64,000 nucleotides of DNA, from positions 31,420-95,419 of the forward strand of contig CAZPFU010000001.1 in assembly GCA_964585915.1 (NCBI GenBank), in the 5' to 3' direction. The translations under genes and the position numbers were made by a program. This document shows, piece by piece, positions 1 to 64,000 of this stretch (positions are counted from its first letter, which is position 1; every line of letters begins with the position of its first letter). Source of the DNA: an uncultured Methanomassiliicoccus sp. GTDB taxonomy: Archaea; Thermoplasmatota; Thermoplasmata; Methanomassiliicoccales; UBA472. Under the pieces are notes generated by a model that was given only the letters and a program-made list of their open reading frames with translations, ran no database searches and had not been told where the DNA came from.

Positions 1-490
1 TGTCCTCCGGTTTTTTCACCTTGCGCGGGGAGGGCATTCCAGCCTGCTCCAGCACCCAATAATAATCCTTCTCGCCGCCGCGGTCCTCGCAGCGGAGCAG
101 GTTGCGGGAACCGACCAAAGGGACCGCGAAATCGTTCTCCACCGAGTCTATGCCGCAGTAGGAGGTGAACGAGCGGTTCGGCACGAAAAGAACGTTCTCC
201 TTCAGCAGGCGGTCGACCACCGGTCTGCTCGTCGCGTCCTTGAACTTCTTGAGCATCAAGGCCTCGTCGACTATGCCCCTTCTCAACTGTCCGTTCTTCT
301 CCCGGTAGGCCTTGAAGTACTTGGTGTAGGCCGAGTCGCGCCCTTCCTGGCATACGGCTAAGGTGCGGAAGCCCTCCTCCACCGCGCCATCGCAGACGTC
401 GAGCGCGGAGTGCGAGGCTAGCACCCCGATCTTGATCTTCTCCGGATCATAAGCTTCCAGTTTGCCCAGGATGGTGTCCCTGTCGATCAT
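1..490 (-). CDS. purP: FAICAR synthetase PurP, N-terminal part; the gene continues beyond the window start
   Basis: Minus-strand ORF open to the window edge with ATG at 490, absent from the ORF track because it is truncated. The translation MIDRDTILGKLEAYDPEKIKIGVLASHSALDV...FVPNRSFTSYCGIDSVENDFAVPLVGSRNLLRCEDR follows the N-terminal pattern of archaeal PurP as I remember it. Confidence 0.6.
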   Translation of the reverse strand, partial: MIDRDTILGKLEAYDPEKIKIGVLASHSALDVCDGAVEEGFRTLAVCQEGRDSAYTKYFKAYREKNGQLRRGIVDEALMLKKFKDATSRPVVDRLLKENVLFVPNRSFTSYCGIDSVENDFAVPLVGSRNLLRCEDRGGEKDYYWVLEQAGMPSPRKVKKPED

Positions 491-546
491 TCAGCTCCCT
501 CAGGAATGGTTAGGGAACGTTCCATAGCATATTAAGTTGTGCCAAA

Positions 547-1779
547 TCAGATGGAAAGGCCTAACATGACGATGGCGGCCATCAAGGCCAGCGAACCGAT
601 GAAATCGATGGCCGACGACGTTACCGGTATGCTGTGATCGTCCGGGTCGAGGGAGAACATGAAGGTGGTCACCGCCACGTAGTAGGAGAGGAAGTTCAGC
701 ACGGTTACGGTCACCAGCCCGGCCAGCAGGCCCAGGGTGATCATTATCAAAAGACCTGGAGACGCCAGTCCGAGGGCGAGGCAGACGAAGTGGGTGGCTA
801 TGCTGACGAAGGTGAACACCCACAGGGCGAAGATGTAGATGATGGCGAAGTTCTCGTAGCTGACCTTGCCGGGGACCTTTCCGGGAAGCATGATACCCAT
901 GTGCAGGAGGGAGGACATGCGGGAGGTGAGTATCCCCCCCAACGCATTGCAGTTCTGCAGGAACAGCGGGATCAGCACTAGCAGGGCCGGGAACGCCACC
1001 AGGTGGCTTATCTGGTCCTCGATGGTGAGACCTGCGCCCAGGTCCAGAAGGATGCATATGATGAGCACCGGGGAGCTCTGCACGAAGATGCGCTTGGCCT
1101 CTTCGTCCCTTCTGTACAAGGCTTCGTAGATCAGGTAGACCGTGATGACGAAGAACAGCACCATCATAACGTCGTAGAACAGGACGGCCAGGTCCCCGCT
1201 CCAGTTCAGCACCAGGATGCCGGCCAGGAAGAGCATCGGCAAGGTGACGATATCACCGGCGGCGGTGAGCAGCGGCGCGCTGATGTTGTCTATGTCCCAA
1301 TTTCTACGGAAGCCGAGGTTGGCCACCACCACGTTCACCACCAGCAGCACCAGCCCGGCCAGGACCCCGCCGAAAACGGAGATGAAGATGAACTGCTGCA
1401 TGCTGATGCTGTTCACCCCCAAGGCCGCAGAGACCACCTTGGCCAGGAATCCCATGAGGAACGATACTACCATGGTCAGGATGAGGGAGGCCTCCATGTT
1501 CTGACGGAGAATGCTTCCCTTGCGGAGCGAGAGCTCGAAGGTACCCACATGCATGGAGGTTCCCAGCCGGCTTCCCAAGGCTCCGAAGATGTTCCCCCTC
1601 ATCCCGATGGCCGCCGGGATCAGGATCATCAGTCCGGGGAGCAGCTCCAGGGTGTCGGTCATGAAACCAAGCGTAACCCCGGCCATGATGTCGCCGAGCG
1701 AGGAGATGAGCAGGGCGGTGAACCCCAGGGTGAAGACCGTTTTATTGTTGGAGAAGAAAGTCTTCACTGTCCCGCTCAT
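547..1779 (-). CDS. Divalent-cation (Mg2+) transporter with tandem MgtE-type membrane domains
   Basis: 410-aa polytopic membrane ORF with two copies of the MgtE-like motif (PGLMILIPAAIGMRGNIFGALGSRL and LLVLIPLFLQNCNALGGILTSRM). The opposite-strand ORFs are low-complexity shadows. Confidence 0.65.
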   Translation of the reverse strand: MSGTVKTFFSNNKTVFTLGFTALLISSLGDIMAGVTLGFMTDTLELLPGLMILIPAAIGMRGNIFGALGSRLGTSMHVGTFELSLRKGSILRQNMEASLILTMVVSFLMGFLAKVVSAALGVNSISMQQFIFISVFGGVLAGLVLLVVNVVVANLGFRRNWDIDNISAPLLTAAGDIVTLPMLFLAGILVLNWSGDLAVLFYDVMMVLFFVITVYLIYEALYRRDEEAKRIFVQSSPVLIICILLDLGAGLTIEDQISHLVAFPALLVLIPLFLQNCNALGGILTSRMSSLLHMGIMLPGKVPGKVSYENFAIIYIFALWVFTFVSIATHFVCLALGLASPGLLIMITLGLLAGLVTVTVLNFLSYYVAVTTFMFSLDPDDHSIPVTSSAIDFIGSLALMAAIVMLGLSI

Positions 1780-2053
1780 CCTAGCACCCGCTAGAGGTAG
1801 GATTTGACTCTATTAATAATAAGCCATCCACCTGACCAGATGGTCGTGCTCTGGCAGCCTGGAGAGGTTCTATCCGACCAAATTCGCAACGATGATATAT
1901 GGCTAACCTCATAAGGAAGGAACGGCGGGTCCGCCAGGCCTCGACGGGCTGGTGGTTCCGTGAGGCCAACTGAGATGTCACGAGCGATATCCTTGTACAA
2001 CCCCCGCAACAGCTGGAGGTCCATCGCTGTGACCCGGCGCAGGTGTTCTTTTT

Positions 2054-2704
2054 ATGTATGACCTTGGAAGGGAGCAACGTCTGGACAAATACGATCTGGC
2101 TCACGCCACGGTCAGGGAGATACTCACCGAGATGAAGGACATCTCGGAGATCATGGTCGACCTGGCCTACGCGTCCATCATGTTCGACAGCGAGGAGATC
2201 GCCGAGGAGGTCAAGAACCTCGAGGAGGACATGGAGGAGCTCAGCAAGAACATTCGCATCAAGGCCATGCTCTCCGCGCGCACCCACAAGGACGCGACCA
2301 AGCTGTCTTCGTTGCTGGAGGTGGCCGCCGCCTCCAGGCGCATATCGAACGCCGCCGGGGACATCGTAAAGCTTATGGAGTGCGAGGTCGACAAGCGCCC
2401 GTTCCTGACGTTCATCCTGAGGGAAGCGGAGGAGAAGATCAAGCGCCTGGTGCTCGCTGACTCCTCGGACATGGTCGGGCGTCAGATAGGTGATCTGGGA
2501 GTGGAGTCGGAGACCGGGATGCGCATCATCGCCATCAAGCGCGGGAAGCGCTGGATATACGACCCGGAGGAAGAGACCAAGCTCAAGGCCGGCGACACCC
2601 TGATCGTTCGCGGCACCGACGACGGTTGCGAGATCCTACGCTCCTTCGCCAACGGCGAGGAGAAGTGGCCGGTGTACCCGGAGGAAGAGGAGGAGGAGGA
2701 CTGA
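2054..2704 (+). CDS. Regulatory protein with a PhoU-like helical N-terminus and a TrkA-C ligand-binding domain
   Basis: The N-terminus reads DLAYASIMFDSEEIAEEV. The C-terminus GRQIGDLGVESETGMRIIAIKRGKRWIYDPEEETKLKAGDTLIVRG is typical of TrkA-C. It lies divergent from the MgtE-like transporter. Confidence 0.65.
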   Translation: MYDLGREQRLDKYDLAHATVREILTEMKDISEIMVDLAYASIMFDSEEIAEEVKNLEEDMEELSKNIRIKAMLSARTHKDATKLSSLLEVAAASRRISNAAGDIVKLMECEVDKRPFLTFILREAEEKIKRLVLADSSDMVGRQIGDLGVESETGMRIIAIKRGKRWIYDPEEETKLKAGDTLIVRGTDDGCEILRSFANGEEKWPVYPEEEEEED

Positions 2705-3282
2705 TGGACCAGCTTGACGAGATGCTGCTGGAGCTCAAGGACTCTTCCGAGCTCATGATCGACCTGGCCTATTCGTCCCTGTTGTACAACAACAAGGAGA
2801 TCGCCGAGGAGGTCATCCTGATGGAGGAGATGCTGGACGAGCTGGCCAACGACATACAGCGCCAGGCCATCGCCCGGGTCATGCAGGACCGCGACGAGGG
2901 GAAGGCGTTCACCGCCATCAAGCTGGCCGCTGCGGTGGAGGAGATCTCGGACGCGGCGATGCAGATCGCCATGGTCACCATCCACGACGACGAGCCGCAC
3001 CCGGTGATACGGCTGAGCATCAAGGACGCCGACACCACCATCACCTTGGCCGAGGTCAAGCAGGGCTCCGACCTGGTGGGCAAGAGCCTGGGAAAGATGA
3101 GACTGGCCAGCCAGAGCGGCATGTGGGTCGTCGCATTAAAAAGGGACCGAAAGTACCTCTACGGCCCGGACAAGAACGCCGTTCTGGAAGTGGGCGATGT
3201 GATAATAGCCCGCGGACCGCCGGACGCCGAGAAGTACTTCCACGACCTGTGCTCAGGCGAGGAACGTCTGGAAGAGCCGTAG
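2704..3282 (+). CDS. Second PhoU-like/TrkA-C regulatory protein, a paralog of the preceding gene
   Basis: Start taken at the ATG that overlaps the upstream TGA (TGATG at 2702-2706). It has the same architecture as its neighbour (DLAYSSLLYNNKEIAEEV ... GKSLGKMRLASQSGMWVVALKRDRKYLYGPDKNAVLEVGDVIIARG). Confidence 0.65.
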   Translation: MDQLDEMLLELKDSSELMIDLAYSSLLYNNKEIAEEVILMEEMLDELANDIQRQAIARVMQDRDEGKAFTAIKLAAAVEEISDAAMQIAMVTIHDDEPHPVIRLSIKDADTTITLAEVKQGSDLVGKSLGKMRLASQSGMWVVALKRDRKYLYGPDKNAVLEVGDVIIARGPPDAEKYFHDLCSGEERLEEP

Positions 3283-3291
3283 GATAAGGAG

Positions 3292-3364
3292 TAGCCCCGG
3301 GCAGATTCGAACTGCCGTCGCAGGATCCAGAGTCCCGCATGATTGACCGCTACACTACGGGGCT
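3292..3364 (-). tRNA. tRNA-Gln (anticodon CUG)
   Basis: The reverse complement is AGCCCCGTAGTGTAGCGGTCAATCATGCGGGACTCTGGATCCTGCGACGGCAGTTCGAATCTGCCCGGGGCTA. Acceptor stem is AGCCCCG/CGGGGCT, anticodon stem CGGGA/TCCTG, loop CTCTGGA, and T-arm GGCAG-TTCGAAT-CTGCC. Confidence 0.85.
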
Positions 3365-3418
3365 GTGCGGAACCGAGGTAAATGCTACCTGGTTTTAATC
3401 TTTTCGCAGGAAGATGGT

Positions 3419-4051
3419 TCAGGCGGCCTTGACGACCGCCGAGATCCGCTTGTACACATCGTCTATCGGACCCATGCCGTCCACGGATCTCAGGACGCCT
3501 TTCTTGCGGTAGAACTCGGTCAGGGGGGCGGTGCGCTCTGTGTAGGTGGTGAACCGCTCACGAACCACCTTCTCGGTGTCGTCGCTCCTCTGGTACAGTT
3601 CGCCGCCGCACTTGTCGCAGACCCCGCTCTTCTTCGGCGGGTTGAACTCCAGGTGGAACACTGCGTTGCACGCGCGGCAAGACCTCCTCTCGGTGAGGCG
3701 CTTGATCAGCGCCTCCTGGTCCACCTCCAGGTCGACCGCCATCTCCACCTTGAAGAACTGGTCGAGCGCCTGGGCCTGCTCCAGAGAGCGGGGGAACCCG
3801 TCCAGCAGCACGCCGCCCTTGAGCCCCTTGAGCTTCTCTCTGATCAGTCCGACGACCAGATCGTCCGGCACCAGCTTTCCGGCGTCCATGAAGGACTTCG
3901 CCTTCACGCCCAGCTCCGTTCCGTTCCGGACCGCCTCGCGCAGCAGGTCCCCGGTGGATATCTTGGTGAAACCGAACTCAGCTACCAGCCTCTCGGTCTG
4001 CGTTCCCTTGCCCGATCCCGGAGGCCCCAAAAGCACGATCTTCAGGTCCAT
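3419..4051 (-). CDS. adk: Adenylate kinase
   Basis: Start moved to MDLKIVLLGPPGSGKGTQ (P-loop). A zinc LID is present (CRACNAVFH...CDKCGG). The longer ORF-track start adds an unlikely leader. Confidence 0.85.
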   Translation of the reverse strand: MDLKIVLLGPPGSGKGTQTERLVAEFGFTKISTGDLLREAVRNGTELGVKAKSFMDAGKLVPDDLVVGLIREKLKGLKGGVLLDGFPRSLEQAQALDQFFKVEMAVDLEVDQEALIKRLTERRSCRACNAVFHLEFNPPKKSGVCDKCGGELYQRSDDTEKVVRERFTTYTERTAPLTEFYRKKGVLRSVDGMGPIDDVYKRISAVVKAA

Positions 4052-4142
4052 GCTCGGCCATGCCGCTCCCCATAAATCATCTTTGCGATTTTTCCGTCCC
4101 GGCGGCAATAGGATTATGTCCTAGCCTGGCAATCAAACCCGC

Positions 4143-4673
4143 ATGCTAGGTGGGGAATTGGTGGGGCTGGTGCCCCTGCAGACGACAGACGAACTGGCGC
4201 TGTATAAGTGGCTGAACGACCCGCGGGTCCGCAAGGCCTCCGGTCGCCAGACCTGGAAACCCGCCTACAGCCTGGAGCAGGTCCAGGACCTCATAAAGGA
4301 GCAACTGGCCCAGCCATCCCGCTTCGACCTGATGATCGTCGACCGGCAAACCGAAAGGCCGATGGGATTGATCGAGCTTGCCCACATCCAGCCGATGAGC
4401 GATTCCGCGCAGATCACTATGATCTGGGGGGAGAAGGGCGACGATGAGATGGCGACCGAGGCCTTGATACTGGCCGCCGGATACGCCTTCAACTCCCAGA
4501 GTTTGCATCGCCTTTGGACCAGGGTCCCAGCCAGGGAGAAGGACAAACTGGGCCTCTTCCGGAAGGTGGGGTTCGAGCAGGAGGGCATCCTCCGGGAGGA
4601 CCATTTCTGTGAGGGCGGATGGCAGGACTCGGTCCTGCTTTCGCTGCTCTCGGCGGAGGCCCGGCCATGCTGA
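4143..4673 (+). CDS. GNAT-family N-acetyltransferase (RimJ/RimL-like)
   Basis: 176 aa with the usual N-terminal W..D..V pattern (YKWLNDPRVRK) and a C-terminal GF..EG.LR motif (VGFEQEGILREDHF). Confidence 0.6.
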   Translation: MLGGELVGLVPLQTTDELALYKWLNDPRVRKASGRQTWKPAYSLEQVQDLIKEQLAQPSRFDLMIVDRQTERPMGLIELAHIQPMSDSAQITMIWGEKGDDEMATEALILAAGYAFNSQSLHRLWTRVPAREKDKLGLFRKVGFEQEGILREDHFCEGGWQDSVLLSLLSAEARPC

Positions 4674-5212
4674 GCGGTGAGATCGTGGACCTGGTGGCGG
4701 CGGAACGCGCGTATGTCCCAATGTACGTCAAATGGATCAACGACCCCGAGGTCACCCAATGGCTGAAGGCCGATCCCCCCTTCAGCGTGGAGATGGAGCA
4801 CGGATGGGTGGACCGCCTGCGGCGCGAGGGGAAGACCACCTTCACCATCCTGACCAAGGACGGCCGGCCGATAGGCAACATCGGCATGGAGGAAGTGGTC
4901 TGGAAATACCGGCGGGTGACCATAGGCATCATGATCGGGGAGAAGGATTGCTGGGGCAAGGGTTACGGCAGCGATGCTATCACGACCCTTCTGCGCTACT
5001 GCTTCGAGGAGCTGGGCATGCGACGGGTGGACCTGATCACTGATTCCGAGAACCACCGGGCGCAGCACGCCTACAAGAAATGCGGGTTCCGGGTGGAGGG
5101 GCTCATGCGGCAGTACCGCACCAAGAACGGGCGCATAATCGACGACGTGATGATGTCCATCCTGTCCAGCGATTGGTTCTCCCTGCATCCCCCGGAGGGG
5201 CGGGGGGCATAA
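4667..5212 (+). CDS. GNAT-family N-acetyltransferase, second copy
   Basis: Start at an ATG overlapping the upstream stop (ATGCTGA). Motifs: YVKWINDPEV, WGKGYGSDAITTLLRYCF (acetyl-CoA binding type) and CGFRVEGLMRQY. Confidence 0.65.
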   Translation: MLSGEIVDLVAAERAYVPMYVKWINDPEVTQWLKADPPFSVEMEHGWVDRLRREGKTTFTILTKDGRPIGNIGMEEVVWKYRRVTIGIMIGEKDCWGKGYGSDAITTLLRYCFEELGMRRVDLITDSENHRAQHAYKKCGFRVEGLMRQYRTKNGRIIDDVMMSILSSDWFSLHPPEGRGA

Positions 5213-5249
5213 GGTATTTGTACGAAAATATCATTGGCGTTAATCCTAG

Positions 5250-5333
5250 GCAGGGGTAGCCAAGCCTGGCCAACGGCGCTAGATTCAGGGTCTAGTCCTT
5301 AGTGGTCCGAGGGTTCAAATCCCTTCCCCTGCA
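5250..5333 (+). tRNA. tRNA-Leu (anticodon CAG), long variable arm
   Basis: Sequence GCAGGGGTAGCCAAGCCTGGCCAACGGCGCTAGATTCAGGGTCTAGTCCTTAGTGGTCCGAGGGTTCAAATCCCTTCCCCTGCA. Acceptor stem is GCAGGGG/CCCCTGC, anticodon stem CTAGA/TCTAG, and loop TTCAGGG. Confidence 0.85.
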
Positions 5334-5365
5334 CTTTTTCCCCTTCTGAAGCATCACCGGTCCCG

Positions 5366-6946
5366 TCATCCTTTCTTCATCCTCAGGACCAATAGAACGA
5401 CCAGCATGGCGATGATGGCCGCCAGAAGAACGATGACCACCAGCAGATACGTCTCCGTAATGTCCTTCTTCTGAGACACCTCACCAACGTTCGAACCCAT
5501 GAGCAGACCGTAGTACGTCGTCCCGGGACCGGGGAACTCCGATCCGGCCGGGGCGTGGCCACGCAGGTCCGACGGGGTATGGAGTATCCAATCCGTCCCC
5601 ACCTCGATCTGCGCGGAGGAGCCGAGGAAGGTTATGTTGTCCAGCGTCAGGCAGTCGGCGAAGGCGTACGTCTGGACCTCATTGACGCTGGCGGGTATCG
5701 CTATCGAGCTCAGCAGCTTGCAACCGGAGAAGGCGGACATGCCGATGACCTCCACGCTGTCACCCATCTCCACCGTTTCCAGCTTGGTACAGCTGAAGAA
5801 GGACATTACGCCGATCTTCTCGACCCCGTCACCTATCCTTACGGAGGTGATGCTGCACCCGGCCACGGAGAGCATGGATATCTCTCTCACGCTGTCCGGG
5901 ATGGTCAGATTCCCCGTCTTTCCGGCCGGGCACTGCATCAGGACGGTCACGGTCTTGTTGTACAGGACCCCGTCGATGCTGCGGAAATATCCGTTGTCGG
6001 GGTCCACATCGATCCACGATAGGCTTTCGCACTCGGCGAAGGCGTAGTTCCCGACCTCCTCCACGCTGGCCGGGATGGTCAGGTTGGCCAAGGAGGTGCA
6101 GCCGGCGAACGCCCCCATGCCGATGCTCTCCAGGCCGGAGGGAAGGTCGATCGCGATGAGGGATTCGCAGTCCTGGAAGGCGCCGTAGCCGATGCCCCTC
6201 AATCCGAACGGTACCGTGAAGGTCTCCAATTTCCCGCATTCGCTGAACGCCATGACGCCGATGGTCTGAAGCTGGCTGCCTGAGGAGAACGTCACGGTCC
6301 TCAGATCGTCGGCGCTCTCGAACATGTAATCGTCTATCTCGGCCACCCCGCTGCCTATGACCAGGTTCTCGAGGTACCGGCAGTCGTCGAAGCAACCATC
6401 GCGGAGAGAGGTCACGGAATCCGGGATGGACACGTCCCCGGCCAAGGCCGGGGGGCATTTGATCAGGGTGGTGAAAGCGTCATCGTACAGGACCCCGCCC
6501 ACGCTGGTATAGTAAGGATTGCCGATATGCACCGATATTTCCTCGAGGTGATAGCAGTTGTAGAACACCGCGTCCCCTATTGAGGAAACGCCGCTGCCGA
6601 TGTACGCCGTCACCAGATTATCGCAATTGGCGAAGGCGTAGTTCTGGATGGTGTGCACGCTGCTTGGAATGAGCACTGATGTCACATGATACCCGGAGGC
6701 TCTGTTGAACGCCTCGTAGCGGATGATGGCGGTCGGGTACCCGCCCAGCGTGGCAGGGATGCTGATGTCCCCACCGGCTCCGGTGTAAGCGGTGATCATG
6801 GCCACCGCGGGATCGCCGGTCAGCTCGTACTCATAATCCCCGTCCACCAGGGCGGCGGCCTCCTGAGGGACCAGCACCAAGGCTGACATCAGCAGCGTGA
6901 ACACTATCATGATCGGCATAACGACGTTCTTCGGATGGGCATCCAT
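5366..6946 (-). CDS. Surface protein with BspA-type leucine-rich repeats (N-terminal signal, C-terminal membrane anchor)
   Basis: Many tandem ~23-aa repeats of the form IP.SV..IG..AF..C..L. The N-terminus is hydrophobic and the C-terminus is a TM segment plus a basic tail (LLVVIVLLAAIIAMLVVLLVLRMKKG). Confidence 0.75.
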   Translation of the reverse strand: MDAHPKNVVMPIMIVFTLLMSALVLVPQEAAALVDGDYEYELTGDPAVAMITAYTGAGGDISIPATLGGYPTAIIRYEAFNRASGYHVTSVLIPSSVHTIQNYAFANCDNLVTAYIGSGVSSIGDAVFYNCYHLEEISVHIGNPYYTSVGGVLYDDAFTTLIKCPPALAGDVSIPDSVTSLRDGCFDDCRYLENLVIGSGVAEIDDYMFESADDLRTVTFSSGSQLQTIGVMAFSECGKLETFTVPFGLRGIGYGAFQDCESLIAIDLPSGLESIGMGAFAGCTSLANLTIPASVEEVGNYAFAECESLSWIDVDPDNGYFRSIDGVLYNKTVTVLMQCPAGKTGNLTIPDSVREISMLSVAGCSITSVRIGDGVEKIGVMSFFSCTKLETVEMGDSVEVIGMSAFSGCKLLSSIAIPASVNEVQTYAFADCLTLDNITFLGSSAQIEVGTDWILHTPSDLRGHAPAGSEFPGPGTTYYGLLMGSNVGEVSQKKDITETYLLVVIVLLAAIIAMLVVLLVLRMKKG

Positions 6947-7074
6947 AACGACCAGCCACCTTGTCCTGAGGGAGATTACGCCCTTGCCAGGGATTTAAGG
7001 CGTTCGCAATCGCGGGCAGTGCTCAAATAAATACAAATACTACATGTAATCATATGGTGATTATGGTGATATAG

Positions 7075-7383
7075 GTGAGAATAACACCGGCGAAGTATGA
7101 CGCGGAGTACGCGTGGCTGAGGAACGGGGAAGTAGTGCCAGCAAGGCAAACAGAGCCGAAGATCAAGGTCCGGAGGCAAGCCCACGTTACAGATTCCTGG
7201 AGGATCGGCCGCCCTACGGTCATGGGATTGGTCCTCCAAGGCCTGGGAGCGGTGGTCCTGGGCGTTCTGGCGATGGACGGACACATGATCACCCTGCTGC
7301 CCCTGACGGCGCTGATCGGAGGAGAGGTCATTTTTATTTCCTCCCTGGGGCATAAGGGAGAGCGTTCAGCGGGAGACCATTGA
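7075..7383 (+). CDS. Small hypothetical membrane protein
   Basis: GTG start. Two hydrophobic segments (VMGLVLQGLGAVVLGVLAM, ITLLPLTALIGGEVIFISSL). The stop lies 1 nt before the next ATG. No family recognised. Confidence 0.35.
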   Translation: MRITPAKYDAEYAWLRNGEVVPARQTEPKIKVRRQAHVTDSWRIGRPTVMGLVLQGLGAVVLGVLAMDGHMITLLPLTALIGGEVIFISSLGHKGERSAGDH

Positions 7384-7384
7384 G

Positions 7385-7765
7385 ATGACCAACGTTACCA
7401 TCAGGGGCATCGACGACCAGACCTACCTCAAGTTCTCGGCCCGGGCCACCCTGGAGGGAGTGGCGATAGGCGAGCTCGCCACCAGGGCCATGAACGAGTA
7501 CCTGGACAAGGACCAGGGCAAGATCTATCGCATCGGTAACCTGGAGGACATCGCCATAAACCGGAACGACCTGGAATCGCTGGATGGGGCGGTGATACTC
7601 CAGAACATTGAACGCCTTACCTTGGAGGACGACCTGGACTGGAAACTGGTGAACGAACGGATCAGGTCCATCGAGAACGTGGAGATGCTGGTCCTGCCTA
7701 AAGGGATATCCAAGTTCCAGATGCTCACCAAGGCCAGGAACGTGGAGAAGATCCGTACCGCCTGA
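7385..7765 (+). CDS. Hypothetical protein with a ribbon-helix-helix-like N-terminus
   Basis: The N-terminus VTIRGIDDQTYLKFSARATLEGVAIGELATRAMNEYL resembles RHH/antitoxin-type DNA-binding domains. The remainder was not recognised. Confidence 0.45.
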   Translation: MTNVTIRGIDDQTYLKFSARATLEGVAIGELATRAMNEYLDKDQGKIYRIGNLEDIAINRNDLESLDGAVILQNIERLTLEDDLDWKLVNERIRSIENVEMLVLPKGISKFQMLTKARNVEKIRTA

Positions 7766-7808
7766 ACGTAACGACATCGATTAATATCATCCACGGCCAT
7801 GGACGGGC

Positions 7809-8213
7809 ATGGTCGCGCTCACACCTGAAATGCAGGAGCTTTTCAAAGGAACCAAGTATTTCGCACTGGCCACCGCCTCCAAGGGGGGCGAGCCGAACGT
7901 AGTACCGATAGGAATGGCCATCCTGATGGACCCGGAGACCATCTGGATCGGCAACCAGTTCTTCCATCAGACCTTGGCCAACCTGAAGGAGAACCCCCGG
8001 GTGGCCTTGCAGGTCTGGACCTTCGGCGTCCCTGGCTGTCTGAAGATCAAGGGCGACGTGCAGGTCGTGGAAAAAGGCCCGGACTACAACAAGATGTACA
8101 ACATGGTCAAGGAGAGGAAGCCGAACCTGGAGTGCAAGGGCCTGGTCATCATGAAGATCACCGACGTCTTCGACTGCCGTTCCGGGGCGGAGGCGGGCAA
8201 GCGCCTTCTCTGA
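7809..8213 (+). CDS. Pyridoxamine 5'-phosphate oxidase-family FMN-binding protein
   Basis: 134 aa. FALATASKGGEPNVVPIGMAIL...NPRVALQVW is typical of the split-barrel PNPOx-like family. Confidence 0.6.
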   Translation: MVALTPEMQELFKGTKYFALATASKGGEPNVVPIGMAILMDPETIWIGNQFFHQTLANLKENPRVALQVWTFGVPGCLKIKGDVQVVEKGPDYNKMYNMVKERKPNLECKGLVIMKITDVFDCRSGAEAGKRLL

Positions 8214-8214
8214 A

Positions 8215-9411
8215 CTACGCCTTATCGGTGAAGGCCGGCTGTTTCAATGCTAGACGCACCGCGTCGATGAACATGATCAGGCCGATCAGCGCCAGGAAGA
8301 AGCCTAGCAGCCAGCTGCCATAGAACTCCACCGGCGGCGCCTTGGTCTCGCCCTGCGCGAACAGGGTGGCCAGTATCATCGGCACGAAGGCGAAGAAGCT
8401 CCGCGCCCAGATGCGTCGGTCCTGCACCGCCCAGACCGATAGGAGCGCGACGAGCATGATCCAGTAGCCGCCGTGCACCTTGGGATAGAAGGTGAAGAAG
8501 GCCATGAGCATCAGGGTGACGCTCTGCCACACGGGCATCTTCTTATAGTACGGGTAGAGGTAGGCGATGGCCATGGCCCCTCCCAGGATGGCCAGCTGCA
8601 CGATGCTGGGCAGGTTCCACCCGCCCATGTACAGGAAGTGCCAGATGGAGTGGCCGCCGGTCGGCCTTCCCTCCTCGCCCAGGAAGTAGAAGTTCAGGAA
8701 GAAGGAGAAGTCGTCCCAGCACATGACCACGAAGGGCAAGGCGATAAGACCGGTAGCAAGCCCCAGGAACAGGACCGACGCGATCCGCCCTTTCCAATCC
8801 CGCTGCTGCAGGAAATGGACCGGGAACAGCAGGAGGGGGAACATCTTGGTCCACACGCCGACGCCGATCGCTGCGGAGGCGGAGCTCTGGCGCTTCAACA
8901 CCATGAGCACCACGGCCAGCATGAAGATGAAGGCCACTATCGACTCGTCCTCCCCGGTGCCCGACTCCACGATGGTGTACGGCGACAGGAGGACTATCAT
9001 GCCGGCGAGATAGGACTTGTTCTCGTCCAGGTGGCGCAGGCCCAGGTACAGCAGCGCGGCCAGAAGGAAGGCGAACAGCGAGAAGTAGGCGCTCCAGACC
9101 CAGTCGTGCTCAGCGCCCCCCAAGAGCTGACCGGGGACCAGCAGGTAGTTGATTATCGGCGGGGTCTCGGTGTGCACGTCACGATAAAGTAGTCCGCCGT
9201 CCAGGATGGTCTGCGTTCTTGCTCGATACACATCCATGTCCGGATGGCTTAGGTCGGGATCGATGGCCGCCATCAGGAAGGCGTTGTCCACCACGATCAT
9301 GGTCCCGTAGACCAGCAGGGCGATCGCTCCATACAGCAGGAGCTTGCGTTCCGGTGAGAGGGAAGCTATCCTTCCCAGGAGCCTGTCGAAGCGCGCCGCC
9401 ATGCTGGACAT
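8215..9411 (-). CDS. Polytopic membrane glycosyltransferase (DUF2029/GT87-like)
   Basis: About 10 TM segments. The N-terminal loop motif DMDVYRARTQTILDGGLLYRD...TPPIINYL resembles lipid-linked-sugar-dependent mannosyltransferases. It is adjacent to GT2 and flippase-like genes. Confidence 0.5.
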   Translation of the reverse strand: MSSMAARFDRLLGRIASLSPERKLLLYGAIALLVYGTMIVVDNAFLMAAIDPDLSHPDMDVYRARTQTILDGGLLYRDVHTETPPIINYLLVPGQLLGGAEHDWVWSAYFSLFAFLLAALLYLGLRHLDENKSYLAGMIVLLSPYTIVESGTGEDESIVAFIFMLAVVLMVLKRQSSASAAIGVGVWTKMFPLLLFPVHFLQQRDWKGRIASVLFLGLATGLIALPFVVMCWDDFSFFLNFYFLGEEGRPTGGHSIWHFLYMGGWNLPSIVQLAILGGAMAIAYLYPYYKKMPVWQSVTLMLMAFFTFYPKVHGGYWIMLVALLSVWAVQDRRIWARSFFAFVPMILATLFAQGETKAPPVEFYGSWLLGFFLALIGLIMFIDAVRLALKQPAFTDKA

Positions 9412-9420
9412 CTGCCACCC

Positions 9421-10125
9421 CTAATCCTTGCGGCGGAGGGCGGCGATCTCCTCCTTGTGGTCCTTCTTGAACTTGGAGAAGTCGCGCAGGGTGATGAAGG
9501 GTACGGTGTAGAACTTGATGTATGATTTTCCGGACGGACGGTCGTAATGGACGATCGGCACCTCGGCGATCTTCATGCCCTTGAGCGCGGCCAAGGGCAA
9601 TATGAAGCGGTGCAGGCCCTGGTAACCCTCGGGGTCAAAGCCCATGGCCACCGCCTTCTCCCTGCGGAAGGCCTTAAAACCGCTGTTCTGGTCCTTGATC
9701 TGCAGCTTGAACTTGCGGCGGATTATGAACCTGTTGTACGTCCGGGATATGAAACGGCGGATGAAGGTGTCGGTGCGCTCCCGCCTCCAGCCGGTGACCA
9801 CGTCGAACCCCTCGTCCATTTTGGACAGGAAAAGAGGTATCTGCTTGGGCTCGTACTGGCGGTCGGCGTCCATGATGATGACCACCTCGCCCTTGGCCTG
9901 CTGGAAACCGGTACGGATCGCATACGACCGGCCCAGGTTCTTCTCGTGATGCACCGCCCTGACGTTGGAATGGCCCTTGGCCAGCTGGTCGCAGAGCTCC
10001 CCGGAACGGTCGGTGCTGCCATCGTCTATGAGGAGCACTTCCCCGTCGATGTTCTTTTCAGCGTAGACCGCCAGGATGTCCTCGGTGAGCGGTCCCACGT
10101 TCCCTTCCTCGTTCTTGAGCATCAA
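9421..10125 (-). CDS. Family 2 glycosyltransferase (dolichol-phosphate sugar synthase-like)
   Basis: Motifs LIDDGSTDRS and IIMDADRQYEP (DxD). TTG/ATG start at 10125/10122, immediately after the upstream stop, which gives an unusually short N-terminus. Confidence 0.7.
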   Translation of the reverse strand: MMLKNEEGNVGPLTEDILAVYAEKNIDGEVLLIDDGSTDRSGELCDQLAKGHSNVRAVHHEKNLGRSYAIRTGFQQAKGEVVIIMDADRQYEPKQIPLFLSKMDEGFDVVTGWRRERTDTFIRRFISRTYNRFIIRRKFKLQIKDQNSGFKAFRREKAVAMGFDPEGYQGLHRFILPLAALKGMKIAEVPIVHYDRPSGKSYIKFYTVPFITLRDFSKFKKDHKEEIAALRRKD

Positions 10126-10139
10126 GACGGTGGTGCACT

Positions 10140-11159
10140 TCAGTTAAATCCCCTCTGGTTATTGTCGGCCTCCTTGGCGGGGGAGGGCCGGACGCGCTGG
10201 TCTATGACCATGGCTAGCAGGCTGACCGGCACGGACAGCCAGATAGAGGTTATCGCGCTTAAAAGCCCTGCGGTCGCCGCCACGTGCGGGTCCAGCCCGC
10301 TGGCTGTGAACACCGCGGAGGACATGAGGACGTTGCCGCTTCCGGCGGTCAGCACCACCTGACTAAGGGATGCCAGGCTGGCGGAGGCGATCACCGCCAC
10401 CAGCGACACGTGCACACCCAGAGCCTCGATGATCAGGTACAGCCGGACGATCTCATTGGCCCATATGACCGCGGTGAGCACGGCCGGCCAGACCAGCCGC
10501 TTCCAGCTGCCCTTGTAGCTGAGGGCCTCGTTGAAGGAGACCACGGTGTCCATCAGCTTGCCGGAGAGCTTGGCGCCCTTGTCCCCCTTGACGACCTTGG
10601 CGGTCAGCCTGGCTCCCCAGCCGCCCATTTTTAAAAGCAGCTTGGGACGCGCGAGGACGTAAATGAACAGCAGGTTGGCCAGTACCATCAGGGCCACCAG
10701 GAACATCAGGTACCCGCGGAACTCCTCCACGATGTGCGCAAGCAGCAGGAACAGGCTGGTGACCGTGAGGATGGTCAAGAAGGCGAAGTCCATGATACGC
10801 TCGGTGACTACTGAGGCCAGCCCCTTCCCGACGGCCACCCCTTTACGGGTGTTCATCTCGATTATGCGGGAGGTCTCGCCGACCACCCGGCCGGGAATGA
10901 GGTTGTTGATGGCCTGAGATAGGGAGAAGGCGGCGAAAATGGTGCGGAAGGAGATCTCGTATCCGGCGTGGCTCATCAGGACGCCCCAACGGTAGGCCTT
11001 GAACACCAGGTTGACCAGATAAAGAACGACCACCAGGGATATCAGTTCATATCTGATGTCCTTGAGGGCGACCCAGACCTCCTCCGGGTTCGAGGCCAGC
11101 ACTACCAGTATAATGAGGGCGATCGAAACGCCCAGCCTTATCTTGGTGCCAAGGCTCAT
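10140..11159 (-). CDS. Flippase-like membrane protein (LPG-synthase-TM / UPF0104 type)
   Basis: 339 aa with about 8 TM segments. The N-terminal pattern is LISLVVVLYLVNLVFKAYRWGVLM. It is in the same operon as the GT2 gene. Confidence 0.5.
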   Translation of the reverse strand: MSLGTKIRLGVSIALIILVVLASNPEEVWVALKDIRYELISLVVVLYLVNLVFKAYRWGVLMSHAGYEISFRTIFAAFSLSQAINNLIPGRVVGETSRIIEMNTRKGVAVGKGLASVVTERIMDFAFLTILTVTSLFLLLAHIVEEFRGYLMFLVALMVLANLLFIYVLARPKLLLKMGGWGARLTAKVVKGDKGAKLSGKLMDTVVSFNEALSYKGSWKRLVWPAVLTAVIWANEIVRLYLIIEALGVHVSLVAVIASASLASLSQVVLTAGSGNVLMSSAVFTASGLDPHVAATAGLLSAITSIWLSVPVSLLAMVIDQRVRPSPAKEADNNQRGFN

Positions 11160-11339
11160 TCTCCCCGTGGTCCATCCCCTTCCCCGACCAGAACGGACCT
11201 GTCTGTCGTAGCGACGATCGGACCCGTTGGCTGGTTGATGACTAGGATGGACTTATATGAAATTTTGGTAAGTGCGATCGGGTTCAGCAACATGGAGAGC
11301 AACTAATGTAATGCTAAAGGTGCATGACGGGGGGATAGC

Positions 11340-11777
11340 ATGCGCATACTGGTCATCTACGACACCGTCTCCGGGAACACGGAGAGGATCGCCCAGTTGA
11401 TCGCCGAGGAGCTGGGCGTGTCCGGCCACCAGGTCTCCTGCCGCCGCCAATCCGTCTCTGGAGAGGAGGATTTCATGGGCGTTCCGCTATGGGTGATCGG
11501 CTCGCCGACCCATTGGGGCCGCGTTCCCTTCCGCTTCAACACCCTTCTGCGCAACGCTTTGAAGGACGCCGGGAACGATCACGCTTATGTCGCCTTCGAT
11601 ACGCGTTACGAGAAAGTGCACTCCAGCGCCGCTGACCGGATGCACCAGATGATGGTCAAGGGAGGACTGCGACCGTTGATGGGGCCTCAGCATTTTATCG
11701 TGGAGGGCAGTGAGCTGCGCCAGGGCGATGAAGATAGGGCGAGGGAGCTCGGACGTACCATCGCCTCATTGCTCTAG
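11340..11777 (+). CDS. Flavodoxin
   Basis: N-terminal FMN-phosphate loop MRILVIYDTVSGNTERIA and a GSPTHWG motif. 145 aa. Confidence 0.7.
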   Translation: MRILVIYDTVSGNTERIAQLIAEELGVSGHQVSCRRQSVSGEEDFMGVPLWVIGSPTHWGRVPFRFNTLLRNALKDAGNDHAYVAFDTRYEKVHSSAADRMHQMMVKGGLRPLMGPQHFIVEGSELRQGDEDRARELGRTIASLL

Positions 11778-13097
11778 CCCGTCCTCTGGATGGGGATCGT
11801 CCGTCACCACTTCCACGTTCGTGGAGAACAGCAGGAGGATGGCGCAGATTATGAACAGCGAGGAGAGCAGGAAGAGCGCCTCGTAGCCGAAGTACTGGGC
11901 CACCAGGCCGCCGAGGAGCGAGCCGGCTATGGTGGAAACACCGCGGACAGAGGAGTACATGCCCATGGACTGGCTGCGGAACGACCGGTAGGACATCCTG
12001 GCCACCAGGGAGTCTCCGGCCACGGCCAGCAGGGCCCAGCACATCCCGGCCAGACCGCTCAAGACGCACAACAGGGCCAACACGCCCCCTAGCTCCAGTG
12101 GAAGCAGGGTGACCAGGAAGAACGAGGGGAATATGAGCACGCGCAGTCCGAAGGCCAAGGCCTGGACCTTCCTTCCCCCGTACCTCTCCACCAGCATGCC
12201 GGCCTTGGAGTACAGAAGTGCGGACACGAACGAACTGGACAAATACACCGCGAACACCTCGGCGCTGCTCATGCCGACCTGGCGAGCGAGATAGGTAGGC
12301 AACGCCACGTAGAAGCACAGGAAACCAGTGAAGGCCAGGAACACCACCGCGTAGTACCGCCTGAGGTTGGACGGGAAGTTGCGAAGGCGGAGGTTCTTCT
12401 GGGACATCTCCACCACGTAGAGCAGGCGCTGCGGCATGAACCGGATCTTTTCCATAAGGTAGGAGGGGACCTTGAGAAGCTCGATCGGCGGAAACTGATG
12501 GCGACTGAGCTTCTCCAGCGGCTCTTTCATATAGCGCCAGCCCAGGAACACCGAGAGGAAGCCCAAGGCGCCGGCCAATATGAAGAGCGCCCGCATCGGA
12601 TTGGCGTCCCCGTCCGAGGGGAAGGCCATCAGCCAAAGCGTTCCCAGCAGCAGCCCGATGACCCAACCTATGCCCCCGACCTTGCTGAAGTCGCCAAGCC
12701 TTTTAGGCCACTCGTCCTTGCGGAAGCATTCCAGCACCATGACGGTGCCGACGGGGGCGATGGCCGCGCCCAGGAAACCGAAGATGAAGTTGGCGATGTA
12801 GTACTCGGATATGCTCTGCGACAATCCCATGAGGATGAGCGAGAAGGCCACCCCCAGGAAACCGGCCAGAACGAACGGCACGCGGCGTTTGGAGGTGTCC
12901 GAAAGATTCCCCCACAGTATCCCAGCAGGGACCGAGGCCAAGGAGGTAGCTGCGCTGACTATGCCCACCTGGGCCACCGTGCCCTTCAATCCCTCGGTGA
13001 TGAAGAGGGGTATCAGGGCGTTGGTGCTTCCTCCCGAGATGTTGTACGGAAGGAACGAGTAGTACCAGCGGTCATCCTTGAGGCGGTCCTTGGCCAT
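11766..13097 (-). CDS. MFS transporter
   Basis: 443 aa with about 12 TM segments and an MFS-like loop (GNLSDTSKRRVPF). The alternative-frame and opposite-strand ORFs are Arg/Gly/Pro-rich shadows. Confidence 0.65.
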   Translation of the reverse strand: MAKDRLKDDRWYYSFLPYNISGGSTNALIPLFITEGLKGTVAQVGIVSAATSLASVPAGILWGNLSDTSKRRVPFVLAGFLGVAFSLILMGLSQSISEYYIANFIFGFLGAAIAPVGTVMVLECFRKDEWPKRLGDFSKVGGIGWVIGLLLGTLWLMAFPSDGDANPMRALFILAGALGFLSVFLGWRYMKEPLEKLSRHQFPPIELLKVPSYLMEKIRFMPQRLLYVVEMSQKNLRLRNFPSNLRRYYAVVFLAFTGFLCFYVALPTYLARQVGMSSAEVFAVYLSSSFVSALLYSKAGMLVERYGGRKVQALAFGLRVLIFPSFFLVTLLPLELGGVLALLCVLSGLAGMCWALLAVAGDSLVARMSYRSFRSQSMGMYSSVRGVSTIAGSLLGGLVAQYFGYEALFLLSSLFIICAILLLFSTNVEVVTDDPHPEDGLEQ

Positions 13098-13156
13098 GTT
13101 CAGAGGGGATTGTTAGCCCTGGTGGATAAACCCTGCGGTTCCACAAATGACGATGC

Positions 13157-13495
13157 CTATGCCGCTCCCAACAGGACGGCCATCGCCACCGACAACAGCA
13201 CCGCCAGGGACACCAGTACGAACTTGCGGTCGCGTTCCCTGATGAACACGCACAACGCCCCGATGACCCTGGCCAGCGGAGTGATGATGAGCAGCACTAT
13301 GCCCAAGGTCAGGAACGCCGCGGGGTCCATTTCCAGTATTTCGGAGGGTATCCTTTCGAGGGGGACCACCGATGCCTCGTGGCTTCCGGTGACGATCCCC
13401 AGCACTAGCCCGAAGAACATCAGAACCAGGCTCAGGATCATGCCCCAGCGCAGGATCGGCTGCACCACGCCGCAGAGGGTGGACTGGGAGGGCAT
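13157..13495 (-). CDS. Small membrane protein (DUF1634-like)
   Basis: Start taken at MPSQSTL (ATGA overlap with the TauE stop at 13495). 112 aa with 3 TM segments. This is the usual partner of TauE/SafE permeases. Confidence 0.5.
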   Translation of the reverse strand: MPSQSTLCGVVQPILRWGMILSLVLMFFGLVLGIVTGSHEASVVPLERIPSEILEMDPAAFLTLGIVLLIITPLARVIGALCVFIRERDRKFVLVSLAVLLSVAMAVLLGAA

Positions 13496-14367
13496 CAGGC
13501 ACCACCCCATAGGCCGAAGGCCTTCAGGACCATGGTCACCGCTACGATGAACAGCAGCACGGAGAACCACTTGCGCAGGTCGCTGGCCGAATACTTGGCC
13601 ATGAGAATGGTTCCCACGTACGCTCCGGCGAAGGTGCCCAAGGCCACCGCCCCGCACAGGTAGGCGTCGAGAAGCCCGTGGCCGTAGAAGATGATCGCTC
13701 CGGTCAAAGCGGTCACACCGATCATGAAGTTGCTGGTGGCCGCGGCCGCCTTGAGCGGGACGCACATGCAGACGTTCATCACCGGCACTTTGACAAGCCC
13801 GCCGCCCACGCCCAGGAGCCCGGACAGCATGCCGGCGACGCTGCTGTATGCCAAACCCTTCTTCAACCCCTTAACCCCGTAGCTCACCTGGCAGGTGCTC
13901 CTGGGGTCCACGTACTGGCAGGACAGGTCCACCATCTGACCCTCCGCCGCCACCTGTTCGGGGGTGAAAAGAACCTCCGTGCGGCGGAGCATGGTGAAGC
14001 CGGCATATACCAGGAGCATGGAGAAGAGCAGGAACAGCAGGGTCTGGTTGGTGTACACGGCAATGAGCGCGCCGACGATCGAACCGACGGTTGTGGACAT
14101 CTCAAGGAACAGGGCCAGACGGACGTTGGTCAGCCCTTGTTTCACGTACTTGGTGGCGGCGCCGGTGGACGTCGCGATCACGCCTATCAGGCTGGCCCCG
14201 ATGGCCTCCTGCATCGGTATCCCGAAACCGAGCGTCAGCAGCGGGATGATGATAAGCCCTCCGCCGATGCCCATCAGCGCCCCTATGGCCCCGGCGCTCA
14301 TGCACAGCAGGGCGATCAGCAGCAGGACCAGCGTTTCCATCGTGCGGCGATGACCTGATGAGGACAT
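13495..14367 (-). CDS. TauE/SafE-family anion (sulfite) exporter
   Basis: 290 aa with a repeated 4-TM architecture and Gly-rich motifs (GIGGGLIIIPLL, LLGVGGGLVKVPVM). Confidence 0.65.
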   Translation of the reverse strand: MSSSGHRRTMETLVLLLIALLCMSAGAIGALMGIGGGLIIIPLLTLGFGIPMQEAIGASLIGVIATSTGAATKYVKQGLTNVRLALFLEMSTTVGSIVGALIAVYTNQTLLFLLFSMLLVYAGFTMLRRTEVLFTPEQVAAEGQMVDLSCQYVDPRSTCQVSYGVKGLKKGLAYSSVAGMLSGLLGVGGGLVKVPVMNVCMCVPLKAAAATSNFMIGVTALTGAIIFYGHGLLDAYLCGAVALGTFAGAYVGTILMAKYSASDLRKWFSVLLFIVAVTMVLKAFGLWGGA

Positions 14368-14382
14368 AATGCTAGCGGGAGA

Positions 14383-15267
14383 ATGGTTTATTATCCCGGG
14401 CTACATGAAAGGGACATGGGCCTGCTGCTGGTCAGGTACGCGGAGATGGGACTGAAGAGCCCGGGAGTGCGCCGTTACTTCGAGAAGGTGCTCACCCACA
14501 ACATGATGGCCGCCCTGGCCGGGGAGAGGCTGGAAGCCTTCGCAGAGAGCCAGTACGGCCGGCTGTTCGTGACCACCGACCGGCCTCAGGAGGCCGCCGC
14601 GGTGCTCAGGCGCGTTTTCGGCATATCCTCCCTGAGCCTTGTCCAGGAATGCACTTCGGAGGTCAAGGACATCAGGCGTCTGGCGCTTCAGGTGGCCACC
14701 CCGCTGCTGAGCGAAGGTTCCACCTTCCGGGTGGAGGCCCGACGGAACGGGGTGCATCCGTACACCAGCATGCAGCTTGCGGCGCAGGCGGGCGAGGAGA
14801 TATACGAGGCGCACAAGCACCGGGGGGTGCGGGTGGACCTGCATCATCCCGACCTGATCGTGTACGTAGAGGTGCGCGACCGCCGGGCGTACGTGTTCAG
14901 CGAGTACCTGGACGGCCCGGGCGGACTTCCCATGGGCAGCCAGGGTAAGGTGGTGGCCTTGGTCCGCAATGAAAGGGACGCCCTGGCCGCCTGGATGATG
15001 ATGAAGCGCGGTTGCCGCGTGCTGTTCCTGGTGGAGGACGAGGAGGCCATGCGCACCCTGCAGCGCTGGGACCCCGAGCCGCGCCGGGTGAGCGGCCCGG
15101 CCGGCAAGGCCGTGCAGGCCAACAAAGCATTCGGCCTGGTGGTGGGCTGGTCCCTGGAAGAGCTGCAGGAGAACATGACGTTGAACGCCGATGTCCCGAT
15201 GTACCATCCGCTGATCGGGATGGGAAATGAAGAAGTGGAAAGGCGTTTGAAAGAGATCAAAGGGTAG
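14383..15267 (+). CDS. ThiI-like THUMP-domain protein with a degenerate PP-loop
   Basis: ThiI-type N-terminus (LLVRYAEMGLKSPGVRRYFEKVL). The THUMP region ends in GGLPMGSQGKVVAL. Where ThiI has SGGIDS, this protein has VRNERDA (14959-14982). The protein is shorter than typical ThiI. Confidence 0.55.
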   Translation: MVYYPGLHERDMGLLLVRYAEMGLKSPGVRRYFEKVLTHNMMAALAGERLEAFAESQYGRLFVTTDRPQEAAAVLRRVFGISSLSLVQECTSEVKDIRRLALQVATPLLSEGSTFRVEARRNGVHPYTSMQLAAQAGEEIYEAHKHRGVRVDLHHPDLIVYVEVRDRRAYVFSEYLDGPGGLPMGSQGKVVALVRNERDALAAWMMMKRGCRVLFLVEDEEAMRTLQRWDPEPRRVSGPAGKAVQANKAFGLVVGWSLEELQENMTLNADVPMYHPLIGMGNEEVERRLKEIKG

Positions 15268-15276
15268 GCTCTTCGC

Positions 15277-15855
15277 CTACTTTATCTGCCTGTCGTGGGC
15301 CTTGACGGACGGGCGCGCCTTCTCCGCACCCTTGCCCTTCCAGTGCAGACCGCGCCCCTTGCGTCCGGCGGAGGTCTTGCCGCGGAACACCCGGTTCTTG
15401 TTGGCGTTGTCGCACAGCCAGTTCAGGTTCTTGTCCGCCTTGATCGAGGGGTGGTGCTTGTCCACCAGGATGATCTCGTACCAGACGTTCTTGCCGTCCT
15501 CGCCGACCCAGTAGGAGTTGAGCACCTCGAGGTTGGGGTAGCGCTTGGCGGCCCTCTCCTCGGCTATCCGCTTCAGGCTCTTGCCCATGGTAATCTTCTT
15601 CATACCCTCGCGCTTGGCGCGGCGCCCCTTGTATCCGAAGCGCTTCTGCAGGCCGCCCTTGCGGACGTGGCCGCGGACCATGATGATGCCCTGCTTGGCC
15701 TTGTAGCCCAGAGCGCGGGCGCGGTCCAGACGGGTGGGCCTCTCCAGGCGGCAGAAGTTGGGCTCCCGCCTCCAGATGATGAGCCTCTCCCACATCAGTC
15801 CCTTCACGTAAGAAGCATCGGGCCGGTCCCAGGCGTCGGAGATGTAAGAGTACAT
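15277..15855 (-). CDS. rpl15e: Ribosomal protein eL15 (L15e)
   Basis: [13 protein letters not shown]...[33 protein letters not shown] is a classical L15e sequence. Start placed at MYSY; upstream in-frame ATGs at 15915 and 15936 are possible alternatives. Confidence 0.85.
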
Positions 15856-15928
15856 GCTCTTTCCGTTCACTGGCCTGGGCCCTTCCTCGTTATCGTCTAC
15901 CTTCTTGTCTACCATTTGTATCACCAGT

Positions 15929-15994
15929 GCCGCCAATGGCGGCGCTTCGGGATTCGCCCCTTACGGGGTACAACTCCGGCGAGACTTGTCTCGC
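15929..15994 (-). promoter_or_regulatory. Three consecutive perfect hairpins in the presumed rpl15e 5' leader
   Basis: On the plus strand: GCCGCC-AAT-GGCGGC (15929-15943), CCCC-TTAC-GGGG (15957-15968) and GCGAGAC-TT-GTCTCGC (15979-15994). A TATA-like TTTAAATA (minus strand) lies at about 16024-16031. Confidence 0.3.
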
Positions 15995-16077
15995 TACGAA
16001 GGCCACAGATAATGTAGCCTTATTTAAATGATTTGACGCATAAGTAAAGGTCAGATATCTATCCAGTCTTTGGTCGT

Positions 16078-16713
16078 TCATGTCTTGGATCGACTGATGA
16101 GCTTGTTTTTAGATTTCAATGAGTTGATTGATTCTACGGCGATGTGAACGTTCGTGCACGGATTCGGCATATCGATCGCTTCGCGACCTTTTAAACCATT
16201 TTTATCCCAAATGTGATCAGCACGCGTCAATGCCCTATTCATCAAAGGAAATAGCACCCCATTGAAATTTCCAGATTTTGAATAACCTTTGATGAACTTT
16301 CCTACCAATGATGTTAATTCCCCTACTGTCATAAATCGTTCTACATCGGTGAAATGGATAGCTATCCATAGCTCGAAACAGGGATTGGATGCTGCCAATA
16401 GGATATTGTTCTCGCGCGCGATCTTTGCCGCCCTCTGAAGTTTTTTTTCCGGGTTGTTATCAAAATCGAATACGCAAATCGCGAGATCTCCGTCCTCTGG
16501 TTCGATCCCATAATGTCCCATCTGCTTTTTACAGAACCTTACGAGGTTCTCAGCATCGGTCACTGATGATATTGGAGTGATTATTGAGACATTGCACCAT
16601 CGTTCTTTTAGTCCGGAAAAATATCGTTTCTCAGTTGTTCCTTCAGTTACTAACAGCACCCGATTGCGTGCCTTCCGACCGCTCTCAATTCTTTCGAGCG
16701 GCCTACCCATCAT
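16078..16713 (-). CDS. RloB-like protein (AbiLii-type)
   Basis: N-terminal LLVTEGTTEKRYF matches the RloB signature (hhh.EG..TE..YF). 211 aa. The ATG overlaps the stop of the upstream ATPase (ATGA). The DNA is visibly AT-richer than its flanks. Confidence 0.7.
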   Translation of the reverse strand: MMGRPLERIESGRKARNRVLLVTEGTTEKRYFSGLKERWCNVSIITPISSVTDAENLVRFCKKQMGHYGIEPEDGDLAICVFDFDNNPEKKLQRAAKIARENNILLAASNPCFELWIAIHFTDVERFMTVGELTSLVGKFIKGYSKSGNFNGVLFPLMNRALTRADHIWDKNGLKGREAIDMPNPCTNVHIAVESINSLKSKNKLISRSKT

Positions 16714-17975
16714 AGCACCTTGCCTGGAACGATGGCGGGTATGGCTCCGTATCGCCCAAGCTGATATGCCTTCTGGATATCACGGTCCTTCCGTTCTCCG
16801 AACTCCACAAGGGAGTACAGCTCGGAAGCCCCGGTCTCTGGATCCTTCTCAGTGAACCAGATCTGATCGCGGCGGAACAGTTCCTGGTCCAGAAGTAACT
16901 GGTTGTGGCTGTTGAATATCAATTGGGCACCGTGTTTATTTTGTTCAGGATCGTGAAATAGCTCTACCAGCCACGTGCTTATATCATGATGGAGCTTGGT
17001 GTCCAGTTCATCAACGACCAGCGTTCCCCCTATCTGCAAAGCTTCGATGATCGGGCCGATTATGCTGAAGAGCTTTCGTGTGCCCTCTGATTCGAAAATG
17101 TGAGGGAGGTCGATCTCGCTCTCTGACCCATCCGCGCCTACCACTCTGTGTTTGAACCTTAGGTCTGTCTGCAGGGCTTCGTTCCCTACCATGGTCATAA
17201 CGGCCAGTAATTGTGGGGGGAAACTGTTATAGAGCTTTTGAAGTGGTACTTTCTTTAATCGGCCCTCTACACCAGTGATGCCCAGGTCCGCGCTCTGTAA
17301 CGCTTGAACCATCAGCTTTTTGGCCTTTTTATTGTGGTTCATATACTCTATGGCATTGTTTATCAAGCCCGGCGAGTCGGTATTGTCAAGGGCGACCAGT
17401 CCCTTGGTGAACCATGTGAACGCAGGCATGTTCCTTGAATAATTGAATTGAACGGAGGTGGATAAGTACAGTGCATTCTCCAAAGTCCTGCGCGATATTA
17501 CCTCCTGCTCCTTTTGATCGACATTAAAAGTAAATTCGTTCCCTTTCCTGGAAAATATCGATGAGATCCTGCCATTCGGATAATACGATAGTTCTTCGGC
17601 TACAATTCGTTCCTTATCATAAGCCATTGAATAATTGTACCGAACCCCCTCATGTACATAGATCGCGCTGAATGAGGTGGGCTTGTTCATACTGTCTTTA
17701 TCGAAAGCGAATGGTTGATGGTTCAATCTTATTCCTTTTTGATGGGTGTGGGAATTGACCACGAAATTTTTCATGATGGTCAACGCCAGAACCAGATTGG
17801 ACTTACCAGATGCATTGGCACCATAGATGACGGAACTGTTGAGAGCTCGTTTTCCCTTCAGCGCTTCTACATCGGTCAGATTGTCCGGACTGCTTTTATC
17901 CGATGATGCGAGCATGCTGAGAGTTGTTTTATCCCGAAACGACCTGAAGTTCTCCACGGTGAATTCGAGGAGCAT
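16710..17975 (-). CDS. AAA/ABC-type ATPase (AAA_21-like, AbiLi/RloA-type)
   Basis: N-terminus MLLEFTVENFRSFRD. Walker A GANASGKSN. Walker B plus H-loop LVVDELDTKLH. 421 aa. Confidence 0.7.
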   Translation of the reverse strand: MLLEFTVENFRSFRDKTTLSMLASSDKSSPDNLTDVEALKGKRALNSSVIYGANASGKSNLVLALTIMKNFVVNSHTHQKGIRLNHQPFAFDKDSMNKPTSFSAIYVHEGVRYNYSMAYDKERIVAEELSYYPNGRISSIFSRKGNEFTFNVDQKEQEVISRRTLENALYLSTSVQFNYSRNMPAFTWFTKGLVALDNTDSPGLINNAIEYMNHNKKAKKLMVQALQSADLGITGVEGRLKKVPLQKLYNSFPPQLLAVMTMVGNEALQTDLRFKHRVVGADGSESEIDLPHIFESEGTRKLFSIIGPIIEALQIGGTLVVDELDTKLHHDISTWLVELFHDPEQNKHGAQLIFNSHNQLLLDQELFRRDQIWFTEKDPETGASELYSLVEFGERKDRDIQKAYQLGRYGAIPAIVPGKVL

Positions 17976-18011
17976 GAATTATGCTTACGAGATTGTTAGA
18001 TAAATAAATTT

Positions 18012-18024
18012 GTGATAAAATCAC
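18012..18024. promoter_or_regulatory. Palindrome GTGAT-AAA-ATCAC between the polB stop and the ATPase start
   Basis: Perfect 5+5 inverted repeat in the 81-nt AT-rich spacer. It could be a polB terminator hairpin or an operator for the inserted pair. Confidence 0.25.
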
Positions 18025-18056
18025 GTTTTTTGATTTTTAATTATTATATCAATAAT

Positions 18057-20492
18057 TTACATGAAGTCATCCAAAGAGAGCTTCTTGTCGGTCTTCTTTA
18101 CCTGTTCGAGCTTGATCTTCGGCCTGTCCTGCTCGGGCGCATAGTCGAAAAGGCTGGCCTGCTGATTGCCGTTCAGCAGGTCCTTCTCTCCCCAGCCGAA
18201 GACCTCGGTCGCGCGGGACAGCGTCTGCGCCAGGCGTTCCGCGTAATAGCGGTAATCGGGAGTATAGGTGAACTCCTGGCCGGATATGTACGGCTGCACT
18301 TCCTGCGGCTTCTTGCGGAAGTTGGTGACTATCCATGACACCTTCATCCCCGGCACGAACTCGTACCCCATCTCCATGAGCTTCTTGGCCGTCTGCACCG
18401 TGGCCTGGGCGTCCGGGTTGGCGTATTCGCTGAACTTGCGGCAGCCTTTGGAGATGACCAGCTTCTCCAGCGGGACCTTGCCGGCCAGGGTGTCCTGCAC
18501 ATAGCCGCGGGCGGCCTTCACCGCCTCGTCGGTGTTCCCGTCCATGATGAACTCGAAGACGGTCATCAGCGACTCGGACTGCAGGTCGAAGGAGTCCGTG
18601 CGGCGCACCTCATAACCGCGGATGACCAGCTCCTCCTTGGGCCAGACCATTCGGCCCACGTATCGCTTCTTCTTGCCGTGCGAGAACAGCGGCTCCATGA
18701 TCTTCTCGAACTCCAATGAGCCGCCTTCCTTGGAGAAGCGAGCGGCCAGCTCTTTTCCGAATTCCAGCGAGCCCTCCAGATCGTCGTGGGGCGATTGGAC
18801 GAATATGGAGTCCGTATCGGAGTAGATGACGTTCACCCCCTCGTCCGTCAGGGACTTTATGATGCCCTTGGTGGTCTCCCTGGCGAAGGCGGTGATGCTT
18901 CCCCCGATGGAGCGGTCGGTGAAGCGGTAGAAGGAGGAGGCGAAAACGCCATAAAAGGAGTTCATGAGTATCTTGATCGCGCCTTGCAATCCGTCGTAAT
19001 AGTGCGCCTCCTCGGGGTCCTTGGCCCTTTTCGCCAAGGCCTTCGTCTCATCCCTCCGGCGCATCAGGTCGGCCAGGATGGACGGTAGTATGCCGGGCTG
19101 CTGCTCCTTGCTCAGGAAGTGCACGCCCAGCGGGGAGACGATCGTCCCGCGGTCATCCCGGGTGGTGAAGCAGATGTTCCGGGAGATGATGAGACTGGGG
19201 TACATGGACTTGAAGTCCAGGACGCAGACCCAATGATACACGCCCGGCGAGATCTCGTGCACATAGCCGCCCTCGATGGCGTTCTCCTCATCGTCGTCGT
19301 AGTTGCCAGTGAGCGGTACCGCAACCTGCGGTGCGTGGCGGTCGGCGGCGCGGATCATGATGGCGTCGATGAGCTGCGAAGAGCCGGAGTTCAGAACGTC
19401 GTCCACCGGCATGCGGGACACTGCCGCTAGGTCCATGCCTTTCCGGATACGGCCGACCTTGCCCAGTATCTTTAGGGCCAGCTCCGCATCCCTGGTGCAG
19501 TACGCCAGCACCTTGTCCCGGTTGTTCAGCCACTCCTTGTCGATGGCCCGGGGGTCGTAATCCTCCCCGACCTTCATCTTCATGTCCACGTCCAGCTTCT
19601 CCTCGCCCAGCAGGGACTTGGAGACGGCGTTCAGCGTTTCCTGCTTCGGCTTGATCTCGATCTTGACCGCCCACCAGGCGTCCGCTATCAACCGCCCGGT
19701 GCAGCGCCAGAACTTGTTCATGACCCGGCGGGGGGTGGAGTGGTCCCTTCCCCATTTCAGCTCGTCAATGCCGTACTTCTTGGCCCGCTCCATGATGAAC
19801 GGGATGTCGTAACCGTCGATGTTGTATCCAGTAATAACATCGGGGTCCTCCATCTGGATGACCTCGGAGAACCTCTCGATCATCTCCTTCTCCGTACCGA
19901 TGACCGGTTCGCCGGCCCTTATCCCCCCTTCGTCCTTGATGACGTAGCAGATGGTGTAGATGGTCTCGTCGGTGATGGAGTTCTCGATGTCGAAGCTCAG
20001 GATCTTGAGCTTCGGGGTGAACGGCGGTATCTCGGTGAACCCGCGCAGGTTGACCACCAGGTCGGTGGTGTAGTCGCCCTTGACCTCCTCCCCGCGGGCG
20101 GTGAAGCATGCAGGTAGGTCATTGTCGTAGATGAAGCGGTGATGGAACGGTATGTCGGCAGCGAAGACCTCCATGCCCTGGCGTTTGAGCTCGCTGCGGT
20201 ACTGCGGCACGGCCCAGGGAAACTTTATGACCACCTTGGAGCAGTTCTGCACCCGGCCCTTGTTGATCAGAAAGAGGTCCACCGGTTCGATGGTGAGGAA
20301 ATCATCTTTGCCTTGGACGTAGGGAAGCACGTCCTCCGGCGGGGCGGCCACATGGAAATAGGGACGGAACCCGGTCTTGCGCAGAGTGATCGAGCGACCG
20401 TCGCGGGTCTTGCCGAAGAGCTCCACGATTATGCCGTCGTTGTCCCCCTTCGAATATGAGGCTGTGAGCAAACGGACATCCCATTCGCCCAT
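18057..20492 (-). CDS. polB: Family B DNA polymerase
   Basis: 811 aa. Exonuclease motif FDIE, motif A LDFKSMYPSLII, motif C VIYSDTDSIFV. No intein-like insertion is evident. Confidence 0.9.
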   Translation of the reverse strand: MGEWDVRLLTASYSKGDNDGIIVELFGKTRDGRSITLRKTGFRPYFHVAAPPEDVLPYVQGKDDFLTIEPVDLFLINKGRVQNCSKVVIKFPWAVPQYRSELKRQGMEVFAADIPFHHRFIYDNDLPACFTARGEEVKGDYTTDLVVNLRGFTEIPPFTPKLKILSFDIENSITDETIYTICYVIKDEGGIRAGEPVIGTEKEMIERFSEVIQMEDPDVITGYNIDGYDIPFIMERAKKYGIDELKWGRDHSTPRRVMNKFWRCTGRLIADAWWAVKIEIKPKQETLNAVSKSLLGEEKLDVDMKMKVGEDYDPRAIDKEWLNNRDKVLAYCTRDAELALKILGKVGRIRKGMDLAAVSRMPVDDVLNSGSSQLIDAIMIRAADRHAPQVAVPLTGNYDDDEENAIEGGYVHEISPGVYHWVCVLDFKSMYPSLIISRNICFTTRDDRGTIVSPLGVHFLSKEQQPGILPSILADLMRRRDETKALAKRAKDPEEAHYYDGLQGAIKILMNSFYGVFASSFYRFTDRSIGGSITAFARETTKGIIKSLTDEGVNVIYSDTDSIFVQSPHDDLEGSLEFGKELAARFSKEGGSLEFEKIMEPLFSHGKKKRYVGRMVWPKEELVIRGYEVRRTDSFDLQSESLMTVFEFIMDGNTDEAVKAARGYVQDTLAGKVPLEKLVISKGCRKFSEYANPDAQATVQTAKKLMEMGYEFVPGMKVSWIVTNFRKKPQEVQPYISGQEFTYTPDYRYYAERLAQTLSRATEVFGWGEKDLLNGNQQASLFDYAPEQDRPKIKLEQVKKTDKKLSLDDFM

Positions 20493-20494
20493 CT

Positions 20495-21685
20495 CTACCT
20501 CTTGGCCACTATGGTCATCACGTCCTCGTTCTCCAGCAGGTGGTCGTGACCGACCACGCGGTGCGTACGGGCGTTGATGGCCCGGATGAAATTGTCCCCC
20601 AGGTCGGTGTGCACCTTGTAGGCCAGGTCCCTGGCGTTGCTTCCCTTCTTAAGCAGGAAGGCGTCCGGGAGCACACGGCCGTCGTGGTCGGTGAGGTGCG
20701 TCTCGTCCTCCACCGGGTAGACCACGATCTGGTCCAGCAATTGGTAGGTCACCGTCTCCAGGCACTTCTGCACGCCGGTGCCGTCGTACTTGGCCATGAT
20801 CTGGGCCATGAAGTCCAGAGCCTTCTTCTGATTGGCATTGAGCTTGGCGGGGTCGTTGACCTTGAACCCCTTGTCGCCGGGAACGTACGAGACCAGCCCG
20901 GCCTTGGCCGCTCTGCGTAAGGCAAGTTCGGTCTCCGAGCAGGTGGGGACGGTCAGGTATCCCTCGAGCTCGCTGAGCCTCTTGATCGTCTCAGGGTCCG
21001 CCGCGTCCGCCTTGTTGAGGGCGATTATCATGGGCTTGCTCAGCATCCTGATGTTGGCCGCCAAACGGTAAAGGTCCTCGTCCTTCCAGTCGATGATCTT
21101 GTTCGGCATCTCCGAGGTGCGGAGGGCCGCGGACACCTGCGCCTCAGTGACGCCAAGACCGGTCAGCCGGTCATGGATGACCAGCTCGATCTTCTGGCCC
21201 TCCAGGTGCGCGCCGCGGGCCAGCTTGTCGAAGCCTTTCATCATGATGCCCTTGATCCACTGGTTGATCTCCCTCTCCAGGAACCTCAGGTCCTCCACCG
21301 GGTCGTGGCTTCCCGGCTTTACGGCGTTACCCTCAGCGTCGGTGGAGCCGCTGGCATCGACCACGTGAATGAAGGCGTCCGCCTGGCGCAGGTCGTCCAG
21401 GAACTGGTTCCCCAGGCCCTTTCCCTGACATGCGTCCGGAACTAATCCGGCCACGTCCAGCAGCTCTATGGGCACCAGGCGGACCCCGTTCTCGCAGGCC
21501 GAGTTCCGGGGGTTGCACTTGACGTTGAAGTCCAGGTGCGGGCACTTGGATCGGACGTAACCCATGCCCTTGTTCGGCTTGATGGTGGTGAATGGGTAGT
21601 TCGCTATCTCCGCGGTGGCCATGGTGGCGGCGGAGAAGAAGGTCGACTTACCTACGTTGGGTTTACCGACTATCCCGATCAGCAT
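20495..21685 (-). CDS. Obg-family GTPase (YchF/OLA1- or DRG-like) with a C-terminal TGS domain
   Basis: G1 motif GIVGKPNVGKST and G3 motif LLDVAGLV. The C-terminus AINARTHRVVGHDHLLENEDVMTIV is TGS-like. Confidence 0.8.
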   Translation of the reverse strand: MLIGIVGKPNVGKSTFFSAATMATAEIANYPFTTIKPNKGMGYVRSKCPHLDFNVKCNPRNSACENGVRLVPIELLDVAGLVPDACQGKGLGNQFLDDLRQADAFIHVVDASGSTDAEGNAVKPGSHDPVEDLRFLEREINQWIKGIMMKGFDKLARGAHLEGQKIELVIHDRLTGLGVTEAQVSAALRTSEMPNKIIDWKDEDLYRLAANIRMLSKPMIIALNKADAADPETIKRLSELEGYLTVPTCSETELALRRAAKAGLVSYVPGDKGFKVNDPAKLNANQKKALDFMAQIMAKYDGTGVQKCLETVTYQLLDQIVVYPVEDETHLTDHDGRVLPDAFLLKKGSNARDLAYKVHTDLGDNFIRAINARTHRVVGHDHLLENEDVMTIVAKR

Positions 21686-21751
21686 GTTCTCTCCTCTCCT
21701 CCATAAGGTGGCCCAAGTTAAAATGATTGCCCGAGGGCCTTTTAAGATGCC

Positions 21752-22564
21752 CTACCTGCCGTCGGGGAAGGCCACTTGAGGACGCTTGGCGAGGAACGAC
21801 GCGGGAACATCTTGGACCATCCTATCCGCGTCCTTGAGCTTCAATCCCAGGGACATGAGGTCCGGCGGCATCCAGCGATTGCCGGTGGGGTCCACCGGGC
21901 CGATGATCAGCGCCTGGTCCGGACAGTTGGAGGCCAGCCCCGCCGGGTAGCTGAGGAAGGAGGCGCAGCTGGGACCCCATGGAGCGCTGGTGGAGGTGAA
22001 GGCGTCTGGCGTCCCAAAGTGGTGCAGGGCGAGCAGGTTGCGCAGCTGCTCCGCCCTGGCGAAGATCAGCAGCGACCTCGGCTTCCCTTCGTTCTCATCG
22101 AAGACCTTGCAGGGAGTGACGCACAGGTAGTTCACCGGCGGTCGGATCTTACCTACGAACGACTTGCTCCTCATGACCAGGTCCGGGTCCCGCTTGAGAT
22201 GTTCCGCCTCCCCGTGGCGGAAGGTCGGGGACCCGGTGGATATGAAGTACCTCAAACCCTCGGCCATTTCGACAAGTCCGGTCCATGTCTGTCCGCCTGG
22301 GCACACGCCGGAACGGGCGTCCTGGCCAATGTAAAGAAGGTCCTCCTGACCTTTGGCGCACATGAACACCGCCTTGGCGATGCATCGGTCCACCTCCCCG
22401 AACGGCTTACCCTTCTCAGGCCGCTTCTCGCTCTCATAGACGCAAAGAGGATCGAGGTCCAGATGCCCGGCCTCCTTCAGCGTTCTACCTATCACGGGAA
22501 TGTCGGCCTTCACATCCTTGTTCATTTTTTCCCCGGAAGTGATATCGGCGGGACCGATAATCAA
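21752..22564 (-). CDS. Conserved hypothetical protein (possibly DUF169/COG2043-like)
   Basis: 270-aa ORF with normal composition, whereas the overlapping 368-aa plus-strand ORF is Arg/Gly-rich. The family assignment is only a weak recollection. Confidence 0.4.
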   Translation of the reverse strand: MIIGPADITSGEKMNKDVKADIPVIGRTLKEAGHLDLDPLCVYESEKRPEKGKPFGEVDRCIAKAVFMCAKGQEDLLYIGQDARSGVCPGGQTWTGLVEMAEGLRYFISTGSPTFRHGEAEHLKRDPDLVMRSKSFVGKIRPPVNYLCVTPCKVFDENEGKPRSLLIFARAEQLRNLLALHHFGTPDAFTSTSAPWGPSCASFLSYPAGLASNCPDQALIIGPVDPTGNRWMPPDLMSLGLKLKDADRMVQDVPASFLAKRPQVAFPDGR

Positions 22565-22572
22565 GGTGACCG

Positions 22573-23361
22573 TCAGGGATGCGCGGTCAGGGCGTCCGAT
22601 AGCTCGGCGATCTGTGCCGGGGTGAGCCTCTCCACCCTCTCGTCCAGATACGGGATCCCGGACCGGTCCTCGGGAAGCATCCGCTTCTGCTTGAGAACCG
22701 TCCCGATCTTCTTCCGCCTCTGCTGGAAGAGCAGGTCGACCAACCTAAGGAAATGCTTCTCGTCCCGCACCGGGAAGGGGGCGGGCCGGGGGGTGAGCAT
22801 GACCACGGTCGAATCCACCTCCGGTTCCGGCCAGAACCTTGAGCGGGGAACGTTCTCCAACAATTTGCATTCGGCGCGGTAGAAGACGTTGACCGACAGC
22901 CGCGAATACTCGCTGTCGCCGGCGGGGGCGGCCATGCGCTCGGCGAACTCCCTCTGGACCATGATCACCGCCCGCTTGAACTTCATATCCAGAAGATGGA
23001 AGAGCAGCGGCGAGGAGATGCTGTACGGGACGTTGGAGATGAACAGGTCGAACTCGGGGGGGTCGATCTCCAGGAAGTCCCCCTGTATAACGTCCATCTG
23101 CGGGAACGAATCGCGAAGATAGCGCACCGCCCCTTCCTCAATCTCCACGGCCGTGACCTTGGAGGTCCTTTCCAGAAGCGCCGAGGTCAGAATTCCGAAG
23201 CCGGGGCCGACCTCCAGCACGCGGTCGTTCTGACCGATCCCAAGGTACTCCGCCTCTCGCTCGGCGACGCGGCGGTCTATCAGGTAGTTCTGTCCCTTGG
23301 ACTTGGATGGCCGCACGCCGTACCTTTCCAGAAGGGAGCGCAGCTCCCCGATGCTTATCAT
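22573..23361 (-). CDS. ksgA: 16S rRNA (adenine1518/1519-N6)-dimethyltransferase KsgA/Dim1
   Basis: QNYLID, SAM motif VLEVGPGFGILT, and NVPYSISSPLLF. Confidence 0.85.
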   Translation of the reverse strand: MISIGELRSLLERYGVRPSKSKGQNYLIDRRVAEREAEYLGIGQNDRVLEVGPGFGILTSALLERTSKVTAVEIEEGAVRYLRDSFPQMDVIQGDFLEIDPPEFDLFISNVPYSISSPLLFHLLDMKFKRAVIMVQREFAERMAAPAGDSEYSRLSVNVFYRAECKLLENVPRSRFWPEPEVDSTVVMLTPRPAPFPVRDEKHFLRLVDLLFQQRRKKIGTVLKQKRMLPEDRSGIPYLDERVERLTPAQIAELSDALTAHP

Positions 23362-23362
23362 C

Positions 23363-23911
23363 TCAGCGGGAGACGAAGACGCGGTACTTCTGGGCGGGAT
23401 CGGCCAGCTCGAGCTCGATGCGCTTGGCCACTACCTTCTCGGGGTGCTTGAAGGTCGGCAGCCGGGCGGCGATGTCGGCGAAGGACTTGAACGGTCCCTT
23501 CTTGCGCTCATCGAGTATGGCCAGCATGGTCTTCTTTCCCAGGCCGGGAAGAAGCTCCAGCACGTGGTAGCGGGTGGTGATGGCCTCCGACTCGTTGAAG
23601 AACTTGACGTAGAGGTCCTCGTTCTCCTTGACCACTTCCAGAATGACGAACGGCAATTCGTTCTGTGAGCCGGCGTTCAGCTCCTCGAAGCCCACGCGGC
23701 GCTTGACATGGAGGATCTTGTCGCGCTTGTCCATGTCCTTCCCGATGTAGACCACCTCGCCTGGCGAGATGATTACCCCGGGCTTGGGCACAAGCTCGAA
23801 CAGCTTCAGTTCAGTGCTTCCGAGGGCGTACGCTACTGGTTCCTTCCTGAAGCCTCTCTCCGTAGGCAGTCCCTGCGGTAGATAATCTAGAATGTGGGCG
23901 TAGTCCTCCAA
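23363..23911 (-). CDS. DUF655 nucleic-acid-binding protein (OB + HhH)
   Basis: N-terminus EDYAHILDYLPQG. It sits in the conserved archaeal position between rpoF and ksgA. Confidence 0.6.
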   Translation of the reverse strand: MEDYAHILDYLPQGLPTERGFRKEPVAYALGSTELKLFELVPKPGVIISPGEVVYIGKDMDKRDKILHVKRRVGFEELNAGSQNELPFVILEVVKENEDLYVKFFNESEAITTRYHVLELLPGLGKKTMLAILDERKKGPFKSFADIAARLPTFKHPEKVVAKRIELELADPAQKYRVFVSR

Positions 23912-23923
23912 AGCAACACCAGC

Positions 23924-24265
23924 CTAAAGGTATTCGTTCACCAATTTAATAATCTGCTCGCCCTGCTTCTTGTCGAGCACCCGCCTCTCCTTCTGGAAGA
24001 TCAGGCGGACGTCGTCGAAGTGGGTGGGCAAAAGGTCGGTGATCTTGACCGCCACTGCCTCAGCGTTGTTCAGGTCGGCCACGAACTCCAGTTCGAGCAG
24101 CTTTCCCTTCAGCTCCCTGGCCTGCTCGGCGCTCATCTTGGCGCCTTTGGCGTGCTCAAAGGCCAGCTTCTGCTCGGGGGTGAACTCCCGGGACTCCGCT
24201 TCAGCCTCCAGCATCTCCTTTACCTCGGCCAGGGTGACGTAGCGATCCTTGGGCATCATCATCAC
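23924..24265 (-). CDS. rpoF: DNA-directed RNA polymerase subunit Rpo4/F
   Basis: 113 aa. The pattern YVTLAEVKEMLE...EQKLAFEHAK and the conserved L21e-RpoF-DUF655-KsgA gene order support the call. Confidence 0.6.
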   Translation of the reverse strand: MMMMPKDRYVTLAEVKEMLEAEAESREFTPEQKLAFEHAKGAKMSAEQARELKGKLLELEFVADLNNAEAVAVKITDLLPTHFDDVRLIFQKERRVLDKKQGEQIIKLVNEYL

Positions 24266-24267
24266 CG

Positions 24268-24564
24268 TCAGTTCTTGACCTTGCGCATGTGCTCGGGCCG
24301 GGACACGACGGTCTTGTATTTATCGCCGTCCCTGACGGACAGCAAGTAGGCGCGACCCTGGGCGGCCTTGACCGTCCCGGTCTTGCCATGGAAGCGCAAG
24401 TGCGGCGCGCCCTTGACAATGCTGGGGTCCAGGTGAATGTGGGCCTGCTCTCCTACGTCGAACTGAACGAACTCGTGGGTGATGGGGGAAAGTCCACGAG
24501 CCCTGGGGCTCCTCCTCAGAATGTTCCGGCCCTTCCCTCTCTGTCCGTGCGATGCTTTGACCAT
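24268..24564 (-). CDS. rpl21e: Ribosomal protein eL21 (L21e)
   Basis: MVKASHGQRGKGRNILRR...FHGKTGTVKAAQGRAYLLSV is a typical L21e sequence. Confidence 0.85.
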   Translation of the reverse strand: MVKASHGQRGKGRNILRRSPRARGLSPITHEFVQFDVGEQAHIHLDPSIVKGAPHLRFHGKTGTVKAAQGRAYLLSVRDGDKYKTVVSRPEHMRKVKN

Positions 24565-24566
24565 AT

Positions 24567-25802
24567 CTATACCTCGTTGTTGTCGATGACCCCGATGACG
24601 TCCAGGGCGTCCACGGTGCAGGGGACCCCGAGCATCTCGGAGAGATTGGGTTCCGTTCTTCCCTGGTCGCCGTGCACGAACTCCTTCACGTAGGTGCCTG
24701 ATTCGGTGCGCAGGCGCAGCGTCATGCGTTCCTCCTGGAAATCCTCCAGGACCACGTAGACGATGTACCGCTCGCGTTTCAGGTCCGCGCGTCGGTGGGA
24801 CACCCTAACGGGCGTCCGCTGGACTATACGGGTTCTGTTGAACGTGCGAAGGACCTCATTGACTCTCTCCTTATTAACTTTGCCGTGAATGGATACCTGC
24901 ACGCGGTACTCCTTGTCGTGCGCTGAATCCTTGACCAGGCGCACTTCCTCCCGGTCCGAGAGGCGCAGTTGCTCGACCTCCACCAGACCCTTGCCCTTCT
25001 CATTGATCTCCTTCTCGATGGCGATGAGGTCCAGGCTTCGGACCACCGGCGAGGATATCTCGATGACGAAAGGCCGCCCGGTGCCCAGCATCAGCGCGTC
25101 TATGTCCTCCCTGCCCATGCCATGGAAGAAGTGCTCCTTGGCCTGGGCGTAAGGAAGGATGACATCCCCGATCTGCTCCTGAACGCTGGTCTGGTACATT
25201 TTCCCGGTACCGCCGCAGCGCGGGCATCCCTTGCCCTGGCAGACCCGGCAGGGCCACTTGGTCTGAGGGATCTCCCGAGATAGTTTTCTGTAACGACCGT
25301 AGAGGAACAGCGGCGCCACGTCCAGCTCCACGTGGGCGAAGCGGGTGTCTACCAGCGCCACCACCTGCGGGCTCTTGAACTCCACCGCCTTGCCGTTCAG
25401 GGCGAAGACCGCTTTCCCGATCTCGCGGTTGAGCTCGGACTTTATGGGCTCGGCGTGCTCCTGTCCTACCAGCGACCAGAGCTCCTCCTCTTTCGCCTGG
25501 ACGACCGGGTCCACTCTCGTCCCGACCAAAAAGTTGTCGTACTGGACCTCTTGCAGCTTGAGATCGACGGCCTCCGCAAAGCGGGGAACCTGTTCAAAGA
25601 TCTCATCGCAGAGCCAGCACCTCTCGTGCTTCATTGGACCCAGGCCGCGGGAGGCGCGGTCCTGGTCGATCAACGCCCTCAGCTCCTCTCCTCTCTTTAG
25701 ATTGGTGGTGCCGGTGCCCACGTGAGCGAAAAGGCGTCCAAGGCAGTGGTCGCACAGGTCGCGGTCCTGGGCCTTCAGGGCTTGCTCGAGAACTTCCTTC
25801 AT
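24567..25802 (-). CDS. pus10: tRNA pseudouridine(54/55) synthase Pus10
   Basis: Zinc motifs CDHCLGRLF, CWLCDEIF and CRVCQGKGCPRCGGTG, followed by a THUMP/PUS core. Start placed at MKEVLEQ (25802). Confidence 0.75.
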   Translation of the reverse strand: MKEVLEQALKAQDRDLCDHCLGRLFAHVGTGTTNLKRGEELRALIDQDRASRGLGPMKHERCWLCDEIFEQVPRFAEAVDLKLQEVQYDNFLVGTRVDPVVQAKEEELWSLVGQEHAEPIKSELNREIGKAVFALNGKAVEFKSPQVVALVDTRFAHVELDVAPLFLYGRYRKLSREIPQTKWPCRVCQGKGCPRCGGTGKMYQTSVQEQIGDVILPYAQAKEHFFHGMGREDIDALMLGTGRPFVIEISSPVVRSLDLIAIEKEINEKGKGLVEVEQLRLSDREEVRLVKDSAHDKEYRVQVSIHGKVNKERVNEVLRTFNRTRIVQRTPVRVSHRRADLKRERYIVYVVLEDFQEERMTLRLRTESGTYVKEFVHGDQGRTEPNLSEMLGVPCTVDALDVIGVIDNNEV

Positions 25803-25924
25803 GGTCGTCCGGCCTACTAGTGCTCCCCTAGATAAATTGTTGTCCGTTCCTGTTGCACGTCGAGCACCCATTTTCAATGATGTGCGGCATATGCTCTTAT
25901 TCCTTCCTTATATGAAATTTGTCC

Positions 25925-26719
25925 ATGGCGGTCCATCATCCTGAACTGGTCCTACGGTACAGGGAATTTGCCAATATCAGGGACCAGGCGGTTAGAACAG
26001 GTGTGGTGGACCTGAAGAAGGTAAAATTCCTGACACCCACGACCATTCTTCCGTTATCCATCATGCTCAGGACTGAAAGGCACCTAACTCTGGTCCCTCC
26101 CCCTAGTCCTGATGTACAAAACTACCTCTGGTGCATGATGAGGGATCATGGTTATGATACCCTCAACAGATCGACCTACCTGCCTGTGGTGGGATTGCCC
26201 CATGATGAAGATCTGAGCCAACCCATACTGAAGAAGGTTTACGGTCTGGCAGGCGATCCTGGTGGAAAAAACGCCTTCAGGTATATGGTCGGCGAGCTGG
26301 TCGACAACATCTATCAACATTCCAGATTTGCAAACGCATTGATAATGGCCCAGCAGTACAAGAGAAATGGAGATATGCACCTGTGCATCATAGATGACGG
26401 AATCACCATAGCTGGAAGTCTGAGGGAATCGGGAATGTCCCTAGATGATGACCAGGCGATTGTGGACGCGATCGAGGGCGCGTCCTCTAAGATGGAAAAA
26501 GAAAGAGGCCGGGGACTTGGGACCACGATGAATTTGACATTGAAAGGTTATGGTGGATGTATGCTGGTGGTCTCTGGTCAAGGCGCGATCTATTGTGATG
26601 GGGATAATCAGTCGAGATATCGATTATCCGATATGAATAAATATAAAGGAACTTTGATAAGCATGAAGATACCATTGACATTAGAGGAGGTGGACCTGTA
26701 TGAGCACACAAGGCTGTAG
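25925..26719 (+). CDS. GHKL-type (histidine-kinase-like) ATPase, RsbW/anti-sigma-kinase-like
   Basis: N-box GELVDNIYQHS, G1-like IIDDGITIAGSL, and G2 ERGRGLGTTMNL. The DNA is lower in GC than its flanks by eye. The ORF-track start at 25919 is TTG; the first ATG is at 25925. Confidence 0.55.
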   Translation: MAVHHPELVLRYREFANIRDQAVRTGVVDLKKVKFLTPTTILPLSIMLRTERHLTLVPPPSPDVQNYLWCMMRDHGYDTLNRSTYLPVVGLPHDEDLSQPILKKVYGLAGDPGGKNAFRYMVGELVDNIYQHSRFANALIMAQQYKRNGDMHLCIIDDGITIAGSLRESGMSLDDDQAIVDAIEGASSKMEKERGRGLGTTMNLTLKGYGGCMLVVSGQGAIYCDGDNQSRYRLSDMNKYKGTLISMKIPLTLEEVDLYEHTRL

Positions 26720-27014
26720 GATATCGATAGCACATGAGCTGTCACCAGACCTTGCGCTGCGAGATATAGCCTCTTCGTTCATGGACAAGGTCGAGTCGCT
26801 TAGATGCCCAGAGATCGTCATTGATTTCTGTGAAGTGGAGACCATCACTCGCTCGTTCGCGCATGAATATGTCACCAGGAAGGAAAGGTCATCCCTACGC
26901 ATCAACGAGGTGAATGTCCCAGACAATATTGACCGGATGTTCAAGGTCATTCATAACTCGGAAAAAAAGCCGAGGTTCGAAGGTCTTCGCCAATCCCGGA
27001 CAATCATACTTTGA
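26700..27014 (+). CDS. STAS-like small protein (DUF4325-type)
   Basis: 104 aa. The core VIDFCEVETITRSFAHEYV matches the DUF4325 pattern (hhDF..V..hs.SFadEh). A GAGGAGG sequence lies upstream. It overlaps the ATPase gene by 20 nt. Confidence 0.55.
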   Translation: MSTQGCRISIAHELSPDLALRDIASSFMDKVESLRCPEIVIDFCEVETITRSFAHEYVTRKERSSLRINEVNVPDNIDRMFKVIHNSEKKPRFEGLRQSRTIIL

Positions 27015-27075
27015 GAACTTTTTATGTGGGAGCGGGCTCAGTTAACGGGGGAAAGTGCTTAATCCCGTGCAAGGC

Positions 27076-28011
27076 ATGCCGTTGCGAACGAAGCTCATGG
27101 CCGAGAACGGTGATCTGCTCAAGCCCCTCAGGGAACGGGGATACGACGCCAGGTCTCTGTCCGTTTCACACCTGGAAGAGGTGCGGGAGGATGTGGAGGG
27201 CCTGTACAACCAGGGCCTGCTGGCCGAGGAGCTGTACAAGGAGTACCTTTTCCGTTTCAAGTATTTCGTTCCCGTTTCGTTCCCGGAAGCTAAGAGCATC
27301 ATCGTGGTCTCCGTTCCGCAGCCGACCTGCGAGGTCAGCTTCATCGTCAAGGGACGCAAGGTGCGCACCATAGTGCCGCCGACCTACGCCAAGGCGGTGG
27401 ACGTGGACATGGAGATCATGGACCTTCTGGAAAAGGGGGACGGCAACGGAGTGCAGCTCATGAGGGCCATACTCCCGCACAAGACCCTGGCCGCCAGGAC
27501 CGGCCTGGCCGAGTACGGCAGGAACAACATAACCTACGTTCCCAGGTTCGGCTCCTTCCACCGCCTGACCAGTTTCTTCACCAACCGGGAGCTGCCGGAC
27601 GAATGGCAGGAAAAGAAGGTCATGGACCGCTGCGCGGAGTGCGGAGCCTGCGTTAGAGCGTGCCCGACCAAGGCCATCGATGATGACCGCTTCCTCCTTC
27701 ACGCCGAGAGGTGCCTGACCTTTCACAACGAGATGCCTAACGAGAGGGCGTTCCCCGATTACGTGCTGGAAGGGGTTCACAACGCGGTCATCGGCTGCAT
27801 GATCTGCCAGAAGGTCTGCCCGGTGAACGCTCAAGTTCGGAATTGGATGGTGCACTGCACCGAGTTCGACGAGGACGATACCTCCTATCTTCTGAAGGGC
27901 GATTTCTCCGGGCCGAGGGCCAAGCTGATGGCGGCCAGATTGGAACCCCTGGGACTGGAGCTCCAGCTCTTCCCCCGGAACCTGACGGTCCTCTTGGAGC
28001 GGACGTCATGA
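27076..28011 (+). CDS. 4Fe-4S dicluster protein, epoxyqueuosine-reductase/reductive-dehalogenase-like
   Basis: Two ferredoxin-type motifs, CAECGACVRACP and CMICQKVCP. The ORF-track start at 27055 is GTG; the first ATG is at 27076. Confidence 0.55.
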   Translation: MPLRTKLMAENGDLLKPLRERGYDARSLSVSHLEEVREDVEGLYNQGLLAEELYKEYLFRFKYFVPVSFPEAKSIIVVSVPQPTCEVSFIVKGRKVRTIVPPTYAKAVDVDMEIMDLLEKGDGNGVQLMRAILPHKTLAARTGLAEYGRNNITYVPRFGSFHRLTSFFTNRELPDEWQEKKVMDRCAECGACVRACPTKAIDDDRFLLHAERCLTFHNEMPNERAFPDYVLEGVHNAVIGCMICQKVCPVNAQVRNWMVHCTEFDEDDTSYLLKGDFSGPRAKLMAARLEPLGLELQLFPRNLTVLLERTS

Positions 28012-28064
28012 CCTTCAGGGGAAACCTTTGAGATACATCGGACAGATGGTCGTCCGATACTATC

Positions 28065-28886
28065 ATGGCCGAGACCAGACGTATTCCGTTCCTCACCATC
28101 TCCGAGTACGCCCCGCGCGTCTGGATCACCATGTCCGGCTGCAACCTGCGCTGCCGGGGCTGCTTCTCCATAGCCCGGGAGGAGGTGGGCGAGCCCATGA
28201 CCGTGCCGCAGCTGGTCGCGCTGGTCGAGACCTCCGCCCAGGAGCGTTTCGGAAAGGGACCGGAGGAGGTGGTGCTCACCGGAGGGGAACCAGCGCTGGA
28301 CCGGGAGTACCTGTTGCGGCTGATGTGGGCGCTGCGCAAGGTGTCCCGGGAGGTGGTGCTGCAGAGCAACGCCACCCTGCTGGAACCAGGGTTCCTCGAG
28401 GAGCTGCTGGCCACCGGCGTGGACCGCATCATCGTGGACCTCAAGGCCCTGGACGATGAGAAGCACGTATGGTACACCGGAACGTCCAACCGGGACCTGT
28501 TGAACAACCTGGCCTATGCCGCGCCGCGGGTGCCCATGGTGGTGAACACCCTGCTGATACCGGGGTTCGTGGAGGGCGAGGAGATTGTCGGGATGGCCAG
28601 GCTGTTGCGGTCGTTCGAACCGCTCGAGCTGGAATTCCGAATAAACCCGTTCCGGGCCGACCTTTCCCCGGAAAGGATGTCCCGCACCCCGTCCGACCAG
28701 GAGCTGGAGGCGGTGGCCGAGCGGTGCCGACAGGAGTATCCGGGGACGGTGAGCAGCCGCAGCTGCCTCCGGGAGAGCCGCGGGGGGCCCAGCAAGACCT
28801 GGCTGACCGTATACCCGGACGGGAGTACGGAGCGCCGGGGCTTGCAGGACTATCGTCAGCAGAACCGGATGATGTTCCGGTCCTAG
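28065..28886 (+). CDS. Radical SAM protein (activase-like)
   Basis: CNLRCRGCF (CxxxCxxC) near the N-terminus and a GGEPAL motif. Confidence 0.7.
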   Translation: MAETRRIPFLTISEYAPRVWITMSGCNLRCRGCFSIAREEVGEPMTVPQLVALVETSAQERFGKGPEEVVLTGGEPALDREYLLRLMWALRKVSREVVLQSNATLLEPGFLEELLATGVDRIIVDLKALDDEKHVWYTGTSNRDLLNNLAYAAPRVPMVVNTLLIPGFVEGEEIVGMARLLRSFEPLELEFRINPFRADLSPERMSRTPSDQELEAVAERCRQEYPGTVSSRSCLRESRGGPSKTWLTVYPDGSTERRGLQDYRQQNRMMFRS

Positions 28887-29428
28887 AGCTCGAAGCCCAT
28901 CTCGGCGATGTGCAGTTCCGCGCGCTTCCGCTCCAGGAACTTGTACACCGTGGCGTGCTCGCTGCCGCTGAGCAGCATGTCCACGGCGTTTCGCGCCACG
29001 GGCATCTGCACGGAGTTGCCGATGATGCCCACGGTGTCGCCGTAAACGGAAAGGTGAACCCCGACCAGGTCCTCGATTATGCGGCGGGTCTTGCCGCCGG
29101 CACCGATCACCCGGGCGCGCATGCGCACCAGCTGGTTGGTCCCCTTGCCAACGTAATCGTCGATGTTCATTATCTCCAGGTACTCGTCGTCATCCAGAAG
29201 CCGGAACGCCTTGTGCGGCGCGAAACCGCGGCCGATGGCCTTCACGATGTCCATGACCTTCAGCGGAAGGAGCGGGTCCTCGGTCTTCGTCTCGTCGAAG
29301 GACACCTCGCCCTCCTCGGCGTCGATGGTGATCTTGAGACCGGTCTTCTCCTCCAGGTACCTCTTGGTCTCGCCGCCCTGGCCGATGAGCACGCCCACGC
29401 GCTCCTTGGGAACTTTAACGATCTTCAT
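28883..29428 (-). CDS. Tandem KH-domain RNA-binding protein (archaeal Dim2/Pno1-like)
   Basis: Start at MKIVKVPKERVGVLIGQGGETK (GxxG). The second KH domain reads IGAGGKTRRIIE. ATGA overlap with the rio1 stop. Confidence 0.7.
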   Translation of the reverse strand: MKIVKVPKERVGVLIGQGGETKRYLEEKTGLKITIDAEEGEVSFDETKTEDPLLPLKVMDIVKAIGRGFAPHKAFRLLDDDEYLEIMNIDDYVGKGTNQLVRMRARVIGAGGKTRRIIEDLVGVHLSVYGDTVGIIGNSVQMPVARNAVDMLLSGSEHATVYKFLERKRAELHIAEMGFEL

Positions 29429-30216
29429 TTCTCTCTGACCCCCTGTACGTACTTCAGGACGGTCTCGTCGCTCCACACCTTGATGTCGAGGTTGCGGAAG
29501 TAGCGGTTGATGTTCTTGACATCCCTTTTCAGGAACTCGATGGCGTTGGGATGGTCGGTGAGCATGGCCTGCCCGCAGTCGATGATGTACGGCATGCCGT
29601 CATGCATCAGGATGTTGTACTCGCTGAGGTCGCCGTGCACCAGCTTGGCCTTCTGGAAGGCCCTCTTCATGAATCGGATGATCTCCCGGTACACCTTCTG
29701 CGGTTCGTCCAGACGAACCGAACGAAGCTGCGGAGCGGCCATCACCGCATCGCCGAGGTAATCCATGACTATGATGTTCTTCATGAAACGTCTGGGATGA
29801 GGAACGCGCACCCCGGCCTGCTCCAGCCGGTTGAGGTTCTTGAACTCCTTGGTGCACCAGGCGTAGATGAGCTTGCGCGGGTTGCCGGTAAGGCCTTTGA
29901 AGCGGGTGTCGCCCTCTATGTACTTGGAGATGTTCTTGAAGGTGGCGTTGGATGTTCGGTATATCTTAAGCGCCACCAAGGTTCCGTCCGGGGCCGTGGC
30001 CCGGAAGACGTTGCCTTCCTTGCCGGTGGACACCGGGAAATCCACGCTGGCGATGCGCTTCTCGCAGGTCAGTTTGAAAATGACGCCCAGGGTGAGGTTG
30101 TCGAAGACCTCTTCCATTACTTTACGTCCTTCCTGCGAGCTTTCGAACGAGCGGGTCAGGCGGAGCTTATCCACCTTCCGGTCCAGCTTGAGGATGTTCT
30201 TGTCCTCTTGTGGCAT
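29425..30216 (-). CDS. rio1: RIO1-type serine protein kinase
   Basis: STGKEGNVF, LVHGDLSEYNIL and IIDCGQAM. Confidence 0.85.
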   Translation of the reverse strand: MPQEDKNILKLDRKVDKLRLTRSFESSQEGRKVMEEVFDNLTLGVIFKLTCEKRIASVDFPVSTGKEGNVFRATAPDGTLVALKIYRTSNATFKNISKYIEGDTRFKGLTGNPRKLIYAWCTKEFKNLNRLEQAGVRVPHPRRFMKNIIVMDYLGDAVMAAPQLRSVRLDEPQKVYREIIRFMKRAFQKAKLVHGDLSEYNILMHDGMPYIIDCGQAMLTDHPNAIEFLKRDVKNINRYFRNLDIKVWSDETVLKYVQGVREK

Positions 30217-30223
30217 ATCTCCC

Positions 30224-30565
30224 TCAGAATATGTCCAAGTTCTTCGGCAGAACCTTCTTGCGGCTCAGATGGCTCGCTTGGGTTTTAGTGTAACGGTAGA
30301 GGACGTCGCACTTGTCCTCCTGGAAGTCCCAGGGGCGGACTATGACGAGGTCTCCCTCGCGGATCCACATCCTCTTCTTGATCTTCCCGGGAATGCGGCC
30401 CATGCGGGACTTTCCATCGGCGCACATGATCTTGATGCGGGATGCGCCCAGCAGCTGGTCCGCTATCCCGAACATCTCGCCCTCTTTCTTGTTCGGGTAC
30501 GGGAGGCGAAGTATCTCTTCGCTCTCAGCGCCTTGGTCCCCCTGGGTGTAAGGTTCGTTGCTCAA
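30224..30565 (-). CDS. eif1a: Translation initiation factor aIF-1A
   Basis: EGEMFGIADQLLGASRIKIMCADGKSRMGRIPGKIKKRMWIREGDLVIV is classical eIF1A. I prefer the TTG start at 30565, which is preceded by GGAGG. The ORF-track ATG at 30616 sits in a TTATATA box-like sequence. Confidence 0.8.
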   Translation of the reverse strand: MSNEPYTQGDQGAESEEILRLPYPNKKEGEMFGIADQLLGASRIKIMCADGKSRMGRIPGKIKKRMWIREGDLVIVRPWDFQEDKCDVLYRYTKTQASHLSRKKVLPKNLDIF

Positions 30566-30665
30566 TGGAATCCTCCAATGGTAAGTTTCCTTTAAACCCG
30601 TTCCTCTATATAACATTGGTGTAACGGGGTCAAGATGTCAGGCGTGCTGGGATGATGGCGCTTGT

Positions 30666-31505
30666 TCATTCCAGGGCGCTCTGGATTATCTTGGTCATGT
30701 CATCGATGTTGTACGCCGTTCCACAGTACGAACAGAACTTGAGGCCCTCCTTCTTGGAGTCCTTGTCGATGGTGATGCTGGCTCCGCAGGAGGAGCACTT
30801 GTAGGGGATGGCTAGACCTTTCGTTCCCACCTGGTCGATGAGCTCGTTCATGTCCACGGTGATATGTTTTATGACCTTCTGATCGTCCAGTCGGCGCATG
30901 CGTCCGGCCTCTTCCCAGAAGCGGTACTTCTCCATTATGACGGCGGCCTTCTCGAAGTTCCCGGCCTTCTCCATGTTCTTGGCCATTACCAGGTCGTTGA
31001 TCATGGACTCCTCGGGCAGCTTGTTCGGGTTATCCTGCTTCCAGGACCTGATGAGCTTGCCTAGCCAGGGGTCCCCGTTCTCCAGCCCCTCCACCCTGCT
31101 CATGTAAGCGTACGCGTTCGCCTCTTCGCTCTGCTTCTGCTTGATCGCCGCGTCCTGAGCCTCCTGGGCCAGGACCTTCTGGCATTCAGCGCACGCATAT
31201 CCATAGGCGGAGCTGTGCCTCTTCTTCAACGCGGGAATTATCCCCGCCCCCATCACCGGGGCCATGACTATAAGAAGAATGACCGACAAGGCGATGTACT
31301 CCAATCCAAGAGGAATATAATCACCAAATATGTCCTTCACCCAGGGCTCTTCTGAGATGTACAAGAGATTGAAGAAGAACGTGATCATTAGATAGCCGAT
31401 CATCAGAGCGGCGATGGCGGTGGCGACGGATACTTCATAGAAAGGCTTTCCACATCGCTTGCATTTGCCATCCGAGATGAAGAAACCGGAGGTATCCGAA
31501 GGCAT
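30666..31505 (-). CDS. Hypothetical membrane protein with zinc-ribbon motifs
   Basis: CKRCGKPF at the N-terminus, three TM segments, CAECQKV, and a C-terminal CSSCGASI...CSYCGTAY. Confidence 0.5.
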   Translation of the reverse strand: MPSDTSGFFISDGKCKRCGKPFYEVSVATAIAALMIGYLMITFFFNLLYISEEPWVKDIFGDYIPLGLEYIALSVILLIVMAPVMGAGIIPALKKRHSSAYGYACAECQKVLAQEAQDAAIKQKQSEEANAYAYMSRVEGLENGDPWLGKLIRSWKQDNPNKLPEESMINDLVMAKNMEKAGNFEKAAVIMEKYRFWEEAGRMRRLDDQKVIKHITVDMNELIDQVGTKGLAIPYKCSSCGASITIDKDSKKEGLKFCSYCGTAYNIDDMTKIIQSALE

Positions 31506-31626
31506 GAAACGTTCGAAGTGCGATTTTTATTATTAAATATATTTGTTGAGTACCCCAAACACCATCGACCAGTTTCAGTGAGACGTGCCAGTTTTCCAAT
31601 GGGGAGCGTGAAGGATTGCACCAAGG

Positions 31627-31641
31627 TTTAAGTAATAATTT
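31627..31641 (+). promoter_or_regulatory. TATA-box-like element for tRNA-Glu
   Basis: TTTAAGTAATAATTT is centred about 28 nt upstream of tRNA position 1, the usual archaeal spacing. Confidence 0.4.
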
Positions 31642-31661
31642 CCATATCAAGCGCCATCCAC

Positions 31662-31761
31662 GCTCCCGTAGTGTAGTCCGGCCAATCATTCCGCCCTTTC
31701 GACATCGCTGCAAAGCGGTGGAAGGTAGGCGAAGACCCGGGTTCGAATCCCGGCGGGAGCA
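31662..31761 (+). tRNA. tRNA-Glu (anticodon UUC) with a ~25-nt intron after position 37
   Basis: Acceptor stem GCTCCCG/CGGGAGC plus discriminator A. D-arm GTGTAGTCCGGCCAATCAT. Anticodon stem CCGCC/GGCGA (one C-A mismatch) and loop CTTTCG|A. The insert ACATCGCTGCAAAGCGGTGGAAGGT folds as AUCGCU-GCAA-AGCGGU, with CUUUC/GGAAG pairing and 3-nt bulges (bulge-helix-bulge-like). T-arm CCGGG-TTCGAAT-CCCGG. Confidence 0.8.
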
Positions 31762-31809
31762 CTTTTTTACCGTCAAAAAATTGATATAGCCATACGTCTT
31801 TTTAGTATC

Positions 31810-32409
31810 ATGGAAGGCCTGAAAAAAACGTCAGACAAACTGTCGGACAAGAAGGCTTCCGGCCGCCCTAATCAGGGCAAGACCGAGACGATAAGGCAGC
31901 GGAAGATAGACGTTTATCTGCCTACGGTGGAGCTCATGCAGCAGTGGAAGAAGGCGGCCGAGGTCTCGGGCATGCCCCTTTCGAAATACATCCTGGAGGT
32001 GGTGGAGCAGCACCGCATGGGTGCGGTGAGGGTCACCATGCCCCCGGCTTTGCTGGAGGAGAAAGCCAACAAGCTGGAGAAGGAGCTGGCAGCGCTTCAA
32101 ATGCGCTTTGATACGCTGAACTTGGCCTTCCACAACCAGGAGGTCGAGCTTTCCCGGTTATCCAGCGCCTATCAGAGCGCCAAGGGCGGAAGCGTGGACG
32201 TCACCATGGTCAGGAGTTTGATCCAGGCATTACAGAGAGGTCCGAAGGGCGGCATGCACATAATCGACCTGATGGAATCGATGCAGTTGGACAAGAACGA
32301 CAACGACATGATCAACAGATGGAGCGACGGACTGAACTTCCTTCTGGACGTAGGATTGATTTCTAAAGACACCAACACCGGTAACCTATGGTGGAAGAAT
32401 GCCCGCTGA
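31810..32409 (+). CDS. Hypothetical coiled-coil protein upstream of the integrase (possible RHH-type regulator or excisionase)
   Basis: 199 aa. The segment KIDVYLPTVELMQQWKKAAEVSGMPLSKYILEVVEQH looks RHH-like. It overlaps the integrase start by 11 nt. Confidence 0.45.
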   Translation: MEGLKKTSDKLSDKKASGRPNQGKTETIRQRKIDVYLPTVELMQQWKKAAEVSGMPLSKYILEVVEQHRMGAVRVTMPPALLEEKANKLEKELAALQMRFDTLNLAFHNQEVELSRLSSAYQSAKGGSVDVTMVRSLIQALQRGPKGGMHIIDLMESMQLDKNDNDMINRWSDGLNFLLDVGLISKDTNTGNLWWKNAR

Positions 32410-33394
32410 ATCGATCCGCGTGCCGAAGATGATGAGCAGCGTCCTTCTCGACCCGGAAATGTTCGACTTGTTGGACCAGTTCAAGACCGAGTGCAACCTG
32501 CAGGGCATGAGCAAGAGCTCTACCACCAGTTACGTTTCGTCGATGCGCATCTTCATGTTCTTCCTGATGTCCAAGCGCAAGACGGTCTTCGAAGTAGATA
32601 AGGATGTCCTGAAGTCATACATCGACTACCTGATCAATCAGAGGAAGATCGCCTACCGCACGCTGAGCTACAACTTCTCCGCCTTAGCCGCATTCTACGA
32701 GTGGCTGCTGTTTGAGAACAAGATAAAAGAGAATCCGGTGCAGGCGGTGCGGAAGCGGTATCTTAAACGGTACAAGAACGGGGAAGGGATGCAGCAAGAG
32801 GGCCGCAAGCTTATCTCCGTCGAGGAGATGGCCATGCTCGTAAGGTCGATCGTCAGTTTGCTCGACCGGGCGATCGTGGTCACCTTGGCCAAGACCGGGG
32901 TGAGAAGAGGCGAGCTTATCAGTTTGGACGTTGACGACATCGATTGGCAGAAAATGTCCATCAAGCTCAAGCCCACGGCCAAGCGGAGCAACCGGCTGGT
33001 GTTCTTTGACGAGGAGGCGAAGCAGGTGCTGATGGAGTGGATGAACATGCGCCGCCTATACGCTCGTCCCGATTCCAAGGCCCTTTTCATCAGCCAGAGC
33101 GGCGGAAGGCTGAACAAGAACCATGTTTACGATATCGTGGTCCTGCACGCGGGACTGGTCGGCCTACACGATGCGAGCTCGGACAAGCTGGATGAACATT
33201 TCACACCCCACTGCTGCCGTCACTGGTTTACTACACACCTCAGAAGGGCGGGAATGCAGCGTGAGCACATTCAGGAGCTCAGAGGCGACTCACGCCCGGA
33301 CGCCATCGACATCTACTACCACATCGACCCGGAGGACCTCCGGTTGGCCTATCTGGCGTTCATACCGAAGTTGGGGCTGGGTTCAACGAGATAA
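32399..33394 (+). CDS. Tyrosine recombinase / integrase (XerC/D-like)
   Basis: N-terminal SAM-like core-binding domain. The catalytic region has TGVRRGELISL (Arg) and HCCRHWFTTHLRRAGMQREHIQELRGDSRPDAIDIYYH (H-x-x-R ... Y). Confidence 0.85.
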   Translation: MPAESIRVPKMMSSVLLDPEMFDLLDQFKTECNLQGMSKSSTTSYVSSMRIFMFFLMSKRKTVFEVDKDVLKSYIDYLINQRKIAYRTLSYNFSALAAFYEWLLFENKIKENPVQAVRKRYLKRYKNGEGMQQEGRKLISVEEMAMLVRSIVSLLDRAIVVTLAKTGVRRGELISLDVDDIDWQKMSIKLKPTAKRSNRLVFFDEEAKQVLMEWMNMRRLYARPDSKALFISQSGGRLNKNHVYDIVVLHAGLVGLHDASSDKLDEHFTPHCCRHWFTTHLRRAGMQREHIQELRGDSRPDAIDIYYHIDPEDLRLAYLAFIPKLGLGSTR

Positions 33395-33398
33395 TATT

Positions 33399-33709
33399 AT
33401 GGGAAAGAGCAAGAAGAAAGAAAGGAAGGCGAATGTTGACCCTGAGAATCTTGAAATCGAGGATGTGGTCGCCATCGAATGGTATGATGTTCACGCGTAT
33501 GAGCGAATTGAACTAGCGAAATCGATGATCTCGCAGAGCCCGAAGCTACTCGTTGTTGGGGCGCGGTCGTCCGAAAGGGGAAGAATTTCTTGTTCATCGC
33601 CTCAGAAATTGGCGATCGGGAATCGGATGGTGTATGGATAGAAGCCATCCCTTACAACATGATCGAGGCCTGCAAGGTGATTGACAGAGTCAAGATAGAT
33701 GACTCTTGA
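33399..33709 (+). pseudogene. Frameshifted copy of the small gene at 52113-52424
   Basis: Frame 1 reads MGKSKKKERK...VAIEWYDVHAYERIE. After about 33511-33515 the homology continues in another frame: SEIDDLAEPEATRCWGAVVRKGKNFLFIASEIGDRESDGVWIEAIPYNMIEACKVIDRVKIDDS*. The intact copy reads ...VEIRWCDVHAYERIEMSEIDELDEPEPTVCWGAIVRRGDNYLFIASEIGDKDSDGVWVEAIPYRLIESCKLIG. Confidence 0.7.
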
Positions 33710-33906
33710 ACCCACCCAAGATAATCGTAGATCAATGGAACATTAATTGGCTTACAAATTCACAGCCCATTATAGGTTCGAATCAACTCTCTCACTCAAT
33801 CGTGCTGGGTGATATTGGCAGAACTGAAAAATTCCTTTTATTCCCTTTCTCTTATCTTTTCTCACTAACAAATTTGATCAATCCATCAACATTCAGTCTA
33901 TACTTA

Positions 33907-36900
33907 CTACTCCTTCTCAAATCCCTGACTCGTGAATTTTAGAGTCTTGCCATTTTCCGTTACAGTACGGACCACGTTATCTGGGACTCCACTGGGAATT
34001 TCAGCTTCTATCTCTAAGGTAACCTTGACATTGGAATTAACTAATCCAGCTAAGTGGGAAATGACTTCGTCTGCAATTTTACTAGCATCTCTTCCAACTC
34101 GTGCTGAATCTAGCGTAACACTCGCATGGAATCGTTTTGGTAACGAATTCCCAGGAGGTGAAACATCTCCCTTGACAATCTCAACCTCGGCCTCTGCAGC
34201 CAAATCATCAATCTCTGCAGTTACTACGAACTCTCCTTCTTTCTGACCGGCCAGGAAGAGACCGTCTTCCGTTATTGTGCCGCCTTGAGCAAACCATTTT
34301 GCTTTGGATAGTTTCTTAGAATAGCCACCTTTTTCAAAGGCTTGCAGAAAGAACGAGATCTGCGTACCTGGATTCACTTTCAAATGGGCAGGTGTAATTT
34401 CCAAACGAACTGGTTTGATTTCAATTTGGCCTTCCGCAATTTCAGATTTCACTAGCAGCCCAGAATTACCCTCTTGAATCGAAACGCTTTGCCCTCCCCT
34501 TAACCCCCGGTAGTGATGAGTCACATCGTCATAGCTATCTGCATAAGCGAACGTGTCCACAACCCAGGTTAAGAGCCTCAATCCATCACAAATTGCGTTT
34601 ATAAGCACTGTCGCGTTTTTTAACTTAGGCAGGTATAGATATGATGCAAAGTCCTCTTCAAGTTGTTTTATTGAGACACTTTCCCCTCTCCATAGTGGAA
34701 TTTTATCAAGGTCCATTCTAAGGCGTGTTCCAGCAAGGACGGTGACTAATAATTCTTCACTTTTCAATTTCTTGCTAGCCCGGACTGCTAATTCATCTTG
34801 CCCAGTGAGACGTATTGATAACAATTCCACGGTAGATTTAGGCGTTTGTTGAATTGGTACTAACAACCATTGATATGTTTCCGGAATTTGGGCTGTTACC
34901 GTTCTATCAACCATATCTTTCTGTGTCAGGGCTTGTTTTACCTGATGTGGCGTGAGATCGAGCACATCCTTTTCTGCGAGTATTGATTCCCAGGCAAGAT
35001 ATTTTCTGATGACTTCGTCAAGGTCCTGTAAGCGCGTCTTATCAGCTGCAAGGAAAATCAAGGTATTGCGGTATATACGCGAATTACTTCCACGAGTCTC
35101 AAGTATTTTTTTAGCAAATGTTTCTGCTGGGTTTCCAGATTCTTTACTATATGCATGATTTATTCCAAGAACAACTAGTTTGATTTCATAGGACTCGGGT
35201 ACATCGCCGCTAGATGTGGGTAAAGGATGCACGCGGTCAAAATCGCCTGTTTTTCTGAGGTCGTTTCTGAGACGTCTATCGAGTTCATACTCAACTTTTT
35301 CCGGGTCTCTTTTAAACTGCTCAGCTCGATCATCTGCCAATTTTGTTACCGTCGGCTGGGTAGAGTACCAATATCGGGGCCCATCTTGGTATAAATATGT
35401 GGCAGAAGAAGCTAATCGCCTCAATGCATCTCCAAAGACAGCCGGAGTTTCACCGGGAACGACACATCCCAATTTGATTCGGCGATCCTCTAATCCTCGA
35501 TTTGCGGCTGACGGATTTGGGGCTGAGCCTAGGTAAATTGTACGAGCTACGCGGCGACTTGCTGCAAACTTCCCCAGATTTGGAACCTCCGCATCAATCT
35601 GGAGTGGCAGTGAATTTGGACCGTCTACATCCTTCTCAATAATTGGAATCCAGTTGTCTGAAAGGTATCGAGTTAGTTCAAATTGGACACGTTGATCCTC
35701 GATAGGTATACTTGCAGGCATGATGAGCGCGTTCCTGTCTCCTTTTTCCCAAAGACAGTAAATGACGGCAGCCATTAATCGCAGTACGCCACGTGTTCGT
35801 TGAAATTTTACCAAGGTTGACCAATCTGAGTAGAGTCTATCGAAGACCTCGGGATGGATTGGATAGGCTGCCCTCAGACGTTTTTCATATTCAATATCAT
35901 GACACTCTGGTGGAAATTCTTGTTGTTGGCTACGGTAAAGATCTGCAAAAGCTCTTGCTATAATATCTCGATCTTTAAATTGATCCGGATCGGTCATTGG
36001 CTCGAATAATCTACGACGAACGATCTCAAATCCTTCCTCAGCACTTGCTGGCCTCCAGGTGGCTTCGACACGACCGACCACATTACGAAGTCGATCCAGG
36101 GCTTCTCTTCCCCGCTGACCTCCAACCTCGACATCATCAGCCTGCGTGTGTGGTGATCCCGATGTGTCCGAAGCTGGAAGGCTGATGACTAACATGCTGT
36201 TCTTCGCCAGTTTAACTGATTCTGTTAGGGCCTGGGCGAAACTAAATTGCGTCTCAAAACTACCAGCGGGAAGATCGCTATTGTCATGAAGCTGGCGAGC
36301 ATATGCCACCCATTCGTCAATAAGAATGATACAAGGCCCATATTCGTTGAAGAGCTCCCTTAATACATCGCCCGGGTTTGTAGCTTTTTCATCATCCGCT
36401 TTAATCCGCTCAAAGGCCTTTCTACCACCCAGTTGCCAAGCTATTTCTCCCCACAGGGTCCTAACGATTGTACCGTCCGGTTTGGTCATAGGATTGCCTG
36501 GAGATATCTTATTTCCAACCAATACCACCCGGTTCGCCTTTGGTATAGTCTTAATCCCCGATTCAATGAGCACGTGATCGATACCCAATAGTTCGCTCGA
36601 TTTTGCCTTCCCAGAAAACAGATGGTAGAGGGCAAGCATTGAATGAGTCTTTCCCCCACCGAAATTTGTTTGAAGTTGGACCACTGGGTCTCCCCCCTCA
36701 CCAGAGAGTCGCTGCAATCCATTCAATAATAGTCGATTAAGGCTCTCTGTAAGATAGGTACGCCGAAAGAATTCCACTGGATTCCGATATTCATCCGTTC
36801 CTTCACCAAGATGGACTTGCCAGAGATCTGCTGCGAATTCTGCTTGCTGGAAACGACCGCTGGCTACATCCTTATGCGGGATGATAATTTCGCGCCACGG

Positions 36901-37398
36901 CTTAAGAGTGCTCGTGACACCCTCAACTGAAATACTGGCTGTTTTCCGACGTTCACTTCTTGCTTGTTCATCAAAAATCAAGCGGCGGAGCTCCATTTTC
37001 ATTTTTCTAATTTCTTCTGCTTGGGGTGCAGAAATTGCAGTTAGTAGCCTCTCAACGGAGTCTAGCGCACGGTCTGTATCATCGCTGGAAAATGCCTCCT
37101 GGTGTGCCCACTTGTTGCGTACTTCCCTAAGTTCACTAACTAAGCTGCGTTCAGCATAACCAAAGATATTACGGAATATATCGTTCCAGGTATTCCAGAT
37201 TAATTTGAGCAGTGCGGCAGAGTCCCAATCTGAAATTGGCTTCTTTATTAGTGGATCGTTCTCATCGAGTGAAATAATGGCCTGCGAAATAGCCTTTTCC
37301 TTATACACATTCTGGAATTCCCGTTCAACGAATGGCCCAAGACCGCCCCTTAGTAATTCCAACGCCTTTCCAATTCGTTCATGATTGGTCATAGCCAT
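33907..37398 (-). CDS. DUF499-family ATPase with an N-terminal Swt1-like HEPN domain
   Basis: Start placed at MAMTNHERIGKALELL (GGAGG lies 9 nt upstream). HEPN motif RNKWAH (37102-37119). Walker A NFGGGKTHSML. Walker B CIILIDEWVAY. C-terminal tail typical of DUF499. Confidence 0.8.
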   Translation of the reverse strand: MAMTNHERIGKALELLRGGLGPFVEREFQNVYKEKAISQAIISLDENDPLIKKPISDWDSAALLKLIWNTWNDIFRNIFGYAERSLVSELREVRNKWAHQEAFSSDDTDRALDSVERLLTAISAPQAEEIRKMKMELRRLIFDEQARSERRKTASISVEGVTSTLKPWREIIIPHKDVASGRFQQAEFAADLWQVHLGEGTDEYRNPVEFFRRTYLTESLNRLLLNGLQRLSGEGGDPVVQLQTNFGGGKTHSMLALYHLFSGKAKSSELLGIDHVLIESGIKTIPKANRVVLVGNKISPGNPMTKPDGTIVRTLWGEIAWQLGGRKAFERIKADDEKATNPGDVLRELFNEYGPCIILIDEWVAYARQLHDNSDLPAGSFETQFSFAQALTESVKLAKNSMLVISLPASDTSGSPHTQADDVEVGGQRGREALDRLRNVVGRVEATWRPASAEEGFEIVRRRLFEPMTDPDQFKDRDIIARAFADLYRSQQQEFPPECHDIEYEKRLRAAYPIHPEVFDRLYSDWSTLVKFQRTRGVLRLMAAVIYCLWEKGDRNALIMPASIPIEDQRVQFELTRYLSDNWIPIIEKDVDGPNSLPLQIDAEVPNLGKFAASRRVARTIYLGSAPNPSAANRGLEDRRIKLGCVVPGETPAVFGDALRRLASSATYLYQDGPRYWYSTQPTVTKLADDRAEQFKRDPEKVEYELDRRLRNDLRKTGDFDRVHPLPTSSGDVPESYEIKLVVLGINHAYSKESGNPAETFAKKILETRGSNSRIYRNTLIFLAADKTRLQDLDEVIRKYLAWESILAEKDVLDLTPHQVKQALTQKDMVDRTVTAQIPETYQWLLVPIQQTPKSTVELLSIRLTGQDELAVRASKKLKSEELLVTVLAGTRLRMDLDKIPLWRGESVSIKQLEEDFASYLYLPKLKNATVLINAICDGLRLLTWVVDTFAYADSYDDVTHHYRGLRGGQSVSIQEGNSGLLVKSEIAEGQIEIKPVRLEITPAHLKVNPGTQISFFLQAFEKGGYSKKLSKAKWFAQGGTITEDGLFLAGQKEGEFVVTAEIDDLAAEAEVEIVKGDVSPPGNSLPKRFHASVTLDSARVGRDASKIADEVISHLAGLVNSNVKVTLEIEAEIPSGVPDNVVRTVTENGKTLKFTSQGFEKE

Positions 37399-37403
37399 GG
37401 TTT

Positions 37404-40241
37404 TTATTCCTCCTCGGATAATTTTGTCTGCCCCTTTGGTAGAACTGAAACCTCTTTTAACAATTTTTGCATCTCTGGCCAACTCTGAACCAACGAATTA
37501 TAGATGAGGGCCTCCTTTGCACGTTTCTTTCGTTCACAAATTGTGAAAAGCCTATAAGCCAGTTCACGTGCAGCATCTGCTTTATTGCCCAACTTCTTTT
37601 TCAATTTTGCTGCATCCTGTTCTCCTCCATTCTGAAGAACCCGGATAAGTTGGTGCGTAATTTCCCAAACAGTGAGTTTTTCTTGATCATCGGGATTCCA
37701 CTCTGGAGATAACTCTTCTGGCTTGAAGAGCCTTACTTTACCATTTTTTGAGAACAGAATACCATCCGACATCATTCCTAAAACGCTTGTATTTTTAGCC
37801 TTTGATAGAGTTTCTGCGACCCCATACTCCCCAAGATTGAAACCAAATTGTTCGAACCATGCTAATGCCCAACGACTTTCGGCATCAAAATCCCCTTCTT
37901 GTTGAGTAAGAACTTCATCAAGCATTTGGTTGATCAATGACAAAGCTTCCCTTACTGTAACAGCCTCTCCCTTTGCGTCGATTATTTTAGAGTAGCGGGA
38001 AAAAATACCCATTCCTGGACCTATCGCAGCTTGCGCCAAATCCACTGGTGCAATATTGCTTTTCTGTAGTTGAATGAATGCCGGAGGTAATTCTGTTTTC
38101 ATGGTATTGAGAAATTCTCGCCTTGTTATCACAGGGGCATTCTTCTCCCTGGTCCGACAGACCAGAACGATGCTTGAGGCCAATGCATTGGTGTTCTTTG
38201 CCACCATCCTCCCGGCACCCTCCGTTCGAATAGGCCAAGTTCCACAAATTGTGAAACCGGCTTTCATAACAGCCTCGATAAACGTCTCCCAACCAGTCGA
38301 AACAGTTCCTTCATCATCGTCGGTTTCAGATTGCTTGAAGGCGTAATATATAGTAACCGGATATTCTGGGTGTGCATGGTCTGCTAGCCTTTCCATGGTC
38401 ATAGTCATGCCATCGAGGAAAAATTTTTCTGCCGACTCCCTATCCTTATGACGAAATGGAGTAGCCACGAGTTCTTCGGTTTTTGGAACAGCCATAGTGG
38501 AGAATAATTCTGGATAGATAGATTTTAATGAACGTCTTAACCACACGTAAAAAAAGTCTGAAAGGTCTGCATATCCGATGTTGTCATAATATGGAGGGTC
38601 GGTGCTGAAAAGGATTTTTTTATCCAACCTTTCTATGACTCTCGCATCTTGTTGAAATACGTTGGCACTTTGACATCCTTCTGCAACTTCCAAATAATTA
38701 GTAATTACTTTTGCACATGTTGATACATCTCCACTTGACTTTCCGAAGGGGTTACACTCTGCAAAATCCCACGTCATAGCCAGTGCTTGTCTCGGCATTC
38801 CATCTCTTAGAGCATTGTCCTTTGTAAGCCAGGTGGTTAGACTGGAACCGTAATATGCCATCCGATCGGTTATACATGCTAAATAAATGGCTATGGAATC
38901 GGCATATGCGGTGGCACTTACTCCCCCTTTATCAAGTCCTCGACCGTCATCGGTCAAACCTGCTTCGACAGCATCAAATAGAGCCTGATTTCTAACTTCC
39001 GTAATCAAATCTGTAAAAGTAATAAGGGATAAAAGTTGACGCTGAGTAAAAAGATCCTGCCACTTCGTCATACCATATTCCTGAACACGGAAACCCAATG
39101 CTTTTTTGGGAAGGTCTGTTTCTGGGGCATTACTCGGGTGCACATTTCGAGCAATATTTTCAATATCCATTGTCGGTGATAAATATACTCTCCCCCGTTT
39201 ACCCTCCGCAACGATAGCCATAAGACTCTGACCCATACGGCCCTCTTTTGCTTCTCTTCTAATATATTCAAATGATATTGGGGTCCCAGACATCAGACAC
39301 AAGAAGCTGCTACCACTGCTGCCGGCCTTAGTACCCATCTGAGTCTTCTGCAACTCATTTGGTTTTCCAACTCTTACCTCGAAGTGATAACCATCGTCAT
39401 GGATTATCGGTTGAATATAGACTTCTCTTCCATTCTTACTTGAAAGCATAAATGTCGTCGTTAGCGGTACATCCACATTCGCATAGGCTGGGTTGGGACT
39501 TTTCACTGTTCTTGCCCAAATCCATGCAATCACAGTAAGTTCCTGTCCGATATATTCGCTTAGTTCTGGCTGATTTTTTACCAAATTTTCATCAACTTTG
39601 ATATTTGGATAAAAATGGCCAATCCGTTTCTTAGCCATCTCACGAATTAGTTGACTATAATACTGTACGTCAACCGCAAGACCCTGAGTATTATACCAAC
39701 CACCTGACACAAGTCCGCTTTGCTTTCTTGACTCAGGATTAACCGGTGCTAGCCCTGAGAATTTAGGGGGAATCTCAATCAGAGCCTTGTTGATCAGTAC
39801 AGCTACTGGATTAATATCTGATGAAAGGGTTTTCAGACCTAAACGTTGGGCTTCTAAGGGAATAGAGCCCCCTCCGCAAAATGGATCATATAATAATGGG
39901 AGTTCTCCATTTGTGGATTTAATTATCTCCTTATGAACCTGCCCTAAAAAGGATTTATCATTTGAATTTTCCCATTTTATTAAATCTTCGATTAAATTTA
40001 ATAACCTCTCTCTTTCTGCATTTTGGTCTTTCTCAGTTGGAAATTTATCTGGCCTACTGGATGGGTCGTCTATTAAGGACGCAAAAAGGACAGCGCGGCA
40101 TGCTGCCAATGGTCTTTGCGCCCACCATTTATGGAACGACGTCGGAAAACCCTTAGGTGCCTTTTGTTTACGGCGTAATGATTCCTCATTTATTGCATTA
40201 AGTGGTAAGGCAACCTCTATAAGTTTCTTGCTCATAAACAT
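37404..40241 (-). CDS. DUF1156-family DNA methyltransferase (N6-A/N4-C type, DPPY)
   Basis: N-terminus KKLIEVALPLNAINEES...FHKWWAQRPLAACRAVLFASL is the DUF1156 signature. SAM motif YDPFCGGGSIPLEA. Catalytic motif STDPPYYDNIGYADLSDFFYVWL. Confidence 0.85.
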   Translation of the reverse strand: MFMSKKLIEVALPLNAINEESLRRKQKAPKGFPTSFHKWWAQRPLAACRAVLFASLIDDPSSRPDKFPTEKDQNAERERLLNLIEDLIKWENSNDKSFLGQVHKEIIKSTNGELPLLYDPFCGGGSIPLEAQRLGLKTLSSDINPVAVLINKALIEIPPKFSGLAPVNPESRKQSGLVSGGWYNTQGLAVDVQYYSQLIREMAKKRIGHFYPNIKVDENLVKNQPELSEYIGQELTVIAWIWARTVKSPNPAYANVDVPLTTTFMLSSKNGREVYIQPIIHDDGYHFEVRVGKPNELQKTQMGTKAGSSGSSFLCLMSGTPISFEYIRREAKEGRMGQSLMAIVAEGKRGRVYLSPTMDIENIARNVHPSNAPETDLPKKALGFRVQEYGMTKWQDLFTQRQLLSLITFTDLITEVRNQALFDAVEAGLTDDGRGLDKGGVSATAYADSIAIYLACITDRMAYYGSSLTTWLTKDNALRDGMPRQALAMTWDFAECNPFGKSSGDVSTCAKVITNYLEVAEGCQSANVFQQDARVIERLDKKILFSTDPPYYDNIGYADLSDFFYVWLRRSLKSIYPELFSTMAVPKTEELVATPFRHKDRESAEKFFLDGMTMTMERLADHAHPEYPVTIYYAFKQSETDDDEGTVSTGWETFIEAVMKAGFTICGTWPIRTEGAGRMVAKNTNALASSIVLVCRTREKNAPVITRREFLNTMKTELPPAFIQLQKSNIAPVDLAQAAIGPGMGIFSRYSKIIDAKGEAVTVREALSLINQMLDEVLTQQEGDFDAESRWALAWFEQFGFNLGEYGVAETLSKAKNTSVLGMMSDGILFSKNGKVRLFKPEELSPEWNPDDQEKLTVWEITHQLIRVLQNGGEQDAAKLKKKLGNKADAARELAYRLFTICERKKRAKEALIYNSLVQSWPEMQKLLKEVSVLPKGQTKLSEEE

Positions 40242-40314
40242 TCATTCCCCAGTACTTTAATGAAATCTTGAAATTGCTTATACACCAGATACACGAACGA
40301 TGGCAGCAATTTTG

Positions 40315-43300
40315 TCATCGCGGCACCTCCGCTCGTTGAATCAATTCAGCAAAATTGTAATTAACACTCGTAACCCCAAAGTCGGGCTCGCGCTGGAATG
40401 GTCTGCGGACGTAGTGGATTTTATATGAATCGTCTGGCATAAACTCTACAATTGCCAGAATGAAATCGTCGGGTTTGTTGAATGAATAAAGAATCTCGTT
40501 CTTTGTCACCGTTATTGTTTCAGCACCAGAGATTCGCCCTTTAACTTCTATGAAACGTAATTTTCCTGTACCTGGAATCCGACTTTCTACATCGTAACCC
40601 AACTTTTCAAGCTCACGGTCTATTGGATCGTATCCTAGGGTCCTTTCCACTTCCATTACTGCAGCCCTAGCCTTAGCAGCTGAAATTTGGGTGTCTATGG
40701 CCTGTGACGAACTTAGAGCTGATTTTCCAGCCATCTTGGCCAAGAGCCCGGCTGGGATGACCAACAGACCACCGAGGACCACTGGAGGCAATGCGGATAT
40801 CTGTCTTTCCAATTTCAATTCTGTCAAGCGTTTTTCCAGTCGTCCTTGTAAACCATCAGCCCGTTTACGGGCCTCCATCGAATTCAGGCGGGCATTGACC
40901 TTGCCTGCTTGCTCCTGAAGTTTGAGATCCTCTGCACGATGGTCCCAGTAAGCGATCTCCTTGGTCAATCTGTCCTTGACCGCCGCTTCTGTCTTGTCAA
41001 TGAGCTCCAACTTACCCGAACTGACCTCTTGCATATGCTCTGGAATTACATGCGCCACTGCATAGTCCAATACTTTTTGTTCCAATTCTCGTGTGATCCA
41101 TGCACATTCGGGGAGAGCAAGTAATGCATCCATTTTTGGTTCGTTTTCTCCAAGTGGCCGGTAGTCAAGATAAGGAGCATAATGCAAGTGTCGCGTGTTA
41201 TTCGATTCATCCATTTCTACATACAGCATCCTCTTGGAGATGAGGCGCCGTTCACCTGATTTAGTAACATTAGCATCTTGAATACCATGTTCCAGATAGA
41301 AAAGGATCCGTGGCTTGGTTCCGGGATCTCGCTCATCGACCAAGACAGTTCCCCGTCTCAGTAGGTCTTGATGACGCTCCGTGATCAGGTCGGTAACGGC
41401 TTCAAGCAAGGGATGGCCTGGACATATGAAGGCGGCCAATGGCTGGCCTTGGGGTGCTACCTGCGATTTGTCGAACGCGATTCGTTCATATCGAGATAAA
41501 ACTGGCTCCCCCGTGCCTATGAGCCGGTCCCGATTGCGTATGATGGATGGCACATGGGTGATCTCATAACGCCGAGGCTCACGCTGTTTCATCGTGCCGC
41601 CCAAACGCTGGAATGCTTCGGAGAAGAAAGACTCCACGTAATGTGGTTGGAGCCTTCGGGCTTCGGCACGCTCCATGTCTTCCCGAATTCTAAAGACGCG
41701 ACTTGCATCCATGGAATCGTGAGCCAGGGCTCGTTCCTCCAGAATATCCTGTAGCTTTTCCTTGTCAAATGCGTTTGCGACAACTGTCGTGAGGCGTGCC
41801 CTGACTTCGGGTGTTTCGCCGTATCGAATAGCTTCGATCAATAGGTCCCGAAGAGGTTTTCCTTCAAACTGAAGTCGACCTAAAACATCGAACACTCTGC
41901 CGCCCATTGCCAACCTTGCTTGTTCCAATTTTTCAAGCAATGTAAGATAGACGTCACCTTCCCTGGTCTCCTCGGCTACCAGATTCCAGAGATGGCAGAC
42001 TTCGGTCTGGCCAATACGATGAATTCGTCCAAAACGTTGTTCTATGCGATTCGGGTTCCAAGGCAGGTCATAGTTGACCATGAGATGAGCCCTCTGCAAA
42101 TTGATGCCTTCTCCGGCCGCATCAGTCGCGAGCAATACCTGTACCTCAGGATCGTGCTTGAATGCCTCCTGAGCCTTCATCCGTTCCTCGCGCCCCATGC
42201 TGCCGTGGATCAGTACAACGGACTCCTTCCGGCCTAAAAAAGTAGTAATTTTAGCATCCAGATAATTCAATGTATCGCGATGCTCTGTAAAAATCACGAT
42301 TTTCTGATGGGGGGAGGATACCGGTTTGGGAATCGTTCTAGGCATTTCGAGCTTATCCTTTGATATATCGCCATTCATCGCCGTCACTGGAGAGAATATC
42401 TCACCTAACAAACTCGCAAGTTCGCACCATTTTCTATCCTCCCCTGAATGACGAACAACGCCAGCTAACTTAACCAGGTGATCGAGGGTTTCGATCTCCG
42501 CATTTAGCTCGCTGATGGTACGAGATGCGGTGCTCTGATCCAGAATTTCCTCTTCAGCGATCTCGACCTCGTTGTCTGGTGCTTCATCCAGATCTTCTAC
42601 GTCTTCAGCATCTAATGGTTTGAATCCGAGATCTTGTGAGATCTGCCCCCCACGTTGTAACAGTTCCAGTTCTCTCAATTTACCCTCTAAACGCTGTTTG
42701 CGGCGTTGAAGGGACTGATAAATGGCTTCTGGCGAAGAGGCCAGGCGGCGTTGCAATATAGTTAATGCGAAACCTACCGTTCCAGCCCTTTTATCGTTCT
42801 GGAGCTTTTCGGCTCGATTGAACTCCTCGCGAACATATTTCGTTACTTCATAATAGAGCTGGGCTTCGGTTGAAGATAATTTATAAGGTACTGTGTACGC
42901 GATCCGCTCGGGGAATAATGCGGTGCCATCGAATTTGTAGAGATTCTCTTTGACCATCCGACGCATCATGTCAGAAACATCGGCTGCGTGAACCCCATCC
43001 CGGAATCGTCCTTCGAATCGATCCCCATCCAACAACGCCATGAACAGTTGAAAATCCTCTTCCTTGCCATTATGTGGCGTAGCGGTCATCAACAGAAAAT
43101 GGCGTGTCAATGTAGAGAGTAACTGACCTAACTTATAACGACGCGTATACTTGATTTCTCCACCAAAGATCGTTGCTGACATCTTGTGCGCTTCATCGCA
43201 AACGATCAAGTCCCACCGACAATCGGGCACTTTCAGCTTCTCTTGGACATCCTCATTACGCGAAAGTTTATCCAATCGAGCAATGACCAGATTGTTTTCC

Positions 43301-43890
43301 ATGAACCAATTGCCAGTGCGGGCGGCTTCTAATTTGTCGTTGGTCAGGATCTCGAATGGAAGATGGAACCGACGATATAGCTCGTCCTGCCATTGTTCCG
43401 CGAGGCTTCCTGGACATACCACCAGACATCTGTGCAGGTCGCCTCGTGCGATCAACTCCTTCATCAGAAGTCCCGCCATGATGGTCTTTCCCGCCCCTGG
43501 ATCGTCGGCCAACAGGAATCGAAGAGGCTGACGTGGCAGCATGGCATCGTAAACAGCGGTTATTTGATGAGGAAGGGGCTCGACAATGGAAGTGTGGACC
43601 GCGAGAACGGGATCGAACAAGTAAGCGAGATGGATACGGTTGGCTTCGGACACGAGTCGGAAAAGGTCTCCATCTCCATCGAAACTCCATGGACGACCTT
43701 CTTCTACAACTTCAATTCTTTTCTCATCGTGCCGATATAGAAGCTCACTTGCAGGTTTTCCATCTGGTGCCTTATAGGTAAGCTCTAAAGCTTCTGACCC
43801 AAACCAGCGGACATTAACGACTGTCACTAAACCATTGGGGAGAATACCACGGATTGATGCGTTTGGACGAAGATCCTCAAGTTTGCTCAT
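40315..43890 (-). CDS. SF2 (SNF2/DEAH-type) helicase with a C-terminal DUF3883/REase-like domain
   Basis: Motif I LLADDPGAGKT, motif II VCDEAHKM, motif III MTATPHNGK, motif VI QRFGRIHRIGQ. C-terminus GYDVESRIPGTGKLRFIEVKGR...TKNEILYS (D...E-x-K). Confidence 0.85.
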   Translation of the reverse strand: MSKLEDLRPNASIRGILPNGLVTVVNVRWFGSEALELTYKAPDGKPASELLYRHDEKRIEVVEEGRPWSFDGDGDLFRLVSEANRIHLAYLFDPVLAVHTSIVEPLPHQITAVYDAMLPRQPLRFLLADDPGAGKTIMAGLLMKELIARGDLHRCLVVCPGSLAEQWQDELYRRFHLPFEILTNDKLEAARTGNWFMENNLVIARLDKLSRNEDVQEKLKVPDCRWDLIVCDEAHKMSATIFGGEIKYTRRYKLGQLLSTLTRHFLLMTATPHNGKEEDFQLFMALLDGDRFEGRFRDGVHAADVSDMMRRMVKENLYKFDGTALFPERIAYTVPYKLSSTEAQLYYEVTKYVREEFNRAEKLQNDKRAGTVGFALTILQRRLASSPEAIYQSLQRRKQRLEGKLRELELLQRGGQISQDLGFKPLDAEDVEDLDEAPDNEVEIAEEEILDQSTASRTISELNAEIETLDHLVKLAGVVRHSGEDRKWCELASLLGEIFSPVTAMNGDISKDKLEMPRTIPKPVSSPHQKIVIFTEHRDTLNYLDAKITTFLGRKESVVLIHGSMGREERMKAQEAFKHDPEVQVLLATDAAGEGINLQRAHLMVNYDLPWNPNRIEQRFGRIHRIGQTEVCHLWNLVAEETREGDVYLTLLEKLEQARLAMGGRVFDVLGRLQFEGKPLRDLLIEAIRYGETPEVRARLTTVVANAFDKEKLQDILEERALAHDSMDASRVFRIREDMERAEARRLQPHYVESFFSEAFQRLGGTMKQREPRRYEITHVPSIIRNRDRLIGTGEPVLSRYERIAFDKSQVAPQGQPLAAFICPGHPLLEAVTDLITERHQDLLRRGTVLVDERDPGTKPRILFYLEHGIQDANVTKSGERRLISKRMLYVEMDESNNTRHLHYAPYLDYRPLGENEPKMDALLALPECAWITRELEQKVLDYAVAHVIPEHMQEVSSGKLELIDKTEAAVKDRLTKEIAYWDHRAEDLKLQEQAGKVNARLNSMEARKRADGLQGRLEKRLTELKLERQISALPPVVLGGLLVIPAGLLAKMAGKSALSSSQAIDTQISAAKARAAVMEVERTLGYDPIDRELEKLGYDVESRIPGTGKLRFIEVKGRISGAETITVTKNEILYSFNKPDDFILAIVEFMPDDSYKIHYVRRPFQREPDFGVTSVNYNFAELIQRAEVPR

Positions 43891-44037
43891 GGTCGCGCAT
43901 TTTCGGAAAGGTCTATTCAGGCCAATAAGCTATCGATGGTTTTCTCAATTCATCCATTAACTGAGCATCGATTTCAATTTCCGAATTTGCGATTCAGAAG
44001 ATTCTGTTTATAGACCAACCTATCTACCAACGAACTA

Positions 44038-44069
44038 TTGAATGGGTTTTGATATTTATCGACTGACGC
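44038..44069 (-). promoter_or_regulatory. Shared upstream element, copy 1 (upstream of the helicase gene)
   Basis: Plus strand TTGAATGGGTTTTGATATTTATCGACTGACGC. Compare copy 2: TTGAATGGGGTTTTGGGTATATATATATGGACTGATGC. It contains a TATA-like A/T stretch. Confidence 0.35.
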
Positions 44070-44168
44070 ACGATTCCCAAAATAGAAGCGATTTGAATTC
44101 TATTAGAGATTCCAAGCGTATGAGTGGAGGGCGATCTACCGTAGCTAAAACATGATGGCCACGCAATC

Positions 44169-44960
44169 TTACTCAATCGGCAAAGGGTCAATCATATCAA
44201 TATTAAAAAGCGACACGTCCAGGCTCTCCAATATCTTGATCCCTTCTGGCGAATCGGGATCAAAACCCAGGTTTTTGAGCAGCCCCTGCTCATCGAGATA
44301 ATCGAAATAAATCTCCAGAGCTTGGAACATGTACATTTCTCCGAGAATCCCCTTATCAGTCCTTAGAGGGAATCTAATTCCAAATCCATCAGGTGATGCG
44401 ATAACGATCCACATTCCTGACCATCGTTTCTGGAGGCCGAAAACCGACTGTTCTTTGACGACATCCCCGAGGCGAGTCTTTCCACGAAAGATGTCTTTAG
44501 CCATTTGAATGGCATGAGTCAGAAAACCCTCAAGTTCGAAATTCATTGTTTTTTTATCATAAGAACCTGGTTTGTTGAAGTAGGCTAATAGTTCCGGATT
44601 AAGGACGGCGATCTTCTGACGAGGATTCCATTTGTAGGCGCTCTTGTCAAAAGCTTGTTCTAATCTCTTCATCATTTCTTCTTGAGGACATGTCTTCTGC
44701 CAGATGATTTCTCCATTGTCCTTGATGTGACAATCAATCTCCCCTGCCAGATTGACACAATATGTTAGTTTCACATTCCTCTCTAAAGATTGGACCCCCA
44801 TTGTAAATCCGGACACAGTAGGAGAGAAATACATTGAGACGATGGGTATATCCGCCAGCGTCAAATGCATTTTAGAACGTTTACTGTCCGTCATATTTAG
44901 TTGTTGACCTAATTCTTCTAAGATTCTTACAGAGAACTGAACTCGAAAGTCTATGTCCAA
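44169..44960 (-). CDS. Hypothetical protein
   Basis: 263-aa ORF (TTG start; internal ATGs are possible starts), co-oriented and immediately upstream of the helicase gene. No family recognised. Confidence 0.5.
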   Translation of the reverse strand: MDIDFRVQFSVRILEELGQQLNMTDSKRSKMHLTLADIPIVSMYFSPTVSGFTMGVQSLERNVKLTYCVNLAGEIDCHIKDNGEIIWQKTCPQEEMMKRLEQAFDKSAYKWNPRQKIAVLNPELLAYFNKPGSYDKKTMNFELEGFLTHAIQMAKDIFRGKTRLGDVVKEQSVFGLQKRWSGMWIVIASPDGFGIRFPLRTDKGILGEMYMFQALEIYFDYLDEQGLLKNLGFDPDSPEGIKILESLDVSLFNIDMIDPLPIE

Positions 44961-45023
44961 TAATTTACCTGGTTTATACCTCAGTTATTTGCTGAGAATC
45001 GATTAGTATACCCACACTGTCGT

Positions 45024-45061
45024 TTGAATGGGGTTTTGGGTATATATATATGGACTGATGC
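45024..45061 (-). promoter_or_regulatory. Shared upstream element, copy 2 (upstream of the 263-aa gene)
   Basis: See copy 1. It includes TATATATATAT. Confidence 0.35.
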
Positions 45062-45272
45062 TGGGTTTCGTAAAATGAAATATATTGAGATATGAAGAAA
45101 ACGACCATTTCTCATCCGGATTTGATTATCGTGAGTTAATATGTCCTCGGAGAGTTTTCGCTTCAGGCCTCTGAATAAGTCACCCCATTCACCGATTCAA
45201 TGAAAAGTTTAAAAATTAATTCTATTATTTATTAATTGGCGTATCTTTATAAAATTCTATATATAGATTTTA

Positions 45273-46538
45273 TTATTCTCCCAGCGCCCGTTTCATTAAT
45301 TCCAACTCAGCATCGATCTCGTCAACTCGAGATCTGAATTTTTTAACCCATTCATCTGACATTTGAAGTTCTATCATCATTTTTTGGATTCGATCATCGT
45401 CCTTGGCGTCCTTATCTCTCTTTACTAAATTTTGATGTTCCAGGATATGTTTTTCAACAAATGCTGATAAATCACATTTTGATTTAGGGATGATAATTAT
45501 ATTATTTGGTAGTTTGAAATAATCTGGATGTTCCTTTATTTCGTTAGTAACGATGAGAACATTGCGTGGGAATCTTCCAACGAGAAGGTCGATACTCGAG
45601 GTGATGGAGCAACCATCCATCATCGTACATAGTGTCTTAATCCCATTTTTAGCGAAGATATATGCGCCCTTGCTTGACCAATCAAATGCAACACCATCAT
45701 AAGGTCCGTTGACCCAGAATTGCATACCATTGTGATTCATTCTTCCACCGAACACATGGTTAAGCGCGGCGGGTGCAGAATCAACGGCCCCTGGGTTGGT
45801 GAAGCAATTTAAAAGTGCTTGAATATCAGCGTGTTTAAGAAATAGAAAAAGTCTGTGCGAAGCATTCTGTTTCAATTCGACGTGTATCTGACATAGAACC
45901 TTTCGAGTATCAGCGTTTCCTAATAGATATGCGAAAGTGCTTGCCATTCCTTCGCTGATCCAACTATCGGCAATACCCTCGAAATCGACGGAAGTCAGTT
46001 GTTTCACCTTCGATAAGGGTTGATTGGCCAATAAGTAATGATGTCCTAGTTCGTGCAATAGAATCGCATGAAAAGTCAATTGCAAGGAATTTTTATTGTT
46101 TATATCGAACAGATCCCGCTTAATCCTCTTTGATAGTTCTTCAATTCTACTGGTGCATAGATAGATGTGCGTCCGATATTCATTAGTAGATATGGCCTGC
46201 GGGATCCAAAAACCAAAACTGGTGTCAATGATTGCCTTATTCTGTTTTTTATAAAATTCAATGACCGCATCAGAATTTGACCAATTTACAGATCCATAAT
46301 CAATCAATTCTGGCTCGTATGCCATCACATTCAATTTTTTTAATCTCTTACGTTCTTCGTCATATTCAACTTGATCCAACAGATGAACGGTAGAAACCGG
46401 TTTAGCAATCGAATATTTGAAAAGGGTTCGCTGGCCATCACCATAGGCGATGTCTGGACCTAGATTATCGAGCAATTTCGCTATCCATTTTTCATATATT
46501 TCTGGGATATTATTATTTCTGATAATTTCAGGTCTCAT
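45273..46538 (-). CDS. Hypothetical protein with an HExxH zinc-metallopeptidase-like motif
   Basis: 421 aa with AILLHELGHHYL (HELGH) and a C-terminal coiled-coil tail. No further family recognised. Confidence 0.5.
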   Translation of the reverse strand: MRPEIIRNNNIPEIYEKWIAKLLDNLGPDIAYGDGQRTLFKYSIAKPVSTVHLLDQVEYDEERKRLKKLNVMAYEPELIDYGSVNWSNSDAVIEFYKKQNKAIIDTSFGFWIPQAISTNEYRTHIYLCTSRIEELSKRIKRDLFDINNKNSLQLTFHAILLHELGHHYLLANQPLSKVKQLTSVDFEGIADSWISEGMASTFAYLLGNADTRKVLCQIHVELKQNASHRLFLFLKHADIQALLNCFTNPGAVDSAPAALNHVFGGRMNHNGMQFWVNGPYDGVAFDWSSKGAYIFAKNGIKTLCTMMDGCSITSSIDLLVGRFPRNVLIVTNEIKEHPDYFKLPNNIIIIPKSKCDLSAFVEKHILEHQNLVKRDKDAKDDDRIQKMMIELQMSDEWVKKFRSRVDEIDAELELMKRALGE

Positions 46539-46649
46539 CAGTTGCTTCCCAAATCAAATTGATTTTTTGGTTAGATTTCTTTCGTAAAACGGTTTCTCAA
46601 TGTATGTAATTGATGTCTAATCTCTGATTAATTAACGTAATTCTCTAAA

Positions 46650-46674
46650 GGAAATGGAATCCTATTCCATTTCT
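46650..46674 (-). terminator. Hairpin downstream of the protease gene
   Basis: GGAAATGGAAT-CCT-ATTCCATTTC inverted repeat, 13 nt beyond the stop at 46687. No clear oligo-T tract follows. Confidence 0.25.
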
Positions 46675-46686
46675 CCAAGGGTCAAG

Positions 46687-49600
46687 TTATTTTTTTCTCT
46701 TAACCCTCCATACTACGAGTCCAATTACAATACCGAGGATCACTATCACTATTATCGCGATGAGGATGAGATCAATCCCCACCTCGGGAACCTTCAGGCT
46801 GATCTCACCGCTTGGGTCACTGCTCGTATAGCAGTTATTGGCGACTATGTAATACCCATAAGACCCGCCGATCTCAATATCAAGGTCGTTATAGGCAGTG
46901 GAGTTGACCGTTGCTATCTTAATGAAATCGCCATCATTCGTCGACCGATAGATATCATATGAAGTTATCACCGAGCCCCCATCGTCATCGGGCGGCGACC
47001 AAGTGATCACGATCATCCCATCGACATAGGCCGCCTGAACGCTGCTTACTGTGCCCGGGCTGGTCACGGTTATCACTGTGAAATTGAAGTACCGTACGGT
47101 CTCCAAATTCCCAGCCTCGTCCATCGATCTATACCTAAGAACGTGTGACCCAGGTGATACTACCTCAAAATCCTCTGAGTAGTTTTGCCACACATCGTTA
47201 TCTAGGCTGTATAATATGGAATCGACCCCGCTGTTATCATCATGTGCTTGCAAGGTCAGCTTGAGCTGGTTTGCGTACACAACATCCTCGACAATCAAAC
47301 CATCGACTTCCAAATCTGTCGTAGGGGCAGCGCGATCCAATCCCCTGGATGCGTTGATCAATATAGTATTGCCAACGAGATCGCTCACCTGAAATTCTAG
47401 TAAATAGAAACCGTCCTCTGAGATAGAGAAGGGGTTCGAATAGATCATCCAATTTCCGCCGTTGAGACGATACTTTGCGCTCTCTACCCCCGCACCATCA
47501 TCAGAGCACACAAGCTCCACAACAAAGGTATCATTGTTCCAAATTCGGTCCCCACTGGAGAAATTCACCTCGCCCTCGGGGGCGGTGACATCGACCATTA
47601 TGATCTGATGTTGATGCAGACCCTCGTTCCCGGCATTATCGACGGCATAGTATTCCAGATCATATTCGCCGGTATCGTTGAAAAAGATCGTTCCATCGTA
47701 TTCCGTGAAATCACCAGGTCCAATACGATACCACAATGCACTGATCCCGCTCACGATGTCGACGGCAGACAGAGATGCCGCCACCGGCTCCTTATTCCAT
47801 CCTGAGTCGTTAAAAGAGTTGCTGAAAACCGCCACCGTTATAGGCATCGTTTCATCTATATTCACGGTGACGATCTCGGTCTGACCCTGGTTATTTGTGT
47901 TGTCTACAGAATAGAATTCCAGGGAATTGACACCGTCCTGGTCCAATGTCAAGGTGGTTGGAGATGCACCGATGGCCCATTGCCCGCTGTTCAATCGATA
48001 TCGGATCTCCTGGACACCGCTGCCAAGGTCTTCCCCACTTATGATTACGGTCACGGGAGTAACATACCATCCATTATCGCCCATGGTGCCATTGAGCGAT
48101 GCATTGGACGAAGGGGCGATCGTATCAACGATCACGACAGCGTCATCATTCTCCTTGTTCAACTCGAAATTCCCGGCTTGATCGACAGCGCATGATTTTA
48201 ATCCGTAGGTACCGTCCCCCCCGAGAACACTGGTGGCCAGTTGTATTGTTCCAGGTGCAAAAATGCCATCAGGGTGAGTAGCATCTTGATATGGTATGTA
48301 ATCAGTTGAACCGTCCGGCGCATAGAAGACGTATACGCCAGCGATTCCGCTTCCAACATCGAAAGCTGCGACCTGAACATCGAACGTTGAGGCGTTGGTC
48401 ATGGCAGGGGCGGTCAACAGGGAGACCGGGCGTCTGTATTCCGTTGCCCAGAGGGAGACATCATCGATATAGACACCTTCATACGGCCCTAGGCCAACGG
48501 TATTGTCGCTGTGGAAGGAAAATTCGAATGCCGTACTTCGGTTGTTCAATTGAACCGTCACTTCTTTCCAACCACCACTGTTCATCTGTGGCTGTGTCCA
48601 AATGGTATGCCATGAGGATGAATAGTACTCTCTCAAGACGAAATAATCATTGAAAGAGAGGGACCCCGTGACAGCCCAATAAGCGAACTCCATACTCATT
48701 TCATCATAAGCGGTGACATTGAGATCCAGGACCACATAGACATCAGCATCCATGCTCTCATCGTAATAATGGTTGACGGAGTTTAATTCCCCATTATGGC
48801 TATTCGATCCAGATTGAGCGCACCATGCGCTGTATCCCCCCGATAGTGAACGATAATCAGATAATCCCCAAGTATCCGTTCCTGCATCTGAATTCAAATC
48901 TCTGATGTACCAGCTTTGTTCCAGGATCCCGTCAAAATCTTCGTTGATTACCAGCGTACTGCTCCGCCAATTGGAGATGACGATTCCCGGAACGTCTACA
49001 CCGCCCCTCAAAGGGGCGGAAATATCTGAAGGATCCCCCTGAATATATCCCGCATCATACCGTTCTATCCTGAACTCCACGACGCTACCTGGGATGGTGC
49101 TACCATCAATTGATAGCGCGTAACTTCTTACCCCATTTTGAAATTCCGTGTCCAACTCGGTAATGTCCAGGCACATAAAATTGGGTAAAACATAATTAGC
49201 AACACCCCTCCAGAACGGCTCAATGGTGTTGTATATTCCTGATACAAACGAATACGCGCCGACCTGCACATCGCTATCTCGCGATGGGGAAGGTGTGAAT
49301 TCCCAAGCAGCGACCATCTTAGGTTGATAATCAACCTTATCGAGCAGGGTCAATGCCCCCAGGTGATTCCCGATCTCTTTGAAGGCCCCATAGGTCATCC
49401 AGAAATATCCATTATCACCCCATGCATCTCCCCAGGAATTCACGATCTTGAATGCACCGAGGTCTCCATCATCTGTTACGGTGTCATCATATCCTACGAT
49501 TGTCACCGCATGAGATGTGGTGGTCGAATCGTACTCCGCCGATGAAAGAATGAAGTTACCATCGGTAAAGGCGCTACCGGGATTACCATTGATAAAGGAA

Positions 49601-50433
49601 GAATCCATGGATATGCTTACGGGATGATTGGAGACCAGCATATCCTTGACAGTCTGTACCATGGTGCTCGCGTCATAGGGCATAATAACAAAATCATCGA
49701 TTCGATGCAAAGGCGCATCTCTCCAAGCCCCCTCTCCTCCCCAGTTCGTACTGTCCCCATTAACGAAAGGCATCTCGGCCCATGAGCTGACCCCAATATC
49801 CTTGGCGATCAATGCATTTTCTTCCTTATAGGAGCCGCTCTCATCCACCTTCACTTTATTGTATGTCCAGGATGGACTCATAAGGTGGGCATCATTGCCC
49901 GTGGAAGCATCCGTCCATCCGTTATCTACTGCTTCCAGATATCCATAGTTATAATAGATGACCGCGAAACCCGCACAAGCTCCCTCCTGCCCTTGGCTGC
50001 GAACCTGTGGGAAATATGGTTCTATTGAAAGATCAAATGATGTGGGCAGGTTTAGTGAAGAAGCAACAACCGGTTCGTAAATTAGGAACTTTCCTACAAG
50101 ACTTTCCAGATAATCAGCGTTGGGAACGAGGAGCCCAGTAGCATAAAGAGCACCAGGATAGTCTCCTGTTCTGTTAGTAATATTATCACCCTCTAACAAC
50201 TGTTGTTTCATCAATAGAATGTCAGAACTAGTTGCTAAGTGATAGTTGATCGGATCTAACACTGAATCGAGGTCATTTACCTGCATTTGGCCGTCTATGT
50301 CGTTTTCTTTCGAAGTAAGATCAGTTTGGTCATTCATGGAAAGGGTTGAGAGACCATTCGTGTCATTGTTCACTAGAGGTAAGGTTGTGAGAATTAGTGT
50401 GATCGCAAGTAGAAATGCGGTTATCATTTTCAT
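46687..50433 (-). CDS. Giant secreted, membrane-anchored papain-family (C1) cysteine protease with repeated Ig-like modules and an FN3 domain
   Basis: Signal peptide MKMITAFLLAITLILTTLPLV. Catalytic Cys QGQEGACAGFAV, His HAVTIVGYDD, Asn/Trp KIVNSWGDAWGDNGYFWMTY. Five repeats carry D.GSG(V/I)....Y(R/S)L..G.W...VDNAGN-type motifs. FN3 segment ITWSPPDDDGGSVITSYDIYRS. C-terminal TM plus RVKRKK. Confidence 0.8.
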   Translation of the reverse strand: MKMITAFLLAITLILTTLPLVNNDTNGLSTLSMNDQTDLTSKENDIDGQMQVNDLDSVLDPINYHLATSSDILLMKQQLLEGDNITNRTGDYPGALYATGLLVPNADYLESLVGKFLIYEPVVASSLNLPTSFDLSIEPYFPQVRSQGQEGACAGFAVIYYNYGYLEAVDNGWTDASTGNDAHLMSPSWTYNKVKVDESGSYKEENALIAKDIGVSSWAEMPFVNGDSTNWGGEGAWRDAPLHRIDDFVIMPYDASTMVQTVKDMLVSNHPVSISMDSSFINGNPGSAFTDGNFILSSAEYDSTTTSHAVTIVGYDDTVTDDGDLGAFKIVNSWGDAWGDNGYFWMTYGAFKEIGNHLGALTLLDKVDYQPKMVAAWEFTPSPSRDSDVQVGAYSFVSGIYNTIEPFWRGVANYVLPNFMCLDITELDTEFQNGVRSYALSIDGSTIPGSVVEFRIERYDAGYIQGDPSDISAPLRGGVDVPGIVISNWRSSTLVINEDFDGILEQSWYIRDLNSDAGTDTWGLSDYRSLSGGYSAWCAQSGSNSHNGELNSVNHYYDESMDADVYVVLDLNVTAYDEMSMEFAYWAVTGSLSFNDYFVLREYYSSSWHTIWTQPQMNSGGWKEVTVQLNNRSTAFEFSFHSDNTVGLGPYEGVYIDDVSLWATEYRRPVSLLTAPAMTNASTFDVQVAAFDVGSGIAGVYVFYAPDGSTDYIPYQDATHPDGIFAPGTIQLATSVLGGDGTYGLKSCAVDQAGNFELNKENDDAVVIVDTIAPSSNASLNGTMGDNGWYVTPVTVIISGEDLGSGVQEIRYRLNSGQWAIGASPTTLTLDQDGVNSLEFYSVDNTNNQGQTEIVTVNIDETMPITVAVFSNSFNDSGWNKEPVAASLSAVDIVSGISALWYRIGPGDFTEYDGTIFFNDTGEYDLEYYAVDNAGNEGLHQHQIIMVDVTAPEGEVNFSSGDRIWNNDTFVVELVCSDDGAGVESAKYRLNGGNWMIYSNPFSISEDGFYLLEFQVSDLVGNTILINASRGLDRAAPTTDLEVDGLIVEDVVYANQLKLTLQAHDDNSGVDSILYSLDNDVWQNYSEDFEVVSPGSHVLRYRSMDEAGNLETVRYFNFTVITVTSPGTVSSVQAAYVDGMIVITWSPPDDDGGSVITSYDIYRSTNDGDFIKIATVNSTAYNDLDIEIGGSYGYYIVANNCYTSSDPSGEISLKVPEVGIDLILIAIIVIVILGIVIGLVVWRVKRKK

Positions 50434-50752
50434 GATATCATCAAAATAATTAATGAAATCCCATATAAGGATTGTGATAGTTTTATAATAATATGAAATT
50501 TGAATTGCACATTTTCATATTTATAACTCTCTGGTAATAATTGAATGATGAAATGCCCACTTGATCTATTAATCTTCGACTAACATCAAGTTGGGAATGA
50601 CCGGGCTGTACAACCCAATTCTTATTTTTTAATGGGAATCAGATTTAATATGATCGTTTTGTCGTCAAATTGAATATTATTCGAAATCGGGATTTATTTA
50701 TTAATCTCGATGAATAATTGAACTGGGCAAAATTAAATAAACATCCTTAGTC

Positions 50753-50785
50753 GAAAAATGAAAAATGCTGGTCATTATTGACCAG
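50753..50785 (-). terminator. Hairpin plus oligo-T terminator of the 64-aa gene
   Basis: The minus strand reads CTGGTCA-ATAA-TGACCAG followed by CATTTTTCATTTTTC. It lies about 25 nt downstream of the stop at 50809. Confidence 0.5.
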
Positions 50786-50808
50786 ACGTTTTCGATTGGA
50801 ACGTATCT

Positions 50809-51003
50809 TTACTCGTCCCCCCCAGTAGTAGGATCCTCAGAGTCATTATCCTGTTCTTCATCCTCCTCTGACCCTTCAATTTCTGTTTGATATTCAAGGA
50901 GGATATGGATAACATACTCCTGTAAGGTCGCGCCCTTAGCCTCGGCCTCTTCCTTTAGCCAATCCAGCATGGGGGGCCTGATCTCGATGTATTCTGTTGA
51001 CAC
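50809..51003 (-). CDS. Small acidic protein, possibly RHH/antitoxin-like
   Basis: 64 aa. LDWLKEEAEAKGATLQEYVIHILLEY is followed by an Asp/Glu-rich tail. Confidence 0.4.
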   Translation of the reverse strand: MSTEYIEIRPPMLDWLKEEAEAKGATLQEYVIHILLEYQTEIEGSEEDEEQDNDSEDPTTGGDE

Positions 51004-51168
51004 GTGTTCACCTCCTTTTTGTTTACCCCGATTAATAGCGGGGGCATAGGGTCATATGGGGATGACGGGTTATAATGGTTTCTTCGGGCTATTATATCAG
51101 ACAGGGAATAGCGGATGGAACGGAGAGATTAAGTATGCCTAGACCCATATGTACTTAAAAGGTGGAAC

Positions 51169-51321
51169 ATGAGGCTCCTGGGAACGGTAGAAGTGATGAC
51201 CAACAAGAGGGTCACTATTCCAAACAAATTGCTAGACGTCCTGAAAGCAACGGAAGGAGATTTTCTATTGTTCTATGAGGACGACGACGGCAAGATCGTC
51301 GTCAAGATGGAGAAAGGATAA
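51169..51321 (+). CDS. AbrB/SpoVT (MazE-like) family small DNA-binding protein
   Basis: 50-aa ORF below the ORF-track cutoff: MRLLGTVEVMTNKRVTIPNKLLDVLKATEGDFLLFYEDDDGKIVVKMEKG. AAGGTGG lies upstream. It is a paralog of the gene at 53906-54082. Confidence 0.55.
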   Translation: MRLLGTVEVMTNKRVTIPNKLLDVLKATEGDFLLFYEDDDGKIVVKMEKG

Positions 51322-51419
51322 TTTACTAAACCTGTATTGAATGATGTGAGGCGCCCCCGAAATACCACCTTACCGCTGATCTGATCCCTCATCTTTACAG
51401 GACAAAATATGCGCCCATC

Positions 51420-52013
51420 TCACATTTTAAAATAATTTGTAGGCTCCATTCGAATATATGGTAGTACCACCGGTTTGAAATTATCAGGGCGAACCTCCAC
51501 CGTTCTATCATTTTTAGAATCGCTGCAGAACAATAATAAAAGGTCTATGACGCTCTTTCCGTGCATGTTGTGTAATATGAACTGCAGGTTCTTCGTCAGT
51601 TCGGATCCTTCTGGCGGGATGGTCTTTCCAGAGAATTCGTTTGAAAATTCTCCTCCCATTTTCTGCATCAGTTCCTGCCAAGGAACGCTTGGATTCCAGT
51701 GATCCATGTACCATCTGAATATCTTATGCCTATTAATCTGAGATTCTGTCAGATTGACACCTGTGGATGTGACCTCAGAAGACATATCCCATTTACTTTC
51801 CAAAAGGTACGCTGTAGTTTCGGTGATTATTATTGCATCGAATTCACCGAATAATGCCTTGCTTTTTCCACCGCGCCCAAAGCTGGGGCGATAGAACACC
51901 ATGCACCCATCCAAATCTGAAGTGTCATTGAATTTGGCAAGTATCTTATCAAGATCTTTGGTCAATGCCTTGTAAGTCAGCGCATCCTCACCATAACCAA
52001 TTATTTCACTCAT
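51420..52013 (-). CDS. Hypothetical protein with a PD-(D/E)xK nuclease-like motif
   Basis: 197 aa. FGEFDAIIITETTAYLLESKWD fits the D-x(n)-E-x-K pattern. No family recognised. Confidence 0.45.
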   Translation of the reverse strand: MSEIIGYGEDALTYKALTKDLDKILAKFNDTSDLDGCMVFYRPSFGRGGKSKALFGEFDAIIITETTAYLLESKWDMSSEVTSTGVNLTESQINRHKIFRWYMDHWNPSVPWQELMQKMGGEFSNEFSGKTIPPEGSELTKNLQFILHNMHGKSVIDLLLLFCSDSKNDRTVEVRPDNFKPVVLPYIRMEPTNYFKM

Positions 52014-52112
52014 GCCTATTCCAATGTTTCGTCCACATAATCAAGTTGATGAGGAAGGGATATCGATTATCGAAAAGAAACGATTGCCATTTATTACAAT
52101 TATAATTTATTA

Positions 52113-52424
52113 TTATATTTGGATGTTACCAATGAGCTTACAGCTCTCGATCAACCTGTATGGAATGGCTTCGACCCAAACCCCGTCCGAATCCTTGTCA
52201 CCTATCTCAGATGCAATGAAGAGATAGTTATCGCCCCTACGCACAATCGCTCCCCAGCAAACGGTCGGTTCCGGTTCATCGAGCTCGTCGATCTCGCTCA
52301 TCTCAATCCTTTCATATGCGTGAACGTCGCACCACCGGATCTCAACGACATCTCCTACCTTCGCTTTCTCTCGGTCGAAAACTACATCGTCATCGTGAGC
52401 TTTTCTAGACTTCTTTTTACCCAT
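52113..52424 (-). CDS. Small conserved hypothetical protein (intact paralog of the pseudogene at 33399-33709)
   Basis: 103 aa. See the pseudogene entry for the alignment. Confidence 0.6.
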   Translation of the reverse strand: MGKKKSRKAHDDDVVFDREKAKVGDVVEIRWCDVHAYERIEMSEIDELDEPEPTVCWGAIVRRGDNYLFIASEIGDKDSDGVWVEAIPYRLIESCKLIGNIQI

Positions 52425-52543
52425 CTATATCGACCCCAAATCCAAATGTGGATAACGTAGCGCGTGATCGGCAGTTGGATTCAATCATTACTATCTTGTT
52501 CTGATTATTAATAACTTGACCCTGAAAAATCGTATGCCAGCAC

Positions 52544-52559
52544 TTCGCTCATATGAGTG
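52544..52559 (+). repeat. 16-nt repeat TTCGCTCATATGAGTG, copy 1
   Basis: An exact copy lies at 63431-63446. The core CTCATATGAG is palindromic. Both copies are intergenic. Confidence 0.4.
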
Positions 52560-52642
52560 AAAAATGCCATTAATTAATGGTTAAAACGAGTGATATTTAT
52601 GTACGATACGAATCATTATATTTCATTAACAGGCGAAATGAT

Positions 52643-53266
52643 ATGAACGAGATCGCCGGGTTTGACCGTTCGAGAAGGTCGGGAGAGGATGCCCTATGCT
52701 GCGCCATGCGCCGTGGATACCTGAAACTGCATACCACAGGAAGGGAGGTAAAAGCATTGAGAACGGGCGATTCTGTGACGATTACCATGACCTCGTGGCC
52801 GTTCTACATATGGATGGAGGCCAGAAAGGATGATGTCCTGGTGGATGAAGAAGCGCATCTTATTCGTCAGAATTTCACGTTGCTGATCAAAACGGTCAAT
52901 GAAAATGGGAAGATGGCTCTCGAGAACATACCTTTTACAAATTGCCCCAGATGCGATAAGCGATATTCTGGGAAATTGTGTATCTTTCACGCCATCCCGC
53001 CTTGGGAATTCGTCAGGTGCTTCTGTTTGGCTCACCCGGATTTAAGGAATCGCAATTGTTGGGACCGTCATGACCCTGGAAGGTCAGAATGCCCCATGAA
53101 CTGCCCGCATTGGGATTTGATCAAGGGTGAGATGAGAATAGCTTCACCAGCGGGAGGACGTAGCCTTACAGCGGAAAAATGCGTACTTAAGGCGCCTAGT
53201 GATGTGTCGGCCCATTCCTGCACAACCGAGATGGTGTTCCGTCACCTCGTTCCTTTTTCGAAATGA
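52643..53266 (+). CDS. Cys/His-rich hypothetical protein
   Basis: ORF with CPRCDKRY...CIFH...CFCLAH...CPMNCPHW. The start is uncertain (ATG at 52577 or 52643). Confidence 0.45.
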   Translation: MNEIAGFDRSRRSGEDALCCAMRRGYLKLHTTGREVKALRTGDSVTITMTSWPFYIWMEARKDDVLVDEEAHLIRQNFTLLIKTVNENGKMALENIPFTNCPRCDKRYSGKLCIFHAIPPWEFVRCFCLAHPDLRNRNCWDRHDPGRSECPMNCPHWDLIKGEMRIASPAGGRSLTAEKCVLKAPSDVSAHSCTTEMVFRHLVPFSK

Positions 53267-53395
53267 CGCGAGATTAATAGAAAGCCGGATCATTCGCGCT
53301 GCCGAGCCGGAGCGATAACTCTCTCCCGGTCGTGGATTATTCTCTCAACGACCTCGATGCCCCGCGAGAACTTCTTGAAAATGGACGGAAAAGGT

Positions 53396-53803
53396 TTAGA
53401 AATATACTCCGCACATGTCCTCGGTCACTGTCGTTCCATAAGGTGTATCCACGACGATTGTCACGGTCGTCGATTCGCCTGGAGCCAAGATGACCATCTG
53501 TGTGTTCTCATACGAGTCGACACCGATGTTGACGTAGCAATATAGCGCTTCAGAACCGGATGCACTACCTTCGTTCGATACTTGAACGGTGAACGTAGTC
53601 GGTCCTAATACGGATTGATCAATGATAAATGACCCCACCTCCAGATCTGCGCTTTCGCTTTCGCCATTTCCCTGCATCATCAACAGTAAGATTGCCGCGA
53701 TCACCAACACGATCGCGACTCCGGCGATTATGAGCATCGTTTTCCTCTTCTTACCCGCACCTGGTGGCGCTGCAGCAGTGTCGACATTGTTCTTCTCTGG
53801 CAT
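53396..53803 (-). CDS. Membrane-anchored protein with a CARDB-like beta-sandwich domain
   Basis: N-terminal anchor MLIIAGVAIVLVIAAILLLM, then FTVQVSNEGSASGSEALYCYV...APGESTTVTIVVDTP. Confidence 0.5.
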   Translation of the reverse strand: MPEKNNVDTAAAPPGAGKKRKTMLIIAGVAIVLVIAAILLLMMQGNGESESADLEVGSFIIDQSVLGPTTFTVQVSNEGSASGSEALYCYVNIGVDSYENTQMVILAPGESTTVTIVVDTPYGTTVTEDMCGVYF

Positions 53804-53905
53804 GATAGACCTTCAGGAATGCAGACACTTGGAACCATATAATACTTCCTTACTTCCGTGATTCCTTGGCTTCCTATAAATTTACATTAAGGATACTAAT
53901 TGATT

Positions 53906-54082
53906 ATGCCAAAGGAGCGAGTTGGCGAGTCACGGGTCACCACCAAGGGTCAGATTACCTTGCCCAAGGACGTCAGGGAGGTCCTCAACGCGGAGGAGGG
54001 TGATTACATCATATTCTTCAAGGAGGAGGGCAGGGTCTATATCGAGGCGGGCTCGTTGATGACTAAAACCAGGGGTAAGTGA
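53906..54082 (+). CDS. AbrB/SpoVT (MazE-like) family small DNA-binding protein
   Basis: VTTKGQITLPKDVREVLNAEEGDYIIFFKEEGRVYIE is the classical SpoVT/AbrB loop-hinge-helix pattern. No toxin gene follows it. Confidence 0.65.
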   Translation: MPKERVGESRVTTKGQITLPKDVREVLNAEEGDYIIFFKEEGRVYIEAGSLMTKTRGK

Positions 54083-54293
54083 TCACTCAGTGCATGGGTT
54101 ATCGTTGGTAATCAAATAATCGTCGTCGCTACTATGCGAGAATACCATCGATGTTCTCAATTGTGATTGAATTACTCATTGTCGCGGGTTACTGTTTAAG
54201 ATAAGAACAACATACCCGATAAATAACTCTCAATTCGTTTTTCCTGTCGACTGTTAATCTTTAGTGCACAACCATTCGATTCGAAAATGATGG

Positions 54294-55457
54294 TCATGAG
54301 GTCAAATTAACATTTCTGAAATCTTCGATATCGTGTATGTATTCTGCCATCTCGTGCGATTTGATTCTTCGGTTCATTTTCACGTATTCGAGCTGGGAAG
54401 ATACTGCATCGTGTAGCTGGGAAGCCTTTCTAATTGCAGAATCATCGACCAATCCTAGGTCATTATAGCAATGGTTTGACAAGATCTGGCTTTGCGACAT
54501 CCCCTTACAGACCTTACAATTGCATTCGACATTATGGGCTGGCAGGGATCGCCATAGCTTAGAAGTGAGCATTGCTCCACCAGGATGACATGCCCAGGAA
54601 TAGTCATTTACCTGATCGAAGGAAGATGGATGAGGTTTATTCATCTGTTGTATAATCCATGCAGGATTGGCAGTTTTTGTCAGAGGAGTTATTGTATCAA
54701 TTCCATAACGCTGGAGCGTTATCGATGGTGTCTCGTTAATACCGGGGCTTACCTCTTTTTTACTCCGAGGAACACTAGAACAGTTCAGGATGGCCGGGAT
54801 ATCCCTGTTTTTCCACAGTTCTAAGTACTGATGAGGATGAGTGTCGGGATCCGCATATACCAAATTAATAATCTGTATAGAGCCTGTTTCGGCTAGACTT
54901 GATAGCATCTTAAGCTTATCCTTAAAGACCCTAACATCATCCGCTAAGGTTAGCTGAGGTATTACGCCCTTGCCAATTCCCTCCACTATGCCAAGTGAGT
55001 ATGCAATCGTCTTTTCCATAACAGATGGATTATTGGTCTGAAGTGGCGGCATAGAAACATAGTTAAGAGTCTTCACTCCTCGTTGCATCTCCAAGAACAG
55101 CTTGATTCTGGACAAATCTTGAACTGGTTGTCCAGGGACGTCGAGGATGGCGAAGTTCTCGAAACAACATGATAAATCGGCCATGCTCGTTAATCTGCGT
55201 CTGGCGTTGATCACTGAATCGTTCGTACCTAGGAATTTTTGAAGTCTCTGTCCACGAAGATCCAACTGAATGGCGCCCAAATTGCCATCGAGGGTGCCTC
55301 TGAAACCGAGATATTGCTTTGCACCGAATTCAACCGCCGAAAATGGCCGCGTCGGTGTCTCAAAGCTTGGCTTTGAACTTAGGCGTACAGAGAGAGTTCG
55401 ACCCCCCAACCCTGAGATTGTCTCATCCACACTGCCGACCTTGACCGAAGTAATCAC
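54294..55457 (-). CDS. Hypothetical protein with a C-terminal CxCxxC...H zinc signature (TGT/DpdA-like?)
   Basis: 387 aa. VECNCKVCKG...QLHDAVSSQLEYVKMNRRIKSHEMAEYI (54411-54524) is arranged like the zinc site and terminal helices of tRNA-guanine transglycosylase-fold enzymes. The start overlaps the upstream stop by 4 nt. Confidence 0.35.
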   Translation of the reverse strand: MITSVKVGSVDETISGLGGRTLSVRLSSKPSFETPTRPFSAVEFGAKQYLGFRGTLDGNLGAIQLDLRGQRLQKFLGTNDSVINARRRLTSMADLSCCFENFAILDVPGQPVQDLSRIKLFLEMQRGVKTLNYVSMPPLQTNNPSVMEKTIAYSLGIVEGIGKGVIPQLTLADDVRVFKDKLKMLSSLAETGSIQIINLVYADPDTHPHQYLELWKNRDIPAILNCSSVPRSKKEVSPGINETPSITLQRYGIDTITPLTKTANPAWIIQQMNKPHPSSFDQVNDYSWACHPGGAMLTSKLWRSLPAHNVECNCKVCKGMSQSQILSNHCYNDLGLVDDSAIRKASQLHDAVSSQLEYVKMNRRIKSHEMAEYIHDIEDFRNVNLTS

Positions 55458-56134
55458 TGCTCTTCCACCCTGATTTCATCGGTTTTAGTACGGCTGGTAA
55501 CTCTTCTTCTGTGTAGAACGCGTTCGAAAACAACGGATTCTTTGGCATAATCTGGGTATTTTTTATAGACGTATTTCATCAATCCTTTCGCGCCAAGCTG
55601 ATGCCAATCCAGTCTTGCCTTTTGATATTCATGTTTTTGAACCTGACTAAGTTTATTGAAAGAGCCTGCAGCTAAATCGACACCTTCTTTAGTTAATTCG
55701 AAATATTCCCCAGATGCCCCCTTCCTGCCCTCAGCGATGATGACTCCAGCGTCTTCAAAACCAATAATCACATCCTCGATTCTCTCAGAATACGGACCGA
55801 ACTTATAGGCTTTGAAACCAGGGTTTTCTGTAGGAATATTATGATCTGGAGCAAACTCGATGAATGTTAGGAACAACATCTTCTCGAAACAGGTTATTCC
55901 TACGACAGGCATCGGCTGGGCATACATCAATGCTAAAACCCAATCATGGACGAACATGAACTGATGTTTCTCTGAGTAATCCCATAGCTTTTGAAGCTCA
56001 CGCATTGGATAGATCACATATCCACAGACCTTGCATTGCAAGTAGTTGTACTCTATGCCATCTACCTTGCGATCAACACGCTCGTAATCGTGTTCGGCAT
56101 GCTCGATCTTGTGTTTTCTGGATTGCGCACTCAT
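55454..56134 (-). CDS. Panacea (DUF4065, SocA/GepA)-like protein with an N-terminal Zn-ribbon-like CxxC
   Basis: 226 aa. CKVCGYV, then FEKMLFLTFIEF...FKAYKFGPYSERIEDVI, which resembles the Panacea signature (KL.KLLY...AW..GPV....Y). Confidence 0.45.
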   Translation of the reverse strand: MSAQSRKHKIEHAEHDYERVDRKVDGIEYNYLQCKVCGYVIYPMRELQKLWDYSEKHQFMFVHDWVLALMYAQPMPVVGITCFEKMLFLTFIEFAPDHNIPTENPGFKAYKFGPYSERIEDVIIGFEDAGVIIAEGRKGASGEYFELTKEGVDLAAGSFNKLSQVQKHEYQKARLDWHQLGAKGLMKYVYKKYPDYAKESVVFERVLHRRRVTSRTKTDEIRVEEQ

Positions 56135-56454
56135 GTGATTGGTTCCAAGTGTGTTATCCTTAGGACACTTGCTCCATTTACATTATCTCTGTCTAACAAT
56201 ATACTAAAAATCTTCCTATCGCGTCTAGAGCAGACTTGCATTGTTGTTTTTCGGAAAGGTTTTCCTCCTGTTTTACCCTTCTTTTTTTTAGGACATTCTA
56301 TTGTATCTTTCAACATTCCGCAAACGGTTTCCGGGGACATTCTGAACTTAAATAAGTGAGCGGTCCCGGAATCACTCATATAGACTGGGAGTACCACTTT
56401 TTGATATTCGTAATCGCAAAATGGGTCATTACGACCCGTTAAATCCCCCACCAT
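56131..56454 (-). CDS. Small hypothetical protein, first gene of the three-gene operon
   Basis: 107 aa with a basic stretch (CPKKKKGKTGGKPFRK). 4-nt overlap with the next gene. Confidence 0.4.
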   Translation of the reverse strand: MVGDLTGRNDPFCDYEYQKVVLPVYMSDSGTAHLFKFRMSPETVCGMLKDTIECPKKKKGKTGGKPFRKTTMQVCSRRDRKIFSILLDRDNVNGASVLRITHLEPIT

Positions 56455-56611
56455 AATGAATATTGAAATAAATTATTCCTAAATTAAACTATGCATCAAT
56501 ATAAAAAAAAGGACCATTACGAGCTTATTGATAATTCTGAGTCGCTTAGAAATATCACAGCGGTAGTCGCATTTTTTACTCTAAATGAAGATATCCTCCT
56601 AGGTAACAACT

Positions 56612-58165
56612 TCAGGACTCACCCGGCCCAGATATCTCTCGAACATGCTTCTCGACTAGCTCAGGAGCATCGATATCATTCCCTATCGAAGCATTTAGCT
56701 CCTTGAGTCTGCGGGTGGTCACAAGAATCCTTCGTTCGTATGAGCCAACGGCTTTGTTATACGAGTCGACTGCCTTTCCAAGACCCTTTCCGATGTCTGT
56801 AAGATTCTCGGATAGGGTACTAATGCGCTGATATATTTCCATAGCAAGCTCGTTGATGTGCTTGGCATTTTCTTCTATTGCCTCTTGAGTCCACCCCTGA
56901 GCGACCACCTTTAAAAGGGCAATGAGCGTGATGGGAGTCGCCAGGACAACCCCGTTTTTAAAACCATACTCTATTAATTCTGGGTCCCGCTCAAGTGCGG
57001 CGCTGAAGAAAACCTCACCAGGAATGAAAAGTACAACGAACTCGGGAGTTTCTTCGAGTTGCTGCCAATACGCCTTGGCTCCGAGTTGGCCAATGTGGCT
57101 ACGGATGGCGGAAGCGTGGTTATCCAGCTTCTTGAGCCTTTCCCCATCATCTTGCGCTTCCAATGCTTCCAGGTAAGCGCTCATGGGAGTTTTAGAGTCG
57201 ACCACGATGCTACGTTTCTCAGGCAAATTGATGATCATGTCGGGGCGAAGATTTCCGTCTTCAGTAGCATATGTCTCCTGCTCCGAAAAATCACAGTGGC
57301 AACTCATCCCAGAGAGCTCTACGACGCGGTGAAGTGTAATTTCGCCCCAACGCCCCCGGACAGTCGGATTCCTAAGTGCCTTGACTAGGTTTCCAGTCTC
57401 AAGCTGGAGCTTAGCCTGGGCACCGTTGAGAGAACTAATTTGCTCAGTCAGCTTCGAATAGGATTCTACCCTAGCAACCTCAATATTCCGCATCTCAGTG
57501 CTGACTTTCTCCAGCGATTCTTTTATAGGCTTTACCAATTCATCAATGGATTTCTGTCTGAGTTCGAGGTCCCCCTTAGCCTTCTCCTGAAACTTTTCCA
57601 GTATCTCATTAGCAAGCTGGAGGAACGCCTGATTATTGGTATTCAGCGCGTCTGCGGACAACGCCTTGAAGCTTTCGATTAACTTCTCTCGACTCTCACT
57701 AAGCAGAACGATCTTCTCCTCTGCCTTCTTCGCTTCCTCGTTGCTCCGGGCACTTAGCTCAGATAACTGGGATAACAACCCTGTATTCTTGTCCATAAGT
57801 TCTGAAATTCTAGTGTCCTTTTCAGCGATCGTCTTCTCAAGCTGGGGTAAGCGTGTGTTGCGTTCCTCTGCTGCCGATCTCTTGCCCCCCTCCTCGCTCA
57901 GTTGCGTCTGGAGGTGATTCCCCTCTTTTTTTAATTCCTCTAGTGCAGTGGATAAGTTATTGATCGATTGATCTCTTGCTTTCAGCCCTTCAACTAGCGT
58001 GGCCTTCTCTGCCGCTACCTCTGCTTGCGCCCTTTCTTCCATTCCTTCCCGCTTTGACTTTATTATGTAAAACACGAATGCTGCGCCTGTGATCAATCCT
58101 ATGATGAATAAAACGATTGCCAGAATGTCCTCCAATATCCCACCGGGAGGGTAATACGTTATCAC
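56612..58165 (-). CDS. rmuC: DNA recombination protein RmuC
   Basis: N-terminal TM segment, a long coiled coil, and a C-terminal nuclease-like core (RPDMIINLPEKRSIVVDSKTPMSAYLEALEA...FVVLFIPGEVFF...). GTG start. Confidence 0.75.
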   Translation of the reverse strand: MITYYPPGGILEDILAIVLFIIGLITGAAFVFYIIKSKREGMEERAQAEVAAEKATLVEGLKARDQSINNLSTALEELKKEGNHLQTQLSEEGGKRSAAEERNTRLPQLEKTIAEKDTRISELMDKNTGLLSQLSELSARSNEEAKKAEEKIVLLSESREKLIESFKALSADALNTNNQAFLQLANEILEKFQEKAKGDLELRQKSIDELVKPIKESLEKVSTEMRNIEVARVESYSKLTEQISSLNGAQAKLQLETGNLVKALRNPTVRGRWGEITLHRVVELSGMSCHCDFSEQETYATEDGNLRPDMIINLPEKRSIVVDSKTPMSAYLEALEAQDDGERLKKLDNHASAIRSHIGQLGAKAYWQQLEETPEFVVLFIPGEVFFSAALERDPELIEYGFKNGVVLATPITLIALLKVVAQGWTQEAIEENAKHINELAMEIYQRISTLSENLTDIGKGLGKAVDSYNKAVGSYERRILVTTRRLKELNASIGNDIDAPELVEKHVREISGPGES

Positions 58166-58219
58166 ATGATAAATAATTATGATTAAATGATATTATAGCT
58201 GTTTACGTAAGGGGATAAA

Positions 58220-59821
58220 TTGGGATTGCTAAATTCGTTAAAGAAGGCGTTAAACCCCCAGAGGAGGGAAGAGCGAAATAATGATGTACCCAGAATGGAA
58301 CCGAATCATGAGATAAACGGCAACAACACGGTCCCATATGGACCGTCTATGCACATTCCCATCCCAGGTAACTTAGAAGATAATTCATTAACGAATTCTC
58401 TTACTTCATACCGCACCGTGCACGGCATCCCCAAAGAAATCATCGATCTAATGTGGTTTAGAGATGGACCGATGAAGAATATTGATCGCGAGCCTCGATT
58501 TGTTCACAGGACCGATCTATTCACAATCGAGGTTTCCTTTCTTGGTTCTATTGAACCCAGCGCCATAGGGATCACTGATACAATCCATCCCCCGATGGAT
58601 GGAATGGTGGTCGAGAGACCTCCCTATTACCCGACATACGAAAGAATGACCCCGGAACAAAGATGGGTGTATCTCAGTTGGTTGATCGATGTGGACGAGG
58701 AAGTCAACATTGGATATGTCTTCGTTTTCTATTACGGCCTGGAGCGCCATCTTTTCCTCGGCCATTATGAAGCAGCGTTCGATATGATTCTGCGCCTCCG
58801 ACGTGTGCACCGTAATAGCTCTTTCCTCAGCTATTCATCGAACGCATTAATCGCGACGTGTATCATCCATAACCGGCCAGACCTGTTCGTTCGATTCCTG
58901 CAGAGTCTTGTGGAAGTCACTGATGAAGATGTGAACACCATGTACCTCTTGGCGAAACGCTCATTGGGACTGGAGCTAGAACCAAAGGAGATAATGTTAC
59001 TGGCTCGAGAAGTAGGGTTCACAAATAAACGGTATCTAGAAGGAGAAAGCGCACTTTTTGAGAACGAACTTAAGAGACGAATGGTGCAGGTACTGGGAAT
59101 AGAGACGATAGACCTGAGACCTTTGGCATTGAACGATACCCCGACCCACCCAGTGATGTTCTCAGCTAATTTTTCATTACCTGATAAACAACGTGTAGTC
59201 CATATCCCCGATCTGAGTCAGAATAAGGCGTTTCGTGCATTGGTGTATCAGCTCCTCTTGGACACCCATGATGTTGTTAAGGAAAGAGTGAAGGAATCGA
59301 GAAAGGCTGAAAAATCTAGTGATATACAAATGGACAATGAGTCTGAATTGCCGATTCCATGTCCGTACTGTAACAACCCAACCAAACCTCCCAAGACCAA
59401 GAGGGTTTGCCCATCATGCAAAAAGATCATTGTTGCTCGGACTGATCCCGATTCAAAAAAGAGGGTTTTCGTTACCGAAGAAGGAGCTGCAAGATTAGAT
59501 GCTAGAAAGAAGGACCTGCAAGTCATCAGGTTTGCTGTCAAGTGTATGTGGCCTTTTGGGATGACAGCTGAGCAGTTGGAAGGTATGACCGGGGAGATGC
59601 GGGATAAAGCTCCTTGCACCGTTAACGATGCAGTTTGGAAAATTGTCAATACGAGTATGCAGAAGTGTGAAGCAGAAGGTACGATACCGTCTCAATATTG
59701 TTATTTAGCAATGGCTAACTTTTTAGAGTTTGAAGGGAAGGATAAGAGCGAGATGATGGCGAAATATCAGGAAGAGGATAAGAAGGAGTTGGAGAAAAGG
59801 TATAGAAATTTTAACACATAG
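58220..59821 (+). CDS. TerB-N domain-containing protein with a C-terminal zinc ribbon
   Basis: YERMTPEQRWVYLSWLIDVDEEVNIGYVFVFYYGLERHLF matches the TerB_N signature. CPYCNN...CPSCKK follows later. TTG start preceded by AAGGGG. Confidence 0.6.
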   Translation: MGLLNSLKKALNPQRREERNNDVPRMEPNHEINGNNTVPYGPSMHIPIPGNLEDNSLTNSLTSYRTVHGIPKEIIDLMWFRDGPMKNIDREPRFVHRTDLFTIEVSFLGSIEPSAIGITDTIHPPMDGMVVERPPYYPTYERMTPEQRWVYLSWLIDVDEEVNIGYVFVFYYGLERHLFLGHYEAAFDMILRLRRVHRNSSFLSYSSNALIATCIIHNRPDLFVRFLQSLVEVTDEDVNTMYLLAKRSLGLELEPKEIMLLAREVGFTNKRYLEGESALFENELKRRMVQVLGIETIDLRPLALNDTPTHPVMFSANFSLPDKQRVVHIPDLSQNKAFRALVYQLLLDTHDVVKERVKESRKAEKSSDIQMDNESELPIPCPYCNNPTKPPKTKRVCPSCKKIIVARTDPDSKKRVFVTEEGAARLDARKKDLQVIRFAVKCMWPFGMTAEQLEGMTGEMRDKAPCTVNDAVWKIVNTSMQKCEAEGTIPSQYCYLAMANFLEFEGKDKSEMMAKYQEEDKKELEKRYRNFNT

Positions 59822-59886
59822 CTGATGAATAATAGGTGCTCGGGCGGAACTGATTAGTGAGTCATTTTGAGTGTCTTTCATTTACT

Positions 59887-59895
59887 GTGAATCAC
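59887..59895. promoter_or_regulatory. Palindrome GTGA-A-TCAC upstream of the nucleotidyltransferase gene
   Basis: One of several related inverted repeats in the 294-nt intergenic region. Confidence 0.25.
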
Positions 59896-59956
59896 TATCG
59901 TTTTTTAGCGTAAATCCATTCTATTGGTTCAGTAATCTCTCTGACTTGCATTTAGT

Positions 59957-59967
59957 GTGATTATCAC
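59957..59967. promoter_or_regulatory. Palindrome GTGAT-T-ATCAC, followed by a TTATAAATA box
   Basis: Perfect 5+5 inverted repeat 4 nt upstream of the TATA-like TTATAAATAT (59971-59980). Confidence 0.3.
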
Positions 59968-60115
59968 TCGTTATAAATATTAAAACACTGGCCTTTCATT
60001 TATTCAGTGATTTATGACTGAAGATGCACATATGAATTTTATATGGAAATGAGTGAGAAAACATCGCTAAGAGGTTTATATCAATATCAATATATGATGG
60101 AAATTGGTGGGGAGT

Positions 60116-60868
60116 ATGACAACTCAGCAATACCTGGAACAGGTGCTTGCCAAGTATAATCTCAGCAGCGCTCAGGAACAATCATTAAAGAATAAACGAA
60201 TGCGCGTTGAAGAATTTCTTCAGAAGAGATATCCGTCCAAGATCAGGAGCTTTTACTACTCGGGGTCCTATGCTAAGGACACTGCAATCAATCTGAAGTA
60301 CGATCTAGACCTCTGCATTTACTTCAAGCATAATGCCTTCCAGACCCTGGCTGAGATGTATAACTCGGTTTATGAGAACCTTAAGTGTATTGATCAAGTG
60401 AATAAACAGCGGGTCTCCATCCGCATGCCCTCGGGGAAGGAGTCCATAGACGTGGTCCCGGCAAGGTGTATTGACGATACTTCTGACTACGCCAATCTCT
60501 ATGTGACAACTGGCAGTCAGATCCAGACCAACATTAAGAAGCACAAGGAGTACATCAGTCAAAGTGGCTGTCGTCCGATAATTAAACTGATGAAAGTATG
60601 GAAAATTGAACACGGCATACATTACAAGTCGTTTGCCCTAGAGTTACTGACCATTCGAGCCTTGGATGGCTTTAAGGACCCTGATTATGGAGAGCGGTTC
60701 GTCCATGTTCTTAAGTTTATAAGGGACAATGTTGAAAATGTCCGCCTTATTGATCCGGCGAACCAAAGCAATAATGTGGCAGACCTCATCAGTGTCAATG
60801 ACAAGCTAAATATGAAGAATCAGGCAGCGGCCTCCCTGCAACAGACGTGGGAGCAAGTAATCTCATGA
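60116..60868 (+). CDS. SMODS/CD-NTase-like nucleotidyltransferase (Pol-beta fold with an OAS-like C-terminal helical domain)
   Basis: GSYAKDTAINLKYDLDL (G-S...D-x-D, 60263-60310), a third acidic residue in ESIDVVPA (60449-60451), and IIKLMKVWK...KSFALELLTIRAL. ATG at 60116 preceded by GGTGGGGAG. Confidence 0.6.
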   Translation: MTTQQYLEQVLAKYNLSSAQEQSLKNKRMRVEEFLQKRYPSKIRSFYYSGSYAKDTAINLKYDLDLCIYFKHNAFQTLAEMYNSVYENLKCIDQVNKQRVSIRMPSGKESIDVVPARCIDDTSDYANLYVTTGSQIQTNIKKHKEYISQSGCRPIIKLMKVWKIEHGIHYKSFALELLTIRALDGFKDPDYGERFVHVLKFIRDNVENVRLIDPANQSNNVADLISVNDKLNMKNQAAASLQQTWEQVIS

Positions 60869-61608
60869 GGTCAATGGCCCGCGAGCAAGACCCTCGGAAA
60901 CTTTTCGCAGGATTGCAGGAGGAGATGCGTTCCACACTTGCCGCGGGAAAAACGATAGATCATCCGGGAGCCAAGGGAAATGACTCGGAGATGAAATGGG
61001 TTGAATGGTTGCAGCAATATCTACCCAAGCGATACAGTGCCAGCAAAGCGTTCGTTCTCGACTCACAAGGGGGTTTGAGCCATGAGATCGACATAGTGAT
61101 TTACGATCGCCAATACTCACCCTTCTTATTCTTCCAGAAGGGGGCGTGCTATGTTCCTGCCGAGAGCGTGTACGCAGTTTTGGAGATCAAACAGGAGCTG
61201 AACCGGCGCCACATCAATTATGCGAAACAGAAGGTAAAGTCGGTAAGGTCGCTGCATCGGACCAGCGCCGATATCGTCCACGCGGGCGGCCGCCTTGACC
61301 CCAGGCCACCGATACCGATACTCTCTGGGATACTGACTTATGAGAGCGGGTGGGCCGATCCCATAGGGGTAGACCTAAAGAGATCGCTGAAGAGTCCGGA
61401 CGAGCTGGAACGCATAGATATGGGGTGTTCCATATGTAATGGGTCATTCGAGGCGGCCTATGATACTGCTGGTAATGCTACCTTAACTATTGCGGAGCGG
61501 GAGAGCGGGCTAATAATATTCTTCCTTAGAATGCTAGCAAGACTTCAAAAGGTAGGAACGGTCCCAGCAATGGACATAGACCAATACCTTAGGATGATCA
61601 AACCATAA
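60865..61608 (+). CDS. PD-(D/E)xK-type protein (DUF6602-like)
   Basis: HPGAKGNDSEMKWVEWLQQYLPKRY...SHEIDIVIYD...PAESVYAVLEIKQEL (D...E-x-K). The ATG overlaps the upstream TGA (ATGA). Confidence 0.55.
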   Translation: MRSMAREQDPRKLFAGLQEEMRSTLAAGKTIDHPGAKGNDSEMKWVEWLQQYLPKRYSASKAFVLDSQGGLSHEIDIVIYDRQYSPFLFFQKGACYVPAESVYAVLEIKQELNRRHINYAKQKVKSVRSLHRTSADIVHAGGRLDPRPPIPILSGILTYESGWADPIGVDLKRSLKSPDELERIDMGCSICNGSFEAAYDTAGNATLTIAERESGLIIFFLRMLARLQKVGTVPAMDIDQYLRMIKP

Positions 61609-61814
61609 TGAGGTTTCTGAGCCACATCCTTCAGAAAGTCGAGTGGGTGTTTATAACCTGCCGTGGAGGGAGAGATACCAATAAGATATCAAAAATCTGA
61701 ATTGATTGGCTTCAAATGCCACTTCACTGATTTTTTTTCTAAATCAATGAATTGAACTTGAGCTATTATAAAAATTGGGATATCATTAATATTTGGTCTG
61801 AATAATCAGGTTTA

Positions 61815-62183
61815 ATGCATTTGTCCCAAGTAACTGCCAATGCCTTCTTCAGTTCAATTTCGATAATTGAAGGCGTTTTTTTCGCATTCTTGGTTTCATT
61901 TATTATGTATAATATTCAAGAAATGAAAAGTTATAACGAATGTATAATAACAAAAATTGGTTTAAATTTACTACATTTTATTGTATTTGCCGCAATCCTA
62001 TATGCACAGATGATCCTCTTCTTATGGTCATTACTGGAAGTTGAATCATCCGGATTCGAATTCGATTACTCCACATCAATAATGTACGTATCCATTATTA
62101 TATCAATGGTCGTATTAATAATAGTAATGATTAGAGATTATAACAAGCATAGGAGGTGGAAAAATCGATACGGCTCAAGCTAA
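61815..62183 (+). CDS. Small multi-TM membrane protein
   Basis: 122 aa, very AT-rich, with 3-4 hydrophobic helices and a basic C-terminal tail. Confidence 0.4.
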   Translation: MHLSQVTANAFFSSISIIEGVFFAFLVSFIMYNIQEMKSYNECIITKIGLNLLHFIVFAAILYAQMILFLWSLLEVESSGFEFDYSTSIMYVSIIISMVVLIIVMIRDYNKHRRWKNRYGSS

Positions 62184-62208
62184 TGTCTTTTTTTCAACAC
62201 TCGCTCAA

Positions 62209-62595
62209 TTGTCTGGAACGCTCTCAATAATCTTTTTTACTATATGGACATACTTTTATGACAAAGAAAAATATGTTGTTGGATATAAATTAATTATTAC
62301 GAAAAGAATGAAAAAATGGTTATTGATGTTATTTTTCATTCAGCTTATTATCTGTGTCACTTCTTTGATTTCAATTCTCTTTCAGCAATCGATTGGTGAT
62401 TATTCGGAAATAATCGGAAAAATTCTACTATTCGCATCTTTTGCTGTAATCATATCTATTTTATTACTTGCAACATATAATTTGGATGAATCAAATTCAA
62501 TTGATTCACTAGCATCTGCTCAAAATAATTATGTTCTAAGCATGGTAGAATCTGTGGAGGGACAGCTTGAAGAGATACGGAAAAATATGAAATGA
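62209..62595 (+). CDS. Small multi-TM membrane protein with a C-terminal amphipathic tail
   Basis: 128 aa (TTG start; an internal ATG is possible) with 3 hydrophobic helices. Confidence 0.35.
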   Translation: MSGTLSIIFFTIWTYFYDKEKYVVGYKLIITKRMKKWLLMLFFIQLIICVTSLISILFQQSIGDYSEIIGKILLFASFAVIISILLLATYNLDESNSIDSLASAQNNYVLSMVESVEGQLEEIRKNMK

Positions 62596-62717
62596 TACCA
62601 ATTTTATCGAACATTTGGAATTCCATTAATATTCTCCGCGTAGAGAGCGTTTGAGATGCCATCAGACGTTCGATAAATGACTATGATAAGATAAATGATA
62701 AACGACAGAATCCCTTA

Positions 62718-63287
62718 ATGACAAATCGTGGGAGAATGAAGGATCATATCGATAATAATGGGTCGCAGCGGCCATTCGTCGAAGAAAGTCCCTCCATCGA
62801 ACAACTATCCGAATTAATTACTAAATACGGGAAACCTCGACCCCATCTGCGTACTTGGGACCTTTCGCATCTGGACGAGCCATTCTCCCCTCCTTCTTGC
62901 TCGGGGGAGGTCGTTCTGATCATTCGAACCGATGAGTCGAAGATAGTTTACGTTTCACGGCGCGGCCATCCGAAGGACTGGTTCTTACCTATGGGCAGGA
63001 TACAGGTAGGCGAATCGGTAGAAATAGCAGCAATTCGGGAGACGTATGAGGAGACTGGTCTATCGATAGATGTCCTAGGGATCCCATTGTTGTATAAGGT
63101 GGATATCAGGTTTAAGGATTGGACTCTTAGAAGATGGCATTTCATTGTTGCTGGAAAACCACATAGTAGTAGTCTTCAACCAATCGACAAAGAGGAGATA
63201 GAGAAAGCATTCTTCTTTCAGAACCGACCTCATAATAGCGATCCTTTCTTGAGGAGATGGTTGGTTGATATTCTTAACTGTGTATAA
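62718..63287 (+). CDS. Nudix hydrolase
   Basis: Nudix box GRIQVGESVEIAAIRETYEETGL (G-x5-E-x7-REUxEExGU). Confidence 0.75.
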   Translation: MTNRGRMKDHIDNNGSQRPFVEESPSIEQLSELITKYGKPRPHLRTWDLSHLDEPFSPPSCSGEVVLIIRTDESKIVYVSRRGHPKDWFLPMGRIQVGESVEIAAIRETYEETGLSIDVLGIPLLYKVDIRFKDWTLRRWHFIVAGKPHSSSLQPIDKEEIEKAFFFQNRPHNSDPFLRRWLVDILNCV

Positions 63288-63430
63288 AGAAAATAGACGT
63301 TAGACGATTTGAGGTTGGCCAAGTCCGGAGAGACCATATTCATCACGAGATGGAGAGAATTTCTAAAAAAAAGTAAGTAGAGTATAGTCGAGATGATGAA
63401 AAAATGATAAATATCAATTTATTTACCGAA

Positions 63431-63446
63431 TTCGCTCATATGAGTG
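63431..63446 (+). repeat. 16-nt repeat TTCGCTCATATGAGTG, copy 2
   Basis: Exact copy of 52544-52559. After 3 mismatches, AATG is also shared. Confidence 0.4.
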
Positions 63447-63530
63447 TTGAATGTTCTTTATTGAAATTGATCGTCATCTCACTCATTAATCGTGCTTCTC
63501 CCATTCTATGACAATAAAATTGACTAAAAC

Positions 63531-63995
63531 TTAGGCTTTCTGAACCTTAACAATACCAATCTCGTCCTTCAATTGCTCTTCAAGGATTAATATGATCATT
63601 GGCATCTCAATCCCCAGTTGTTTCTCGATGACGATGAAATTTAAAGTTGATTCATGAGCCTTCTTTGAACAAGCGAACAATTGGCCGACGATCTTCAGAT
63701 CTCTGCTTCGATTTTCCTCACAGAGGGATGGGACGTTTTTCCTCAGCAGTTCATCAATCACCAAACGCAGACCTTCCTCCTCTTTTGTAAGGTCTGCAAT
63801 AAGAATATCATCCATTTTTATAATTCCGAACGCGGCCTTATACCGCTCCTTAGACGACCTGAGGATATCATCATTGACCATTGCCAGAGATTGATATGGA
63901 TGTGGAACATAGTACTTGACGAACTCTAAAAAGTCATCCATGCAATTGAAAAAACCTTCACTTCGGTATTTCGCCAATTTCCGTGCCCTGGTCAT
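63531..63995 (-). CDS. Hypothetical protein
   Basis: 154-aa ORF in AT-rich island DNA. No family recognised. Confidence 0.4.
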   Translation of the reverse strand: MTRARKLAKYRSEGFFNCMDDFLEFVKYYVPHPYQSLAMVNDDILRSSKERYKAAFGIIKMDDILIADLTKEEEGLRLVIDELLRKNVPSLCEENRSRDLKIVGQLFACSKKAHESTLNFIVIEKQLGIEMPMIILILEEQLKDEIGIVKVQKA

Positions 63996-64000
63996 TACCT

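Follow-up and report, generated by a model that had tools for sequence, protein, structure and literature searches.

A complete Hma/Type-1 BREX-related operon, probably a restriction-modification-like defence system, in a low-GC island of a Methanomassiliicoccales archaeon

Hma and related defence systems

Operons of the Ava_2192 type, which join a HEPN-AAA+ protein, a methylase and an SNF2-DUF3883 protein in a restriction-modification (R-M) arrangement, were first noted by Anantharaman et al. in 2013 (PMC3710099). In 2020 the Koonin group reported from archaea an operon with the gene order COG1743, DUF499, SWI2/SNF2 helicase-nuclease and predicted it to be a restriction system (PMC7641849). 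The name 'Hma', for a helicase-methylase-ATPase candidate system, came from PADLOC (Payne et al. 2021, PMC8565338), as the first-pass annotation of this DNA had stated. Its further remark that the mechanism is not established is partly outdated: in 2024 HmaA alone was reported to block T4 by a nickase activity, with defence depending on helicase motif VI and a PD-(D/E)xK nuclease (PMC11232893). In 2026 Rakesh & Krishnan reclassified Hma as a Type-1 BREX-related (BR) system occurring in 2446 taxa, with a HEPN fusion in 1370 of the 2446 and a helicase-nuclease fusion in 79% (PMC12839542). Homologues are labelled 'Swt1 family HEPN domain-containing protein' in RefSeq and Hma in PADLOC.

The locus described here has the same three genes as Hma/Type-1 BR, in the same order and with the same domain architecture. 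All three Hma profiles are matched over their full length, and we found no essential differences. It is compact, with zero insertions between the genes, in contrast to the approximately 66% of loci that carry them (PMC11232893). Its host is a Methanomassiliicoccales archaeon, and its HmaC carries a Big_2 immunoglobulin (Ig)-like domain where a disordered linker is usual.

Type-2 BR, which consists of a DUF499 ATPase, DUF3780, a DUF1156 methylase and an HKD/PLD-helicase, was reportedly validated by Gao et al. in 2020 as a 'restriction-like' system. Its ATPase, methylase and Snf2 helicase are homologous to those found here, and the same R-M-like logic is presumed for both. In about half of its ATPases the C-terminal domain is preceded by FnIII-like beta-sandwich domains, which are reminiscent of Big_2. 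In contrast to the C-terminal PD-(D/E)xK nuclease of the present operon, the Type-2 nuclease is an N-terminal HKD/PLD domain. Membership in Type-2 BR was rejected, as the NCBIfam equivalog models (DUF499_antiphage, DUF1156_antiphage and phospholipD_antiphage) gave 176 against a cut-off of 1200, 112 against 1000 and 160 against 1100, and DUF3780 was lacking. The PADLOC PLD_Helicase profile matched HmaA in the Helicase_C region only (residues 546-657, 98 bits).

A further comparison is with Type 3 BREX (BrxC, PglXI, BrxHII, PglZ, BrxA and BrxF); in the published classification BrxC, PglXI and BrxHII are the counterparts of the ATPase, the N6-methyltransferase and the Snf2 helicase, respectively (PMC12839542). 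The PADLOC BrxHI/BrxHII profiles scored 302-319 bits on HmaA. PglZ, BrxA and BrxB/F are absent in and near this operon, which instead has a canonical nuclease fused to the helicase. A kinship of DUF499 with BrxC was not detected at the sequence level when a profile of 30 HmaC sequences was searched against the PDB; no chain was matched, BrxC included. BREX of any type was rejected, with no PglZ or BrxC match in any scanned protein. DISARM likewise pairs a Snf2-family helicase (DrmD) with a DNA methylase (DrmMI/MII) in a defence operon, but neither a DUF499 ATPase nor a NOV_C nuclease is among its components, and both are present here. DrmD profiles were second-best on HmaA (PADLOC 410 bits, NCBIfam 350; DrmA 214), compared with 1693 for the HmaA profile, and the similarity to DrmD and DrmA was partial, lying in the helicase core. 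DISARM was rejected because NCBIfam DrmD fell below its cut-off of 610, and DrmA, DrmB (DUF1998), DrmC and any PLD gene were all missing.

Operon layout and the three proteins

The window, meaning the whole 64,000-nt stretch analysed, contains hmaA (40315..43890), hmaB (37404..40241) and hmaC (33907..37398) co-oriented on the minus strand, with no gene inserted between them. The gaps of 73 nt between hmaA and hmaB (40242-40314) and 5 nt between hmaB and hmaC (37399-37403) agree with the first-pass annotation, and every motif that it quoted for the helicase, DUF1156 methylase and DUF499 ATPase was located in the translations. The mechanical open reading frame of hmaC opens at a TTG (37482). Translation more probably begins at the ATG at 37398, because a Shine-Dalgarno-like GAGGAGG lies 9 nt upstream and homologues start at this ATG. 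This element falls within the 3' end of hmaB, and hmaB and hmaC are predicted to be translationally coupled.

PADLOC profiles cover all three proteins end to end at E = 0 (HmaA 1693 bits, HmaB 1289, HmaC 1135), which excludes a chance match. The suggested Hma identity is thereby borne out, as is the proposed placement of HmaB in DUF1156 and HmaC in DUF499, which Pfam returned. The three frames (945-1191 aa) are uninterrupted. Catalytic and nucleotide-binding residues are nearly all invariant or near-invariant across 31-62 homologues and all are present here, consistent with the earlier description of a complete copy with intact motifs. The domain content had been given correctly for helicase, methylase and ATPase; overlooked were a C-terminal NOV_C domain in HmaA and an N-terminal Swt1-like HEPN domain in HmaC.

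HmaA, encoded by the operon's first gene, is a 1191-aa SWI2/SNF2 (SF2) helicase-nuclease whose residues 1-1190 align to positions 1-1172 of the 1176-position PADLOC profile (1693.5 bits) and which shares 51-78% identity with orthologues of related loci. Pfam reports SNF2-rel_dom, ResIII, Helicase_C and NOV_C. The Snf2 helicase core (41911..43581, minus strand; approximately residues 104-660), delimited by Pfam and motifs, contains motif I (GAGKT, 132-136), motif II (DEAH, 232-235) and motif VI (QRFGRIHRIGQ, 618-628). These residues are invariant in 31/31 homologues, the exceptions being A133, I623 and G627. The best solved relative is RapA, with a match limited to the first helicase lobe (residues 104-294). 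Residues 1-100 and 650-1075 gave zero Pfam matches even at E <= 1; Rakesh & Krishnan ascribe an N-terminal TUDOR domain and an internal inactive REase to the Type-1 helicase.

The C-terminal NOV_C/DUF3883 domain of HmaA (40411..40671, minus strand; residues 1074-1160; Pfam NOV_C 65.4 bits) is of the PD-(D/E)xK nuclease type, with D1100, E1115-V-K1117 and E1132; the D, ExK and E are kept in 29-30 of 31 homologues. Judged by motif pattern and spacing rather than by pairwise alignment, D1100, E1115, K1117 and E1132 appear to be the counterparts of D1084, E1104, K1106 and E1121 of Halomonas HmaA, residues required there for nicking and T4 defence (PMC11232893).

HmaB is a predicted DUF1156-type N6-adenine DNA methyltransferase of 945 aa, matched over its full length by PADLOC HmaB (1288.9 and 1213.8 bits). 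Pfam finds DUF1156 at residues 11-82 (79 bits), along with a marginal MethyltransfD12. Its motifs are HKWWA (37-41), the SAM motif DPFCGGGS (119-126) and the catalytic DPPY (548-551), the last conserved in 49/49 homologues. The least conserved stretch lies between DPFCGGGS and DPPY, which is what a target-recognition region would show. Our search found no other record of the exact HmaB sequence.

HmaC is a 1163-aa HEPN-DUF499 AAA+ ATPase, with residues 164-1161 aligned to positions 2-940 of the 941-position PADLOC profile (1135.5 bits) and Pfam scores of 123.5 bits for HEPN_Swt1 and 117.8 bits for DUF499. Every residue of Walker A (GGGKTH, 247-252) and the D-E-W of Walker B (IDEW, 360-363) is invariant in 62/62 homologues; I360 is V in five. 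The Swt1-like HEPN domain assigned by Pfam (37030..37368, minus strand; residues 11-123) contains the Rx4H motif R94-N-K-W-A-H99, of which R94 and H99 are likewise invariant in 62/62. It lies outside the PADLOC profile, which begins at residue 164. The full-length AF2 model of HmaC was poor (pLDDT 56), making the fold search of the protein uninformative, although its HEPN region reached pLDDT 80-91.

The sole unusual feature of this hma copy is a Big_2-type Ig-like beta-sandwich in HmaC (34177..34407, minus strand; approximately residues 998-1074), lying between the body of the protein and its conserved C-terminal domain and identified by AF2 and Foldseek. Modelled alone, the fragment was all-beta with pLDDT 85-95, and Foldseek returned LigA/LigB Big_2, Big_2-CBM56 and phi29 capsid domains at E values of 1.7e-5 to 1e-3; a Pfam scan of the region gave no match. 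At this position, 61 homologues have a Pro/Gly/Thr/Ser-rich linker of 28-54 aa, whereas at least six other HmaC protein clusters of 70-91% identity, one from Methanomethylovorans, share the domain. The C-terminal domain that follows (33910..34143, minus strand; residues 1086-1163) shows 56-65% column identity over 62 homologues. AF2 predicts a beta-alpha-beta-beta-beta pattern for it at low confidence, and the C-terminal domain of such ATPases has been assigned as RRM/ferredoxin-like (PMC12839542).

A foreign island beside tRNA-Glu

The island that holds the operon is low in GC, with GC3 values of 0.37-0.49 for hmaA, hmaB and hmaC compared with 0.79-0.88 for host core genes. That this is island DNA in an archaeon, as first annotated, is upheld by the sharp compositional break and by flanks containing an archaeal-type Pus10, an intron-containing tRNA-Glu and a PolB 86% identical to those of Methanomassiliicoccales metagenome-assembled genomes (MAGs). 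The island begins after the tRNA-Glu(UUC) gene (31662..31761, plus strand; Rfam tRNA 45.7 bits, ARAGORN intron mode tRNA-Glu(ttc)) and an integrase gene. This tRNA is likely to be both the integration target and the left island border; a second copy of its 3' half was not found within the window. The integrase, a tyrosine recombinase of 331 aa (32399..33394, plus strand, convergent with hmaC), matches Pfam Phage_integrase (87 bits) and Phage_int_SAM_4, and scores 158 bits against NCBIfam archaeal XerA, under the cut-off of 220. Its GC3 of 0.80 resembles the host and differs from the cargo.

The same island carries a CBASS cyclase and NucC; an AbiL-like pair at 16-18 kb belongs to a separate islet. 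Searches of the flanking frames (31810-33394 and 44169-50433) with Pfam, PADLOC and NCBIfam gave no DUF3780 or PglZ/iSTAND match. In other samples, contigs of this organism break off at 31803-32275 or 33562-33621, just short of the cargo, and the integrase-hmaC junction is spanned by no independent contig. The island is clearly foreign and strain-variable, and the operon was gained horizontally.

Close relatives of HmaC number more than 8000. Of the 80 related loci long enough to reveal it, nearly all keep the A-B-C order, and they range over archaea and many bacterial phyla; genes neighbouring hmaA-B-C are not conserved. Insertions between hma genes occur in related loci L001, L009 and L085, and homologues were found on 106 plasmids. 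Among species-representative genomes, bacteria supply most of the closest relatives. In a large protein collection the nearest HmaC relatives form clusters at 74-91% identity; of those with a named source, the closest come from the methanogens Methanomethylovorans (72%) and Methanosarcina mazei (69%).

Proposed working and alternative explanations

Gene set, domain architecture, intact catalytic residues, conserved order and foreign origin together point to a complete, compact Hma/Type-1 BR system, probably an R-M-like defence operon gained horizontally in the low-GC island beside tRNA-Glu and the integrase. HmaB, as an N6-adenine methyltransferase whose recognition region is large and variable, would mark host DNA at a specific motif. 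HmaC, an ORC/Cdc6-like DUF499 AAA+ ATPase with DNA-binding and variable C-terminal modules, would assemble on DNA and license the effector on meeting unmarked or foreign DNA. HmaA may then translocate by its Snf2 motor and nick or cut DNA by its C-terminal PD-(D/E)xK domain, and the HEPN RNase at the N-terminus of HmaC could provide a back-up, shutting down the cell if restriction fails. We only infer three of these steps: the methylation-based discrimination between self and non-self, what HmaC does, and that its HEPN domain is active. The distance of hma gene composition from that of the host was counted against this explanation.

It is possible, though we think it unlikely, that HmaA is an autonomous effector. 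In that case it would respond to a DNA state peculiar to infection, for instance foreign DNA that is supercoiled or replicating, and would nick independently of methylation. The outcome would be dormancy or abortive-like, and HmaB and HmaC would be accessory or regulatory rather than a modification and recognition pair. Halomonas HmaA alone protected E. coli approximately 100-fold against T4, for which both the nuclease residues and helicase motif VI were needed. It nicked supercoiled plasmid in vitro, and the C-terminal domain by itself nicked supercoiled DNA but left linear DNA alone (PMC11232893). HmaA worked without HmaB and HmaC and was not toxic, which classical R-M logic would not lead one to expect (PMC11232893). 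HmaB expression left T4 sensitivity unchanged, and in the only test of HmaB protection, T4 raised on cells expressing it was still restricted, although T4 DNA is heavily modified; HmaB is absent from 14.7% of hmaA neighbourhoods and HmaC from 19.3% (PMC11232893), and insertions between the genes are tolerated in about two thirds of loci. However, HmaA on its own was assayed in a single heterologous host against a single phage, whose DNA is hypermodified. The three genes occur together in the same order in many phyla, and the catalytic residues of HmaB and HmaC are invariant, which argues for selection of all three as a unit; here, moreover, hmaB and hmaC appear to be translationally coupled.

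We regard it as very unlikely that this bacterial-type operon is inert cargo, unexpressed in the archaeon, or that the assembly joined it to the archaeal chromosome in error. The GC3 gap between hma genes and host, the mostly bacterial relatives among species representatives, the integrase-hmaC junction lacking an independent spanning contig and the unmatched HmaB sequence would suit such an explanation. Against it, the three long frames are uninterrupted with intact motifs and the nearest named HmaC relatives are from methanogens. A tRNA and integrase followed by low-GC multi-defence cargo is also normal for an archaeal integrated element, and strain heterogeneity likewise makes contigs break off where a variable island starts or ends. 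Least probable is a housekeeping role in place of defence, with the operon acting as an epigenetic or DNA-repair module of Snf2 remodeller and orphan methylase. Snf2 and ORC/Cdc6-like ATPases do work in chromatin and replication and the best solved HmaA match is a transcription factor, but the strain-variable, compositionally foreign setting with CBASS beside an integrase, the patchy cross-domain distribution including plasmids, the two fused toxin-type nuclease domains (PD-(D/E)xK and HEPN) and the direct anti-phage phenotype of a homologue (PMC11232893) all oppose it.

The R-M-like defence operon that we favour is a typical, ordinary member of a known and very widespread system, and its identity is not new. 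It adds little to the knowledge of Hma, whose architecture has been published since 2013, which has two names and which standard annotation catches. Its modest value is that of a clean example, uninterrupted and with all catalytic residues intact, in a foreign, strain-variable island of a methanogen of the Methanomassiliicoccales, in which few defence systems have been characterised. The locus may be of use for a methylome-based assignment of the HmaB target motif, and for asking whether methylase, ATPase and helicase-nuclease cooperate as the predicted R-M-like unit. More speculatively, and in our view quite improbably, the HmaC proteins bearing Big_2, a small clade made up of the present one and six protein clusters, could be a distinct sensor variant of Type-1 BR, in which the beta-sandwich recognises part of an archaeal virus or plasmid and couples this to the HEPN RNase or to HmaA, a parallel to the FnIII-like pair in Type-2 ATPases. 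If that were true, this compact archaeal operon would be a handy entry to self/non-self discrimination by the full three-protein system.

The hma operon and its products

Three large co-oriented genes lie on the minus strand at 33907–43890: hmaA (40315–43890), hmaB (37404–40241) and hmaC (33907–37398), with ORFs of 1191, 945 and 1163 aa. The first-pass annotation had read this trio as a Hma-type (helicase-methylase-ATPase) defence operon. Its gene layout, including gaps of 73 and 5 nt, was recovered by measurement, and each of the helicase, methylase and ATPase motifs it quoted could be located in the corresponding protein. HmaA carries GAGKT (132–136), DEAH (232–235) and QRFGRIHRIGQ (618–628); HmaB carries HKWWA (37–41), DPFCGGGS (119–126) and DPPY (548–551); and HmaC carries GGGKTH (247–252) and IDEW (360–363). 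The mechanical hmaC ORF opens with a TTG at 37482. We consider the ATG at 37398 the likelier start, since GAGGAGG occurs 9 nt before it within the last hmaB codons and homologues begin at the same position.

The assignment to Hma itself was borne out when the proteins were compared with the PADLOC-DB profiles. HmaA scored 1693.5 bits (residues 1–1190 on profile positions 1–1172 of 1176), HmaB 1288.9 and 1213.8 bits against the HmaB profiles, and HmaC 1135.5 bits (residues 164–1161 on positions 2–940 of 941). These matches run across the full lengths with E = 0, which rules out chance as the source of the hma identity. Pfam added two domains that were absent from the first-pass annotation. The HmaA C-terminus contains NOV_C/DUF3883, a PD-(D/E)xK nuclease domain (residues 1074–1160, 65 bits), and the HmaC N-terminus contains a Swt1-like HEPN domain (residues 11–123, 123.5 bits) that lies beyond the PADLOC HmaC profile. 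At E ≤ 1 Pfam matched nothing in the N-terminus and middle of HmaA, in the recognition region and C-terminus of HmaB, or in the Big_2 region and C-terminus of HmaC. Searching the PDB by sequence and by profile gave no match for HmaB or HmaC, and for HmaA only generic Snf2 proteins.

Orthologues from related loci were aligned for each component (31 for HmaA, 49 for HmaB and 62 for HmaC). The functional residues were invariant or nearly so, and all of them are kept in the window copy: helicase motifs I, II and VI and nuclease residues D1100, E1115-x-K1117 and E1132 in HmaA; the SAM motif and DPPY in HmaB; and Walker A, Walker B and the HEPN R94-x4-H99 motif in HmaC. From the pattern and spacing of the motifs, the HmaA residues D1100, E1115, K1117 and E1132 seem to be the counterparts of D1084, E1104, K1106 and E1121 in Halomonas HmaA. 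The least conserved stretches were HmaC residues 1001–1080 and the part of HmaB between the SAM motif and DPPY, where low conservation is as expected for a putative target-recognition region.

Related loci and variation in HmaC

Among genomes sampled at one per species, 220 HmaC relatives were found. The best 80 of these 220 are 48–76% identical over the whole protein, including HEPN, and come from Acidobacteriota, Chloroflexota, Planctomycetota, Cyanobacteria, Desulfobacterota and other bacteria, together with a few archaeal MAGs. When these best 80 of 220 loci were searched with tblastn, the order hmaA-hmaB-hmaC was kept in nearly all sufficiently long contigs, with identities to the related loci of 51–78% for HmaA and 32–65% for HmaB. 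In many related loci hmaA and hmaB are separated by inserts of 1–4 kb. One archaeal-type locus (L085; GCA_964403385.1, contig CAYOHB010000046.1), whose HmaC is 74% identical to the window's, carries a DUF1016/YhcG PD-(D/E)xK nuclease gene between hmaA and hmaB (5974–7029); the window copy lacks this insertion. The L085 insert illustrates the insertion hotspot reported in hma operons, about 66.5% of which contain insertions (PMC11232893). Another close relative viewed in context has a compact A-B-C layout like that of the window.

A collection of 5.8 billion proteins contained at least 8000 HmaC relatives at E ≤ 1e-50. Among the matches listed, the closest were unnamed clusters at 91% and 81% identity, and the closest named ones came from Methanomethylovorans (72%) and Methanosarcina mazei (69%), under the name 'Swt1 family HEPN domain-containing protein'. 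HmaC homologues were also found on 106 plasmids in PLSDB. The exact HmaB sequence occurs in no other record.

The interval at HmaC residues 995–1085 is occupied in 61 homologues by a linker of 28–54 aa rich in Pro, Gly, Thr and Ser; in the window protein it comprises 91 residues with a regular beta pattern. A fragment model of residues 998–1074 (34177–34407, minus strand) is all-beta with a pLDDT of 85–95, and its top structural matches were LigA, LigB, Big_2-CBM56 and the phi29 capsid BIG2 domain (E 1.7e-5 to 1e-3). By its modelled fold this segment is a Big_2 Ig-like domain, replacing the disordered linker of most HmaC proteins. Six HmaC-related clusters (P0001–P0006), 70–91% identical and one of them from Methanomethylovorans, have the same insertion, which is therefore a small-clade variant and not peculiar to this genome. 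P0001, the cluster at 91% identity to the window HmaC (from a 4.2 kb Logan contig), has lost the HEPN catalytic residues, reading CNKWAQ where the window protein retains RNKWAH, and is conserved outside them.

The island, its flanks and its other genes

The first-pass annotation had also placed the operon in archaeal island DNA, and the surrounding genes agree. The left half of the window, at roughly 60% GC, is core archaeal DNA with genes for an archaeal Pus10 (489 bits against a cut-off of 200), for a RIO kinase, eIF-1A and ribosomal protein L21e, and for a family-B DNA polymerase. This polymerase (PolB) shares 86% identity with 'Methanomassiliicoccales archaeon' proteins and 59% with a Methanomassiliicoccus protein, identifying the host as a Methanomassiliicoccales methanogen. 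This core is followed by an intron-containing tRNA-Glu(UUC) gene (31662–31761, plus strand), a 199-aa ORF and a tyrosine integrase (32399–33394, plus strand). The integrase and the 199-aa ORF have a GC3 of 0.77–0.80, which is host-like (0.79–0.88 in core genes) and unlike that of the cargo (0.49, 0.37 and 0.39 for hmaA, hmaB and hmaC). Composition shifts directly past the integrase, and GC stays low from there to the end of the window.

No attR matching the 3′ half of the tRNA gene and no long direct repeats bounding the island were found within the window, and the island thus extends beyond 64000. Six other samples yielded contigs of the same organism, 99.7–100% identical to the core. All of them ended at 31803–32275 or 33562–33621, short of the cargo, and none spanned the integrase-hmaC junction. 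Taken with the absence of the HmaB sequence from other records, these contig ends argue for a strain-variable island; the cargo behind the integration module (31662–33641) seems to vary among strains.

Directly upstream of hmaA are two low-GC ORFs of 263 and 421 aa (44169–44960 and 45273–46538, both on the minus strand), for which Pfam, NCBIfam and PADLOC gave no match and the best 80 of 220 hma loci no counterpart. Further upstream and co-oriented with hma, a very acidic 1248-aa protein (46687–50433, minus strand; pI 4.05) combines a papain-family C1 peptidase domain with MAM-like, Ig-like and fn3-like repeats, and from this domain content looks like a secreted or surface protease borne on the island. 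As candidate hma components these three ORFs and the integrase were rejected: they did not recur with hma in the best 80 of 220 loci, the sole exception being a partial Ig-domain match to the 1248-aa protein in one related locus (L068), and they accordingly fall outside the hma system.

The same low-GC island carries a CBASS at 60104–61608 (plus strand), which consists of two overlapping genes for a SMODS/CD-NTase cyclase (60104–60868; PADLOC Cyclase, 262 bits) and a NucC-type endonuclease effector (60847–61608; PADLOC Effector, 308 bits, Pfam DUF6602). Additional defence or accessory functions may reside in the genes for an RmuC-family protein (56612–58165, minus strand), a divergently oriented TerB_N-domain protein with a weak PADLOC SngA match (58220–59821, plus strand) and a NUDIX protein (62718–63287). 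The RmuC/TerB_N/CBASS/NUDIX block is flanked by an imperfect direct repeat of 32 nt (TTCGCTCATATGAGTG...; 52544–52575 and 63431–63462, 78% identity, 10.9 kb apart), which may delimit a nested element. Separate from the hma island, a small low-GC islet at 16–18 kb (GC 0.44–0.48 in the ~60% GC core) adjoins polB; it contains an AbiL-like pair on the minus strand, an AAA_21 ATPase (16710–17975; PADLOC AbiLi, 314 bits) and a RloB-like protein (16078–16713).

Relation to known systems and proposed mechanism

The same exact architecture was described by Anantharaman et al. in 2013 (PMC3710099). Bell et al. (2020) described a COG1743-DUF499-SWI2/SNF2 helicase-nuclease operon across diverse archaea, predicted it to be a restriction system, and related DUF499 to Cdc6/Orc1 (PMC7641849). 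Payne et al. (2021) named Hma and counted 1638 operons in 26 phyla (PMC8565338). Rakesh and Krishnan (2026) gave the group the new name 'DUF499-centred BREX-related systems'; their Type-1 (BR), present in 2446 taxa (203 archaeal), consists of an ATPase (HEPN-fused in 1370 taxa), a DUF1156 N6-MTase and a Snf2 helicase, which carries a PD-(D/E)xK nuclease at its C-terminus in 79% of taxa (PMC12839542). The window locus agrees with Type-1 BR on every feature that could be assessed. In contrast to Type-2 BR it has neither DUF3780 nor an HKD nuclease, and NCBIfam equivalog scores were far under the cut-offs. Its Big_2 domain resembles the beta-sandwich pair that precedes the C-terminal domain in about half of the Type-2 ATPases. 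Unlike Type-3 BR and BREX it lacks PglZ. Its HmaA is only partly like DISARM DrmD and DrmA, in the helicase core, with the NCBIfam DrmD score under the cut-off.

The published kinship of HmaC with BrxC drew neither support nor contradiction from the searches made here: the HmaC profile matched nothing in the PDB, and a poor full-length AF2 model (pLDDT 56, pTM 0.30) gave only Big_2 and weak AAA+ matches. Indexed word counts for a preprint of September 2026 that deals with 'MANTIS', a BREX-related system (10.64898/2026.09.23.753747), give 'helicase' 12 times, 'BrxC' 11 times and 'DUF499' twice; 'DUF1156' does not occur there and, by inference, neither do 'Hma', 'HEPN' or 'Snf2'. From these word counts MANTIS is probably a different system from Hma.

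The best-supported mode of action is R-M-like. HmaB would methylate a specific adenine motif on host DNA, and HmaC, an ORC/Cdc6-like AAA+ protein with DNA-binding and variable C-terminal modules, would recognize DNA and license the effector. HmaA would then translocate and nick or cleave unmodified DNA, with the HEPN RNase as a possible back-up that halts the cell when restriction fails. Experimental support is limited to the HmaA step and comes from a homologue. Halomonas HmaA alone protected E. coli from T4 (Liu et al. 2024), which required R610 of motif VI and the PD-(D/E)xK residues (mutated: D1084, E1104, K1106 and E1121); its isolated C-terminal domain nicked supercoiled plasmid with Mn2+, and pre-exposure to HmaB left T4 sensitivity unchanged (PMC11232893). 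The methylation logic, HmaC's role and the activity of HEPN are our inferences, based on which domains the proteins contain, on the conserved linkage and on parallels with BREX and R-M systems. The single-gene phenotype of the homologue favours the main rival explanation, in which HmaA acts autonomously and HmaB and HmaC are accessory. The near-universal linkage of the three genes, together with the intact active sites in each of their products, argues against such autonomy.

The window locus is a typical complete Hma/Type-1 BR operon, located on a defence island that a Methanomassiliicoccales archaeon acquired horizontally. Systems of this kind are already known and very common, and this copy is unsurprising to a specialist. 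It opens no long-standing question; as a clean, compact copy it is usable for testing the still unproven three-component mechanism.

Follow-up and report, generated by a model that had tools for sequence, protein, structure and literature searches.

A divergent TGT-superfamily protein and its winged-helix partner form a candidate conflict module in archaea

The roles so far assigned to the TGT superfamily are tRNA modification (queuosine, archaeosine) and the DpdA-type insertion of 7-deazaguanine into DNA. In TGT and DpdA alike, the nucleophilic aspartate forms a covalent ribosyl-enzyme intermediate. This residue is D280 in Z. mobilis TGT and D249 in P. horikoshii; P. horikoshii D95, in the TDSGG motif, is the general acid/base aspartate, and D130, in FDE/LDIP, the base-recognition aspartate. 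DpdA has three invariant aspartates, D95 (acid/base), D130 (base recognition) and D256 (nucleophile), and needs a non-homologous partner, DpdB, on DNA (PMC10164549), while phage "singleton" DpdAs use a precursor made by the host (PMC6884629). The hallmark of Panacea, the antitoxin domain of PanAT systems, is a conserved GPV motif in a small beta-sheet beside a central helix (PMC8832971). In PrrC-EcoprrI, a latent anticodon nuclease is embedded in a type IC restriction-modification (R-M) operon (PMC3874165). DarTG consists of a DNA ADP-ribosyltransferase toxin and the antitoxin DarG.

The operon described here lies in a 64,000-nucleotide stretch of DNA from an uncultured Methanomassiliicoccus sp., referred to as the window. 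Its three genes are all on the minus strand. The first encodes a 107-aa basic protein (56131..56454, ATG start), the second a 226-aa partner protein (55454..56134, ATG at 56134-56132), and the third a 387-aa divergent TGT-superfamily protein (54294..55457, GTG at 55457-55455). The first two genes overlap by an ATGA at 56131..56134, in which the ATG of the second gene runs over the TGA of the first (56133-56131). Similarly, a GTGA at 55454..55457 places the GTG of the third gene over the TGA of the middle one (55456-55454). A purine-rich, Shine-Dalgarno-like GGGTGGAAGAG, read from the sequence at 55470-55460 of the minus strand, stands just upstream of this GTG. The earlier note had described three co-translatable minus-strand ORFs with 4-nt overlaps, and this is confirmed. 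All the motifs it quoted were also found, namely CKVCGYV and FEKMLFLTFIEF...FKAYKFGPYSERIEDVI in the middle protein, and C312-x-C314-xx-C317...H349 and LHDAVSSQLEYVKMNRRIKSHEMAEYI in the 387-aa protein. Its view of the operon as tightly coupled holds as well, as gene order and overlapping or abutting junctions are kept across related loci. Since all three ORFs have full-length homologs (22-62% identity) and their order recurs with such junctions, the trio is more than a chance arrangement.

Upstream of the 107-aa gene is an AT-rich intergenic region (56455..56611, minus strand). Two TATA-like elements were read in it by eye, TTTTTTTTATATT at ~56510-56498 and TTTAATTTAGG at ~56488-56478, and the region is probably the promoter of the operon. 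The base composition of the trio is not atypical, with a GC fraction of 0.43-0.45 against 0.37-0.50 around it. The window copy is located between RmuC (PF02646, E=3e-100) and unrelated genes and is not embedded in an R-M operon. Other neighbors in the window include a TerB_N protein, a SMODS+DUF6602 pair, MazE/AbrB-like ORFs and a NUDIX gene. Of the earlier claim of a defense island next to RmuC, the RmuC gene stands, and the island itself is plausible rather than formally demonstrated.

On profile comparisons, the 387-aa protein is a remote and very divergent member of the TGT/ArcTGT/DpdA superfamily, as had been suggested from its zinc signature. Scans with Pfam, NCBIfam, PADLOC and PHROG gave no match to the window protein, which does not match PF01702 (TGT) even at E up to 1 and so falls short of its gathering threshold. 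Among 109 relatives, 18 match Pfam TGT (best E=3.7e-5), and every other family is matched by at most two. The PF01702 matches of two of these relatives, when examined, scored 12-14 bits against a cut-off of 26.3 bits. A stronger signal was obtained with hhalign. The 387-aa family aligned to a set of 72 ArcTGTs with a Prob of 97.5 (E=6.9e-12) and to a combined TGT+ArcTGT profile with a Prob of 97.7% (E=1.6e-12), co-linearly over 300 columns. The controls for the latter test scored far lower (21.8 for the reversed profile, 13.6-24.8 for unrelated families). When restricted to the barrel, the score was 30.8, compared with a shuffle maximum of 27.5 and only 25.5 for the bona fide homolog DpdA; within the barrel interior, the sequence similarity to TGT is weak (P ~1e-2 to 1e-3).

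Other searches illustrate how remote this kinship is. A shallow gammaproteobacterial TGT profile gave a Prob of 27% (P=7e-4) against the 387-aa family, and a phage DpdA profile was non-significant (P=0.056). Bona fide DpdA compared with ArcTGT by the same method was similarly weak (P=0.06). Even TGT and DpdA, which are true homologs, fared no better in this setting, so shallow TGT and DpdA profiles were uninformative until the diverse ArcTGT profile was built. Sequence-profile searches of the PDB returned nothing significant, with ArcTGT at E=0.43 in three co-linear pieces. The family comprises ~137 cluster representatives, mostly archaeal, and lacks Pfam or NCBIfam coverage.

The 387-aa protein shares with ArcTGT and bacterial TGT (PF01702) an N-terminal beta-hairpin with a gR...ETP motif (GGR...ETP in the window protein), a predicted (beta/alpha)8 core, a GxD motif with the nucleophile Asp, and a CxCxxC...H zinc subdomain followed by "HN/HD...I..g.l..y" helices. 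In contrast, its identity to these enzymes is ~12-16% in the aligned region, below the Pfam threshold; it has a 28-residue insertion between the nucleophile and the zinc site; and it has no PUA or C-terminal tRNA-binding domains. In this last respect it resembles DpdA, which is likewise a stand-alone TGT-superfamily barrel. The AF2 model, built from 11 sequences (pLDDT 68), shows a three-strand N-terminal sheet and ~8 alternating beta/alpha units, with the zinc region below pLDDT 50. Foldseek matched this model to generic TIM barrels in the PDB, at E of 3e-3 or worse and with TGT not singled out, and to generic TIM barrels in BFVD, where a phage TGT ranks only 45th.

The putative nucleophile is D254, in YGID, which aligns with the aspartate of the TGT GvDmFD motif and is kept in 108 of 109 family members. 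Several further polar residues are more than 90% conserved; together with the near-invariant D254, they point to selection acting on an active site. The zinc signature and the helices that follow it are homologous to the TGT C-terminal subdomain, as proposed earlier: C312, C314, C317 and H349 align with the TGT/ArcTGT zinc ligands and are invariant in the close clade. Family-wide, the cysteines are present in 63 of 109 members and missing from 46.

The other two aspartates that are invariant in TGT and DpdA have no conserved counterpart. Across the family, no position within residues 44-169 has more than 54% Asp+Glu, so the acid/base Asp is not conserved. The segment aligned with it in the window clade is CCFENF, where E/D100 could serve as a substitute, although the alignment there is of low confidence. 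The base-recognition Asp is not conserved either; the aligned region of the window protein reads VSMPP, with P137 conserved and no Asp. At position 170, where another strand ends, 61% of the family has Asp and the window protein Thr. The window clade lacks both D170 and H246, although they are retained by most of the wider family. The loss of two of the three aspartates invariant in TGT and DpdA indicates that the 387-aa protein is not a canonical guanine-exchange enzyme and that nucleobase exchange is not simply to be assumed. The earlier proposal of a nucleobase-exchange enzyme is supported in part. Judging from these residues, a different chemistry, or no catalysis at all, is conceivable for the protein.

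What is conserved is a pair of genes on the same strand, one of the 226-aa winged-helix type and one TGT-like. This pair was present in every locus retrieved through either gene, and the pairing persists down to ~17-25% identity. Partner homologs stand beside every TGT-like gene examined, distant clades included (Prob 99.8-99.9). Wherever the two are adjacent in related loci, they overlap or are separated by at most 3 nt; in one locus (L118), a 189-aa gene lies between them. The constant partner and the location in variable regions distinguish the 387-aa family from TGT and ArcTGT and recall DpdA, which also occurs in genomic islands and conflict contexts and has a non-homologous partner, DpdB, in the Dpd system (PMC10164549).

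The 107-aa gene is specific to one clade, and of the trio described earlier only the pair is conserved. The gene occurs in all Methanomassiliicoccales-type loci, with unrelated genes taking its place in distant clades; the 158-aa and 189-aa genes of distant loci are non-homologous to it, and it was rejected as a universal third partner. Its junction with the 226-aa gene is an overlap of 4 nt or more in related loci as well. The protein is an orphan, without matches in Pfam, NCBIfam, PADLOC, PHROG or PDB-sequence searches. Its seven homologs (22-45% identity) share the invariant residues C54-P55, C75, H102 and P105, which may form a metal site, and the protein is probably metal-binding by this prediction. 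It also carries a lysine-rich loop, PKKKKGKTGGKPFRK.

The module is almost exclusively archaeal and patchily distributed, and the genes flanking it differ from locus to locus. Type I R-M or MTase-REase genes adjoin it in some loci, and in L004 an R-M system is adjacent on the opposite strand. In three closely related loci of a zinc-less clade (L117, L219, L220), and only there, the pair is located between hsdM and hsdS. The operon reads hsdR-hsdM-[158 aa]-[partner]-[TGT-like]-hsdS with overlapping junctions, in an island rich in HepT/MNT pairs; an EVE gene, encoding a modified-base reader, is near the module in L219. Elsewhere, the neighbors include IS66-type transposases and integrases in some loci and, beside one, a PIN toxin-antitoxin pair with a transposase. 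Other loci are flanked by housekeeping genes (ribosomal proteins, enolase, CN-hydrolase, M18 peptidase). One MAG carries a split, pseudogenised copy of the TGT-like gene beside an intact partner gene.

The constant pairing with a winged-helix partner and the mobile or defense-rich surroundings raise the possibility that the pair is a conflict module of a new kind. We propose, with a probability of about 0.4, that the locus is an archaeal accessory module that moves horizontally and has an addiction or abortive-infection role in genome conflict. In this proposal, the 226-aa and 387-aa proteins would be the co-translated core, with the 107-aa protein as a third component added in the Methanomassiliicoccales-type clade. 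The TGT-like protein would use D254 to attack the N-glycosidic bond that holds a base in tRNA or DNA. With the guanine-recognition and acid/base aspartates missing, it may act on a different base, or halt at excision or a covalent adduct, instead of performing the classical exchange of guanine for 7-deazaguanine. The winged-helix partner would bind the TGT-like protein and restrain or target it, in an arrangement resembling toxin-antitoxin systems or the latent effector PrrC. A toxin or defense function is plausible from the genomic context, and the overlapping pair in a mobile setting is compatible with a type II toxin-antitoxin system.

The resemblance to PrrC lies in the genetic logic of an R-M-guarded effector that targets nucleic acid, seen in the one clade whose pair sits inside an hsdR-hsdM-...-hsdS operon, and in tRNA, which is a substrate of TGT enzymes as it is of PrrC. 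In contrast, the folds are unrelated, PrrC being an ABC-ATPase/HEPN nuclease, and the window copy is outside any R-M operon. A more specific form of the proposal is rather unlikely: a TGT-fold enzyme would have been recruited to an archaeal immunity or addiction module as its effector. The winged-helix partner would keep this enzyme latent, as would, in some lineages, the type I R-M complex whose operon contains it, and upon release the enzyme would excise or swap a tRNA or DNA base via a covalent Asp-ribosyl intermediate. Literature searches gave no TGT-like toxins, and the main text of the PanAT survey mentions none (PMC8832971). The combination of a TGT-like protein with a winged-helix or Panacea-type partner was likewise not found in the literature searched, in agreement with the earlier statement that it was not known as described.

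A DpdA-type module for the modification of DNA or RNA bases is a somewhat unlikely alternative. It would exchange a genomic base for a modified one, such as host-made preQ0 from the archaeosine pathway or another base. The winged-helix and small basic proteins would supply DNA binding or targeting, and the mark would protect from restriction or serve as an extra self-label, for example alongside type I R-M. The retained nucleophile and zinc site are as expected for such an enzyme, and host-made precursors and a non-homologous partner both have precedents among the DpdAs described above. The partner fold is of a DNA-binding winged-helix type and would suit a modification enzyme's DNA-targeting subunit just as well, and the module occurs within or beside R-M operons, with the EVE gene nearby in L219. 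However, DpdA has all three aspartates (PMC10164549), whereas the 387-aa family has conserved the nucleophile only. No preQ0/queuosine genes (FolE, QueC/D/E) and no DpdB or DpdC were present in any neighborhood examined, and no restriction partner dedicated to the pair recurs among the loci compared. Additionally, searches of INPHARED phages, PLSDB plasmids and IMG/VR retrieved no relatives, although anti-restriction DpdAs occur in viral collections; on the basis of these collections, a virus-borne anti-restriction DpdA analogue was rejected.

The partner protein bears on the quite improbable alternative of a classical PanAT-type type II toxin-antitoxin system, raised in the earlier note, in which the 226-aa protein, as a very divergent Panacea antitoxin, would bind a TGT-fold toxin directly and so neutralize it. 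The 226-aa protein combines a zinc ribbon with a winged helix. At its N-terminus is a zinc-ribbon-like hairpin (H12/H15...C34-xx-C37), its winged-helix core contains the invariant ENPGFxxYxFGPY, and a long helix at the C-terminus carries a basic tail (RVLHRRR). Its AlphaFold model (pLDDT 82.6) gave weak Foldseek matches to MarR/PadR/F-93 winged-helix proteins. It significantly matches phrog_24871 and phrog_14939 (up to 1e-13) and PADLOC PDC-M19A (2.4e-7). A literature lookup of the label "YwgA" gave no lead.

As in the PanAT of phage phi52237, the small partner gene lies directly upstream of the larger enzyme gene and overlaps it by 4 nt, in antitoxin-then-toxin order, and a variable third gene, as seen in the present module, is allowed in the PanAT survey (PMC8832971). 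Both proteins contain a short F-x-A-[WY]-x-[FY]-G-P-[VY] motif: the invariant PxENPGFxAYKFGPY, with G113-P114-Y115 in FxAYKFGPY, aligns with PlvNepFeAWRFGPV of PanA, whose FEAWRFGPV ends in the hallmark GPV strand. Sub-threshold PF13274 matches occur in 12 of 84 relatives (best E=6.1e-4). The GPYSER region is weakly similar to the toxin-binding C-terminal domain of DarG, at non-significant levels (E=0.006 against PADLOC DarG, E=0.6-1.1 against PDB 7yk3_B). Base chemistry on nucleic acid would be a further likeness to DarTG, but the module has neither a macrodomain nor a DarT-like toxin.

Despite these similarities, the window protein does not match PF13274 at E up to 1, and none of 92 homologs carries a precomputed Pfam annotation. 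Sub-threshold matches to DUF4364 (18/84) and DUF6429 (16/84) are more common among the relatives than those to Panacea. A profile of 12 SocA/Panacea proteins was compiled from the validated phi52237 gp9, two close metagenomic or viral-contig relatives, and nine plasmid proteins annotated as SocA/DUF4065. Against it, the 226-aa family scored 20.2 in hhalign (P=0.042), inside the null range set by block shuffles (up to 23.6) and negative controls (17.8-19.9). Smaller profiles gave P=0.015 (validated PanA alone) and P=0.022 (four sequences). In the model, the GPY motif precedes a helix (114-128), and the overall fold matches generic winged-helix proteins. The GPY/GPV motif is all that the two have in common, and we reject the 226-aa protein as a demonstrable Panacea member, contrary to the earlier note.

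Finally, a housekeeping or non-catalytic paralog, be it a TGT-like scaffold without activity or a tRNA-modification enzyme that is lineage-specific and outside genetic conflict, would fit the two lost catalytic aspartates and the housekeeping flanks of some loci, but is very improbable given the retained D254 and conserved polar residues, the patchy distribution with changing flanks, the pseudogenised copy, and the integrases, transposases, toxin-antitoxin pairs and R-M systems nearby.

The 387-aa family is a previously unannotated, mostly archaeal branch of the TGT superfamily that has kept the aspartate of covalent catalysis and lost the guanine-recognition machinery. Archaeal defense systems are poorly charted, and we know of no toxin for which glycosidic-bond chemistry of the TGT kind has been described. 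If the protein is active, base-exchange or base-excision chemistry would reach a new substrate and a new role in archaea, be it as a toxin, in abortive infection, or in laying down a new epigenetic mark. Even on a conservative outcome, three groups of "hypothetical proteins" gain a family definition from the analysis, and D254 stands out as a testable catalytic residue.

In the window, three minus-strand genes form a coupled operon, as the earlier note had described: a small gene (56131-56454, minus strand; 107 aa, ATG start), a partner gene (55454-56134, minus strand; 226 aa, ATG start) and a TGT-like gene (54294-55457, minus strand; 387 aa, GTG start). They are joined on that strand by an ATGA junction at 56131-56134, between the small and partner genes, and a GTGA junction at 55454-55457, between the partner and TGT-like genes. 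The motifs cited in the note are all present at the residues named there, and the RmuC-family gene that it placed beside the operon is indeed the upstream neighbor (PF02646, E = 3e-100). Reading the sequence, we found a purine-rich GGGTGGAAGAG 4-13 nt 5' of the TGT-like GTG start and a 157-bp AT-rich spacer with TATA-like runs 5' of the small gene, which may act as the operon promoter. The base composition of the operon is unremarkable. Its neighbors in the window include RmuC, a TerB_N protein, a SMODS and DUF6602 pair, MazE/AbrB-like ORFs and NUDIX.

The TerB_N protein (58220-59821, plus strand; 533 aa, E = 5e-14) is encoded divergently to RmuC and has a C-terminal CPYC...CPSC zinc-ribbon-like motif. 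The SMODS/nucleotidyltransferase gene (60104-60868, plus strand; PF18144, E = 1e-10) overlaps the DUF6602 gene (60847-61608, plus strand; E = 1e-31) by 22 nt; the two occur at 99% identity in the related MAG and may constitute a minimal nucleotidyltransferase-effector defence pair. Two small plus-strand AbrB/MazE-type ORFs (51169-51321 and 53900-54082) are SpoVT-like, the second matching PF04014 (E = 3e-9), and neither has an obvious adjoining toxin gene; the second is encoded just past the 3' end of the TGT-like gene, on the other strand. A 197-aa ORF (51420-52013, minus strand) shows by eye a D...E-x-K pattern (FDAIIITE...LLESKW) reminiscent of PD-(D/E)xK nucleases. It has no Pfam match, nor does BLASTP find a counterpart in L109 and L119, the MAG loci of 98% identity; this region appears to vary between strains. 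A 1248-aa secreted or surface protein (46687-50433, minus strand) is anchored by a transmembrane segment at its C-terminus; by eye it also has a papain-like stretch (QGxxGxCxxF...) and, after this, many Ig-like repeats. Another two very large ORFs are found upstream, at 37404-43890.

The three ORFs are real, conserved genes. Full-length homologs share 37-52% identity with the 387-aa protein, and an exhaustive HMM search yielded a family of 137 cluster representatives, nearly all of 370-420 aa. The partner has 92 homologs, and those of the 107-aa protein, at 22-45% identity, share invariant C54-P55, C75, H102 and P105. Homologs of all three proteins lack Pfam annotation and are named 'hypothetical protein' in the databases. 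The closest genome is a Methanomassiliicoccales MAG (98% identity); further named sources are Methanomassiliicoccaceae, Methanomethylophilaceae, Ca. Methanoplasma, Thermoplasmata, Ca. Methanoperedens and Archaeoglobus. Two labels are bacterial; both belong to short MAG contigs that may have been mis-binned. No relatives were found in INPHARED phages, PLSDB plasmids or 2.9 million IMG/VR contigs.

Four independent lines converge on the 387-aa protein being a remote member of the TGT superfamily, as the earlier note had inferred. Scanned directly against Pfam, NCBIfam, PADLOC and PHROGs, the protein gave no match. In a member-wise Pfam scan, PF01702 (TGT) was matched by 18 of 109 relatives (best E = 3.7e-5), and each other Pfam family by at most two; the two matches inspected cover the C-terminal part of the TGT model. 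With hhalign, the family aligned to 72 phylogenetically diverse ArcTGT catalytic domains over residues 309-380 (Prob 97.5%, E = 6.9e-12) and to a combined bacterial TGT and ArcTGT profile over residues 2-381 (300 columns, Prob 97.7%, E = 1.6e-12). The latter score, 96.1, compares with 21.8 for the reversed profile, 24.8 for the partner family, 13.6 for Panacea and a maximum of 64.6 for block shuffles that preserved the zinc-motif fragments. The barrel alone (residues 1-300, profile without the zinc subdomain) scored 30.8 (P = 1.2e-3; shuffle maximum 27.5), a signal arising from the N-terminal hairpin motif. Since phage DpdA, an accepted TGT homolog, itself scores only 25.5 against the combined profile, hhalign is conservative for such divergent barrels.

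The co-linear alignment pairs VKVGxxD...GGRxL...FETPTRP with FEixxxD...aGRiGrL...vETPafmPV and places E43 opposite the conserved 'tpeEl' Glu, Q125 opposite the Q of 'eiQ..iGsDI', and YGID254 opposite 'GvDmFD'. The four TGT zinc ligands stand opposite C312/C314/C317/H349, and the last helices opposite 'iHNL......vkqAIkeGrl.e.v'. In the predicted model, three strands at the N-terminus lead into some eight units in which strand and helix alternate, and the C-terminus is helical. Foldseek with this model, which was built from 11 sequences and has a zinc-region pLDDT below 50, returned TIM barrels and did not specifically recover TGT. Its best viral structural match is an uncharacterised protein of similar length (BFVD A0A8S5UU14, Siphoviridae sp. 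ctpyK9, 394 aa; E = 6.9e-4, 321 aligned columns); tblastn against phage genomes found nothing.

By its sequence, the 387-aa protein is not a canonical TGT or DpdA. Three active-site Asp residues (acid/base, base-recognition and nucleophile) are invariant across TGT and DpdA (PMC10164549), and DpdA also retains D95 and D249 of the ArcTGT pocket (PMC5699537), whereas the TGT-like family conserves the nucleophile alone. Its equivalent, D254, is kept in 108 of 109 members, and every other Asp position is at most 61% conserved. In the window protein, CCFENF stands opposite the TDSGG Asp of TGT, and VSMPP opposite the FDE/LDIP Asp. D170 (61% of the wider family) and H246 (79%) are both missing from the window clade. 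The CxCxxC cysteines are lacking in 46 of 109 members, an Archaeoglobus clade included, with the downstream 'SKVHE...SxxEF' helix kept (family-wide alignment A4); to judge from this alignment, the zinc site and active site have been remodelled between clades. Conservation exceeds 90% at R20, T34, P35, R37, N79, Q125, P137, H349, E357 and Y373. In DSSP of the predicted model, the conserved P137, T/D170, Y201, V229-R231 and D254 fall at or just past strand ends, and these positions would lie on the catalytic face of the TIM barrel. The protein is probably catalytically active and works through a covalent Asp-ribosyl mechanism, and its base specificity or second half-reaction probably differs from the exchange of guanine for 7-deazaguanine.

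All fetched loci, 13 retrieved via the enzyme and nine via the partner, were annotated with HMMs of the three families. By either route, the partner gene is found with the TGT-like gene in every locus. The junctions are overlaps of 1-32 nt or gaps of at most 3 nt, except in L118, where a 189-aa gene intervenes. This pairing holds down to about 17-25% enzyme identity (L111, L117, L118 and L221); the L117 and L118 partners are recognized at Prob 99.9 and 99.8, and the intervening L118 gene is unrelated. The pairing of enzyme and partner is obligate and translationally coupled, and the pair is the conserved unit. Of the gene trio whose conservation the earlier note had proposed surveying, the partner and enzyme are conserved, but the 107-aa gene is confined to the Methanomassiliicoccales-type clade; it occurs throughout that clade, and unrelated genes take its place elsewhere. 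In one uncultured-archaeon MAG (L110 6004-7160; L120 7303-8459), the TGT-like gene is split into ORFs of 87 and 298 aa with the upstream partner and small genes intact; frameshifting, pseudogenization or misassembly could each account for this.

The predicted model of the partner (pLDDT 82.6) begins with a two-hairpin element bearing H12/H15 and C34/C37, replaced by CxC...CxxC in more distant relatives. Next come a winged-helix core and a long helix, and a basic, disordered tail ends the protein. Foldseek retrieved MarR, PadR and F-93 winged helices with weak E-values. The partner significantly matches phrog_24871 and phrog_14939 (down to 1e-13), both phage families of unknown function, as well as the PADLOC candidate PDC-M19A (2.4e-7), and weakly matches the DarG C-terminal domain. 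Residues 79-205 also weakly match positions 429-550 of 554 in the PADLOC type I specificity-subunit model (E = 0.0095), which hints at a fused partner-like domain in some HsdS proteins.

Flanking genes differ between loci, and neighbor types recur. These are IS66-type transposases, tyrosine integrases, an MTase-REase fusion, a type I R-M system with all its genes, a DDE transposase together with a PIN toxin-antitoxin pair, and many ORFans. In the Archaeoglobus-like clade, the module is embedded in an operon ordered hsdR, hsdM, a 158-aa gene, partner, TGT-like gene and hsdS, with 4-nt overlaps. One such locus (L219, 1932-9449) holds an intact type I R-M operon with the trio between hsdM and hsdS. 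Around it lie three HepT/MNT (nucleotidyltransferase) toxin-antitoxin pairs, a YgjP-like gene and a gene for an EVE domain, a reader of modified bases. The latent anticodon nuclease PrrC occupies the same genetic position within EcoprrI (PMC3874165). Queuosine or archaeosine precursor genes and DpdB/DpdC were found in none of the loci examined.

The enzyme is homologous to TGT and keeps the nucleophile Asp and the zinc module, and the module occurs in mobile and defence-type contexts. We propose that the TGT-like enzyme would attack an N-glycosidic bond in tRNA or DNA, that the partner would bind it as a neutraliser or targeting subunit, and that the module would act in genome conflict. A toxin-antitoxin-like or abortive-infection effector module is our leading reading, at a probability of roughly 40%, because the genes come as a pair, their distribution is patchy and mobile, one clade is embedded in R-M operons, the viral collections searched contain no relatives and precursor genes are lacking. 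Second, and possible if somewhat unlikely, comes a modification module like DpdA: it would account for the winged-helix and basic partners and for the R-M linkage, but the guanine-binding and acid/base Asp residues are lost and there is no cognate restriction component.

A strict PanAT pair, in which a Panacea antitoxin would restrain a TGT-fold toxin, is doubtful. The partner family does carry F-x-A-[WY]-x-F-G-P-[VY] in register with PanA of phage phi52237, which is experimentally validated (PMC8832971). Member-wise, Panacea is matched by 12 of 84 partner relatives (best E = 6e-4), fewer than match DUF4364 (18) or DUF6429 (16). The 226-aa window protein does not match PF13274, and against a profile built from 12 SocA/DUF4065 proteins, of which ten carry an annotation or experimental validation, the partner scored only 20.2 (P = 0.04), where shuffles reached 23.6 and unrelated families 18-20. 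Membership is therefore undemonstrated, and the Panacea label given in the earlier note is unproven. It is safest to call the partner a winged-helix protein that forms its own family and has one short motif in common with Panacea. Less probable still is a housekeeping or inactive TGT paralog.

In the literature searched, no protein of the TGT fold is described as a toxin or as a companion of Panacea, in keeping with the earlier note, which knew of no description of such a combination. TGT homologs in conflict systems have so far been DNA modifiers only, in Dpd and a predicted BREX-related system (PMC10164549, PMC12839542). The TGT-like family is best described as a branch of the TGT superfamily that is new and lacks annotation; its active site is altered, and in variable regions of archaeal genomes it keeps a fixed partner that is not homologous to it.

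What the first reader, a model, noticed from the sequence alone, without database searches (positions are those of the whole stretch)
60116..61608. Minimal CBASS-like pair in an archaeon: SMODS-type nucleotidyltransferase coupled by ATGA to a PD-(D/E)xK (DUF6602-like) protein
Seen in the sequence: the 250-aa protein has the Pol-beta NTase triad (GS-x11-D-x-D at 60263-60310 and IDVVP at 60449-60451). It also has an OAS/SMODS-like helical C-terminus (IIKLMKVWK...SFALELL). The next ORF starts inside the stop codon (ATGA at 60865-60868) and carries EIDIVIYD...LEIKQ, which is a restriction-endonuclease-fold motif. From established knowledge, SMODS/CD-NTase enzymes make nucleotide second messengers that activate an adjacent effector. 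Known nuclease effectors usually carry a SAVED or other sensor domain, and I cannot see one here. Inference: this is either a compact signalling-nuclease defence module with an unusual effector, or a non-signalling NTase-nuclease pair. CBASS-type systems are rare in archaea.
Basis: partly seen in the sequence, partly recalled or inferred. Interest (0 to 1): 0.75.

Follow-up and report, generated by a model that had tools for sequence, protein, structure and literature searches.

The report
Archaeal two-gene CBASS with NucC nuclease
This is an ordinary two-gene antiviral alarm system (type I CBASS): a small enzyme predicted to make a cyclic tri-AMP signal, next to NucC, the well-studied DNA-cutting enzyme that this signal switches on; it sits in a methanogen-related archaeon, which adds a host but no new mechanism.

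Summary
Two overlapping + strand genes (60116-60868 and 60865-61608, ATGA overlap) encode a 250-aa Pol-beta nucleotidyltransferase and a 247-aa PD-(D/E)xK protein.

The effector is not unusual. It is a full-length NucC, about 45% identical to E. coli MS115-1 NucC (E 3e-59). It keeps the IDx30ExK active site and the cA3-pocket residues R/Y/T. NucC binds cyclic tri-AMP in a pocket formed by its own trimer, so it has no SAVED domain.

The transferase is a compact CD-NTase. It matches a PADLOC CBASS cyclase model at E 1e-78. Its AlphaFold model is closest to CdnC and CdnD, the cA3-making partners of NucC. It carries the cA3-type SGSY motif.

No HORMA/TRIP13 or E1-E2/JAB genes lie nearby, so this is type I CBASS.

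The same pair recurs in five other archaeal MAGs, in metagenome contigs and on at least 13 bacterial plasmids, with unrelated flanks each time. A two-gene CdnC-NucC operon has already been shown to restrict phages. CBASS is reported in 5-10% of archaeal genomes.

Verdict: a real feature and a new archaeal member of a known kind. Interest is low to moderate.

The parts
60116..60868 (+). Compact CD-NTase (CBASS oligonucleotide cyclase), 250 aa, 29 kDa. Catalytic residues are G50-S51, D63, D65 and D112. The XGSX motif reads S49-G50-S51-Y52.
   Evidence: ORF confirmed. Pfam SMODS E 1.2e-10. PADLOC cyclase PDLC00803 E 1.2e-78, model positions 1-252 of 253. Catalytic residues invariant in 36 homologues. 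AF2 pLDDT 94.5. Foldseek top hits are CdnC 6u7b/6p80 and CdnD 6p8u/6p82, TMq 0.77-0.82.
60263..60310 (+). Active-site segment of the cyclase: GS (60263-60268) and DxD (D63 at 60302-60304, D65 at 60308-60310). The preceding Ser49 completes the SGSY motif seen in cA3-making enzymes.
   Evidence: Read from the sequence and the family alignment. Motif-to-product rule taken from PMC13424991.
60449..60451 (+). Third catalytic Asp (D112, within IDVVP) of the cyclase.
   Evidence: invariant column.
60865..60868 (+). ATGA stop/start overlap between the cyclase and nucC, implying co-transcription and translational coupling.
   Evidence: The same ATGA overlap occurs in the Agrobacterium fabrum plasmid pair.
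60865..61608 (+). NucC endonuclease effector, 247 aa, 27.8 kDa. Active site is I75-D76...E107-I108-K109. cA3-pocket residues are R56, Y84, T232 and V233. Gate-loop latch is H139, with L144 in place of Tyr.
   Evidence: PADLOC NucC PDLC00745 E 1.4e-92. PDB 6p7o/6p7p/6q1h/6uxf/7zgv, E 3e-59 to 7e-46, full length. Residue mapping. Conservation in 8 homologues.
60075..60082 (+). TTTATATC, a possible archaeal TATA box about 34-41 nt upstream of the cyclase ATG, followed by GGTGGGGAG just before the start codon. This is inference from sequence only.
   Evidence: Read directly. The upstream intergenic region has 0.37 GC. No experimental or statistical support. The sigma-70 scan is not relevant to archaea.

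Best explanation
This is a type I (two-gene) CBASS antiviral system carried by a Methanomassiliicoccales archaeon.

Proposed mechanism:
- The 250-aa CD-NTase senses virus infection by an unknown cue, without HORMA/TRIP13 or Cap2/Cap3 helpers.
- It condenses three ATP into 3'3'3'-cyclic tri-AMP (cA3).
- cA3 binds the three-fold pocket at the base of NucC homotrimers, the gate loops close, and two trimers pair into a hexamer.
- Paired PD-(D/E)xK active sites then cut double-stranded DNA non-specifically, destroying viral and host DNA (abortive infection).

Shown here: the identity of both proteins, conservation of catalytic and ligand-binding residues, the operon structure, the absence of accessory genes, and recurrence of the pair.

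Inferred: the product (cA3), the trigger, trimer/hexamer assembly, and defence activity in the archaeal host.
For: Effector is NucC. It aligns over its full length with five solved NucC structures (E 3.3e-59 to 6.7e-46, about 45% identity to E. coli NucC). The PADLOC NucC model gives E 1.4e-92. The IDx30ExK motif has exact 30-residue spacing (D76, E107, K109). The residues that Lau et al. showed to be essential are kept: R53->R56, Y81->Y84, T226->T232 and H136->H139. V227->V233, whose main-chain carbonyl contacts each adenine, is also kept. The same holds in other archaeal copies.

Cyclase is a CD-NTase. PADLOC cyclase model E 1.2e-78, end to end. The GS/DxD/D residues are invariant. The best PDB sequence hits are B. 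cereus BcCdnD (9sa4) and E. coli CdnC (6p80). The best structural hits are CdnC and CdnD. All of these make cA3.

Product. The XGSX motif is SGSY, identical to BcCdnD. It lacks the Asn/Gln at the first position that is associated with cAAG synthesis.

Type I architecture. Pfam and PADLOC scans of seven flanking ORFs found RmuC, TerB_N, small membrane ORFs and NUDIX, but no HORMA, TRIP13, E1-E2 or JAB.

Recurrence. In the loci compared (archaeal MAGs plus four bacterial genome loci), only the two genes are shared between archaeal loci. They are adjacent in 6 archaeal MAG lineages, in further metagenome contigs, and on at least 13 bacterial plasmids.

Precedent. A two-gene XpCdnC03-NucC operon restricts phages (10.1101/2023.05.21.541620).

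Setting. The locus lies in a defence-rich region with Hma and AbiL-like genes.
Against: There is no biochemical or genetic test of this pair or of any close homologue of this compact cyclase.

The latch residue Tyr141 of E. coli NucC, whose mutation abolishes activity, is Leu144 here. Other archaeal copies have Y, F or I, and one has a gap.

The cyclase is only about 19% identical to CdnC/CdnD. It scores below the NCBIfam CBASS-cyclase cut-off (84 vs 200 bits). Its CD-NTase clade could not be assigned.

Its nearest solved structural relatives, CdnC and CdnD, are encoded with HORMA and TRIP13-like regulators that are absent here, so activation is unexplained.

The sequence comes from metagenome assemblies.
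Confidence: 0.85

Rival explanations
1. NucC here serves as an accessory nuclease of a type III CRISPR-Cas system elsewhere in the genome, as in Vibrio metoecus or Serratia. The adjacent NTase would be irrelevant or secondary to its activation.
For: NucC homologues occur in type III CRISPR loci and respond to Cas10-made cA3. PADLOC also reports a CRISPR-associated PD_DExK model for the N-terminal half.
Against: No CRISPR array was found in the 64-kb window. Only 19 of the window's ORFs were scanned against protein-family models, so cas genes were not searched for systematically. nucC overlaps the cyclase stop codon. The cyclase-nucC adjacency is kept in every archaeal locus although the flanks differ. 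Cross-talk with a distant type III system cannot be excluded.
Confidence: 0.04
2. The pair is a non-signalling NTase-nuclease module, for example toxin-antitoxin-like, in which the NTase modifies or neutralises the nuclease or a nucleic acid and makes no diffusible messenger.
For: Small Pol-beta NTases serve as antitoxins in other two-gene modules (established knowledge). The cyclase is unusually short at 250 aa and is below the NCBIfam CBASS cut-off.
Against: The nuclease keeps the complete cA3-binding pocket and the gate loop. These would be pointless without a cyclic trinucleotide ligand. The NTase has the full two-lobed CD-NTase fold, with CdnC and CdnD as the closest structures. Close relatives of the cyclase pair with other canonical CBASS parts: E1-E2 plus JAB, and SAVED.
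Confidence: 0.05
3. The module is a decayed or non-functional remnant, or a bacterial contaminant contig misassigned to an archaeon.
For: The sequence is MAG-derived. Latch Tyr is replaced by Leu in NucC. CBASS in archaea is thought to derive from bacteria by horizontal transfer. GC of the pair (0.42-0.54) differs from its immediate flanks (0.31-0.37).
Against: Both ORFs are intact and all catalytic residues are present. Identical genes occur in independent assemblies. The copy in a contig that is 98.7% identical at the DNA level keeps 99% protein identity. Archaeal marker genes and a probable intron tRNA lie in the same window. Five other archaeal MAGs from different studies carry the pair.
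Confidence: 0.05

Closest known systems
Type I CBASS XpCdnC03-NucC (two-gene operon tested by Richmond-Buccola et al., bioRxiv 10.1101/2023.05.21.541620)
   Same: Two genes only, a CD-NTase plus a NucC effector with no accessory regulators. That operon restricts dsDNA phages in E. coli.
   Different: The host here is an archaeon. The cyclase is a compact 250-aa form whose clade was not assigned. I could not retrieve the XpCdnC03 sequence, so its similarity to this cyclase was not measured.
E. coli MS115-1 and P. aeruginosa ATCC27853 type III CBASS (CdnC/CdnD + HORMA + TRIP13 + NucC)
   Same: NucC is about 45% identical, with identical active-site and cA3-pocket residues. The cyclase model is structurally closest to these CdnC/CdnD enzymes. 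The predicted messenger, cA3, is the same.
   Different: There are no HORMA or TRIP13 genes. The cyclase is 50-70 residues shorter, about 19% identical, and ends right after the last core helix. NucC latch Tyr141 is Leu here.
Bacillus cereus BcCdnD (PDB 9sa4), type II CBASS with Cap4
   Same: It is the best PDB sequence match to the cyclase (E 1.6e-7). It has the same SGSY motif and makes 3'3'3'-cA3, which also activates NucC in vitro.
   Different: BcCdnD is 340 aa, is regulated by Cap2/Cap3 conjugation, and pairs with a SAVED-nuclease (Cap4).
Type III CRISPR-associated NucC (Vibrio metoecus 6uxf, Serratia 7zgv)
   Same: Same effector family (E 7e-50 and 7e-46) and the same cA3-triggered trimer-to-hexamer mechanism.
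   Different: In those systems the messenger comes from Cas10. Here a CD-NTase gene overlaps nucC, and no CRISPR array is present in the window.
Haloferax H-CBASS2, an archaeal type II CBASS (bioRxiv 10.1101/2024.09.12.612678)
   Same: It is a CBASS native to an archaeon and was shown to act against archaeal viruses.
   Different: It is type II with a TIR-SAVED effector, signals with cAAG and depletes NAD+. It does not use cA3-triggered DNA cleavage.
Compact nucleotidyltransferase + DUF6602 pairs on Rhizobiaceae, Cupriavidus and Paenibacillus plasmids
   Same: Same architecture: a cyclase of about 250 aa directly followed by NucC. The ATGA overlap was checked, and found, only in A. fabrum pAt12D13b.
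   Different: The cyclases are only 26-32% identical to the archaeal one, while NucC is 40-46% identical. They are bacterial and plasmid-borne. RefSeq does not label them as CBASS.

Membership tests
CD-NTase (cGAS/DncV-like nucleotidyltransferase, SMODS) | Pol-beta NTase catalytic core: GS motif followed by [D/E]x[D/E] and a third acidic residue. | tested here: met
   G50-S51, D63-L-D65 and D112 are invariant in 36 homologues. SMODS PF18144 scores 42.3 bits against a cut-off of 26.5.
CD-NTase (cGAS/DncV-like nucleotidyltransferase, SMODS) | Two-lobed cage fold: an NTase N-lobe plus a helical C-lobe, as in solved CD-NTases. | tested here: met
   AF2 model pLDDT 94.5, pTM 0.89. The 14 best Foldseek hits are all CD-NTases (CdnC, CdnD, CdnB, CdnE, CdnG), E 3e-12 to 2e-9, TMq 0.66-0.82.
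CD-NTase (cGAS/DncV-like nucleotidyltransferase, SMODS) | Encoded next to a Cap effector that recognises the nucleotide product. | tested here: met
   nucC overlaps the cyclase stop codon. The adjacency is kept in the 6 archaeal MAGs and in the metagenome contigs L015-L018.
CD-NTase (cGAS/DncV-like nucleotidyltransferase, SMODS) | Synthesises a cyclic di- or tri-nucleotide. cA3 is expected from the S-G-S-Y motif. | not testable with these tools
   Only the motif could be read: SGSY, as in the cA3-making BcCdnD. An enzyme assay is required.
CD-NTase clade C or D (Whiteley classification) | Phylogenetic placement among clade reference sequences. | not tested
   No reference clade set was available. 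The only evidence is nearest-neighbour: EcCdnC, PaCdnD and BcCdnD. NCBIfam NF041116 scores 84 bits, below its cut-off of 200.
NucC endonuclease | PD-(D/E)xK fold with the IDx30EAK active-site motif. | tested here: met
   I75-D76, then 30 residues, then E107-I108-K109. The middle residue is Ile rather than Ala. Full-length alignment to 6p7o, E 3.3e-59.
NucC endonuclease | cA3 pocket residues Arg53, Tyr81, Thr226 and Val227 (E. coli numbering). | tested here: met
   R56, Y84, T232 and V233 in the window protein. R is invariant. Y and T are each kept in 7 of 8 homologues (F and S in L008). The V227 position varies (V, C or A).
NucC endonuclease | Gate loop with latch residues His136 and Tyr141. 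| tested here: inconclusive
   His is kept (H139), but Tyr141 is Leu144 here. Other archaeal copies have Y, F or I, and one has a gap. The Y141 mutation abolishes activity in E. coli NucC.
NucC endonuclease | Homotrimer that assembles into a hexamer on cA3 binding, with cA3-dependent dsDNA cleavage. | not testable with these tools
   Needs SEC-MALS and nuclease assays, or multimer modelling. Neither was available here.
Type I CBASS | Cyclase plus effector only, with no Cap2/Cap3 (E1-E2, JAB), no HORMA/TRIP13, and no type IV genes in the operon. | tested here: met
   Seven flanking ORFs within about 4 kb upstream and 2.5 kb downstream were scanned with Pfam and PADLOC and none of these was found. 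No third gene is shared between loci. In contrast, the Bacillota relatives L009 and L010 carry E1-E2 and JAB genes.
Type I CBASS | Confers protection against virus infection. | not testable with these tools
   The only evidence is by analogy to XpCdnC03-NucC.

The most novel reading that the evidence does not exclude
The 250-aa cyclase may be a naturally minimised CdnC/CdnD-type enzyme that has dispensed with HORMA/TRIP13. It would sense archaeal-virus infection by itself, through direct ligand binding or through relief of ATP inhibition. That would make it the smallest self-sufficient cA3 synthase, and the pair would be the first DNA-degrading (NucC) CBASS operating in methanogen-related archaea, where chronic rather than lytic viruses dominate.
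Probability: 0.25. Interest if true: 0.5.

Novelty: new member of a known kind. Interest (0 to 1): 0.25.

Why it matters
The practical value is mostly in annotation.

- Pfam DUF6602 here means NucC. Pairs of a compact 'nucleotidyltransferase' and a 'DUF6602 protein' in archaeal MAGs and on many bacterial plasmids are type I CBASS systems that standard pipelines leave unnamed.
- Biologically, this adds a NucC-based, DNA-degrading CBASS to the defence repertoire of Methanomassiliicoccales and related Euryarchaeota.
- It also offers a very small CD-NTase (29 kDa), structurally close to the HORMA-associated CdnC and CdnD, as a possible minimal model for how type I cyclases are switched on.
- It does not reveal a new mechanism or a new class of system.

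Tried and rejected
1. A locus search with the 36-sequence alignment failed because no block was conserved enough. It was repeated with a 15-sequence alignment.

2. The Millman et al. 2020 CBASS classification paper could not be retrieved by DOI or by a guessed PMC id. The type definitions therefore rest on other papers and on general knowledge.

3. I looked for a conserved third gene. An all-against-all BLAST of neighbouring ORFs across 10 loci found only the two genes shared between archaeal loci. The extra ORFs after nucC in A. fabrum and in L004 have no counterparts elsewhere. The upstream TerB_N protein, the two small membrane ORFs and the NUDIX gene are not part of the system.

4. Type III CRISPR link: no CRISPR array in the window.

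5. Phage origin: no homologue of the cyclase in 50,697 phage records.

6. The bacterial promoter and terminator scan was uninformative for an archaeon.

7. tRNA CCA-adding or antibiotic NTase identity was rejected.

8. The second structure-prediction job, for NucC, was not used because five crystal structures align at E below 1e-45.
Full report
OBSERVATION. The first runs from ATG 60116 to TGA 60866-60868 (250 aa). An in-frame TTG at 60104 is possible, but homologues begin at MT.QQYLE, so 60116 is the start. The second runs from ATG 60865 to TAA 61606-61608 (247 aa). ATGA at 60865-60868 is the stop/start overlap. The reported motif coordinates are all correct: G50-S51 at 60263-60268, D63/D65 at 60302-60310, D112 at 60449-60451, EIDIVIYD with D76 at 61090-61092, and LEIKQ with E107 and K109 at 61183-61191.

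WHAT THE PROTEINS ARE: THE EFFECTOR. Pfam gives DUF6602 for the second protein (E 1.2e-31). The defence-specific PADLOC library names it: the NucC endonuclease model matches at E 1.4e-92 over nearly its full length. Against the PDB, the protein aligns end to end with all five solved NucC proteins. These are E. coli MS115-1 (6p7o/6p7p, E 3e-59), P. aeruginosa (6q1h), Vibrio metoecus (6uxf) and Serratia (7zgv). Identity to E. coli NucC is about 45%.

Lau et al. (bioRxiv 10.1101/694703) defined the NucC active site as IDx30EAK. They showed that cA3 binds a three-fold pocket of the trimer through Arg53, Tyr81, Thr226 and the Val227 carbonyl. A gate loop latched by His136 and Tyr141 closes over the ligand. 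Mapping these residues gives R56, I75-D76, Y84, E107-I-K109, H139, T232 and V233, all conserved with the exact 30-residue spacing. Only Tyr141 differs, as Leu144. Across eight homologues, five of them archaeal, R, D, E, K and H are invariant. Y81 and T226 are each kept in all but the L008 copy (F and S there), and the V227 position varies between V, C and A. The latch position is Y, F, I or L, or a gap in L008. No SAVED or CARF domain is expected.

WHAT THE PROTEINS ARE: THE CYCLASE. The first protein matches Pfam SMODS above threshold. It matches a PADLOC CBASS cyclase model of nearly identical length end to end (E 1.2e-78, model positions 1-252 of 253). So this compact form was already represented in CBASS catalogues. 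G50, S51, D63, D65 and D112 are invariant in 36 homologues. An AlphaFold2 model is confident (pLDDT 94.5, pTM 0.89). Its best PDB matches are E. coli CdnC and P. aeruginosa CdnD (E 3e-12, TMq 0.77-0.80), followed by other CD-NTases. CCA-adding enzymes and NF45/NF90 rank lower. By sequence, the best PDB hits are B. cereus BcCdnD (9sa4) and E. coli CdnC.

All three of these enzymes make 3'3'3'-cA3. [quoted passage not shown] Ser or Thr (SGSY in BcCdnD, TGSY in PaCdnD, SGSL in EcCdnC) goes with cA3, while enzymes that mainly make cAAG carry Asn or Gln there. The window enzyme has SGSY, and no family member aligned has Asn or Gln at that position. The predicted product is therefore cA3, which matches the ligand of the adjacent NucC.

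The protein is 50-90 residues shorter than those relatives and ends directly after the last core helix. Longer relatives carry C-terminal tails.

OPERON TYPE AND CONTEXT. Seven flanking ORFs were scanned with Pfam and PADLOC:
- RmuC (56612-58165, - strand).
- A 533-aa TerB_N protein (58220-59821).
- Two small membrane ORFs (61815-62595).
- A NUDIX hydrolase (62718-63287).
- Two ORFs without an above-threshold family match (55454-56134 gives only a weak PADLOC PDC-M19A hit; 63531-63995 gives none).

There is no HORMA, TRIP13, E1-E2, JAB or type IV component. No CRISPR array lies in the window. This is the type I (two-gene) architecture.

The window is archaeal. It carries Pus10 with the archaeal THUMP domain, a family-B polymerase and a 100-nt tRNA that is probably intron-containing. 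It is 98.7% identical over 9.9 kb to a 281-kb contig of a Methanomassiliicoccales MAG. Elsewhere the window carries a complete Hma system and an AbiL-like ATPase, so the region is defence-rich.

RECURRENCE. A scan of one genome per species found the cyclase in ten loci. Six are archaeal MAGs: Methanomassiliicoccales (two), Methanobacteriota (two), Ca. Methanovorans and Thermoplasmatales. In all six, nucC follows the cyclase immediately. Nothing else in the flanks is shared between these archaeal loci. Further metagenome contigs repeat the pair (P0018 and P0022 loci).

Relatives of the cyclase in Bacillota (45% identity, 304 aa) sit in type II CBASS operons with E1-E2 and JAB genes and a 324-aa upstream protein that matches a permease-type PADLOC model, presumably the effector. 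A Thermoleophilia relative pairs with a SAVED protein. This shows the usual effector shuffling.

On bacterial plasmids, at least 13 records (Rhizobium, Sinorhizobium, Agrobacterium, Ensifer, Cupriavidus, Paenibacillus) have a compact cyclase directly followed by NucC. In A. fabrum the same ATGA overlap is present. RefSeq labels these only as 'nucleotidyltransferase' and 'DUF6602 domain-containing protein'.

The compact cyclase family has 543 clusters (50% identity) at E <= 1e-10 among 1.8 billion representatives. NucC has more than 2300 clusters (90% identity) at E <= 1e-20. Neither family is rare.

MECHANISM. The best-supported reading is a type I CBASS. An unknown infection cue activates the cyclase. 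cA3 is made from ATP. cA3 closes the NucC gate loops and drives trimer-to-hexamer assembly. Paired active sites then degrade DNA indiscriminately. The protein identities, conserved residues and operon structure are shown here. The product, oligomerisation, trigger and in vivo defence are inferred from homologues.

For the trigger, two precedents exist. Type I CBASS escape mutations map to phage virion-assembly proteins. BcCdnD is held off by physiological ATP. Neither was tested here.

COMPARISON WITH KNOWN SYSTEMS AND NOVELTY. A two-gene CdnC-NucC operon (XpCdnC03-NucC) has already been shown to restrict phages. NucC is one of the best-characterised CBASS effectors. CBASS is reported in 5-10% of archaeal genomes, and a Haloferax type II system has been studied experimentally. 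A census of 7747 archaeal genomes lists CBASS at more than 3% prevalence, retained in Thermoplasmatota, with several bacteria-to-archaea transfers.

The finding is therefore a correct identification of a known kind of system in a new host lineage. Three points are mildly new. The cyclase is very small and lacks the HORMA and TRIP13-like partners encoded alongside its closest solved structural relatives. A NucC-type CBASS has not, to my knowledge, been studied in archaea. Standard annotation misses these pairs.

RIVALS. Three alternatives were considered.
- NucC as a type III CRISPR accessory. There is no array in the window and the cyclase coupling is conserved, though the window was not searched systematically for cas genes.
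- A non-signalling toxin-antitoxin-like pair. It is contradicted by the intact cA3 pocket and the CD-NTase fold.
- A decayed or contaminant locus. It is contradicted by intact ORFs, independent assemblies and archaeal markers in the same window.
Each is given 5% or less.

VERDICT. This is a new member of a known kind, with an interest score of 0.25.

Noticed in passing
window 33907-43890 (- strand): A complete three-gene Hma defence system. HmaC is a DUF499 ATPase, here with an N-terminal Swt1-like HEPN domain. HmaB is a DUF1156 adenine methylase. HmaA is an SNF2 helicase with a NOV_C domain. All three match their PADLOC models at E = 0.
   Followed up: partly
window 16710-17975 (- strand): An AAA_21 ATPase matching PADLOC AbiLi (E 2e-94). 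Together with Hma and the CBASS pair, this makes the window defence-rich.
   Followed up: no
window 31662-31761 (+) and 5250-5334 (+): Rfam finds a 100-nt tRNA at 31662-31761 that ARAGORN misses. It probably contains an intron, which is typical of archaea. Conversely, ARAGORN's tRNA-Leu at 5250-5334 is absent from the Rfam gathering-threshold list.
   Followed up: no
window 58220-59821 (+): A 533-aa protein with a TerB_N domain and two C-terminal CxxC pairs (probably a zinc ribbon). It is weakly similar to the Shango SngA model (E 2e-13) and lies 295 nt upstream of the cyclase on the same strand. It is not found next to the pair in any other locus.
   Followed up: partly
window 61815-62595 and 62718-63287 (+): Two low-GC (0.31-0.32) small membrane ORFs and a NUDIX hydrolase lie just downstream of nucC. 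None is conserved beside the pair elsewhere, so they were not counted as part of the system.
   Followed up: partly
L013 1-8756 (GCA_016235865.1, MAG labelled Planctomycetes) and L014: Three SMODS cyclase genes lie within about 5 kb, with PLDc_2, SduA_C-type and DUF6602/NucC partners. They are interrupted by an MfnB (4HFCP synthase) gene, which belongs to methanofuran biosynthesis. This could be a stacked CBASS island, or a misbinned archaeal contig.
   Followed up: no
L022 (A. fabrum pAt12D13b) and at least 12 other plasmid records listed: RefSeq annotates compact cyclase + NucC pairs as 'nucleotidyltransferase' and 'DUF6602 domain-containing protein'. NucC copies in type III CBASS operons of Enterobacteriaceae are named correctly. 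This is an annotation gap for type I NucC CBASS.
   Followed up: partly
window 54116-64000 vs L003: The window is 98.7% identical, not identical, to the GTDB representative MAG contig. It is 100% identical to a Logan contig from run SRR12489245. The window therefore comes from a sister strain or a different assembly of the same species.
   Followed up: yes
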